A stretch of DNA of 58,557 nt, the filler included, from Basidiobolus ranarum (Eukaryota): the NCBI GenBank assembly GCA_040143965.1. It is 8 parts of 8 records of this genome, joined end to end, with 100 filler letters (N's around TTAATTAATTAA, not from the genome) between each part and the next. Parts side by side here need not be neighbours in the genome. Positions count along the whole stretch, not along the records: positions 51,353 to 58,557 come from JASJQH010008038.1; 7 more parts are not named here. One strand, given 5' to 3'. This document shows positions 1 to 58,557 of the stretch, piece by piece. The position numbers were made by a program, and so were the translations under genes. The notes below the pieces were generated by a model. That model had not been told where the DNA came from. It made no database searches and saw nothing but the letters and a program-made list of their open reading frames with translations. How positions within the stretch are numbered: the first letter of the stretch is position 1; every line of letters begins with the position of its first letter.

Positions 1-976
1 AGCAGCTCTCACTGTACCACTTTATCCGACCAAGAAAATGGAAGTTGTTCGGAGCAGGACTCTGGCTCCCCACAACCAAAGTCTAAATTTTTAAAGTTCG
101 CACCTGATTTAAGCCCTCAAAAGCCTGCCAAAAAACCAAAGAATAAGAAGTCCAATTCATACAAAGTTAACGGGGTCAATATACTGAACAGAAAGAGTAT
201 TGATAGTAAGACGGTAGTGGATCGGTTAAAAAAACGGCGAGAGAATCACAATCATGTAGAACGTAAACGTCGTGATAATATAAACCATACTATCTTGGAA
301 ATCTCTCAACTGGTTCCTATGGAGACTACAACCAGTACCAAGTTGAACAAAGGAAATATCCTACGTATAGCAGCTGAATATATTAAGGTAGTGAAATTCA
401 TTGGTTTGGTCAACTCTGTTGTTCGTTTCGTTAAATAATTCTCGGTTTCAAAATTAGGAATTGCAAGCAGAAAATTCCCTCTTGAAGTCACAGCTAGCAA
501 ACTATAATGATAGAATGTACACATATTCGGGAGTGCAGGCTTCACCAGTGTCTATTCATCCCATAGATGGACCATCCTACACTGAGTCACAACACAGAGA
601 GATAGCTAATAAATACAATTCGGAGATTTTGATCAAAACCGAAAATAGTGGCTGCTACAACCCATCTGAAGTTTTACCTAATGTTACACACTCGACCATC
701 TCAAATGGTCAATATGGGTATTCGTGTTACCAATACCAACGATTACCATCACAACAGCCCTCAGTCTCACTGCCTGTGACCTGCTTGCCATTACCGAGTA
801 TCATACAATCATCTGAACATGCATCATTATCTTTACCCAAGCTCAGTCAATCGAACCTTGACACTTATTCACGCCCTATTCATGCATTTGGATCACCTAA
901 CAATCCACCCTACCATCCAATGCAGCACAGAGGTCTGATGCTTACTGACCACTACAATACTTTAAATTTATTCTAG
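1..976 (+). CDS. bHLH-leucine zipper transcription factor (USF/Cbf1/Rtg3-like), 5'-truncated; intron 388-457
   Basis: Frame open from base 1. Basic region/helix RRENHNHVERKRRDNINHTILEISQLVP...KLNKGNILRIAAEYIK; a GT..AG intron at 388-457 joins it in frame to ELQAENSLLKSQL (zipper); stop 974-976. Confidence 0.85.
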
Positions 977-1542
977 CGCGCCCTCAGTAGCAGATAGATT
1001 GCTCTACTTCATGTTTGACTGTAATTAAAGTTGTTCAAGAAGCAAATGCGATATATAATCACGTTCTTCGCTCATATCCCATCCCCTATATATAGTTACT
1101 GGATAATCTGTAGACCCTTTCATCTTGTAAATTTCCTCTCCTCAGCAACGATACCTATGTGCGTAATCAATTCGGTTAGTCACTATAAATAGAGCTTATC
1201 TAAACCATCCCATTTGATATGATTTTGGATTTTATATCTTGGATTTCCTTACAATTATTGGTATGATCTTGCCATCCGCCGCAGTGAATATGGTGAAAGT
1301 TAAACACGATTGACTGCGGAAAAGGACAGCGAACTGCTTACATAATGCAAGATTCGTTAAGTTTAACTCGATCCTTGCAGTACCAAATTGCGGTCGCGTA
1401 ACTTTCGGGGAAATCGGGATGGGAATTTATCCCGTTTATCCCAATTACCAATAAACCCATAAACATATATAATACAAAAACGAGACCAACTCTTGATATG
1501 TATATCAAGCCCTTCTCAATACTTCTTTCAAGTCTATTTATT

Positions 1543-3101
1543 ATGTTAGCAGCAGACGCCCTTTTACCTATTACTCCAGAAGAAACTCCTAAAAAAAGTC
1601 TATTCAGATGTGCAGCCAACTCTGCTTCTTATCTCTATAGTTGGTATTGGCCAACTGCTAAACGAAGTGCTGAAGAGGCCGAACTTCGACTATTATCTAG
1701 ATTACGCTTCTTCTCGAACTCCACTAACGAAGATAAAGACACCTCCAAAGTGGATTACAAGACAGTGGCCAAAATAGGTTTAGTGGATATTGGTAAAGGA
1801 GAAAAGATCAACACTTTAGTCATTGACACAGTACGTACCGATAACGGTAAAAAAGTTACACCACCAAGCCCTGAATTCAACCCAACTGAGGTATCTGAAG
1901 AAAACGCAAAAGAACTCGGTTATCATGCCTCTCCACAAACTGACCTTAGAATGGATACTAATGCAGATATCGAAAATGTGAACAAAATTCCTAAAAAGGT
2001 TCTTGTTATCACACATGGATATGGTGCCGGTTTGGGTTGTTACTATCGCAACTTCAACAGCTTGAGTCAAGTAACAGGCTGGCGTATCTATGCTATTGAT
2101 TGGCTTGGTATGGGTAGGAGTAGTCGCTCTGCTTTCCCCTCAAGCAAGCGTAAAGCTCAGACTGAAGAGGAAATAGCCTCAGATGTAAGTAACATACATA
2201 TTCGGAATAATTAATCACTTTCTTGGTACTTTGTCTAATGATATTTTTATTGAATTCCAAATAGGCGGAAGATTTCTTTGTTGATTCGTTAGAAAGATGG
2301 AGAGAAAAGAATGGAATAGAAGAAATGACTTTGCTGGGACATTCAATGGGTGGATACCTATCAGCGGTGTATGCCATGAAATATCCCAATCGAGTTAACA
2401 AATTGATTCTTGCTTCACCTGGTAAGTAGATTATTCAAGTCAATACAAACCTGAACTATTTTTGATGATGAAATCATTTCGTAGTTGGAATACCAGAAGG
2501 TTCGTTAACTCCCAGTCAGACAAAAGGAGCCTCGTTATCCTCTAGTCAGGCAAAAGAAGTACCACCAAATAATAGCCCTAAAGAGTTCAACAATGATAAT
2601 CGTCGCCGATTATTCATAGGATTGGCTGTTCGCCTTTGGAGTTGGAATGTGACTCCCCAATCCATTATTCGATTCACCGGACGTTTTGGACCTTCTCTTG
2701 TTGGAGGATATGTAAACCGCCGCTTCGCATTTCTTGATAAAGAGGATCAAGATGATTTGAAAGACTACCTTTATCATATCTCCTCCATGAGCGGCTCAGG
2801 TGAATATGCTCTAGGAACAATCCTTAAGCCAGGTGCATTTGCCCGTAAACCACTTATTGATCGTCTTCATGAACTTAAAGTACCAACCACTTTCTTATAC
2901 GGTGCTGTAGACTGGATGGATTACCGACATGCCCTAGAAGTACGGAAACGAATGAATGTCCCTACCAAGGTAGTAGTAATCCCACGTGCTGGACATCAAT
3001 TGTTTATTGAAAACCCAGTGGATTTTGATAACGCAGTCATTGCAGAAATGACCGATGGCCCACAAGAACATGAAGTAGATGCTCAAGATAATCAACTGTA
3101 A
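1543..3101 (+). CDS. Alpha/beta hydrolase of the ABHD4/ABHD5/Cld1/Ict1 family; introns 2185-2264 and 2422-2484
   Basis: [20 protein letters not shown] and nucleophile motif GHSMGG (exon 2), plus SGSGEYAL and [10 protein letters not shown]...[13 protein letters not shown] introns restore the frame. The start could alternatively be at 1498. Confidence 0.88.
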
Positions 3102-3586
3102 AAAGATGTAACAAGAACTCCAGAACTTTAATATACTTGTAATAAATATAATTTATCCTTTTATAATATTCACTTGACTCCTTTCATACCCTTACAGAAC
3201 TACAAGTGACTAAATCATGCATAAAGCGATATTTAAGAGCTTCGACATACCAATAACAAAAAATATAGTAAGTAAAGGCAACAACAGATAATTGGCTTGG
3301 ATTTTAATGGGGTAAAGTTTAAGTGGGAGTATTATTGGATTTCTAAAATTACAGATTGCAGATCTATGTATGAAGTACACTTGAAGTACACTGAAAACGA
3401 ACTAAAAGAAGGCGATGAGAGGAAAGGAAGGGAAGCATGAAACTATGTACATTGACAATACTTGTATATCGAACTATCGGATATATTTCTCCTTGGAATA
3501 TATAATTATAAGCGGAGATAAATGTCTTAAACCGACTAACGAGAAGTTTCATTATGGTTGTGATTAGTGTTTTGTCCAGAGCGTAT

Positions 3587-4393
3587 TCAGGCTGAGGGTG
3601 AACTGACTGTACTAGAGCTTGAAGAGCATGAGTCAGAAAAATCCGAGGGCCCATCTAGGTTGAGAGATGATTCCAGTTCGATTAATTGATATACCAAATA
3701 TAAATTTGGTGATATATGAGGACTCCGTGATTTGACGAATGAATATGCCTGATTTAAGGAAAGGTGCAATGTACGCATAACATACGCGATAATCAAACTA
3801 GCTGAGCGTGATACTCCACATTGACAGTGTACTAAAGCCCCCAATCCTTCTACACGAGCTTGGTCAACGAAAGCAAATAAGTCGGCAAAGTCTTGACAAA
3901 GTTTTTCTTGATTATGCGACCAATTGGCTTTCTTGTATTTGAGGGTACGTGGAGAAGAATTTGGCGTCAAGGAAATATTGGATTCAGCTTCGGTTGCACC
4001 TTCAGTGAAGAAAGGGGAATCAACCTCCTGAGCTACGTTCAGAATATAGTGAATATTCTCTTTCTCAAGTTTCTCTTTGTCCTGGGCATTCTGTTCGCTA
4101 CCCAAATAAAGATTTGGTAGTATGCATATAGGTCCAGAGTCGTATTTATTATCCTGAAGGCAAGCGGCAGACTCTTGAGAAATAGGAGATTGCAATAGTG
4201 CTGAGACGTTCAGAGGAGCTATTTGTATAGGAGTACTGGCGGAAAGAGGTGAATCTGACAGAGGTGAAGTAGCGGGTTGAGGTATCACCAGAGAAAGTGG
4301 TTTACAATGACGTTTTTTAATATCTAGTCGAAGTGGACTTTTTGTAGCCTTTGAAATTGAACGGGAAATCGTATGAGAAAGCATGACAGTCAT
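3587..4393 (-). CDS. Dual-specificity (MAPK) protein phosphatase, Msg5/Pmp1-like
   Basis: GPICILPNLYLGS, ILNVAQEV, catalytic VHCQCGVSRS and AYSFVKSRSPHISPN; single exon. Confidence 0.9.
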   Translation of the reverse strand: MTVMLSHTISRSISKATKSPLRLDIKKRHCKPLSLVIPQPATSPLSDSPLSASTPIQIAPLNVSALLQSPISQESAACLQDNKYDSGPICILPNLYLGSEQNAQDKEKLEKENIHYILNVAQEVDSPFFTEGATEAESNISLTPNSSPRTLKYKKANWSHNQEKLCQDFADLFAFVDQARVEGLGALVHCQCGVSRSASLIIAYVMRTLHLSLNQAYSFVKSRSPHISPNLYLVYQLIELESSLNLDGPSDFSDSCSSSSSTVSSPSA

Positions 4394-5022
4394 ATCTATT
4401 AAGAGTTGATATTAAGATATATAGTGATTTCTTTAGTGTTTCGCGACACTTGAATCTACTACTAAGCTGGTTATGATCGTAACAAGGATAAAGGACAAGA
4501 TATGTGTGGAATCTATCAGATCACACTGTTTAGCGCGAAATTAAGTAACAAGATTAAAGAGTCGAAGTTGAGAAAAAATCAGACGGGATTCCGATGATTA
4601 TATAGGAACTGAGGTCCAGACAAAAATAGATATTGCTCAAACAGGACTTGTTGTATTAAAAACATTCATATATTATATATTTTCACATCATTAAGGAAGA
4701 GCCAGATCCATAATCTATTAATATAATACAATATCAGTCAGATGTACCATCAACACTTCCCAATGCAATTATATCATGATGATTCGGCTAAAATCTATTT
4801 ATAAGATGACTTGTTATTTTTAGTAAGCCCTAACCCTAAACAATCTCCTACATTCAGGTCTGAAACAAACTCATGGCTTATATTATGAGAATGGGCAGAG
4901 AGAATGGGGTGATAATAAGCCAATCAATCTTCTCATTAGATATATTCCAAGAATTCCCTACACAACCACGCCTACTCCAATTTACTAATGTTGAACTTGG
5001 CATGGTTACAGCAATACTTCGC

Positions 5023-5090
5023 ATAACAGGTGTATTCGGAAATGCTTTGAAGCAATATAACAGGTGTGTTCGGAAATGCTTGGAAGCAAT
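5023..5090. repeat. Tandem duplication, 2 x 34 bp
   Basis: ataacaggtgtattcggaaatgctttgaagcaat / ataacaggtgtgttcggaaatgcttggaagcaat, 2 mismatches. Confidence 0.9.
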
Positions 5091-5482
5091 TGCTTTCTTC
5101 CGTTGAATGTGATAATGTGCATTGGCAACGAAATCTCGCTAGTTTATCTTTTATTTATCAGCATTATGTGAGGCGTTTCAGGTGAAGTTTTGGACACCCA
5201 GCACACCCGATCCAGTTGGTACATTGGATATATATCACTAGAAAATGAGTATGCCACGTGTTCTGTATTATAACTAAGTTAAGTACAGAGATAGTTAACA
5301 TAGATTGGCAAATCGAGAGGTGATTTGGGAGGGCAACTCAAAAGCCCATTTACACTTTACCAACTATTTGAATGCGATCAAGAAAAAAATTTAAGTGCCA
5401 TAAAAAATAACCCTGGTTTTTTCCCCCAAGATGTATAATAGCGAAAATACGGGCATTTTGGATTCTCTCTCTTACATTGAAC

Positions 5483-6432
5483 ATGGCTGCTCAAATCTCC
5501 AAGAAGAGAAAGGTATTAATCTCTTGATTTTCTTACGAAGTTATTAGTATTTTCATTATTCGAGTGAAGTCTAGTTAGAGTAGGAATTGGAATCAAACGA
5601 TGGATGCGCATTGATAATTATTGGATTAAAACAATCAAGACGTCTATTTACCCTTCTATACCATTGACTCTTATATATGACATCTAACTAATCATTTTTA
5701 CCTTTGATATAGTTCGTTGCTGATGGTGTCTTCTACGCCGAGTTAAACGAATTCTTCACCCGCGAACTTGCTGAGGAAGGTTACGCTGGTGTTGAAGTAC
5801 GTGTCACTCCTGCTCGTACTGAAATCATCATCCGTGCCACCCGTACTCAAGATGTTCTTGGTGAGAAGGGTCGTCGTATTCGTGAATTGACCTCCGTTGT
5901 CCAAAAACGTTTCAATTTCCCCGAAAACACTGTTGAACTCTACGCCGAGCGTGTTGCCAACCGTGGTCTTTGCGCCATTGCTCAATGCGAATCCGTTCGT
6001 TACAAGTTGATTGCTGGACTTGCTGTTCGTCGTGCTGCTTACTCCGTTCTCCGTTTCGCCATGGAGTCTGGTGCTAAGGGTTGTGAGGTTGTCATCTCCG
6101 GTAAACTTCGCGCTGCTCGTGCTAAGGCCATGAAGTTCTCTGACGGTTTCATGATTCACTCCGGTCAACCTGTTCGTGATTATATTACTACCGCCGTTCG
6201 TCACGTCCTTCTCCGTCAAGGTGTTCTTGGTATTAAGGTCAAAATTATGTTGGACTGGGATCCTTCAGGTAAGATTGGACCCAAGAATCCTCTTCCTGAT
6301 ATGATCACCATTATGGAACCCAAGGAAGAGGCCCCTGTTACTGAGCCTATGTCCGAAGATTTCCAAAAGAAGGTAGAGGCTCCAGTTGAAGCTGAGGCTG
6401 CTCAACCTGCTTCAGAGGTTGAAGCTAACTAA
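5483..6432 (+). CDS. RPS3: 40S ribosomal protein S3 (uS3); intron 5513-5712
   Basis: Exon 1 [10 protein letters not shown]; exon 2 [33 protein letters not shown]...[23 protein letters not shown]...VLGIKVKIM; strong codon bias. Confidence 0.98.
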
Positions 6433-7100
6433 ATTTGAAGTGCTCTTCTCCATATAATAAACTTATTGTTGCTTGGAGTTTCGGTCAAATGCCCATGTTT
6501 AATGTATTTTTAGATACAATCATTGTTTCAACTTTATATCAAATTTTGCATTATTTTGAACGGGTTTTGATTATTTCATTAACGCAAGAAGTAGCATTCT
6601 TCTGACCTATAAATGGATGATGAAATTTTTTATGTATTGCGTGATGGGAAGTTATTCAAATAGAGTAATGCTTTGTTAACAAGATTTAATGTGGTGCTAT
6701 CGAACAAGTTGGGAGGAATCCAGGAAGGTAAGGCCCCTTGTAACAATAATATCACCTAAAACCTCAATGAATTTAAACGCCACGATTTGGACTAATGAGA
6801 TTGTGGATCCAAATACTGTGATACGAAGCGTGAGGTGGATGTTCCTAATGATAGATGACTAGAAATTATACTTGATTCTAAACACCACAATATATTTCAT
6901 TTTGCTGAATGAAGAATATTCCATTGGCTCCATATCACTATTAATACGCAAGGTTATATCAAATGTTTACTTTCTTTAAGGCAGCTCTGCTAAATACATT
7001 TGCCATTGGCATTACTGAAAATTTATTGAGGATTTGCAGTTCGTAGGTTAGTGAATATTGCTAAAATAAGTGATGGTTACATATACAGGGATAAGAGGAT

Positions 7101-7252
7101 TTAGTTTTTGCGAATGTTCGCACTGGCTGGGTGAACAGGTTCATCAACATTGTACGCTTTTGAGCCCCACTTAGGATCCACTTGTTGACTGGGATGAAGT
7201 GGGTCAACTGCATGTCCTTGCTGCCCTTCATTACGCTGTGCTTTGGCTAATG
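7101..7252 (-). CDS. Possible 3' end of an unidentified gene cut by the contig end
   Basis: Open frame LAKAQRNEGQQGHAVDPLHPSQQVDPKWGSKAYNVDEPVHPASANIRKN* with higher GC than its flank; family not recognised. Confidence 0.4.
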
Positions 7253-7352
7253 NNNNNNNNNNNNNNNNNNNNNNNNNNNNNNNNNNNNNNNNNNNNTTAA
7301 TTAATTAANNNNNNNNNNNNNNNNNNNNNNNNNNNNNNNNNNNNNNNNNNNN
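7253..7352. other. Artificial contig spacer (N44-TTAATTAATTAA-N44); identical spacers at 14601-14700, 21937-22036, 29272-29371, 36604-36703, 43929-44028 and 51253-51352
   Basis: Identical 100-bp structure with stops in all six frames; the intervening pieces decrease monotonically in length. Confidence 0.97.
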
Positions 7353-7364
7353 CATAGCATACAA

Positions 7365-7437
7365 GGACTGGTAGCTCAGTGGTTAGAGCACCTTGCTAGA
7401 GTGAAGGAGGCCCCAGGTTCAAATCCTGGCCAGACCA
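7365..7437 (+). pseudogene. tRNA-like sequence (degenerate tRNA or tRNA-derived TE portion)
   Basis: GGACTGG-TA-GCTC-AGTGGTTA-GAGC-A-CCTTG-CTAGAGT-GAAGG-AGGCC-CCAGG-TTCAAAT-CCTGG-CCAGACC-A. D and T arms and A/B boxes are intact. There is an A-A mismatch in the acceptor stem and G-G in the anticodon stem, and the AGA anticodon lacks the long Ser variable arm. Confidence 0.7.
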
Positions 7438-7472
7438 ATATTTCTCCCTAAATAATTTCAATATACCTGACA

Positions 7473-8640
7473 GAAGACTAATTTTGCCAAGTTTCTTGGC
7501 TTCAGTGAGTTGTTCCAGTAGCTAATCTATGTTAGGGATAGGATATTTGTTTTTAAAATGACAGAGTTCAGTGCTTGATTATCATTGCACATTCTTAAGG
7601 TCCACCATTCTTCTTGGCCAACAAGCCTGGTGCTCTCCATGGTGACTTGCATGGTCTTATGTATCCTTGCTCAAAGAGTCAGACAATCACCTTCTTAACT
7701 GCTTATAACTCTAAGGAACTCATGCAGTTGGGCTCTTTGCCCACCAGTCCACTGTCTCCTTTGTTTGTTGCTTTGTCTACTTTCCTAGCAGGTAAAAGCA
7801 CTCTCAATTCCTGTTGAATTACTTCCTAGTATCCATTCTATACTTCTGTCATTGCAGTTAGCATATCCTTCTACTCCTTGACCAGTAATATAGCAATCAG
7901 AAGCATTTCTTGATTCTTCTGGACAGCTTGGCTGAACTGACTTTCACTGGCAGACAGATCCCCCTTGTGACTGGCCTTGGTAAGGTAATACTACATTTTG
8001 ATGGGGGTAAGCTGTAAAATCTTGCCAGCTTTTGTCACAGTAATCTCATGCATTCTCTGGTCAATATTTGCATTTTGCTGATATAGTAAAGCCTTCCCAA
8101 GCACTAAGTCAAACTTGAAGCTATCAAACAAGTTAACTTGAATGTCATTCTGGTATTCTCCCACAGTGAGCTGTAAGGGACTTGTCATTGAACAAGTAGA
8201 TGTGCTGTTTGATCTGTAGTAGAAACTATGGTTGTTGGAGTAGGCTCTGAGTAGATTACTGCACTATAGGCAAACTGGAGTTATATATACTCATGTGATG
8301 CTCTTGAGTGATTTATGATGCTGGCAGTAGTTCCATTTATAACTTTATTGTGATATACTAGTCTTGCTGAGTTCTTGTTTGTATTGCGTAGATATTCAGC
8401 AGTTTATTGTAGAGTGGCCTCAGCTACTTCTTCCTGATTGTTGTCTGACTTTTCCATAGTTGCAGCAATGTTAAAGCTGTTCCTACTTTTGCATCGCTTT
8501 CTATGTGGATAATACATAGCTTAATGTCCCTTCTTATGCCATGTGCAAGGCAATTTTCTTTATTTACTTTCTTCTATAGTGAGCTCTCTGTTGTAGAAAT
8601 CAATTTTTATGGAAGTTTCTTCCATTAGTCTCCAGGGGTA
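7473..8640 (-). mobile_element. Degenerate Ty3/Gypsy gag-protease-RT remnant
   Basis: Minus strand gives EQGYIRPCKSPWRAP...MC..ALNSV..KNKYPIPNID*LLEQL (Gypsy RT N-terminus) and FDLVLGKALL (protease C-terminus), with frameshifts and stops. Confidence 0.8.
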
Positions 8641-8654
8641 ACTTTTGTGTTGTC

Positions 8655-9290
8655 TGACAAGAGTGTTTGGGACATTTGGTGGTGTTTTGGACAAGATTGT
8701 GATTTGTGATTTAGACACTCATGTTCTATTGAATTAAATATGCCCTGATTAAAGCTTACTATGAAACACAACTATAGGATGAGCTTGGATCATAACAGAC
8801 ATGCCTGTTAAGCATTGGTAAAAATCTCAGAAGATTTGGGACATTTGAGAAAATTGTGAACATTGATAAATGTGATCTAATTGCTAATTCTATCAATTAG
8901 AGCAATAGACACATGTTTTTGAATGGCAGGTCTGAGTACTAAATAGAATATGAATAAGCTAACTACTAAATAATGAGTTGCTATCTATCTAATTTGAGCG
9001 TTCCCACTGAACTAATCAATTTGTATTTCTCTTAAATCTAACTTATATCTTGATAATTCAAATTGTGCTTTAGCAAAAGGATTGGTTACAATGTTAGGAA
9101 TCATTTCTTCAGTGGGGCAATAGATAAGTTCCTTTATATCTCTCTCTATTTCTTATCTAAGAAAATGATCCCTGATATCTTTATGTTTTGTTTCAGTATG
9201 AAACAAAGAGTTTTTAGTTAATGAAATACAACTTTGATTCTCTTCAAATATAATATTGGCACTCTTCATAGGTGATTGCAATCTTAATTG
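8655..9290 (-). mobile_element. Ty1/Copia 3' end: RNase H remnant (~9010-9290) plus 3' LTR (~8655-9000, LTR family A)
   Basis: IFEENQSCISLTKNSLFHTETKHKDIRDHFLR...YCPTEEMIPNIVT; the LTR aligns by eye with 13316-13664. Confidence 0.8.
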
Positions 9291-9309
9291 CCTTTTTGAA
9301 AGTGTCTGG

Positions 9310-9535
9310 GGCTTGGTAGTTTACTTACATCTTGCACCTACAATTCAATGTAAATTTATTAAGTGAGATAATTCTGTGTATATACTGAGGCTGATAGATC
9401 TGATGAGTAATGATTCATCCACTGTTTACTAATCTAATTGCTACAATAGGTTATAGCTACATCATACCAGAGTGGAACTATTCTTGGGCAAGACATAACA
9501 GAGTGACACAACATTCAGTTTAAGTTGAGCACAAC
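9310..9535. repeat. LTR-like repeat family B (second copy at ~13770-14013)
   Basis: Shared tracts ctaatctaattgctac / gcaatctaattactat, ctacatca and ctattcttgggcaagacat; both copies end in ...aaca. Confidence 0.6.
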
Positions 9536-9539
9536 AGTG

Positions 9540-10379
9540 CTCTTATCATCTACATCTAGTGCATAATCATCTTCTGAGAAGACTTTCCTTGCTCTGATGG
9601 GTTTTAAGCTGGAAAAGCAATTTTTCTTGTTTGGCATAGGCCAGGAAACTCCTGAATTAATTTACCACATTTTTGAGTCTTCCTTAGTGATTACAGATAG
9701 AGCAGACACAAATAAATGGTCTTAATCTGTGCTTTCTTGATTTAGTTGTTCCAATTTTGCCTTTTTGGCAAAACTCCTTTTTGTGCAATCTTTGATTAGG
9801 TGGCCTGGTTTCATGCAGCACTTGCAGATGACTGATTTTCTACTGGGGCACCATTAATGAAGCCTGTAGGATTTTTTACAGCTCTAAAGAATGCCTGATC
9901 AGCATTATTTTGCTGAGAATTGGGTCTCCTTAATTTGTCATGCAAGAGCATAACACCAGCATATTCCACTGCTAGTGGCTCTGATCTTGATTCTAGGGCA
10001 AGTATGAGGTTCCCCAACTTTTCTGACAGTTTCACAAGTAGTGTCATGCCAGACCATCTTGATTAAGAGGTGCTCTAATGGACAAAAGCTGATTTCTCAT
10101 AGTTTTTACCTAATTGATATGATTAGCCATCAGAATTTTCTAAATTGATAATAGTTTGTGTCTAAGATGTAGCCTACTATCCAGATATTTAGTCTCATAT
10201 GGTCCCTCAGGTGCCTACCAAGTAGTTTGGATAATTTTGGAGTGTATGTGCCTCAATTAAGAGTCTCTAAGGTGTAGATAAAGTGTAGACAGTACTTTCC
10301 TCTGCTTCTTGTTAGTGGCTTGGACAGCTCTTGGTGATCCCTTTGGCACTATTTATTCTTTGGTAACAAATCCCCAAAG
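9540..10379 (-). mobile_element. Degenerate Copia gag/protease fragment
   Basis: LGNLILALESRSEPLAVEYAGVMLL, zinc-knuckle remnant CKCCMKPGHLIKDC. Confidence 0.75.
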
Positions 10380-10729
10380 TGTTGAAATTAGGTAAAAAGC
10401 AACTCTTTGTTTAATAGTTAGTGTATATATTCTGATTATTTAGCACTCAATTCAGTCATTCAAGAACATGTGTTTATTGATCTCATCAATAGATACATCA
10501 AATACATCACTTTTACCAATTCTCAATATATTCTCACAACCTCTCCTAATCACTGCAAATTTTTACATGTGTTTTACTGGCATGTTTGTTATGATCTAAG
10601 CACATCCAATAGTCCTATTTCATGATAAACTAAGCATTGAATATATTATATTCACCAAAACGTAAGTTTTTGATTCACAAATTCAAATATTATACAAAGT
10701 ACTTCCAAATCCCCTAAACACTTTGCTCA
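10380..10729 (+). repeat. Copia LTR family A (TG...CA, 350 bp)
   Basis: Begins tgttgaaattagg and ends ctttgctca; reverse-complement homolog of 13316-13664. Confidence 0.8.
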
Positions 10730-12770
10730 TTCTGATGATTCCATGGCTAATCATAAATATTGGATAAAAACTATGACCAATTGGCTATCATCCATTGGAG
10801 TCCCTCTAAAAGAAGATGACTTAGTAATGACACTACTTGGGAGCCTGCTGGACAAGTTTGAGAACCTCATAATTGCCCTAGAATCAAGATTAAAACCATT
10901 AACAATGGAATATTGCTAGGCCTTTCAATCAGGAATTAAAGAGAACTAATTCCCAACAAAGTAATGCAGATCAGTCTTTTTTTGGAGCTGAGAATTGTCC
11001 AACAGGCTTCAACAATGGTGCACATAGCAGGAAATCAATTATTTGCAAGTATTGCAAGAAATCAGGCCATTCAAACACAGATTGTAGAAAAAGGACTTTT
11101 GCCACAAAGCCAAAATTGAAACAGGCAAATCAAGTAGGCATTGATAGGAATTATCTACTTGTGTCTGGCCTATCAGCAATCACCAAGGAAGACTCAGAAA
11201 TGTGATACATTGCCTCATGAGCTTCCCAACATATTTCAAACAAGAATTATTAGTCTTGCAGCTTAGAACCCATCCAAACAAGGAAATTCTACTTGGGTGA
11301 TGACTAGGCACTAGATGAAGTTGGTAAGGGCACAGTTGTGCTCGACTTAAACCAAAATTCAACTACACCATCATCAAAAATGGATGATGCACTCTAAGTA
11401 CCAAATGTAGAACAGAATCTACTCTCAGGAAGCCAAGCAACAACTCAAGGACAACATTTTGTCACAGATCAAAATTGTATCACAATAGTGAATAGGATCA
11501 AAATTTAGTACTTATCCAAGCTAAAACTCAGCAAATTGCACTCTGAGCATATAAACTTGGCCAAAACTTGTAAAATAAGTGGTCAAACATGGCATAACTA
11601 TTTAAGCCACATTGCAGAACAACAACTAACCCAAATGATCCAAAATCAGCTTGTTATAAGCATAGGAACTGAAAATATCACTAAATTGGACATGTGTGAA
11701 GGTTATGTATATGAAGAACATCACGGACAGCTGCTTTAAAGCTCTGGAGATATCAAGTCCACTCAGAATCTTGCCCTCATTCATTCTGACCCATGTGGTC
11801 CCATAGAAAATGTCCCTCTAGGTGGCAAAAGGTACTTCATGACTTTTGTTGATGATGTAACAAGCTATACTTAGATATTCTTTTTCAAATCAAAGTCTGA
11901 AGCCTTGGCTATGCTCAAGCACTACAAAGCAATTGTAGAGAAAGAATTTACACAAAAAAATGGGATCTTAGGGGCAAAAATGATGGAGTATACTGCTCCA
12001 AAGACTTTGCTAGTATTTGCTCTCAACATGGAATTAGGCAACACACTACTGTACCGGCTATTCCACAGCAAAATGGAGTTGCAGAATGTGCTAGTAGGGA
12101 CATAGTGAAGATGGCAAGATCAATGTTACATGATCAAAAGTGAGATTACCAACTATGGGCTGAATCTGTCTCCACCGCAGTCTACATCAAAAACAGAGGC
12201 TCAACAAGAATGCCACAATATTCCTCTCCATTTGAAGCCATATATGGATTAAAATCAAGTGTGGAACATTTCTGGATCTTTGGTGGCACAGCATATTGCC
12301 TAATTTGAGCCCCAAAACACTCAAAATTGCGACCCAAAAGCAGAAACTGCATATATGTTGGTTACTCTGACGGTTCTAAGGACTAAGAACTGTTTGATAC
12401 TGAACATTATGAGCAAATTATATGCAGAGCTGTGATTTTTAACGAAAAAGCAAATTGTCATCTCAAGTCACAGTTCTTGGTCCAGAAAAAATAATCAGCA
12501 CTGTTCAGGAAATCTTGGACAGAATTCCAGCTCTATCTTGGCACTATATAACCAATATATCAGCCCCAATTTCATCAGAGGATGATACAGGACTTAGTAG
12601 AAAAGTCAGGCAGACAAATAAGCCAAGGAACTAGTGGAGCACTTCCAATGAAGTTGTCAATGATTGTGCAGCATTTTGTTACAGTCCACAGATTGTAGAT
12701 CAAGCTCTGGAGTGTCTTGAAGCAAAATTATGGAAAAAGCAAAGTTGGATGAGTTTACCTCACTTCAGGA
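10730..12770 (+). mobile_element. Degenerate Copia gag-protease-integrase remnant
   Basis: EDDLVMTLLGSL, CKYCKKSGHSNTDC, LIHSDPCGP, YFMTFVDDVT, PQQNGVAE, LWAESVSTAVYIKNR; many stops and frameshifts. Confidence 0.85.
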
Positions 12771-12779
12771 CTGATAAAA

Positions 12780-13664
12780 GTGTTGCCATCTCCACTATGG
12801 TCCTATTAGCATATTCTGCAACTCCATTTTGCTGTGAAGTATAAGGTACAGTAGTTTGTTGCTTAATTCCATGTTTAGAACAAAAACTAGCAAAGTCTTT
12901 AGAGCAGTATTCTGCAACATTATCACTCCTGAGTACCCTTTTTTTGTGCTGATTTTTTCTCTACCATTGCTTGGTAATGCTTGAACATAGCTATGGCTTC
13001 TGATTTTGATTTGAGAAAGAATATCAAGTATATCTTGTTTTGTCATCAATCAAGGTCATAAAGTAAAGTTGTAGACAAAGTGTAGAGAGTGCTTTCCTCT
13101 GCTTCTTGTGAAAGGCAAGGAAAGCTTGTGGTGGTCCCTTTGGCTCTTTTTCTTCCCCTCTAACAAATCCCTAAAGGTCCTTGTGTTCTAGCACCATTTG
13201 CATCTTAAACTTCCAAAGGTGAAAGTTTTCACCATCAAACTTCTCTGAGGATGCAAAAACATTAGTAATAGTACTGGTTGATATTCCTTTAGCAGCTAGC
13301 TTGGTGCTCATAACCTGATAAAATATTCAGGGGACTCCAAGATGTATTGGACAAGATTTGGATTTGTGAGTCAGACACTTTTAATTTATTGATTTGACTT
13401 TGTCCTATTTGGAGTTTACTATGAAATACAACTATTGGACAAGCTTAGATCATAAAAAACATGCATGTTAAGCATGGGTCAAAATTTGAGATGATTTGGA
13501 GAGGTTTTGAGAAAATGGTTAGAATTGGTAAAAGTGATCTAATTGATATTTCTATCAATTGGAACAATACATACACTTTTGGATGGCAGAATTGAGTGCT
13601 AAACAATCAAAATATGAATAAACTAACTATCAAATAATGAATTGCTATTTACCAAATTTCAACA
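12780..13664 (-). mobile_element. Copia 5' end, internally deleted: 5' LTR 13316-13664, PBS 13304-13315, gag start and integrase fragment
   Basis: LTR TGTTGAAA...TATCA followed immediately by GGTTATGAGCAC; EKFDGENFHLWKFKMQMVL; SQQNGVAE. Confidence 0.85.
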
Positions 13665-14019
13665 GGGAGCCTGCCAGATGGTTTTGCGAACCTCATAATT
13701 GCTCATGATTCAAGATCAGAGCCATCAACAATGAATTATGATGGTGTTATGCTTTTGATTGAGGAATTAAGTGTTGCAATTCTTAGGTACCTAAGAATTA
13801 TAGGGGTTTAGTAAGCTAGTATTGTATTCACTAAAACTGGACTGAAGTGTATTGGGGGAGATATTCCTCTGTTTGTACTTGAAGTGATAGATCAAATGAA
13901 TCATAGCTCATCTACTGATTAGCAATCTAATTACTATGATAGGATCTACCTACATCACACTGGGGTAGCTCTATTCTTGGGCAAGACATCTTTATAATTA
14001 GCACATCATAACATTCTCT

Positions 14020-14600
14020 CTCACTGAGAATGAAAAGGCTCTCCTAAGTCTTTCTTTTTTTAGTTCCAATATTTGGTTGGTGGAGCATCTTCTAGGAGTC
14101 TGGCCACTCTTAGTCTATCCTAACATGCTAGGTGTTCCTTACTACACTACATAATTATGTGCAAGCTGATATGTCTAGACTGGGTATTATCTAACAACTT
14201 TGAAAAGTCCTGTCCAAAGAGATTCAAACCTGCTCTTGGACTTATTGCTTAACAGTAGAGGTTCCTTAAGCAATTGATTGTGGGTTTACAGTATTATCAT
14301 AACAAGTCTGATTTTTTGAGGAAAATTGCTTCAACTCTGGCTTTTGCTGCATTTCTCTCTATTGTGAGCTTCTTCATTGCTTTGATTTAGCTAAGTTTAT
14401 CTTCCAAAAGGTTGGTAAGTTTCTGTGACTCCATTGTGTCATTTTCCTTTATAGCAACTTTTGGGTAATAACATACTTCTGAGAGGCATGTTCTGTCTTT
14501 ACAGTAGTCTGGACTCCTTTCAAATTGCATATCCAGACTTAGAGGCAGCAGATATTGTCAAGCAACATTTTTTCATGAACTGGAGAGTACTAAAGAGCAC
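14020..14600 (-). mobile_element. Degenerate Gypsy integrase C-terminal (GPY/F) remnant
   Basis: RFESLWTGLFKVV...TYQLA resembles the GPY/F motif; CpG-depleted. Confidence 0.5.
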
Positions 14601-14700
14601 NNNNNNNNNNNNNNNNNNNNNNNNNNNNNNNNNNNNNNNNNNNNTTAATTAATTAANNNNNNNNNNNNNNNNNNNNNNNNNNNNNNNNNNNNNNNNNNNN

Positions 14701-14802
14701 TTTGAGATTAATGGTAAGCAGGGTGCTAGTGCTGGACTTCGATCATCTGTCAAACTTCTTCAACCTAACGCCCCTCAATTCTGGGACCTTGAATCTGCAT
14801 AA
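14701..14802 (+). CDS. 3' end of a chitinase paralog (contig-truncated), tail-to-tail with 15161-16966
   Basis: FEINGKQGASAGLRSSVKLLQPNAPQFWDLESA*; 14701-14771 is identical to the reverse complement of 15189-15259. Confidence 0.85.
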   Translation, partial: FEINGKQGASAGLRSSVKLLQPNAPQFWDLESA

Positions 14803-15160
14803 TTAATGATTCCCAAAAAATGATACCCAACATCCAGAAATTCAGTTATTTGTTCAAGAAATAAAATCAATTATCTTGTCACTAAATCTGTTAAATTCAA
14901 GCTTAATTTCATTCCCAGAGATTAAATATTCAACTTGGTATGCTTTCATACTCAACATCGTAATATGAATAAATGAGATTCAAGTAAATAGTGGAGTTCA
15001 AGTTATTTTACCTTTACCAAGACATTGACTACATCAATACTCCCCTACCGATCTCTTGAATATCAATAAATACCTGAACGGTATATTGAATAGTTAATTT
15101 ACAATGGGGAACAAAAGTATTGATTTTATTAGAATTCTAAAATTTCCTATCACCAAAAGT

Positions 15161-16966
15161 CTACGAAGAATGAAAATCCCAAAATTGAGCGTTAGGTTGA
15201 AGAAGTTTGACAGATGATCGAAGTCCAGCACTAGCACCCTGCTTACCATTAATCTCAAACAAGATCGCCATATTGTACTTGGGTTCCTTCGAAGCTTCAC
15301 TGAGGACAGTGACCAAATTTCCTTGTTGGGTAAAAGTACCACGAGTGACGGAGGTCACGTTCTGACCAGTTGGGAGTGAGAAATCAACTTTCCACTGGTT
15401 TGAGAAAGCTTTCCCGGTGGTGCGGATACGAACTAGGGTAGTGAATTCAGTAGTAGTGGTTGCATCTCCCCGGACAAAGTCTATTAGAGCATCTTTTGCT
15501 ACTGCACTCGAGTCAGGTACTCTCTTACGAAGAGCACTATTAGAACTACAACTCTGGACATTTTGACCAGCAGCCCAATCGCAATACACTCCAGACGATC
15601 CACTGGCACAGTACAATGACTTATCCGTACTGCATGGGCTCAATACCCATTTGCCATTATCGCATCTAGCAAAGTTGTAGCCATTGCAGCCCATTGCGTT
15701 GCTTGTGCAAGTTCCTCCTTGCACTGGGCAGTTGGGATTAGATGTAGGACTGGGTAATTGTGAGGTTCTGGTGGAAGTAGTGGTAGTGCTACGAGTACTA
15801 GATAGTGAGGAGGTAGTTGCTTTGGTTGTCTGTCTGGTAGATGTCGGCTGAGTGGCTGTACTTGTGATAACACTTGTACTAGGCAGAGAGGAGGTCGTGG
15901 TTTTCGTAATCTGACTTGCAGCGGTTGATTGGGTAGTTGGAGATACTGCAGTACTAGGATTGTTGCCGCATGAAGCTCCTCCAGACTTTAACTCATTCTT
16001 AACCTGTACGGCGAAACTTGACCCACCATCGGTGTTCATGTCGGAAGTTGATGCATCCCAGACCATCACGCCACCAAATGAAGAGTATTTGCTTCTAATA
16101 CTTTGCACCACTTGATTGACTTGTGCTGCTGGAATGTATCCAGTACTTGCTGATTTAGCGGATCCTGGAACACCAAGGAAGATCTTGACATTCTTGTTTG
16201 CCGATTGAGTGACAGCCCAATTGTGCCAGGTGTCAAAGTTGAATTGAGCTGAATTACTTGCAGAACAATAGTTGTTGTAGAATTGCACGAATACCATGTC
16301 AAACCAAGCTGTGTTCAACGTGGTGCCTAGGAAGGCATCTGGGAATGGGCATTGAGGTGCACTGGTGATGTAGTACTTCTTACTGGTATCTTGGGCGAAG
16401 TAACCTCGTAGCCCACTAATCAGTGCTGCATAACCAGCGGTGCCACCACCTTCAATATCTAGATCTATTCCGTCAAGAACTGCTGATCCGAATGGGCGTG
16501 TGGATGATGAGCCACCCAAGAAAAGATCCCAGACAGTCTTGGAGAAAGTAGTAGCATCTGCATCATTGCTAAAGCCATAAGAGCCTGTTGCACCTCCCAA
16601 GGACATGATCACCTTCTTGCCCTTAGATTGGCAGTATTTGATATCATCTCCAATATCGGGGCAACTCAACAGCGAAGTGCCTGGAAACACGGTACTATCG
16701 CAATGGAAGGACAGGTTAATCTCGGGAAGTTTATTTGTCCCTGAGTTGAAGATGTCTAAGAAGGCGACATTCAAGACGTCTACAGTGTCATCCTCACAGT
16801 AACTGCGGATAGACTTCTCCCACTTGGATTCATCAGGTGTACTAACACCGTAAGAGTTTTGGCCCCAATATGCAACAAAGTTATTGTTACAATTATCTTG
16901 GAAAGCAGCTGTAACAGCCAAACTGAAGAGAATACTAGCGAGTACCTTCATTCGAGATGTAGACAT
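15161..16966 (-). CDS. Secreted GH18 chitinase (class III/subgroup B, CTS1-like) with Ser/Thr linker, CBM19-like Cys module and C-terminal domain
   Basis: Signal peptide, VAYWGQN, SLGGA, catalytic DGIDLDIE, SAPQCPFPD, VQFYNN, GGVMVWD; no introns. Confidence 0.95.
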   Translation of the reverse strand: MSTSRMKVLASILFSLAVTAAFQDNCNNNFVAYWGQNSYGVSTPDESKWEKSIRSYCEDDTVDVLNVAFLDIFNSGTNKLPEINLSFHCDSTVFPGTSLLSCPDIGDDIKYCQSKGKKVIMSLGGATGSYGFSNDADATTFSKTVWDLFLGGSSSTRPFGSAVLDGIDLDIEGGGTAGYAALISGLRGYFAQDTSKKYYITSAPQCPFPDAFLGTTLNTAWFDMVFVQFYNNYCSASNSAQFNFDTWHNWAVTQSANKNVKIFLGVPGSAKSASTGYIPAAQVNQVVQSIRSKYSSFGGVMVWDASTSDMNTDGGSSFAVQVKNELKSGGASCGNNPSTAVSPTTQSTAASQITKTTTSSLPSTSVITSTATQPTSTRQTTKATTSSLSSTRSTTTTSTRTSQLPSPTSNPNCPVQGGTCTSNAMGCNGYNFARCDNGKWVLSPCSTDKSLYCASGSSGVYCDWAAGQNVQSCSSNSALRKRVPDSSAVAKDALIDFVRGDATTTTEFTTLVRIRTTGKAFSNQWKVDFSLPTGQNVTSVTRGTFTQQGNLVTVLSEASKEPKYNMAILFEINGKQGASAGLRSSVKLLQPNAQFWDFHSS

Positions 16967-19345
16967 GATGCGTTATTTGCAGAGACTTGGTGTTTGCGAT
17001 TATTTGGTAATCACACTTATATATCAAAATTGGAGACCTTTATGGTTGGTGAACTGGTATTTATGCCGAGTTCTGTACATAGGTTTATTTGGCTTTCTTT
17101 ACTAATCGAAGCACGGGAAAGCTTCTATATGGTTAGATAACTCAAAAGAAATTTATTTTCAATTGCGCCTACTGGCCTGAGTTGAATATTGAACTAATTT
17201 AAGAAAGCTGGTAGCATAATTTAATAGTAACTTTTCCTTTTCTAGTAAAGCTATATTAAGTGTGTTGCATATTGTATTTTGACTGGTGACTCTTTTTAAT
17301 TATATATGTATCTCCTTTAACTCTTTTACATCCAACGGGTGACTCCAATTCTTCTTCAGAGAGCATCATTTAGTGATGATGAAATAGCTTGCCCATATAT
17401 CTCTTTTTTCTTAATCAATTGCTGTCGGTTGACAGGTTAGTGTCATACCGGTAGGTTGAATAAAGTAATAGATCGTGGCTAATATTAAAATAATTCTAGC
17501 CGATGTTGCTATATTTGACAGTGAAAGCGTAGCAATATACATCTATTAATGCTAACGCATATAACAAACAAGTTGAATACCGGAATACTGTTCTATATGA
17601 AGGAAAAAAGTAACTGTCTATCTCCAGGAACTCATGGGAGCTACAGTACTCTCATATTAGTGGCGAAAAGTATCGACTACTTCAAGAAAAAGATTATTTT
17701 TATCCTTTGCATCAATAAAGTTGTCACGTTAATAGATCGTGACAATTCATATCCCGATTGCTAAACCAATGATCGATAGTGATTTTTCAGCCAGTAATCT
17801 TACCTGAAAGGAAATCTGGGCTTCAACTTAGGCAATTCATGCTCCATGAGGCCAATCGGATATGAATTTACAATGTTATCATCTTTTGTTGCTTGTCTGG
17901 GTGCAGTGCTTAAAATATTGAGCGATTTGTTTTTGCATGTGTGCGCATCAAGCATTGATGTGATCTGTTGATTGGCATTTAGAATCGATCTAAGATTAAT
18001 CGAAACCTAAGTGCATACGACTAAAATCAAATATCTCGCATTACTTAAGAATAGTGCAATGGCCGTCGTTGGGATATATATTGGTCCGGGAATACCGGAT
18101 ACTAAGTAATTTTTGAAGGTTTAAAGTAGTAGGCTGGATTGCGCTTTTGGTGTATACATATCGTATTATAAGAGAAGTCTCTAGTAGTATTCTCAAGATA
18201 GTTTGGGTGAGCGTATACTAGAAGCATTGTGAGAATACTTCCGGGGCAATCTACTATCAAAGCTTCTGGAGTATGACAATTTTATTGTTGGTTCTCTCGT
18301 ACATTCTAGCTAGTCTTTATATCGTGTAATCATATGTGTAAGAGAGACCTACATTTGAGAAACTTTGCAGTTTCAAGATTTATATATCAACTATAGATAT
18401 ACCAGTCATGGTGGTGAGCTAATGCTGATATTTAGCACTTGAGCTATCAATTATGACATTCACAGTTGTATGAAGCTTGTTCGCTTACTCAGTGTATATC
18501 AGTTGTATTGCAAACCTTTATATCTCCATGCAAACGTAATACGCAGCCTTCAAAGACTGGATACCACTATTTTTACGCTTGTGTCCTTACTGTTTAAACT
18601 AGAATAATCTCTCTATCGTTGGCTCTCATCTTATAGATAGCAGATCTGCTTCAGGTTGGATAATGCATTTAGTGTTTTATTGTGGCGAAGAATCTTTGTA
18701 TTAAATCTTCTAGTAGAGTGGAGTGGATTTTGGGCATTGGTTCAGGTACGGAACATGTATTCTAAGTAGCGGACATAATGTTGGAAGTATTTGGGCGGAG
18801 TTAGAAATATTTTGGATGATTCACAGAATTGAAATTTTTGTCTTTTCTTAACATTTGATGTTGTAATTTGGACTTCAGTAGTCAGTAAAGAGGTGTCATT
18901 GATGCCAAATAGGGCATACTATCATTCTATTACATACCTAACTATTAAGATATCTGAGAATGTACAACTGCTACTTCACAATATGCTTGTATGATACTTG
19001 GCCAGATTTTCATTGGATGTATTGGAAAGAAAATGTTATGGTTATGTGTAGAGCTTGATCACTGAATGATCAAGCGATCAATCATTTCAATTTTAAAGTT
19101 GATCTATGATTTGTGTTGTGTTTAAAAAATGATGTGACTGAATCTATTCTTTATTTATTCCCCAAATAGTTATATGGTTTACCAGACAATGTTTGTTAGT
19201 TTTGCAAATTGTCTTATCAATATTCTTTGGTTGTGATTGATGGCCACTAACAGTGGCTGAGCCCAAATATATTAAGTAACTTGAAATTTAAACTAATGAC
19301 AACTCTGTTAAAATTAGCATTGTCTAAACACATATATAGTCCTAT

Positions 19346-19614
19346 ATAGCTTAGTATTGAGTTATTTTAAATTGAACTAAGATATTGTCCATTATTTGAT
19401 ATCTGAATTTACTTGGAAGTTTTCAGATATATAGTAGCCCCAAACTTTGCACACATGTTCCTAAGACCTTCTTTAACACATTCTACATGTTGGTGCATTT
19501 ACATTTTGACAAAAGTGTATATGTCAACTTTCAACTCAATAAATCAATAAGTGAAAACCACCAATTTCATTAATTCTCCAGACCACTTCCAACAGGCTCC
19601 CAAACACTGTAACA
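19346..19614 (+). repeat. LTR-like repeat family C (reverse-complement partial copy at 51142-51252)
   Basis: tcaataaatcaataagtgaaaacca...ccacttccaacaggctcccaaa...aaca matches the reverse complement of 51142-51252. The left boundary is approximate. Confidence 0.65.
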
Positions 19615-21445
19615 AACTTCACTGCATAACCATGACTTCTTGTTACAACTACTACTTGACTTGTGTGAGGATTTAATGCACTTTAGGGTTAGAGATTTCT
19701 TGGGCAGTTTCAAAGTTCTTAATTTCTGGTGCAAACGTAAGTTGTGTACTATGTGAATTCATATTTCTAATGGAGCATAATGGGGCTAGATGTATATGTT
19801 GACCATAGTATAATCATTCAAACAGTGTACAAATTCTTTGTGGCTCAAATTTAAAGAGCTACATCATCCACTGTCAGCTCCTGGCCTCTGGTTTGTTACA
19901 AAAACGGCTGTCCCATATTGCTCCGAGAATCTGAGTTATATTGAAAGAATTCTAAGAATTGAAGTTGCTATGGGTTTGAGATATATACTAAAGGCCAGAA
20001 CTACGAAAATGCTGTTTCAAGTGTAATTCAGAAAAATAAAATGCAGTTGTACTCACAACATGCATTAGAATTAGATAGCCCTTGGGAGAGTTGATTTGCA
20101 TAATTTTGAGATTTCAAGTTCAACATTTGAAAGTCTTCCTATTTTGGGTAATGTGATCTAGTGCTAACAAATGGAAACAAAGCTTGATATATGAAATAGT
20201 CTTGAGCATCAAGATAGGGAAAGTATTATAGAGATTTCACAAATATGTGCTAAAGTAGAGACAAACTTCCAAAGAGTCTATACTAACTCAAATGTTCTAC
20301 TGAGGGATATGAGCAGCATCTGTTCATGCCAGAGATCCATTAAATATTAATAAGATGCAAGAATTGTGTTGCAATCTATGTGATATTAGTATTCTTATTT
20401 TGTAATCAATGCTTTGTAGAACTCGAAGGAGTAGAATTGCACAGTCATGAAAGGGATTAATTACTATGTAGCATAAAAATAATACTCTAATAGTGCTGGA
20501 AATAACTGTATATAAATACTTAGTATTATTGTTCCAATTTAAAATAACATCAAAACTGCACTCTGGAATAAATTCCCAATTGGTTACTCTATGTTTAGCT
20601 CTAACATCGTTTATATTATGGTAGTTATTTCTATAAAGCGATTGTCATGGGTATCATTCATTGCTAGTATCTTTTAATACCCATTCCCAAATCTCTTTCC
20701 TCTTGATCAATACAGATATGAAGAGAACCCTCAAATCATCTCCTATAACTACATAGCCATGTAAATATCTATATCTTCCACTACCAAAATACTTCAAGTC
20801 GTGGCTGGTTCAGGGTATATCTATTTGGAGTAGATGTAGACAATTTGAAGCATGACAACATGATCAAAAGATGATTCAAGTATACAGTAATCATAAATAT
20901 ACCATTTTTAAGCTTAAAATTGCGTTAATTTAAACAATAAATGAGCAATAGTACTAGTAATTAATTCCTCTATCCCGTGAGGACATGAATAATATGATTA
21001 TTGGTAACGATTCACAACATGCAGTGTATTCGCATGATAACCATGTGAAACTGGGATATTGTCATTTTACACAACACACTACAGAACTGTCTTAGATATC
21101 AATTACACACACTACACCCCCTCTCTGAGAGAATTAGTAATAGCCTTGGCCAACGTGATGTTCGAGACCGTGAGGCATTTAAGTAGGTGCAGAGGATTGG
21201 GTGGCTACGATCTATAAGGACTAGTGATGTACAATCAAATCCACCAATCCAAATCAACTTAATAATCCATTAAAACTATATCGATTGAGTACTGTAAACA
21301 TATATTTGAATAAGAAGGTACATGGCCGCTGAGATATTTATCATAGTGATGAAAAAGTACGTTATATAGCGACAAAAATGGGTGGAAAATATACAAAAGA
21401 ATTACGAGACAAAAAATCCAGCCAAAGTAAGACAATCCCCAGGAT

Positions 21446-21898
21446 TTACTCGGAGTTTGACTGCGAAGACGGTGAACGAGTAGTAGATTTTTGAGAAAAA
21501 CTTGGTAAATTCTCCCCTTTGGATATAAACAAACTTCTGAGCCAAACAATCTATATAACATGACATAATTTAGTTAGGCATTTTATAAAGCAAACCAATT
21601 ACTATTCTTACCTCATTCTCCAACATCTTCACTTTATCCAGAGAATTTTGCTTCTCCAATCGTACTTGGTGAAGTTCATTTTGTAATTCGTTCATTTTTT
21701 GTGCAAACGGATTTTCCTGCTCCAATTCTTTCACTCTTTGTTCGAGTAGTTGACATTTTTCCAACGCCTCCTTTTCACGCTGCTTTCTACGATCTCGAAA
21801 TCTAGCCGAAGCAGTGGCATTTCTACGTCTCTTTTCGTCCAGATATTGAGCATGCAGATGGATTTGTTGACCCAAAACACCCTGATCCAGTCTGTAAC
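21446..21898 (-). CDS. bZIP transcription factor (CYS-3/MetR/Zip1-like basic region), 5'-truncated; intron 21551-21611
   Basis: DEKRRRNATASARFRDRRKQRE plus zipper; splicing gives LENE|IVWLRSLFISK...SE*; upstream acceptor ttttgcag ends at 21899. Confidence 0.8.
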
Positions 21899-22036
21899 CT
21901 GCAAAAGTTGCTATATGGACTCAAGCAAGCTCTTAGNNNNNNNNNNNNNNNNNNNNNNNNNNNNNNNNNNNNNNNNNNNNTTAATTAATTAANNNNNNNN
22001 NNNNNNNNNNNNNNNNNNNNNNNNNNNNNNNNNNNN

Positions 22037-25000
22037 ACCGTTTGCAACTAATCCTTCCGTGTGCCCCTCAATGATTTCATCCATTTCGTGTTGACCTTGT
22101 GGACGCATTGTCACCTTTATGCTTTCTTCATGATGGTACAGGACAGGTAATCCACATTCTATCATCCTGAAGTGAAGAAAACTCATCAGTCCTTGCTGTT
22201 TCCCATATTTTGTACTCTGACCATACCTTGTACCTTTCAATGGTTCCATCAACTTGGTTTTTTACTTTATAGACTCATTTGCCACCTATTGGCTTTCTTC
22301 CTGTTGGTAGAAGATTGTAAGCCCATGATTTATTGTCCCAGAGTGAAAAAAACTCATCAGCCTTTGCTATTTCCCATATTTTACATTCTGGACACTCCAG
22401 AGCTTGATCTAGAATCGGAGGATTGTCATAAAATGCCATATGATTATAGACATCATCATTGGATGTTCACCAGTTGCCTGGCTTGTTTTTCCTTCTGGAT
22501 ACTCTTCTATGTACTGAATCATCATCCTCTGATGTTATTGGGGTGTGAACTTTGGGGAAATTGTGCTGGATGCACCTGGAATTTTGTCCGACACTTCTTG
22601 AATAGTGTTGATTGTGCTTTCTTGATCAAGAACTGTGATTGGAGGTTGAAAAATTACTATTTCATCAAAAAACACATGTCTACACCAAAATAACTTCTAA
22701 TTTTTGGTATTTCTTACTTTCAGGCCGTAGATTCATCACCTTAACTAAGAAGTATGCATTTACTACATTTGGGTTCTAATGTAGGGAATTTTTGAGCTTG
22801 AATTAGGCAATACACTATGCAACCAAAGTTCCTTATCTGATACACAGTTGGTTTTGATCCTTGTAGGGCTTCCAGTTGAATGGATTCTTGTAGCAATCTT
22901 GTTGGGCATCCGTTTTCAATATATTACAGTAGAGACCGATTCAGCCCAACATTGCTAATTTAATTTTGCATTATGTAGCATTGATCTTGTCATCTCCATT
23001 ATGGTCCTATTACCTTTTTCCACAACTCCATTTTGCTGTGGGGTGTATGGTACAAAAGTTTGTTGCTTAATTCCATGTTTAGAATACAAACTTGAGAAGT
23101 CTTTTGAGCAATATTCTCCTCCATTATCACTACCTGGTACCTCTATTTCTTGTGCTGATTCTTTCTCTACCATTATTTTTTAGTTGTTGAATGTAGTTAA
23201 GGCTGCAAGTTTTCAATTGAGAAAGAACAACCAAAGGTAGCATGTTTTGTTGTCAACACAGGGCTTAAAGTACCTTTTGTCCCCAGGTGAGATGTTTTTT
23301 GTGTGCCTGCAGAGGTCAGGTGGTGTTCAGGTCAAATTTTTGAGTGGATTTGATCTCTCCAGAGCTTGAAAATGGCTGTCTGTTAAATTTTCCATATATG
23401 CAACCTTCACAATGATCTAATTTGATGATATATTCAATAACTAGACCTGAAATAAGCTCAATTATGATCATTTTGGGAAGTATTTATTCATGACATGACC
23501 TAATCCTCCATGCCATGTTTAACAGCTTATCTCACTGGCTTTGACCATGTTTGCATGCTTAGAATTCAATCTGTTGATTTCTGGCTTGTATAATTTTGGT
23601 TTTTTGATACCAGTTGCAAACTTGGTCTCATTCTGATCTGTAATAATGCATTAAGCTTTGCTGAACATGAAATCTAGTCCTTGAGTCATTGTTTGGCTTA
23701 CTGAGTAGATACTTGGCTATGTTTGGCACTTAGAGTAAATCATCAAATTTTGCAGATGGTGCAGCTCAATTTTTGTTCTAAATTGAGCACAACTGTTCCC
23801 TTACCATTGGCATCTAGAGATTGGTCATTTGCATGTAGACTTTCCATGTTTGGATGGGCTTTAAGCAGGATAACTAGCATTTCTTGTTTGACATATTCTG
23901 GGAAGCTCCTTCGTATATATATCATGTTTCCAAGTCTTCTGTAGTGGTTACTGATAGAGCAGACACATATAGAAGATCCTTATCAGTGTTTACTTGATTT
24001 GTTGATCCAATTTTAGCTTGGTGGCAAAATCCTTTTTCTGCAATCTTATCTTAATGACCTGGTTTCTTACAATAGTAGCAGATGGTAATCTCCTATTGAG
24101 GTCAACATTATAGAGGCCAGATGGATGTTTTACACCTCCAAAAAGTTCCTGATCTTCAATATTTTGCCAGGAATGAGATCTCTTTGATTCCTGATTTAAA
24201 AGACTAGCACCTACATATTACATTGTCAAAGGCTCTGCTCTAGATTCTACAGCAATTAAGAGGCTCTCACACATGTCTACCAGGCTCCCAGGTAGTGTCA
24301 CAACTAAGTCATCTTTATTTAGAGGTGCTTCATTGGATGATAGCTGATCTGCCATAGTTTTAATACAATATATATGTTAGGCATAGTATCATCATAATCT
24401 GTCTGAATCGAGAGTATTCTTGCAAAAAAAATGGCCTATTGGCTAGACTTTTAGTCAGATATAAGCTTTCAAATGTTTTCCAAGCATTTTTGAAGTTTTC
24501 TAAGTGTATGTGTTTCAATTCAGAGTCTCTGAGGAGCAGACAAAGTGCAGAGAGTGCTTTCCTCTGCTTCTTATCAAAGGCAATGATAGCTTCTGGTGAT
24601 TCCTTTGGCTCTATTTTGTCCCCAGTAACAAATCACTAAATGTTTGTCTTTATCTTCTAGCACCATTTGCATCTTGAATTTCCATAGGTGAAAGTCTTCT
24701 CAATCTAACCCATTGGTGGAAGCAAAAATGTTAGTAAAAATGCTGGTAGACATTCTTTTAAGAGCTTGCTTGGGGCTCATTATCTGAAAGAAGTGTTCAG
24801 GGAATTTGGAAGTATTTTGGATAAGAATGGGATTTGCAAATCAGACACTTGAGTTTTATTGAATTGAATATGTCCAAGTTATAGTTTACTATGAAGTTGG
24901 ACCCATGGACATGCTTTAATTGAAACAAACATGCCTGTAAAGTATGGGTGAAAATATGAGATGATTTGTAAATGATTGATAAATGGTCAAAATCTGTAAA

Positions 25001-25130
25001 GTTATATAATTGATTTTTATATTGGTGAGAGCTAAATTCAAAGATTTTTGAAAGCCAGAATTGAGTACTAAGTTGTCAGAATATGGATAAACCAACTACT
25101 AACTTAAGAGCTACTATATATTTACTTTTA
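22037..25130 (-). mobile_element. Degenerate Copia element: LTR family A (~24785-25130), gag, protease, integrase and start of RT
   Basis: FHLWKFKMQMVL, CYYCKKPGH, SDNGGEYCS, PYTPQQNGVVE, GLVANG at the RT start; PBS remnant ATGAGCCC near 24773-24780. Confidence 0.88.
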
Positions 25131-25559
25131 AAAGTGGAATAAGATATATATAAATCATAATTGAATAGTTATCAAAAGGAACCCAGATAAGTGAATATGC
25201 TTTAATGTTACTGTAATTTGTTCATTGGTGGCACTTTTGTCATCAGTAAACTTGAAGGTTTTTCTGGCAACAATGCACTACCATCGTGCTGCAAATTTTG
25301 TTAGATCAATATAGTTTGCTCCACTAAGCATATGTATCACTACTATCCCAAAACAACATTAACTGTATGATTTTGCCATTAAGAGTTTTGTCAAATTTCT
25401 ACATGCTCACTAACTTCAACTCACCAAATAGGCAATCTAACAATACACTTTGGATTAGCTATGAGCCTAAGAGCATCTGGCTAAAGGGGATTAGCTAAAG
25501 CCATAGCTTCCCATTAGCTACTATGTACTTACTATTTGGTAATATTTGAATACTACTAC

Positions 25560-26100
25560 CTCAGCTGTATGGTAGAAATTTGAACTGAATGAGCCTTACA
25601 AGATAGGCTCAAAGTTGAAATTGATGGGAAAATGCTTGAAATCATCAAGCCACCATTACATCTTGCCTTGACTTCAATTGAAATCCTCTCACCTGGGCTT
25701 TCACTTAAGGAAACAACTGGAAGTATTGGATTTGTATGTATTGATGCAGAATCTCTATTAGATTTCTGCTCAATAGATACTGGCAATATTTGGAATTGTT
25801 TGTAAATATTGTTGATATATTTTATACCATCAACTCAAATTGGCAGATCTGAGGCAATACAGGAAGTGTGCAAATATTTGTAATTAAATATGAAAAATAT
25901 TTCAGAGGCTGAAGGAAGAGAGTTTAAACCTATACCTCTGTTCAATAAGCTCCCAGATGCATCTTTGACAGTGCTTAGATGTTATAGGCCCTTGTTGTAA
26001 ACTCTGCGAGTTCCCCATGGTGTGTACCTGTTGTGAGATGCTGCTTGTTGAGAAATAAGCAGTATTACTCCATACTACTCTGGTAGACACTGTCTCAATA
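25560..26100 (+). mobile_element. Possible highly degraded CACTA/EnSpm-like DNA transposase remnant
   Basis: IGPCCKLCEFPMVCTC resembles the GP..W.FPMER.CG motif; CpG-depleted context. Confidence 0.3.
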
Positions 26101-27099
26101 TAATCAGTGATGGATGTAATATAATATGTTAAGGAGATTCTACAAATTATTAACCTTTGAGCACAGGCCTCATTTCAATTTGCTTGCTTGTTTTTGGATT
26201 ATTTAAAAATGATATTAGCAGCAAGACCCAATCCATAGCCACAGAGTAAGTACCTCTATAATTTACATCACTTGGGCCTTGTGATAAACCAATGGCACTT
26301 CTAGGAAAGCTGCAAGACTTGTAAGAGAAATCAAGACATGTGGTATCACTGTCTTGGCTGCAGGGTAATCCAAGCAAGTAATGACAATGCATTTGTGGCA
26401 GGTCATTTTTTGATTGCAATTCAGGGGTATTTTGGCTAAATTCTCAATGGAAATTTGCCTAAATCCCAAAACTGAATGGCATTTTGAATGGTAAGAAGAA
26501 TCAGCTACTAATAAGTGTCAGTGCTACAATAAATCTGAGATATTCAACAATTTTTTTACTGGTAGTTTGATGGCTAGGCATAGTGATATTATTGAGATGT
26601 GTATTATACATCAAATATGTGCAGAAACAAGGACTAAACAGATCCATATTGCTTTATCTTTGGTTCTCATTATGGCTGCAAAAACAAAACCTAAAATATC
26701 TAAAAAATGCATGCATTTCAATTGAAGTTCCTATGGCAGCAAAGCCAGAAATTTGCTAGTAGAGAAATGTAGTAAATTGAACAATCCATTGCCAAAATTG
26801 AGGATCAAATTTGCATATTTGCAATTTCCCTATTATTATAGCTTCATTAGTATTTACCTCTGTTAGATATATATATATTATTATAGCTTTCTCAAATTAT
26901 TTGGTGACTTGTTGGATTCACAATAATCAAAGCTTGATTCTAATGGAGTATTTCACAACTTTCCGGATTACATTTCAACTTTACAGAACATTCCATTGAC
27001 AAGTAATCACATGATCTATGATGCTCTAATAACCATGCATCCATGTTAATAGAATATTCTAGAATAATGTAGAAATTTCATTGTTATGCCATTATACCT

Positions 27100-28555
27100 G
27101 CAGAAAAGCTGTAATAGGATCCTCATTGGTGAAATAAACATCTTTCCTGTCACTTAACTAACAATCACTATTTGTGATCTCCACTTAAAATTCATCACTT
27201 CTTACATGATCTTTGAACAGGAAGCTTAACAAATACTATAAGAGACAGCTACCAGCTGTGGCATTACTAGAGAGGTCTTGATTAGCTTTTGCACCTATGG
27301 GTATTGCACTCTTTGAATCCCTTGCATAGCCCTCAAGTTATTAAAGTCATACCTGCTGCTTGCATTCTAGAATAGCTATGTTAACCAATATCATTCTGAA
27401 TTTTAATCAATTCCACTCCACACCTATAAGCATCATTGTCACAATCTGGCAGACCACAGGGCCAATTTTGCCAACTATCAAACACCACTCCATACCCAAT
27501 TTTGAAGGAAATATTACAATAAGGGAATTGCAGGCACAACAACATAATGATTTGAAAGCAATCATAAGTAAAAACTACTTAGCTGCTATAAAGGCCATAA
27601 CAAGCAATAATGCCACAATATTGCAATAAACACAGCATTTTGAAGCAACTTGTCATCAGCTAAAGAGTCACTCAACAGTAAAATTGATAAAAGTGTCTAG
27701 GAGTCTGCATCACTGTAGTGTTCAAAAGTTTTGGCATCAGAAGTGGCACAGTATTCCAGAAATAGGTCTAGAGTTCCTCTTAAATACCTGAATATTCATT
27801 TGACAGCAGTTTTGTGCTCAGACCCTGGATTTTTGAGATATTGGCTGATAGTTCCCACTGCTACCTCAATGTCTGAATATTTTCCAACCATTATATACAT
27901 TAAACCACCCACCATGGTTTGTCAAGGGGGCTCCTAACTTTGATTTGAGTCATTTTGGCCAAATTAGATGAAATTTTGATAAATTCACATTGGGAGCCAT
28001 TGGTGCTGAAACAGGCTTGCTATGCTCCATATTGAAGCATTTCAGGATGTCTAAGATGTATCTAGACTGAATCAGCATGGTTTTCTGATTTTATATATCT
28101 CTCTTGATGTGGATTCCAAGAAAGTAACTCAATTCACCCATATCAGTCATCTGAACATTTATGGCAATAATCAAGTCATCCACAGATAGTACCAAGATAA
28201 GGATCCTATATCCAGTTGTTTTGATGTAAATACTGTGGTCCACTGAGCATTTTTGGAATTCCGCTGATTCCAAACAGGCTTCTATCTTGTTGTACCATGC
28301 CCTGGATGCTTGCTTGAGTCCATATAGTGATTTCTGTTGTTTACAGCCATAGCAGGGTGTTTTGGGTAAACAAATTCATCTGGTTGCCCCATATAGATCT
28401 ATACCACAAGATTTCCATTCAGAAAGGCTGTTTTATACCAATTTGATATAAATCATGGTTATGGATGGCTGAGAGTGCCAGGATTAATATAATGAAGCTA
28501 AACCTAGCTACTGGTGCAAAAGTTTCATCAAAATCAACTCCTGGAGTCTTGGAAT
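27100..28555 (-). mobile_element. Degenerate Copia RT-RNase H remnant
   Basis: GVDFDETFAPVARF, KTAFLNG, LYGLKQASRAWY, VLSVDDLIIA, DMGELSYFLGI. Confidence 0.88.
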
Positions 28556-29271
28556 TGTCATGATTCTGATCATGGAAACACTGATCCACTGTAAATAGAA
28601 CTCTTCCATTATTAGATTATGACATCATATCTGCTGTGCCATCCCTTCTTGGCAATCTTGTGTTAGATCATCCAGATTACCTTATATGGAAGTCATGTTC
28701 TTTGGAACATTCCACAAAACCTAACAAATTGTGTCATCCCGCACATAGTGTATTTCCACCAAGACCTTCCATGGAAGGTCACTTGATCATCCTTATATCA
28801 TCCCTCTTTTTATTGGTCCTTGTAGTCCCCAACACTCTGACTCTTGAACTTGCCACAGTATATTCCCTATTCAGTTTATTATATTTCACCTTATAATATC
28901 TATATAAGCCCCGTGTATTCCTTGATCAGACCTTGGTCTGATCAATGCCAGTTATCAACAAAGATTCTTGCCAAAGTATCTTCCCTGTCCAGTCTTGTCT
29001 TGTCTTGTCTTGTTGTCTACACCCAATACTTTCCTGCCTTCTAGCCTCTTGTCATTGTTTCCAGTCCTTGTCCAGTTCCTTATTGTGCCAGTTTGATCAG
29101 ACTACTTATACTTGCCTGTAGACTTCACTCCATCCCTGTTCTCCAACCTTGAAGCCCTTGTGGCTTCCCTCTTATTCCCCATCTTTCCCAAGCTTCCCTG
29201 CTAAGGCAAAGGTACCTTCCACCTTTGGATAATTGCTCCAAGTGCATCCTTGTCAAGACACTACTGGTTGA
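28556..29271. repeat. Probable LTR-like insertion interrupting the Copia RT
   Basis: Begins tgtca exactly where RT similarity stops; pyrimidine-rich, with (gtctt)n micro-repeats. Confidence 0.4.
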
Positions 29272-29480
29272 NNNNNNNNNNNNNNNNNNNNNNNNNNNNN
29301 NNNNNNNNNNNNNNNTTAATTAATTAANNNNNNNNNNNNNNNNNNNNNNNNNNNNNNNNNNNNNNNNNNNNCCATCCCTGATAGAGCATGTACGTGAAGC
29401 GGATATACTGATTGAATGGGATTTTAATGAAGAACCGATTGAGATATATATACATTCGTGAAATGAAGAGGTAGTGCGGA

Positions 29481-31366
<1,886 letters not shown>

Positions 31367-32099
31367 CACGATAATAGACGAAAGAAGCTTCAAGAGATAG
31401 GGCAATAAATAAAGGAGCACCCGACAGAAGCGCAATAATAAAAGAGAGAAAGAGAGAACCAGAAAGAACAATATTATGTAGTCTTATCCAGAGATTTACT
31501 TAAGGTATACAATTGATTAGGTATAAATAACACCCATTTCCCCACACCTCCGATAGCAAAAAAGACCACTTCGGATTATCCAATCCCATATATAGTAGAA
31601 TTGAGTTTCTTCAGCTGAATATCCTCGATATGCAGATTGTATGGTGTACATGTAATTCGCTATCATACACTTTTCTGTCAAATGATTCCACCCTACAATC
31701 AGATTATCGGTACTACACAGAATCTGGTTTTCATTGGCTTCTAGATACCAAAATAGAGTCTCTTGTGACTTGTAGAATCGTATTAAGTTTATCCCATCCA
31801 CTCAGATAATCTAACCAAGCAGAATACGTATATAGCAAAAGGAGTAATATATATTTAGTAGTAAAGAGAGAATGGAAGTAAAAGGCTAAGCTCAAGTTAC
31901 ATATCCAAGATTGGTTATTCTGATTTGTTTGATTGAAACATTAACAAATAATAACTAATTAAAATCAACATTCTGTACCTAAATCTGAATAAGTTACATC
32001 GTAATATACACCTGATATACACTCAACAATAAGATCGAGTAGGAGTGATAGATTGGACTTTACATTAAGAATGGGAATAAGGTGGAGAACTGAAGGGAA

Positions 32100-32647
32100 T
32101 CAATTCAGTTCTTCTATTTCTATGGTCATAAGTGTCATTAAAACTGCGAATACTGAAATTGATATAAATATAGTGGATAGACTACGACTGGGGCGTAAAG
32201 GGTTACGATCGTAGGCTAATTTATACTGCGTGCTTAGATATTTCAACAGAGGTATGGCGATACAAGTAAACGTGAGTATCGTCATTATGATACCAAGTTC
32301 TGTTCGATACTTATGAGACTTTCCAGGTTTAGTGATAATGCCGTCAGGATCGAAATGTTGAAGTGAAGCACAACACAGACCAATTAAAGTAAATGAAGTA
32401 CGAAACCAAGCCAAGTAAGTACGTTCGTTAGCTATTACGAAAAATCCCACGTATTTATATGTTTAGTATCAATACATAAGTTCTTCATGAAAAAAAAAAC
32501 CCTCTTTCTACCTAAATGATCTCTTGCTGTACTTCCCCGGTTCTCCAAAATCAAGGATTCCCAGCCAACATATGGTGTACGTTTTTTAACCAAGGGGGTA
32601 TTTTCGTTAGCTTCTTGGTGCGAAAAAGTTGGTCCCGGCATCGACAT
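32100..32647 (-). CDS. DUF202 (YidH/Vtc1-like) small membrane protein; intron 32432-32511
   Basis: ENRGSTARDHL|ANERTYLAWFRTS followed by three hydrophobic segments. Confidence 0.88.
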
Positions 32648-33261
32648 TTAAAGGATTAAAAATAAGGTTAAAAACTAGCTGCAACTTGAAGTAGATTATA
32701 CAAGTCAAAGTAAAAGTTTGGTAGCACTGATATTAAGTGGACTGGTAAGGGTTAAACAGGTGAAAAGTGCCAAGATAACTAGTGAAGCACAGTAATATTA
32801 AAATCAAGTGAGATAAATGCTTAGGATTCCTTTACGTTAACCAAACCTGCTCATCGACTATTTTTCTATAGTGCACATGGTTCTTTAATGTGACCCCTTC
32901 TAGATTGTTAAAATTACTCATTCTAAACAATTAGGGCCCTTTTTCCTTATTGGAAGAATGAATTACTGTTTTTATTACTATTATTGCCGTGTTACTTGAA
33001 ATTAAGGGCTAGACTTGAGCCAAGGTTAATACAGATATTCTTGTTGTACAATAGCTACCTGACCCTAACCCCCATCTATGTAATCCAGAGAGCAAAGGGG
33101 ACAAATACTGGCTAAGAGTGAGTAGGGGCTTGGGGAGTGTTAGTAAATACATATCAACAAAAAATAGGGTTACTTTTGATCGGATAAAGAGAATTTCCCT
33201 TGAGGATCAAGGCTCATTTAATCATTAAATAGATAAAACGGGAACTAGTAATAGAAACAAT

Positions 33262-35066
33262 TTAAATGGCATTTGCACCACGAAGTGTGTGAATCTCTTC
33301 TTTAGAGTAACCTAGATTCTGCAATACTTCCTCCGTGTGTTGACCAAGCATAGGTGGTGCTGACCTGATGGTGGCTTTAGATTCGCTATACTTGACCGGG
33401 ACACCTTCAAAGAAAATTAGAGAGTGTAGGAAGATTTTTTAAATTAGAAAATTTCAATATACCAGCAACTTTAATTTTTCCGGCTTTGGGATGCTCCACT
33501 TCTTGAATCATTTCACGATGTATTACTTGAGGATGTTCGAATGTCTGCTTCATATTATTAATAGGTCCGAAGGGTATTCCCAGGCCTTCTAGATTGGTGA
33601 TCCAGGATTTTGTTGGTTGTTTTCTGAAGATATCAGACAAGGTTTGAATCAATTTGTCCCTATTCTCAACTCTTAGAGTATTGGTGAGATATTTCGAATC
33701 AGTTGAAATTTCTTCTCGTTGTATGGCTTTGCACAGAGAACGAAATTGCCCATCATTGCCAGCTCCTATCATGATATATCCATCCGCTGTAGGAAACACT
33801 TGGTATGGAACTATGGATGGATGAGAGGTGCCCCAACGAGTAGCCTCATTTCCTCCCACAAGATAGTTACTACCAATATTTGCCAACGAAGCTACTTGAC
33901 ATTCTAGCAAGGAAAGATCCACTTTCTGGCCTCGATTAGTACGAACTCGATTTAGTAGAGAGGCCATTATCGCACCATGAGCATAAAGACCTAGAAACTC
34001 ATTTAATAAAGCTATAAACAAATACCGGCGTTAAGTTAGGAAAGTACCAGTAGTTAAATCTAATTGAACAAGTTATGCTTGAAATTAGTAAAATCCCAAT
34101 AAAATCATTTAAGAAAGATAAGAGAACCTGTAATGGCCACCCCTACTTTGACAGGTAATCCATCTGTTTCACCAGTAATGTGCATTAATCCCGCTTCCGC
34201 CTAAGAGATATTTTACAACGATGAGCATGGGACAGAGCAGAGATGAGATTAGATGAGCTGAATTACCTCAATAATCACGTCGTATCCGGGTTTTTGAGCA
34301 AAAGGGCCAGTAGGTCCATATCCTAGATTATCGTACACATTAGAATATCATTTTCATAGGAAGAGAAAGGGAGCAACATACCGGTGATGGAGGCGTAAAT
34401 CAATTTTGGATTCAGCTTGGATAGCTCTTCATAACCAAGGCCAAGTCTATCCAAAGTACCAGGGACATAATTTTCGACTAGTACGTCAGCTTCTTTGGCT
34501 AATCGATGTATAATCTCAAGTCCTTGTTTTGTTTTGAAATCCACTGTGATGGATTTTTTGTTACGATTTATCGACAAGAAATAAGCACTCTCCCCTCGTG
34601 TACCATCGGTGTTGGTTGCATAAGGAGGGCCCCAGGCGCGTGTATCATCCCCCACCTTAGGTCGCTCAACCTTGATAATCTCTGCCCTAAAAACGTTTCG
34701 TTTGTCAAAAGAAATTAAGCAAAAGATTTCCATATGACTGAGTTTTACCCTAAGTCACCTAGTAGCATTGTGCAGTATGGGCCAGCTGGGTTTTAGAACA
34801 AGAGAAGAATAGACGTTAGATCTAGCATTCAACTTAACTACAAAGCACTACTAATTCTCAAATATGAAATCAAGTGTACTATTTGAGAGCATTTTAAGCA
34901 TACCTAATACACGGGTCAAATCCAATACTTTAATGCCAGTCAACGGTGGCACATTCTCCGTTGGTGATGAAGTGCTATGTCTTCTGATTAAACCAATAGA
35001 CAAAGGTGTATTAACAGCCTTTGACAATTTCCAAAGAGTCTGACGAGGTAACAACTGATAAAGCAT
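33262..35066 (-). CDS. Mitochondrial CoA-transferase family III (CaiB/BaiF; SUGCT-like), multi-exon
   Basis: [71 protein letters not shown]-terminal targeting-like peptide. Confidence 0.93.
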
Positions 35067-36016
35067 TGAGAATAAAATGAGAGATATGAATTTTTTGGAA
35101 AAGTTACTATAGATTCCCACAAGGAATAGTGTCGCAGTTGGAAATAGAGAACAGTTTGTGTTAAATAGCCTTGGCTGCTTTCTCACGACCTTTCGGACTC
35201 GTCGACTATGGGAACTTGAGATTTTCAGTGGCTTGATTTGGTCAATAATTTCATGAGAAATCGTCACAACATCCTCCTAAAATGCCTCAATATGAAACTA
35301 TTACATATCCCCATTGCACTAGGTTTGAAGTTCCGTTGCACTATGAACGCACACATAAGCTTGAAGTAACTCCAAGTATTTCTTGTGCTTCTCTACATAC
35401 TGTCCTCTGTCTCTTTAATTGACATGTCCGAACTTCACAAATATTACTACATCAATATCTCCGACATATAGGTTGCTGCGCTTACGTATCAACTCCATTG
35501 TATCATTGTATTGAATAAGGTAATCTAAAAACATGTGACTCGATTTCCTCACACAACCTCTGACCTGATCAGTTTCAATCCGATGCGTTGAACCAAGGTC
35601 TGATAACCCCTAGCTTAATGGATTAGATCTCAAAGTTGTAACCATTATTTGTCATGAATGGTGTCAGGGCCAGTGAGGGTTAGGGTCACTATCTATTCGA
35701 AGATGAAGTGAAATGGAGGTTTACCGCTAATAATGCCACCATGCCGAGATGACAAATCAGATAGCTCTTCACAATCTAAATTTAGACTTCAGCCTGGGTC
35801 TCCCCACTGTTGTAAACTGTTTCGGCTAGTCCATTAATAGCTAATGAAGATAGCTAGACAGACACGAATTATTGGGACCAAAATGGAAATAACAATACGA
35901 CATTATCTACATGCACTACTGACGAGTGTGTCTCAATACAATGCACCTTGCGAGTATATAACAACACTATCTCTCTCTACTTTTATTCGTATCACATTCT
36001 TCTTCGCACTCAAAAA

Positions 36017-36520
36017 ATGAAATTTCAATTATCCACCGTCATCCTTGGTTGCACCGCTTTAGTAGCCGCACAACAGCCAACTGCCATCCCATCGGACTTG
36101 CAAAATGTCATTCAAAGTGCTATAGAGAATGGTGTCCCCTCTATAGATAGTGCCTCCTTGATGTCGAAGGTTTCTTCTATTATAGGTACTGACTTTGCTT
36201 CGGTCACTTCGCAAATACCTTCTGGAGCGGCCTCATTGTCTTCTCAAATCGACTCAGCTTCTTCCCGATTCTCTTCCCAAATCGCATCAGTCACCTCTCG
36301 GCTATCCTCTGAGATCGCTTCTGCCTCCTCGGCCATAGCATCAGCATCCTCCACTGCATCGATCTCCAGCAGTAACTCCGTGGTCACCGCTAGTCCCTCT
36401 AAATCTAGCCCACTCTCCCCATCAGCCAATACCAATGCACCCGCTGGCTCTGATGCCAATATGTTAAGTATGTCAGGATTGTCACTAGTAGTCGCTTTCG
36501 TATGCACGTTGTGGAATTAG
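36017..36520 (+). CDS. Secreted Ser/Ala-rich, probably GPI-anchored cell-surface protein
   Basis: Signal peptide MKFQLSTVILGCTALVAA, low-complexity S/A body, small-residue omega-like site (SDA) and hydrophobic C-terminus. Confidence 0.8.
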   Translation: MKFQLSTVILGCTALVAAQQPTAIPSDLQNVIQSAIENGVPSIDSASLMSKVSSIIGTDFASVTSQIPSGAASLSSQIDSASSRFSSQIASVTSRLSSEIASASSAIASASSTASISSSNSVVTASPSKSSPLSPSANTNAPAGSDANMLSMSGLSLVVAFVCTLWN

Positions 36521-36703
36521 TTAAAACGTCGGAGATATCATTCATTGGGATCTATCTTTTCCCTAGCTATTTGTACCCCACATAACAATCATTGAAAAAT
36601 TATNNNNNNNNNNNNNNNNNNNNNNNNNNNNNNNNNNNNNNNNNNNNTTAATTAATTAANNNNNNNNNNNNNNNNNNNNNNNNNNNNNNNNNNNNNNNNN
36701 NNN

Positions 36704-37208
36704 TATCAGATTCCTTTACACCTAATAGTAAAATAATTGGTTACGTGAAGCTCACAAGTGAACCAGTTAAAAATATTCTTACCGATTTTCTCATTAATTT
36801 TCTTTTGAATGTCTTTGATGTCTGCTTCAATCTTCTTTAACTCTTTGGCATATGGACCTTGACCCTATTCATCGGATGACAGATTAGCATACATATCTAT
36901 ATATATACATCTAAATAAGACTAAACATACGTAGGTTTTTAGAAGAGCAATATCGCCTTCATCAAGAGCTGTTTGAAGTAATAAGGGTTAAAAAGGGCAT
37001 ATATAGAGAGATAGTAGCCAAGCCTAACATACCAACAATTTTCTCTTCTTTGCGATCTTCAGGATTTTTATCGTCTAAATAAACGATGGGAAACGAGATG
37101 AGTTAATATGAATGCTTCTAAAAGATACGTCCCTAATATATAGGACTAGAGGAACCCATGAACAATTTTCTACGAACATTTTTCCCAGTCAGACTTTGGA
37201 GGCGCCAT
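36704..37208 (-). CDS. RPT1: 26S proteasome AAA-ATPase subunit Rpt1 (PSMC2), 5' part; 3'-truncated
   Basis: Spliced: [70 protein letters not shown]. Confidence 0.93.
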
Positions 37209-37830
37209 TGTATGTATTTCAAAATTAGGTACACGAGAATAAATAAAATAAAATAAACTGGAGTGAAGTTCTTATTTTTTTATCTCTCAAGTGGTTGATG
37301 GAATAAAGGAACAAGTTGACTTTTTCTTTCACTGGTTCAAAGCCTTAAACTAACCTATACGTATTACCGTCTCTACCCAACTAAAATTAATTCCTCATTG
37401 ATGACGTTCTCAGATCTATCGTTTCGAAAACTATTATGTGCTAATAAATAATGTGATAAATAAAATTCCCATCTTTTTCCATTTGCTAAAATATTTGAAA
37501 TTCAATTTAGCTTACGTCATTTTAGAATTCAGATTAGGATTAGGGTTGAAGATAGTCATTGATTAAATTGGACAACTTAACATTTGATTTATGTATAATG
37601 CAGTCAAATTACGAGACTCATCTGAAAGCGTAAAACAATTTTTTTTTCTCCAAGTCTAAAAAAAAGATTCCTTTCCAAGAAAAAAGAAATTCACCATATT
37701 CTGTTGAAGTTTAGGTATAAAGTGAAATTTTGAAATTTCCTTACCAACGTACTTCATATAAATTCAAATAAACAAATAAATAATACTTTATTCAGTTCAA
37801 CGGCTGAGAAACACACTTGATACGACTAGA

Positions 37831-38662
37831 ATGCCTAAGAGAGTTAAAGCAGCTAAACCGGTAGTGTTGCCCGAGTTATCCGAGGAAGCCAAAGTTATGG
37901 ACTTGAATGATATGGAGGCGGATTCTGACGACTTTGAAGAGATAGCCGAGCAAAAAGACGAATTCAGTGATGATGGAGGCTCAGAAGGTGAAACTGATGA
38001 CGATGACATGGCGGGACTTGAACGTCCCACCAAGAAGCAGAAGAAAACCAGAGCGGACTTCGCTGATGCTATGGCAAAGATTCTTGGTACCAAGTTGAAG
38101 CGCTCTGATAAAGAGGTAGCTACGATTCTTTATAGTTCTCATTTCCAATCATATCTGTAACGAAAGTGATGATTTACCTTAACTTCCCCCACTCTTTTTA
38201 GGCACCTATTTTGGCTAGAAGCAAAGGAATCGAAAAAAAGATCGAAGAAGAGAAGTTGGAATATAAAGCGAGAAAGGCCATTACTGCAGAGAAGAAGAAG
38301 TTGGCTCAGAAAGACCGAATTGTTCCTGACCATAGTACTTTAGAATATGAGAAAAAATTGAAGAAGGTGGCCACCCGTGGTGGTAAGTTAAAGCTATGGT
38401 GTTTATCTGGTCGTGAAGGCAGTTCTAATATTTCCAATTATTCCAGTTGTGAAGCTATTTAACGCTATCAAAGCACAGCAGAGAGAGGTTGATGTAGCCC
38501 CAGTAACAAAATCCAAAGTGGGTAAAGATCAAGGTAAGCTATTTATTCTCAGTTTATTTCTGACTAGACGTTAGCTAACAAGTAACAAATAACCCAATTT
38601 TAGTGTCTAACATGTCGAAGGCCAAGTTTTTGGATGTTTTGAAAGGCGGCAAGGCTGTCTAA
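37831..38662 (+). CDS. RRP15: Ribosomal RNA-processing protein Rrp15 (3 introns)
   Basis: FADAMAKILG, PILARSK, EYEKKLKKVATRGVVKLFNAI, MSKAKFLDVLK. Confidence 0.88.
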
Positions 38663-39229
38663 TTCAATAGCTTCAATGACCCAACAACCTCACTAAGCTA
38701 TTCGAGTTACATTTAGGCCATCTATTCACCTATCCTTTGAATATGTAATCTTAACATTTAGTCCCATTTTTCTGTTCTTTATTTTATTCCATCTATACGA
38801 CCATCGCTTCCGCAAGTCAATGTACGAATATCTTTTCGAATTGTCTACTTTCTTCCCGTTTCGTTTCTTAATATAGAAGTGAGCTCTTCTGCAGTAAGAG
38901 TTTTCCCACCTTTTGCAATGATTAAAATATTAAGTGGTTTTATTTCACTGTAACACTCACTTGGATTCTTTTGTTGTGGTGCTTATCTGAGGGTACAATA
39001 TATATCACTGAAGTTCAGCACAGTCCTTCCATTCACATTGGGCATTTCTATGACTTGATTCAATTAAATTCATCGAGATGTTAACTCTGATTCTTTGGGT
39101 ATGGAAAGCTTAGAGAGGGAAGATGCTCAGTGTACTTCTGGAAAGGAAAGAATGTAATGAGATTCGCTTATTAAAGAAGGGAAAAAGATAAAAGTTTAGC
39201 AGTCAAGTCTATCAAACATAGATATTCTT

Positions 39230-40738
39230 TCACGCTATAGAAGCATCGGTTTCAGAGGTTAGTGTACTGTAGGCGTACGAGTTCAATGGGTAGCTTGAAC
39301 CATCTCCCACACTAGAGTGAATGTTATGTTAGAGTCAAGTTCTCTATGAGTGATCATTGCTTATCTACCTGTTGTATACTGGTATGAACCACAGTTGCCA
39401 TTTCGGTCCTAGTACTTGCATGAAATTACGTCTAAGAAACAGCAAAGTTATTAACTGTTGAGAATCCGAGGAATTGAGAGAGACTTACCTCTTTCCTAGA
39501 TCGAATAGGTTGACGTATTTATGAGAGGAGGGTTCTCCATCAATCTTGTAATTGTGCTTCTGGTAGGTTTCAATGGTGGTCAGGTTGCCTAGTATCATAG
39601 AGGTATGGAAACCAGTAAATCCAATCAAACAAATGGAGAATAAGCCACCCGCCAGAACCAGGAACACCCAGTGAACGTCTAATAACATGAATCCCTAAAC
39701 GCGACGGTTAATGTCTGAATTTGGATGCACATGCATTATAGTGGATTTTACGTTTTCTAGGTAAAGTAAATGAATCAACGGTGGGAGTGTAGTCACGCAA
39801 ATAAAGGTACAGTAGAGAGACCCGTAGAAAATAAATAGATAGAAGAACTTTTGATTTCCAAACCCTACACAGTTGTTCACCCTAAAATAAAGAGTTACTT
39901 GGGTCGTTCTTAGGAATTATGCATAGATCGTTTGCTAACTTACCACGGACAATGACTATTATGAGAGGCCATATAAGCGTAATAATTCAGTGTGTGTTTT
40001 CGATTAGTTATTAAATAATAATTGAAGTTCTTACTGGTCCATCTTTAGAACACATCTATATGTTATATCAATTCGGTCAGTTAATTCTAACTCGTAAGTA
40101 ACGCTTTAGAGTGCATTTGAATTGAACTTACTCTTGACATACGCTACAATGATGTGCACGATCAGGTTTTTCGATTCTGCACTTACGACAAAATCTCTTT
40201 GTACCATCATTCTTGACCGTGATAGTGCCGTTTTCTTTCGTACGCGGCAAAAGCTCAGTCAAATTTGAATCGTTCAAGTTTAAACTTTCACTAGTTTCTA
40301 CTTGAAAGCTACTTCCTTCACCAGTTTCAGTCGGTAAAGGTGCTAAACTTGGTGGACTCTAGAAATTTATGTTGGCATCAATCTTGCTTGAGAAAGTTAG
40401 AACTTTCTTCAAAAGATGAGCTTACCTGAGACGGATACCCGGGCTTGGTAAACACACACTTGAGATAGCTCCAGACGAAAAGTACAAACAATATATGATA
40501 AATGAACAAATAAAATACACCTTAATTTCACAAGATAGTCAATATACAAGAAACAATGATTTTGGAAAGGTTGAAGTATACCTAAGGGTGCATTTTGTTC
40601 GAGAATGTAGCTGCAAACGCTAAATACATATCCGTAATATGACCACGAAATGATACATAAACACAAAATCACTAGGAAATATCCCGTTGTTTTCCAAACT
40701 TTCTTACGACTACAACGTATAGTGAGTAATGGATTCAT
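39230..40738 (-). CDS. DHHC palmitoyltransferase (Pfa3/ZDHHC2-20-like), multi-exon
   Basis: [46 protein letters not shown] assembled across micro-exons; NLTTIE; NLFDLG. Confidence 0.92.
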
Positions 40739-41348
40739 TATCTTGAAGTCGCCTAATTTTCAACAGTAATGATGATAATCAAGTTATTCTAGTAGTATGT
40801 CGAGTATAAAGCACAGAACTCTTGGATAAATAAATAAAAGTCTAAACTTGTAGTTAACGGAATTCGCTACTTTAACTATGTGGGGTAAAAAAAGGAAGGG
40901 TGGATAAAACGATAGAATTCCAAGGATGATATTAATTTACTTTCATCCACTTATCTACTCGTTGATCACATTCTGTTAAAGGGCTTTAGAATTATCATTT
41001 TGGAATGTACATACAATTTGTGCGGTTAGGGTGGCATTATGTGGAGACTTTTTGAATTAACGCATTACTAGATATATACTGATTTCATTACACAATAGCC
41101 GTACAGGCGGTCCTGGTCCCTTATGGTTCATATCATACAATTCGATTTCAATTTGGATTTCATTTTGATTTTCAATAATCAAGTGTAATTTGTTATCAAA
41201 CGCCCATTGATCTGTAACTACGTAGCTAACTGTTTTAGAGGTTTCTTTAAACGCACCTGTTGAAGGTATTTGGCTAAACTCAAGTGTTCTATTTAAACAT
41301 AGTATTATTGTATTTCATTATTCATACCCTATATTTAGGAATCAGCTA

Positions 41349-43645
41349 ATGCCACCCAACACCACTTCTACGTTTGTCTTAATTTACGACTGGCTGATAC
41401 TTTTAGGCTCGCAATTACTATTTTTTGCGTTCGGCTGGGTGTTTTTAGTTAAGAAACTTTTCAAAGATTATGAACTCAACACTGAACGTCATGGTTTACT
41501 TCAAATCGTATTCGCTTCAACCTTTGCTATGAGTTGCACGTTATTTGAGTTGATAATTTTCGAAATAGCTGGAGTTATGGAGAATAGGTAATGGAGGTTT
41601 AACAAGCATTAAATCGGACTCCGTGATTATGAGGATGGTGGTTGCTTTGTTTGGAATTGTGCGTATTTAACTCCTATTTTCTACCTAGCTCTCGCTGGTT
41701 ACATTGGAAACTAAACATCTATGGGCTCTTATTGAATGTTATCGTATTGATCCCATTCTTTCAGTTCTTCTTACTTCTCAGCAACCGACGTGAAGGTAAC
41801 CTCTATAACGTAAACTGGGTGATAGTTGTCTTGGAGAATTAACTATATTTTCTCTTGTAATCGATTTTTAAGGATTCACACGACGTAATTGTTTGGCTCT
41901 AGCAGCTGGTTGTTGGCTAGTATACTTTTATTTTTTCTGGAAAGTTGGCCACAAATTCCCTATTCAAAATGAGGATAAAGGTATTTAGTCACTGGTAGTA
42001 AACATTTGAGTCTTTTTACTTATGGTATGAATGTATATTAAGGATTCTTGGCTATCGAACCTGGACTCAGTCGAGTGGGTGTCATCGGAGTTACCATGAT
42101 GGCTATTCTCTCGGGATTTGGTGCGGTGAACAGTCCTTATACTACGCTGTTTGTATTTATGAGGTGGGTTGTATTCTCAATGGGCTTCATTGTGAATCCG
42201 GATAAATCTCTTGTCAATTGCTAATTTACGTTTCCATTTGGACTTCTCCAATAGGCAGGTGCAAGATACTGATATTTTAGCGGCGGAGCGTAAACTCGCT
42301 CAGACAATTGACATGATAATGACCAAGAAGAAGCGAATCGTATCTGCGCAAATGAAGGTCAAGGGAATACAAGAGGTGGATAGTTCAACAGTTTCCTTTG
42401 ATGAGATGTTTGTCATTAAATATGTACTATTGAACAATAGAAGAATGGAAGTGCAAGTGGATTTATGCGACGTATGTTCAACACTGTAGCGACCAACATT
42501 GGCTTTTCTGGTGAAAGTATCCTTTTATTCATTTTTGACGGCCTTCTGTTACCTATATGCATGCTTTCATTTGCATTCTTAATCCTCGATATTGTTAGAC
42601 GTGAATATGCTAAGGCAGGAAATCGATGCATTAGAGACCTTCAGCAGACAGCTCTTCTTGGATATTGACGATTTGTACCAAGAGAAGGTATTTGGTTTTC
42701 CTTGAGATCTCATAAAATTGATCGCGATTCTCTAACACTATCTTCAGGATCGACTCAAGTACGCAGAGACTTGGCAAGGAAAATATTTCAATCTTCTGGG
42801 CTACTTTTTTAGTGGATACTGCGTGTATAAAGTGTTCATGGTATGTTACTTTCTTTTCTAGTCCTAGCTATTATGAGGGTTAGTCCAATTAACCTACAAT
42901 CGCTTATCCTACAACCAGGCAATCATCAACATCGTTTTTAATCGGATTGGTAAGACTGATCCTATCACATATGCATTAGCATTAATGGGAAATTACGTGA
43001 ATATGGAGGTGGATGTTCAATTCTGGTCGCAACAACTAAGTTTCCTTTTTGTTGGGATCATGATCATGTGCTCTATCCGTGGGATGCTTATTCAATTGAT
43101 GAAAGTATGTGATCTTGATTGCGCTTTCATTGCTCTTCCGCAAAATTGTCCCGTTTTTAACCATTTACCCAGTTCTTTAAAGCCTTTTCCACCAGTGTTT
43201 CACCGGGCAACATTGTACTTTTCTTGGCATATATTATGGGAATGTACTGCCTAAGCACTGTGTTAATGCTCAGAATGAGTTTGCCTTTAGAATACAGGTT
43301 AGTATGCTCGTAATCCTCTTTGCTATACCTCAACTCATTGGATGCATCCCTTCTAGAACTATCATATCAGAAGTTTTAAGTGCCATAGAATTTAATTTCT
43401 ATCAACGCTGGTTCGATGTTATTTTCTTGGTCAGTGCTATCGCCAGTATGGTATTTATCTATTTTGTCCATCAACAAGCCACCAACCCCGCTACGTCTGG
43501 ATCTGTGGATGCCTTCGAGCTGCCAGGGATTGGATCAACGGGTAGAAGCACAAGTTCTTTCGAATTTGATCGCTCTTCACCTTCACCTACCTGGGGGAAA
43601 GGTTCAAGAAGCTTTGATGCCTATCCACATAGCCCTTTTACCTAG
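41349..43645 (+). CDS. Golgi pH regulator GPR89/GTG-family membrane protein, multi-exon
   Basis: KLFKDYE, TFAMSCTLFELIIFEI, SRVGVIGVTMMAILSGFGAVNSPY, TWQGKYFN, KTDPIT, LMLRMSLPLEYR, FNFYQRWFDVIFLVSA. Confidence 0.93.
42517..42598 (+). other. U12-type (minor spliceosome) GT-AG intron within the GPR89 gene
   Basis: 5' site GTATCCTTT; branch-like TTCTTAAT at 42576-42583, about 16 nt from the AG; removal gives in-frame GEN-VNMLRQEIDALE. Confidence 0.8.
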
Positions 43646-44028
43646 ATCATTCATACAATACACCTGTATATGCGCATGTATCCACACACGTAGTAAATGT
43701 TTTATTCTTGGCCTTTTTGGATGTACACTAGAGAACCATATTCTTCACTCTCTTTATAAATTGTCGGCTCTTAGTGAAAGAATCAAAAATCAGTATCTCT
43801 TTCTGATACGTCGTTTCCAACTGGTATCCACACAGTTGATAAATCCAAATATAATACTGGCTTAGCTTGAATTGGAGATATGCTACCTTTTTGTATGACC
43901 CTATTCTCGAAAATGTAACATCAACTAGNNNNNNNNNNNNNNNNNNNNNNNNNNNNNNNNNNNNNNNNNNNNTTAATTAATTAANNNNNNNNNNNNNNNN
44001 NNNNNNNNNNNNNNNNNNNNNNNNNNNN

Positions 44029-44557
44029 CTTATCGCACCCCAATACTGTTTTGTTTGTTTCGCACGGTGGTTTGGATAGTTCGAATGAGGCATTGCTTAC
44101 TGGTACTAAGGTACTAAGTTTACCCGTTTTCGGCGATCATTTTTATAATGCCGCTAATCTCCAGGCTGTCAGTGTTTCCATACCAATGGAATATAAGACC
44201 TTTACATCTGCGGAAACGATTGAGAAAGCAACACTATTAGTTGAAGACAAAGATGGAAAATTCGAGAGGGGTGTACAACACATGCAAATCCTGGCTCATA
44301 TCAACTCCAAACGAATTGAACATGCGGCAGATATTGCTGAGCACTTGATCTACACCAAATCAAAGGATGATCCAACCAAGAGACTACATCAGACTCCTGA
44401 ATCTCGAATGAGTTTTTGGAAGGCGCATAATTATGATTTGTACCTCGTATCGCTTGCCATCCTTGTGGGCTTATCTTGGATATTTGTGAACTCCGCTATA
44501 TGGTTCATTAATGCCTTGAACATAACTACTGAGCCCACTAAAGTAAAGAAACTGTGA
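44029..44557 (+). CDS. UDP-glycosyltransferase (GT1), 3' part, 5'-truncated
   Basis: LSHPNTVLFVSHGGLDSSNEAL...PVFGDH signature, C-terminal TM and KVKKL; close paralog of the next gene. Confidence 0.9.
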
Positions 44558-45766
44558 AGTAGACTTATTCTCCCCTATGCAGTAATGATAATTCGAGTCC
44601 TTTACATATTAATGACAAATCGGATAACCTATTATACTACAAACTCATCAAATTTAACTCTATTTCAATAATAAGTGACTGTGTTAGCCAGCGCTAATAA
44701 AGGGGTATTAAAGATTTTAATATCGTGACAAGTTTAGGTAACATTGACTTCAAATATCATTGGAGAGTAACCTGCACATTTCATCACATGGATACTAAAT
44801 TTGGATAATCATATTGATATTTTCTGTTGTGGTAAAGATTTTGCAGTATCAGAGATGTGATATGATACTTAGGGTGAGCATCTGTCACATCTTTAGCGTA
44901 GGGTAAAATACCTGAGTTAATTCGATGTTTACTTGGCTCAACCATCCATCCATCCGCAATGTTGTCTACTTTGAAATCTGTATGAATATAGTACTCCTTA
45001 TTTTAAATGTGTATATGAATATGCACATTATCAATGCCATTGCGGCTTTGTTAGTGGCTATAAGTTATTGCTGACTGTTTAATCCAACAACTATATATAT
45101 AGTCCCGATGAGCTCATTATTCTAAACATGTTAAATCAGCAAAGGCTAGCAGATAGGAAGAGGTTACAAATGTAAATAATGATCTGGACGTAATGTGTTC
45201 AACAATCATTCCCTAACAATCTCTAATATTTGGCGAGTCATTTGTAGATTAAAATTGGTAACACATTCGTCTTTTCAACAGGTTATGGATGCCGATTAAT
45301 CTCTAAGATAGTGTTCGATTAATCTTTAATCACCAGCGTATAGGACAATGGGGTAGGGAGTATTCGTATGGATGTCGTGCTTTTCAATCCGACTACTGGT
45401 CATCAGCGTTTGACCATCCAGCTTCATATTCGTGCGATCGGCAGGAACATTACCATCTTCATAGGCCACCCCACCTTGAATTGCGGATTCTGGGAGGTGA
45501 TGCAACTCGGCGTTTGTACGGCTTCGAATAATCCGTTCTAGCGGAGGAGTAAATTTTTGCTTTTTATATCACACCGAGCCAATGATATGACAAAGTTTAG
45601 TTGTATACACTTTTATCTGATTTTAGAGTAATGATGTTGGATCTTATCTGTACTATTACACATGAACCACGAATACGGAGTACGATAGATGCATGTAATA
45701 ATAGTTAAACAGGGAAACCCTACTATATAAAGGCACTCTGATGGTGAAGGTCAACCTCAATTCAAC

Positions 45767-47529
45767 ATGAAAGCAACCGAACTACTCATCCTATCCACAC
45801 TCATCACTCTGGTTACAGCAAGCCAAACGGCAAGCCAGAGCCTATTGAACCAAACCTGGCATCAATCGAAAAAAGTCTTTATCTCATCTCATTATGGTGG
45901 ATACTCCCATGCGAAGCCGATATTTCAAATTGGTACAGCTCTGAAGGAGCGTGGCCATGAAGTAGCCTTTGTAAGTTATGACTTGTTTACAGATCTAGCA
46001 AAGCCTTGGGGGTTCGAGAGAATATCAATAGGCCAAGAACCAGTGCCATTAGCAGAACTCAAGGTATTGATGAAGGAAGTCACATTGAAGGCCGAAGTTG
46101 AAATACATACCGTTGTTGATACAATGTGGTCAATGTCATATAAGTCATCCTATCTACAGTTGCGGAAAGTGTTCGCCAAAGAAAAACCAGATTTGGTAAT
46201 GTGTGATGTCTTCAATTTCGGTTGTGTAGATGCCGCTTACCATTTGAACATTCCGTTCACTGTGCAGATTCCTTCGCTAGGAATATGTAAGTTATTCATT
46301 ATATTAACGTTGTGTGGTTGAAATACTTATATTCTTTTAGTGCATTCAACATCTGGATATGTCTCTAGCTCTCTATATATTTCACCTGTCTCAACAGAAG
46401 ATGCAGGAATATTAGATCGGTTTCAATCCAACATTATCAATCAAGTAAGACATCTCTGGAAGGAATGGAAATTTGCTCAGAAAGCGAATGAAGATCGAAT
46501 TAGTGTTGGCGGAGTAGCTCGTAAAGAATTTGGCTTCAACAATATAGACAAAGGTATTATCTTCGCCAATAGCTTTTTCGGAGTCGAGGTAGGTATCCAC
46601 TATGATTGGCCAAGACTCAACCAGATGTTAACCCTGTTCTCTAGAGTCCAAAACACTTGCCACCCAATGTACACCTCGTTGGCCCCTTGATGTCTCGTGA
46701 GTATCCACCATTGACACCAGAACTGTCGTCATTCCTTGGTGAGAGACAGAAGGTCGTTTACATAGCATTTGGTACAGTTGCAAATCTTGACACCGCCTCT
46801 GTGGAGAAGATATTGAGAAGCGTTTTGCATTTACTTGATGACGGAGTAATTGATGGGGTTATATGGCCACTTACACAAACATCCGAGGATGATTTCCCAT
46901 CAGAGATGCAAATTAACAAATCGACTATCTCTATACGAAAGGTTCTGAATAATGAACATCGCGACATTAGAATCCTCAAATTCGCACCTCAATTCTCCAT
47001 CTTATCACACCCCAATACTGTTTTGTTTGTTTCGCACGGTGGTTTGGATAGTTCGAATGAGGCATTGCTTACTGGTACTAAGGTACTAAGTTTACCGGTT
47101 TTCGGCGATCATTTTTATAATGCTGGAAATCTTGAAGCTTCTGGTGTCTCTATACTGATGAATTTAAGAACCTTCACATCAGCGGAAATGATTGAAAAAA
47201 CAACACAACTAGTTGAGGACAAAGATGGAAAATTCGAGAAGGGTGTACAACACATGCAAATCCTGGCTCATATCAATTCCAAACGAATTAACCATGCGGC
47301 AGATGTAGCTGAACACTTGATCTACACCAAATCAAAGGATGATCCAACCAAGAGGCTATATCAGACTCCCGAATCTCGAATGAGTTTTTGGAAGGCACAT
47401 AATTATGATTTGTACCTCATATCACTTGCCATCCTTGTGGGCTTATCCTGGATGGTTATCAGCTTCGTTATATGGTTCATTAATGTCTTGAACATAACCA
47501 CTCAACCCGCTAAGGTAAAGAAACTGTGA
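45767..47529 (+). CDS. UDP-glycosyltransferase (GT1) with signal peptide and C-terminal TM; introns 46287-46340 and 46589-46644
   Basis: GGYSHAKP, LKERGHEV, YIAFGT, FAPQFSILSHPNTVLFVSHGGLDSSNEAL; TATA-like tatataaa near 45724. Confidence 0.93.
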
Positions 47530-48395
47530 AGTAGACTTATTCTTATAACCCTCCTACATATCTTCCAATATCAATAGCAAACTATACACACATGAAACTT
47601 TTTTCCATGACCAACGGATAGCTACCAGACTCACCCACATATTTTCCAATATTAATGACCAGTTAGTCAACTGATTACTGAATAAGCAGACGAAACTTTA
47701 TTTTTATGTCCAACGGATAGCTACCAGATATGCATTACCCATGACATTCAGTATGGGATTTGCATCAGAATTTGCGTTAATGTGATCAATTTCAAGCTGA
47801 ATGTTAGTTTATTTATGAAGAGAATTGATTATATTTAGTATACAAATCAATCTCTCTAGAACTTCCTCAAATACCTTAGGCAATGTACAATAAGCCACTA
47901 AAAGTAAATCGCATCTGGATAAAAGAACTCCAGTAAGGAAGAAAAATCAGATGGATGTAAACTGGAAACTCGATTAGCCACATGTAGGTCGGAATCACAC
48001 CTAAATGTACCTACCATATTTAGCATAGATTGCCTGGAATGGGATTTGTTTGTGGTTGGATGATATCATCGTAGAAGGCAAAAAAAGGCACAGACCAACA
48101 TTTATATAGAGAATATATAGATGTGGATATTGTATATATTTACTAAATCTAAAAAAGAAAGTTGAACTCCACCCATGCTAGCAGAAAAATCCTTAATAAA
48201 TTCGATCTTCTCGACCGATCGAATTCTTTTGAGCCACAATAGTAATCAATATTCCACAAGGTGTAATTACAATTGGGTAGTAATTAGGGTAAATACTTAC
48301 AATGCCAGAAAAACTTCTCTTCAAGGCTCATATTTAAAGGCATAAGTTAGCTGTGATCTAATCTCATACCTGTCAGTTTAGCATTCTTGTTAACG

Positions 48396-49930
48396 ATGGT
48401 GAGAATTTCCATTGCTGCTCTGGTTATCGCCTCTTCGGCTCTTGTCTCCTGCACAAACCCTACCAACAATATTATTGATCCCAATGGGAAAGTTGATCAT
48501 TTCAGTGACACAACCGACTATTTCCCTAGCAAAGTTGCCCGTAAGGATATTCATTAGAATCTCTGTTATTGTTTTCTATATTGACACTGTTTAATTGTAG
48601 CTGAATCTGGATCTCACTTCTCGGTAGAGTATCACAAGCACTGGAAGTATGCTACCAACAAATTCTCCAACCAAACCTTTGTACTTTATCAACGTGGTAC
48701 TCCTAAACCCAAGGCAGTAACTGATAAGGATATCTTCTTTGAAGTTCCTGTTAATAAAATCGCCACTGTGACAACCACTACCGTTTCTTACCTTGAGGTA
48801 TTCATTTTTATTTGAACTGGTTAAACTCTAGTAGATGTATTTACTGATGGAGGAAACCTCTTGATCAATAGATGCTCGGTCTTCGTGAACGCATCAAGTA
48901 TGTCGAGTCGGAAGATCTTATCACTTCATCCTGTGTTTTGGACCTTGTTCATGAAAAAAAGATCACTCCTCTTCCCAATTATTCAAAGGGTGAGGCCGCC
49001 AAGATAGACGATAAAGCATGGGAGAATGTGGACATTATCTTTGATGATGAGCCGTTTAATAACAAGACTGTCGCTGTTGAGGATTACGAAGCTCCTGGTG
49101 TTTTAAGAAGAACTGAATGGTTAGATTTCTTCTCTATCTTCTTTAACTTGGAGAAGACTGCCAACCAGGTCACTGGAGATATTTTTAACAACTACAATTG
49201 TATCAAAAAGCAAGCAACAGCTAAGACTAAGGACCCCAAACCGGTAGTTGCTTGGGCTTCTTATGTTGCCCCTTACCCTGGATATAATTCCCAGCCATAT
49301 TACCAAATTTCCACTGCCATCTATAAAGCCAATTTGACCCAAGATGCTGGTGCCGCTATGGTTGCTTTCAATGAATCCCAAACATGGAAGAAATACAGCG
49401 GCGAACATGCTTTTGCTTTTGAAACTGCCGACAAATTCCATGCCGCTCTCAAAACTGTGGACTTTTTAATCGATGAATCTGACGTGACAAACAACACGTT
49501 CCCCAACTTTGAAGATATTTTGAAGCTCTACAAGTTATCATCCAAAGATACTGACTACAAGTTTATTAAAAACAAAGCCATTTACCGTGAAGACTTAGTT
49601 CAGTCCAAGGCTGGTGGTTTAGATTGGCTTTCCAATGGTATCGTTATGGCCGATGCGGCATTGGAAGATGTTGTCAACATGATCGACCCCAATTTCCATA
49701 AGGATTATGATTTCCATTGGTTCCGTAATATTACTGGTGATGAGGAAGTGGAAATTGTAACTGATGATGAGTGCAAAGATCCCAAAGCAACTCTTAAAAG
49801 TGTTGCCTACCAGTGTGCTAAGGCTGGGGATAGTAAGAGCGGTGACCATACCAGCAACGGTATGTTTAAGCCTGTCCTCTCAGCAACTTCTATCATCATG
49901 ACCTTGGTTGCTATCACCCTTGCTTTATAG
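48396..49930 (+). CDS. Secreted/GPI-type periplasmic-binding-protein-like (CBA1-like, Fe/B12 helical-backbone) protein, 466 aa; introns 48541-48600 and 48798-48871
   Basis: Signal peptide, DYFPSKV, FSVEYHKHWK, FVLYQRGTPKP, FEVPVNKIA, YLEMLG, ITSSC, EDYE...RRTEWLDFFSIFFNLE, hydrophobic C-terminus. Confidence 0.75.
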
Positions 49931-51352
49931 GCTTAGATAGACATAGAATTCTCGTAACTAGCTCTTACTTGCAACCTTTAGAGAAACTACATACCTTAAC
50001 CAATAAACCCTTTGTAATATGTATTTGGGGCGCGTTTTAGCCTAGACTACGGAATAGTAAATAATATTCATCAAAATATAGCCTTACCGAGCATTAAGAC
50101 CAATATAGATTCAAGATCTTGATGGCACTTTGATAGCTCGAGTTCATAATACATATATAGTAATTAGAGTAACTACTACTGTAGCAACAGAATCTGATTC
50201 GAGCTTTATGTGCAATCTCAGCGCCTGTAACTTGATTCAATAGAAGGTAAATATTTACGCGTTGCCTAGGCTGAATAATTTTATACCATTAAGTGGGTTT
50301 TTGGGTTAGGGTTGATTCTTGAAAAGTTCAAATGTTTGCGTACCAAAGAGCTTCCATATTTGGTTCTAGAATTGGATTACCAAGATTCATAGATAAGATT
50401 TGTTTCTTCCTATTTCTTCCTGTTTCTTCCATTTTAAGTACGTGTGACGTTTCTGTCCTTACACATGTATCACTTACCACTATTTTGAATCTCCTACAAT
50501 GGTGTTTTACTTTAAGATGGATGCTTTAATGATGTACTTCAATTATATTAACTAATGTGAATATGTGATATTGGTAAGTATTGCTCATTCTATCTGTAGT
50601 TCCTCTCAATAGCACATTCTCAAGTATTAAATAAGTAATACTATTACTTGGTTTTTCTGCAGTCTCTTTATAAAAATCCCGATCCGCATTTTATTTTTTG
50701 CCAATAATAGAACTCATTGAGGCTCAAGCTGTGTGTTATGTGCAATAATATTGACTTTATTAAACCAATAATTCTAAATCTACACTTCTATCCTCTAGCA
50801 CTTCTATCCGATGCTTGTATGTAATTGCTAACTTGGTTCAGGATCATCATCAAATATTGTAACAAGTGAATATGACTTAAACGGCTTAATTATTATAGCA
50901 TCTTTTGCAAAACAAATCAATTCAGGAATTGCCCATGGTACTCCCACAGCTATTCTGAGCACATTATTGAGAACATATTCATGCAGTATCAATGAAATAT
51001 GGATTACTTTCAAGATAGCGCTGTTGAAATTAGCATGGCCTAAACACCTATATAGTCATATATAGCATAGTATTGAGTTATTCCATATTGAACCAAGATA
51101 TCATCTCAAGAGGAATTTACTTAGAAGTTTGAAGATAAAATTGTTAAAGTATTTGGGAGCCTGTTGGAAGTGGTTTGGAGAATTAGAGGAATTGTTGGTT
51201 TTCACTTATTGATTTATTGAGTAGAAAGTTGACATTTATAGTTTTGTCAAGANNNNNNNNNNNNNNNNNNNNNNNNNNNNNNNNNNNNNNNNNNNNTTAA
51301 TTAATTAANNNNNNNNNNNNNNNNNNNNNNNNNNNNNNNNNNNNNNNNNNNN

Positions 51353-51777
51353 TGTTGTTGAACGAGTTCCACACTTCAAGTTTTTGCCCCGAATGTGTAT
51401 TTTCAGAATTGGAAAAATTCAAAACTATTCCAAACCCGAGAGTTTTTAGAAGAAACAAGATGCCAACTGTAAAATGCCATGGTCTTTTAAGGTACTGTTC
51501 AAGATGATACAAAAAGAGAGAAAAGAAAATGAAAGCTAACATTCTTTCGTCAAATAGGTGCATAAACCAAAATTGTTTGAAGACCACGCCAGCCAGTAGC
51601 ATTAGACGACTTTGGAACCGAGACCTTGTAGTACTTAATTTCCGGCATATCTTAGCTTCGCTTAGAGAAAAAGGTACCCGTCCTGACCGATTTATGCCCC
51701 AAATACCAGTTAAAAGAAAAAGCAAGCAAAAGGAAAGCCAAGAATCAAACAATCTTCCTCCTCAGTTATCGCTGTAG
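51353..51777 (+). CDS. Fanzor (eukaryotic TnpB/Cas12-family RNA-guided nuclease), C-terminal RuvC-II / Zn finger / RuvC-III part; 5'-truncated; intron 51492-51557
   Basis: Spliced: LLNEFHTSSFCPECVFSELEKFKTIPNPRVFRRNKMPTVKCHGLLR|CINQNCLKTTPASSIRRLWNRDLVVLNFRHILASLREKGTRPDRF...; intron GTACTG...GCTAAC...AATAG. Confidence 0.85.
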
Positions 51778-51784
51778 GACACAC

Positions 51785-51990
51785 ATAGTATAAACCTATA
51801 GGTTATACATTGTTTAGTTAACCATGAGCAATATGACTTGGACCAATCGACCCGCACCTCTACTCCTAAGACTGATATTCGTGGATAGAGCTCGGTGAAG
51901 ATACACGTGAACATATTTGCTTTATACAGCTCATTTCAGAGAAAACATTTACCAAACTCGGCCAAGTTATTGCTAGCATGAAACCGGTTC
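51785..51990 (+). ncRNA. Candidate Fanzor omegaRNA scaffold
   Basis: Lies immediately 3' of the Fanzor stop. Hairpin at 51788-51808, long-range stem 51823-51844/51960-51980 and nested stem 51855-51862/51886-51897. Confidence 0.45.
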
Positions 51991-54262
51991 CTTATAGCAT
52001 GTAGGCTCTATGATTGCATTGTTCTAAATGGTAGGTATCACATGACGTAGGCACTAGCTGCATGGTCCCTCATAAAGCAAGAAGGAATGAATGTACTTCG
52101 AATCACGGTACATCTAACTCTAGAATTGGTCTGAACCATGGGTTTAAACCTCATTTGGCAAAATACTTACACTGGCTCGTCCAGTAAAAAAAGCTCGTTC
52201 GATCAGGTCCGATCTCATCTTTGATCATCACAAACTTAAGAATCCCTACTATTAATCAATCGATTGTACATATTTGGCATTGGTACCAAACTGATCATCA
52301 CTGGCGATTATCATAAAAAGAGTTTTCACAATAACGCTTGGGAGTAAAGGTATTGTTATCCAACAACAGAGGTGTTGAAACGCTAGTTTCAGGGATAAAA
52401 GTGACATTCGTTCAACGCTGCTGAAAAAGAATCTCTTGTAAATATCGATTGTTTGTGCAATCTAAAACATGGTTACTACGTATATTCCACTAAGATGACA
52501 AATACAATGACCACACTTGAAGTTACAAGATTGGGGTAAATTACGATGATGGCATTGATTATGTACCTAATACTTCAAAGGCAATATTCGTCAACATTAT
52601 CAAATATGACTCCTCTTGATAAGGTTCTCAAATCCATACAGCACCCGGCGCCAACACAAGATGTGGAATATGATTGTTCGATAGTAGAGCAGCTTTAAAG
52701 TAGTGTGGAAGCTCCAACCCATCATCGGATATAGCTCGTGAGGGGATTGCCAAGCTACTATTGTAAACAGCATGCAAGCTTTACTATCTTCCGACTAGAC
52801 CTCCTGAAGTAAATTAATGTTTGTTGGGTTAGGGTAGGGTGATAGGGAACTTTGTCATCCTATTGGGGGCACAGAAATAAATACGGGACACATGCAGCTA
52901 CAAATAGGTAGACATCGCATATACATTGCTCTTATCATTTGTTTCATGTTGGGATTTTTCCTAAACATGGAAGGTCATAGGCACTGGCATACTCAGGAAT
53001 CAGCGTGAGGATTGTTGTTACATGAGACTATGAACCGTACTTGATATTACATGTTAGGAAAATCAGCCTGTCCTCGTTCAGACTCCCATCATCGATGAGG
53101 GTTCGTACTCTTTGATCTATCCTGCCTAGATAAACCTTAATTTCCTGGCCATCATCGGAGCCCCTATTTCATTAGGCCATGGAATCAGTTGCACTTTGCG
53201 TTTCATATACAAAACCAGATATTCTGCAGTTGATCAATTTAAGGTTAACTTTGTTACAGTGCTTACGACACAGCGTGGTAAAATGTGGCCAACCGGGAAC
53301 TCATTGATTGTTGCTTGAGGAATGCTGGCAACAGATCGAGTGGGTGTGATGAGCAATTCCTTATTTGCCATCATACCAATTACTTCGGGCCGAGCGAGAG
53401 AAGCTGCTGATCTATTTATCCGTCGGTGGAACATCAGCGCCCTCTAGACCCTTTGGCAAGCTATAGTTGGAGATGTGAAGGCCATAATCGGAAATGAGTA
53501 GAGGTGTCCAATATGCTCTTCTCAGAGCTCCTCTCTCTTGCAATCTTAGATGAGGCTTGTACATTCAACAGTCGATCACCCCTCGTCCATTAGATATCCC
53601 TGATGCTGATAGCTCTCGTGAATAGAATCTTGTTCTAGATAGAGCATACGAATAGCCTCGATCCAACTCATTATGTTGGCTAGTAGGCAGGATCAACTGA
53701 TCTTGGAACATAAGTACATCTTAGCTTAGATCACTCTTGAACTCTTTAAGATTAAATGTTTGCTGCGATTGATCAAAAATAGGAAACAAGGGGCAGCATT
53801 CAATTTTTGTTAAGATCACGTAATGAATTCGACACAATCTATTCTAAAAAGAGAAAGCATTCATATTTCCTTGAAAAACCCCCCGACCAATCGATATCGT
53901 GGAGGGTCGGGGATTCTGTAGTTTCATCCTGAGCGTATATAAAGAGACGATCGACTAATTCTCGTTTTCATCTTGTTATTGACAACTATTGTTATTTCTT
54001 GCTCCCAGCTACCTCTACGTTTCCAATCACTTTTCTTGTATATTAAAAAGAAGCGTCTTGTGTCATTCGTCTTGTAAAATTCCTTCATTTCCCTGTAGTA
54101 CTCAGTTACATATATTATTCTTGAATTTCTGTGGACTCAGTTATTCTCTTCAAAACTTGAGTGTGGAAGGCCCTGTGTTCAGTTCACCTGATATTCACTC
54201 TTCCTTTGCAAAAACCTTAGCATTTTTATCGGGGATTTCCCAATCTTTCTTAAATCTCTATC

Positions 54263-55171
54263 ATGGAAACATATTACGGCTACATAGATTCGGTGCCGGA
54301 TGCCTTGCTCGTGTTAGAAGCATGCAGACTTGGTAACCTTCATCGAGTTCAACGGCGGCTTAGCGAAAAAGAAAGGCAGCGTATCAGGTCAGGCTCAATA
54401 TTCGTATGGGAGGAGGAGGAGTCTGGAATGCGCAGATGGACGGATGGTCGTACCTGGTCTCCATCAAGAGTACATGGTAGTTTTTTGACATACCGGGAGC
54501 TTGAGGGGAAGCGGAAATCTGGCAAAGTAAACGATACACCATCTCCCACGTTGCCAAGTCATGATTCGGACTACGACAGTAAGGCACATAACAACGGAGA
54601 AGATTTCAACTATAAAGATGATGGAATGATCAAGCAATCACTATCGGTAACCACATGCAATGGTCGCAAACTTCATTTGATTAGCTACTTTAACAAGGTG
54701 CACGTATCTATGGGAAATCTGAAACTTCCCTCCTTAGATCCATTCTTCAGTCATGTGGTGATCCCAAAAGGATTATATCCAGACATATCAAACGAACCCA
54801 ATCCAACTCCAACGCCATCACACCATCATCACGCATCAACTCGCCCCTCCCCAAGTCCCTTATATTATCCCCATGGTAGCTTCATAGATGAGCTCAAGTC
54901 GGATCTTTATTCCACAGCACCATATCGAAAAATACGTGATCATGTTCGATTACCAAGCCCTGTTAGCTCAGAAACCTCGATAAATGGACCGGAGATATTA
55001 AAGTCGGTGATAATGAGTGACTCACAACATATTCCTAGCGACAACAACAGTACATGGAAGTACAATCTACCACCACCGACCATTCCTTACCAGGATATTA
55101 GATTGGATACACTACCTAATACTGAAGATCGGCGACAGCTGGCAGTCTTGAGTACCGTATTGTCATTGTAA
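54263..55171 (+). CDS. Gti1/Pac2 (WOPR) family transcription factor
   Basis: METYYGYIDSVPDALLVLEACRLG, RRLSEKER, IRSGSIFVWEEEESGMRRWTDGRTWSPSRVHGSFLTYREL, GMIKQSLSV, LHLISY; TATA-like element near 53936. Confidence 0.95.
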   Translation: METYYGYIDSVPDALLVLEACRLGNLHRVQRRLSEKERQRIRSGSIFVWEEEESGMRRWTDGRTWSPSRVHGSFLTYRELEGKRKSGKVNDTPSPTLPSHDSDYDSKAHNNGEDFNYKDDGMIKQSLSVTTCNGRKLHLISYFNKVHVSMGNLKLPSLDPFFSHVVIPKGLYPDISNEPNPTPTPSHHHHASTRPSPSPLYYPHGSFIDELKSDLYSTAPYRKIRDHVRLPSPVSSETSINGPEILKSVIMSDSQHIPSDNNSTWKYNLPPPTIPYQDIRLDTLPNTEDRRQLAVLSTVLSL

Positions 55172-57137
55172 ACGATTACTCATCTTTCCAAGAAACCCCC
55201 TAGATCCCGAGTCTCATTCTCCAGGCACACATTTCCCTCCACCAGACCAGGGCATTGTTTAAAATCGGACATTCTTCAGCTTTACGTGGTGTATACATGA
55301 AATCTTTTTATCTAGCAATCCTTTCGATGTACTACCCCGACTCTTTTCACTCACACAAAATTTCAACTACCCTTACAGCTCTCCCTCTTCATAACCAAAA
55401 AAACGAAACCAAAAACCCCAATTCTATGTGCAAAATAATAAACCTAGACCACTTGTATGATATGATAAGCCTTACTTTGATCACCTTTGATGAGAACAAG
55501 AGAGAAGCCTCATTAACTCTATCTATTAACATTTCTAATTTGAAAGTAGGTAATAAACCTAATTGTTCAAAGCCCATAAGAAGTATATTAACGATTTGGC
55601 CCTAACTGAATATATCCATATGTTCCCAAACTTGGAGTAAGCTAATGAGCTCCTTAATCTGATATTTTCAACTCATGCCGGTGATACTAGCAGGAAAATG
55701 GGTTACAGTAGAGACTGCTGCTTCTTCACCGTGGGTCATTCCCCAAAATCATGGAATAGATCCAATACGAGCTATACGAAATGTAGTACATGGAGAAGTT
55801 TGTAGACAATATCAGCCAGTAATCGCACTTTCCGGCATGCGCTATATACAATGGTCAAATTGATGTTACAAAGCTGTCTTTAACAAGCGAACTAAAAATT
55901 TTGAAAATACTCTCAAGTGCCACAAATATCTAGATATCATCACAGCTCCAATGATAACCTTTCATATCCCAACCTTGATATAACGATGTTTGCATACGAA
56001 ATGATTGACGATTGATAGCAACCTATCATCAGTCTATATATGAATCCACAACTTGCGCGAATATTTATCTCTTTCGCATTGGTAATTTAATCACATGGGT
56101 AGAGTCAAATACCAGGAATGCATGTAATCATCCAATCCAACCACAGGATCTAACGAATTCAATCAACGATTAGAAAGCGGTGTAGTAAGTTACGTTTAGG
56201 ATTTCTTAATTGAGAAAGATCTAATCCTATTTGATCGCCACGAGCATCCTCTTTATGTAGGGGAAAGGGGGAGCTTGTGAATTACTAATCAGGGAAATTC
56301 TACGAGTTAATATGGCATAGGATTGTGAATACTGCTCCAATTAATACCTCTGTGCTCATCAGAGAAGAAATGAGTCCTACACCTCCCACATCACAGAGTC
56401 AACATGGATTAAGAAATCCCATGCATTTTTTTGTTCCAGCATGCTCGTGATTATGATTATATACAGCTCATGAGATACTCATATTCATGTATGTGAGCAA
56501 GACACTACACCAGGAGTGTTTCATTGAAAATATGCTAGAGAGCTCAGTGCTGAAGCACTTCAATAGAACTTATTTGGGCATCATGGCTATGGAAGGTTTG
56601 AAGTTGGACCGGAATCCATTACATCTGATTTTATATGATAGTGGAGTTGAAGTTGAATCCAGCCCAAAGATAGCCCACATCTATATGTACAGTTGACATG
56701 GGCTGAATATTGTTGATATCTGAGCTATACAGTTTGTTTTGCATGATGTTCTAGACCCATGATGTCACTCCATACGGTTCGATCCCCACTGCCCATCAAT
56801 TGTGTAGTGGGGTCTCACCTTAGAAAGTACCTATTAGCAGATATGTATCTATGGTAACATGCTTAGTAGCCGCCAAGAGTGACGAGGAATCAAACAGATA
56901 TGTATTCGACAAGGATGAAGATTTATGGTTCAAGTTAAGTGAATGAATTGCTACAGATTCAGTTGATTTACAGGTAGTGATTAGTAACAGCTATACATGT
57001 TAGGGTTTATAAATACTTTACAAGTATATCGGGTTTCTATTTGAATATTTGGAGTGTCTTGTAGTTGAATTAAAGGTTATCTCAAAACCACTCTGCTCAT
57101 TTAGATATCAGTGTTTGTTTTGTGTGAATTCGGATAT

Positions 57138-58557
57138 TTAACTTGCCAAGCCAAGCAAATTCTTTTGCTCGCCACTGAGATCTGCCTCGGCAGTAGCACC
57201 ATTACGTCGGACTTTTGGGATATTATCAGTGAAGATATGGATCAGTGCCATACAATATGTCATGCCAGGTAGATAGTTAGCCATGATTGGTCTGACGTGC
57301 CCTATGAATGTTGATCCGAATGTCTCTTGACTTTTCTCACATGGCGTTACAGTTCTATCGGGAAGAATATGATATAATGACCCACGCCACTCCACTTTAG
57401 ACCCAGAGATGGCGTATGCCCATAGTGGGAAAGCGGCGATCTCACGAAGACCCCATGCTAAGAGAAAGTTTTGAAGATTCTTGACTGGGCTTTTCGTTAC
57501 TGTCTGAAAATTATTCAGATCATTCAGAAACCAAACTACCATGTGAAAAGTAAAGAAGCTCAACGGGTGAATCTTCCACAAAAGATTGAATCCATAAGAT
57601 CCTAAGAGACCGCAAATAACTGACTCGGTAAAAGGTTCGACTAAGGTAGCAGTAGTGACCATATATTTACGAAGTCTAATCCATCTAGCACGACGTTGAA
57701 AATAGTCGATGGTTTTCATGGAACCCAAGGATTGATAAGCCAAGTCTTGGGTCATTTCGTGTTTATAACCCATATCCCAGATAGCTTGAGCGATTTCGTT
57801 ATCTTCAGCAAGGTAGTTCTTAAATGCTGACAAGCCACCGGCACGTTCTAGAACGCTTCTACGAAACATGTTGGATTTCCCAACTACGCAACTATCGACG
57901 GAGGCAAAGTTAATCGCGTTATACATCTTGGCGTGGGCCGTGTTTAAGAATACCATCTCTAACTCTGAGCCGAATGAGTTAGGTCTAACTCCAAGTGGTG
58001 CATGGTGAACCAGGCCTACTTTATCCTTAGTCAATTTATCTACTGAACGACCAAGACTCCCAGGATAGGTGAATACATTCGAATCAAGAATCCAAACGAT
58101 GTCATATTTCGCAGTTTCATAAGATTGAATCAAATTATTGATCTTAGGGTTCACTCCAATCAGATTCTCCCCTGAAAAATACGTGTAAGAACAGGGTCAG
58201 AGTGAAGTACATGTTAGGTAAGCTCTTACCAATGATCAATCTAGTATCAACATTAGGATGCTCAGCAATAAGCTCTTGAACAATTCTGATGGCAGGATCG
58301 TCACCATTAGCAACACTGAATATTACTTCAAAGCGTGGATAGTCTTGATTCAAACTTGAGGCCAAATTTCTTCTCATGTCATAATCGATTCCTTTGATCG
58401 GTCGTAAAATTGATACTCCTTGGGCCTCGCTGGGAGGGAGAGTTGCTGATGCAAAACTCTATCGAATCTGAAAATGTGATCAGAAGCCAAAGTAGAAAGC
58501 TCAATTTATTTGGAAGAATATCAAATCGCCTCACCAATGATTCATCAGAAAATGATA
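57138..58557 (-). CDS. Glucosylceramide synthase (GT21), 5'-truncated; introns 58172-58229 and ~58459-58534
   Basis: GVSILRPIKGID, YPRFEVIFSV, IGVNPKINNL, WILDSN, CVVGKSNMFR, YLAEDN, RRARWIRLRKYM. Confidence 0.93.

Follow-up and report, generated by a model that had tools for sequence, protein, structure and literature searches.

Fanzor1 proteins are eukaryotic descendants of bacterial TnpB; they are single-RuvC endonucleases carried on DNA transposons, and the mechanism common to TnpB, Cas12f and Fanzor is that of an RNA-guided RuvC nuclease. Fanzor1 binds an ωRNA that is transcribed from the 3′ end of its element, and it cuts DNA that pairs with the ωRNA guide, beside a short TAM motif. This activity was shown in 2023, three structures have been solved and the family is abundant in early-diverging fungi. 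Fanzor1 has been known in such fungi since Bao & Jurka 2013, whose Table 1 includes Rhizopus, Mucor, Phycomyces and Spizellomyces and who described a C-terminal motif, [TS]-[TS]-x-x-[C4 zinc finger]-x(5,50)-RD (PMC3627910). The TnpB proteins of bacterial IS200/IS605 and IS607 elements and Cas12f follow the same superfamily logic, with [TS][TS]-x-x, a C4 zinc ribbon and, after x(5,50), RD (PMC3627910).

The described proteins that come closest to the locus reported here are PpFz1 of Parasitella parasitica (PDB 9cf0-9cf3; Xu et al. 2024, PMC11423790) and, more distantly, SpuFz1 of Spizellomyces punctatus (PDB 8gkh; Saito et al. 2023, PMC10432273). Saito et al. report that Mg2+ is bound in SpuFz1 by E541, D606, D383 and N385, and in SpuFz1 loci they describe 30-nt inverted repeats (IRs) and, immediately downstream of the stop codon, an ωRNA scaffold of 75 nt (PMC10432273). 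A figure legend in Xu et al. includes D606A/N mutants (PMC11423790). According to two other papers, a relocated ‘alternative’ RuvC-II Glu sets Fanzors and a TnpB subclade apart from canonical TnpB (PMC10530073, PMC10711439). No paper that brings Basidiobolus and Fanzor together was found in the literature searched, with the supplementary host tables of the 2023 surveys lying outside that search. Here we describe a short coding fragment from Basidiobolus ranarum that is very probably the 3′ end of a Fanzor1 gene.

A spliced reading frame at a contig edge

The window analysed here, that is, the whole stretch of DNA from position 1 to 58557, consists of eight unrelated small contigs of 7205-7252 bp, arranged in descending order of size with seven identical linkers between them. 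Each linker has the design N44-TTAATTAATTAA-N44. Adjacent pieces are therefore uninformative on each other’s genomic context. The fragment stands at the very start of the last contig, 51353-58557. The linkers and the neighbouring genes are as follows.

7253-7352, 14601-14700, 21937-22036, 29272-29371, 36604-36703, 43929-44028 and 51253-51352: linkers, N44-TTAATTAATTAA-N44
51253..51352, no strand: artificial joint, N44 + TTAATTAATTAA + N44, at which the Fanzor gene is interrupted
54254-55171, + strand: Gti1/Pac2 (WOPR-type) regulator gene, E 9.5e-46, on the same contig as the fragment
57138-58458, - strand: GT21 ceramide glucosyltransferase gene, E 2.9e-44, at the opposite end of that contig

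The GT21 open reading frame matches a ceramide glucosyltransferase of B. ranarum at 100% identity, and the gene holds a GT-AG intron of 58 nt (58172-58229) that is similar in style to the 66-nt intron of the fragment.

Two observations concern other parts of the window. The CpG observed/expected (o/e) ratio falls to 0.03-0.09 at 9001-15000 and 24001-27000, an extreme depletion compared with 0.6-0.87 in gene-bearing contigs; these CpG-poor stretches are consistent with the LTR relics that had been reported in an earlier note on this DNA, and with methylation-driven repeat decay. At 15161-16972 on the - strand lies an open frame of 603 aa that combines a GH18 chitinase domain (E 1.8e-22) with a CBM_2 cellulose-binding-type module (E 1.2e-6), the latter being a module that is commoner in bacteria.

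The coding part of the fragment, 51353-51777 on the + strand, comprises 118 codons and a stop codon in two exons separated by one intron.

51353..51491, + strand: penultimate exon, truncated at its 5′ end; frame from 51355; LLNEFHTSSFCPEC...NPRVFRR...KCHGLL, then the first two bases of a split Arg codon
51492..51557, + strand: intron, 66 nt, GT-AG, GTACTG...GCTAAC...AATAG, after the second base of the Arg codon
51558..51777, + strand: terminal exon, (R)CINQNC...RRLWNRDLVVLNFRHIL...RPDRF..., with the stop codon TAG at 51775-77

The earlier note had proposed a contig start with the N terminus beyond it, a 66-nt GT-AG intron, and coordinates for a Glu codon (51364), an Asp codon (51622) and the ATG of an exon 2 open reading frame (51529). 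All of these proved correct, and the ATG at 51529 was found to lie within the intron. The edge at 51353 is a real contig edge that follows a linker, and it cuts the gene three codons upstream of Glu 51364. The branch site of the intron is CTAAC at 51536, and its branch A precedes the 3′ splice site by 18 nt. Translation of the terminal exon gives (R)CINQNC...RRLWNRDLVVLNFRHILASLREKGTRPDRF, after which comes a tail rich in Lys, Ser and Gln.

The intron is in frame and contains a single TGA (51505-07), so that our searches used a read-through peptide, P0003, in which this TGA is given as X. Exon 1 aligned with chain residues 1162-1206 of PpFz1 (932-978 of SpuFz1) and exon 2 with chain residues 1206-1253 of PpFz1. 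Residue 1206 is thus both the end of the first match and the start of the second, the 22 intron-encoded residues are skipped exactly and the two PDB matches become contiguous once the intron is removed. Because the two exon matches abut at one PpFz1 residue, they provide independent support for the splice. The open reading of 118 codons exceeds chance: comparable openness was seen at 0 of 4238 positions in the 2.4-kb 3′ flank (both strands), and shuffled coding sequence stayed open in 5 of 5000 cases.

Protein models of relatives suggest that CHGLL|RC is a conserved intron site in the fungal clade. Compared with its relative P0005, the ORF call P0045 has 18 extra residues exactly at the CHGLL/RC junction, which suggests that one ORF call has translated an in-frame intron; in P0041 the same junction carries 7 extra residues. 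The first residue of P0043 is the exon 2 Cys, and P0044 contains SSNR, the residues that the final 12 nt of the 51492-51557 intron would encode. The sole public trace of the gene at 51353-51777 is P0056, a 64-aa model that is 100% identical to query residues 77-140 (51583-51774).

Similarity to solved Fanzor1 proteins

To place the fragment, we compared it with sequences of known structure. With phmmer, P0003 matched PpFz1 (9cf0) at E 1.3e-17 and SpuFz1 (8gkh) at E 1.1e-8. A profile (A1) made from eleven short family members, exon 2 included, matched all three solved Fanzor1 proteins, namely PpFz1 (2.9e-63), SpuFz1 (1.2e-28) and GtFz1 (2.5e-4), and TnpB-type chains stayed sub-significant against it (8hr5, E 0.047; 9nzp, E 0.37). 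The last ~95 residues can be compared with PpFz1, the best match. Common to the two are L(L/I)(N/D)EFxTSSFCPxC, NPR, CHGLLRC..NC, LWNRD, LNFR.IL, LRE and RP..F. They differ in that the fragment is one residue short after WNRD(L/Q) and in their tails, and the region that would correspond to the FRI insertion, REC and WED of PpFz1 is off-contig. SpuFz1 shares with the fragment the equivalents of E541 and D606, the CCCC zinc finger and the RPxxF end, and it has Val at the position of the extra Cys in KCHGLL. The motif of Bao & Jurka is present as T-S-S-F-CPEC...C-INQN-C, followed by 14 residues and RD, and the setting is eukaryotic, with a spliceosomal intron and the Gti1/Pac2 and GT21 host genes on the contig.

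The earlier note had pointed to profile searches as a check on this identification. Pfam gave no family match for exon 1, exon 2 or the read-through peptide (P0001, P0002 and P0003), and NCBIfam gave none for the read-through peptide; the single entry returned from either was Zn_ribbon_HMPTM at a chance-level E of 0.062. The matches came instead from the solved Fanzor1 sequences and from homologues. PF07282, the TnpB-type zinc-ribbon model, did not detect 51353-51777. Its scores for the relatives P0006 (E 0.0012) and P0008 (E 0.0038) were also below the cut-off, and it is precomputed on P0049. As full-length fungal Fanzor1 relatives likewise fall below the cut-off, the miss reflects a weakness of the model and not a failure of a defining feature. 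Another model, PF26935.1, is precomputed on many full-length relatives and was not reported by a Pfam scan of five relatives; it may be a recent Fanzor/TnpB-related model.

The silence of Pfam and NCBIfam, together with the weak contact of profile A1 with the TnpB-type chains 8hr5 and 9nzp, is what might be expected if the fragment were not Fanzor1 at all but a contaminating piece of bacterial TnpB or Fanzor2, or an unrelated zinc-ribbon protein matched by chance. However, the three Fanzor1 proteins head the PDB matches and are alone in reaching significance, the zinc ribbon is interrupted by a spliceosomal intron, fungal host genes lie on the same contig and the named homologues are all fungal. 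Compared with bacterial TnpB, moreover, the similarity is sub-significant (E about 0.05-0.4), the Glu is relocated and the gene carries an intron in a fungal genome. We therefore rejected bacterial contamination and chance resemblance, to which we assign a negligible probability.

We conclude that 51353-51777 very probably represents the final ~119 codons of a B. ranarum Fanzor1 gene, in two exons with one 66-nt intron, which agrees with the fungal Fanzor1 C terminus that the earlier note had claimed. Judged by alignment, membership of Fanzor1 appears to hold within the third of the protein that is visible; the N-terminal two thirds, with WED, REC and the RuvC-I Asp, lie beyond the contig edge at 51353.

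Catalytic and zinc-binding residues

The residues by which the fragment can be compared with the solved proteins are listed below.

51364..51366, + strand: Glu codon, predicted alternative RuvC-II Glu; pairs with 8gkh_P residue 935, SpuFz1 E541
51385..51396, + strand: CPEC, which supplies Cys 1 and 2 of the CCCC zinc ribbon (TNB/NUC domain); 39/39 and 38/39 homologues have C in these columns
51559..51576, + strand: C-INQN-C, which supplies Cys 3 and 4 of the zinc ribbon; C in 39/39 homologues in both columns; aligns with SpuFz1 C-TNPN-C
51622..51624, + strand: Asp codon, RuvC-III catalytic Asp (WNRD); pairs with 8gkh_P residue 1000, SpuFz1 D606
51625..51636, + strand: L-V-V-L, from the catalytic Asp to the conserved NFR; one residue short, an in-frame one-codon deletion
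51679..51693, + strand: RPDRF, conserved end of the RuvC domain; F column in 35/39 homologues; aligns with PpFz1 RPPLF and SpuFz1 RPEVF
51712..51732, + strand: KRKSKQK, a basic patch that falls in the non-conserved tail; P0043, a paralogue, reads ERKGKQK there

One tag offset, 394, converts residues 935 and 1000 of 8gkh_P to E541 and D606. The four-Cys zinc finger, the RuvC-III Asp and the RPxxF tail that had been claimed for the fragment were all recovered in these alignments. The claimed RuvC-II Glu does align with SpuFz1 E541, with one nuance: standing just before the TS-x-x-C motif, Glu 51364 is best read as the relocated ‘alternative’ RuvC-II Glu and not as the canonical TnpB Glu. KCHGLL contributes a further conserved Cys, which is present in 38 of 39 close relatives. 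Taking the strongly conserved columns together (≥85% among the 39 homologues), the fragment keeps 31 of 31. Outside the conserved region, the KRKSKQK patch might conceivably have an NLS-like role.

Relatives in Basidiobolus and other fungi

A search for longer proteins yielded 39 homologues out of 131 candidates; they are 251-940 aa long and match at their C-termini, and all of the named ones belong to Mucorales or Kickxellomycotina. An exhaustive search of cluster representatives found 203 proteins at E≤1e-3, with 54 at E≤1e-10. The closest relatives were two fragments from B. ranarum itself, P0043 (79 aa) and P0044 (191 aa), with identities over exon 2 of 82% and 78%, respectively. Both are annotated as hypothetical proteins and are encoded on other contigs, of 9976 and 9463 bp. 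No full-length Basidiobolus Fanzor was found among the named search matches or the ten representatives looked up.

P0044 has a Tyr instead of the third zinc-binding Cys, and its public model runs from ...KFGEDAV straight to SSNR-YTNQNC, which skips the Glu/CPxC stretch. P0044 is thus either a decayed copy or a mis-spliced model, and these features fit a family in decay. The presence of two diverged protein fragments in B. ranarum indicates that the Fanzor1 family is multi-copy there, and the fragment at 51353-51777 would be one of at least three diverged copies.

A one-residue deletion beside the catalytic Asp

Where relatives have WNRD-x4-LNF, the copy at 51353-51777 reads WNRDL-VVLNF, with one residue missing directly after the catalytic Asp. 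HMMER placed a gap at this site against both PpFz1 and SpuFz1. The deletion is shared by 0 of the 39 aligned homologues, and the two B. ranarum paralogues, unlike the fragment, have the normal DLAAVLNF. We then measured the spacing between D and N in 194 fetched relatives, 118 of which have the N[RK]D...N-hydrophobic motif, the motif region being absent in the other 76. The spacing was five residues in 117 of the 118 (P0154 included) and four only in P0056, which is the fragment’s own model. The one-residue-short spacing that the earlier note had remarked on is therefore real, and in this sample it is unique to the fragment.

The catalytic centre retains the Glu and the RuvC-III Asp, with RuvC-I off-contig, and the step from Asp to N-F-R is one residue short, unlike in 117 relatives. 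Such a deletion would put the metal-binding Asp out of register with the invariant LNFR downstream, and, as far as sequence comparison can tell, this shift is more likely to be harmful than neutral. Since the deletion falls right after the catalytic Asp in a segment of invariant length, we lean towards the view that the copy is impaired or decaying rather than a working nuclease. The loss of a zinc ligand in P0044 and the 78-82% identity of the paralogues to the 51353-51777 copy also point towards impairment. Against it stand the 118 open codons, free of stops and frameshifts, the retention of every conserved residue and a CpG content that is not depleted (12 observed versus 15.6 expected, giving an o/e of 0.77, where some other contigs of the window have 0.03-0.09). 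The earlier note had observed the same CpG retention and lack of stops, which we confirmed, and had read them as signs of a young or maintained copy. That reading is unsupported, given the cut at the contig edge, the unique deletion by the catalytic Asp and the fact that the closest paralogues are fragments that are 78-82% identical.

It is possible, although on the unlikely side, that a whole and active Fanzor1 is present at the locus, that the contig was broken by the assembler within a repeated element and that the deletion after the Asp is tolerated. Assembly breaks are frequent within multi-copy transposons, and the family is multi-copy in B. ranarum; the open frame, the 31 intact conserved columns, the undepleted CpG and the intact intron signals would all be expected of such a gene. 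This explanation has difficulty with a deletion that occurs in 0 of 117 relatives, with the lack of a full-length Basidiobolus Fanzor among the named matches and the ten representatives looked up, and with two known paralogues that are both fragments, one of which has lost a zinc ligand.

We also considered whether the fragment could be a 5′-truncated remnant that the host has recruited and kept as a short, separately expressed C-terminal protein, consisting of the zinc ribbon and the last RuvC helix. Although the frame is open and the public gene model (P0056, 64 aa) covers exon 2 only, this idea comes without a start codon or promoter evidence; ATG 51529 lies in the intron, and we know of no function for half a RuvC fold. 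Recent descent from a whole gene is a simpler account of the conserved catalytic residues, and we regard recruitment as very improbable. An impaired or decaying copy of a Fanzor1 gene is the reading that we prefer, with the reservations given above.

Search for element ends, ωRNA and further copies

In a tblastn search of the 39 homologues against the whole 58,557-nt window, the 51353-51777 fragment alone was matched, so the missing 5′ part of the gene is absent from the other seven contigs. A blastn search of 51353-54253 against the window returned the self-match only, with no DNA like the 3′ flank in the other contigs. The left end of the element is off-contig. A repeat search of contig 51353-58557 gave short chance-like pairs only and no informative inverted repeat, and no target-site duplication (TSD), TIR or second DNA copy was visible in the window. 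Two metagenome scans, with exon 2 and alignment A1 as their respective queries, confirmed no related locus. Rfam assigned no family to 51353-54300 and returned one chance-level sRNA match (E 0.31). No equivalent of the IRs or of the ωRNA scaffold of SpuFz1 was found at the 51353-51777 locus.

If the arrangement resembled that of SpuFz1, a scaffold would be expected directly after the stop codon.

51778..51850, + strand: where the SpuFz1 arrangement would put an ωRNA scaffold; two small hairpins are predicted, 51788-51808 and 51809-51832

In a fold scan of 1 kb (71 windows of 90 nt), the sole locally structured stretch was 51730-51834, which adjoins the stop codon and has z values of -2.3 to -2.75. 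The 111-nt fold of 51740-51850 gave a z of -1.3, and 20 of 200 shuffles folded as well. By analogy, 51778-51850 is a candidate place to look for the ωRNA scaffold, one that is statistically unsupported.

Implications for Fanzor1 in Basidiobolus

The fragment is a real but ordinary member of Fanzor1, with one unusual feature, the deletion beside the catalytic Asp. It adds Basidiobolus to the fungi that carry the family, and it illustrates that a spliced Fanzor1 tail can be recovered by careful reading where the public annotation has a 64-residue hypothetical protein. The gain is small, because Fanzor1 is abundant in early-diverging fungi, three structures have already been solved and the copy is partial.

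A bolder proposal, which we hold to be doubtful, is that B. ranarum has a live Fanzor1 lineage, that the full-length gene is broken only by the assembly and that the short turn after the Asp is compatible with RNA-guided cleavage or even tunes it. If this were true, the fragment would represent a natural active-site variant, unlike every other Fanzor1 examined here. A full-length copy with the deletion, if it proved to be active, would tell how far the RuvC-III helix can be altered.
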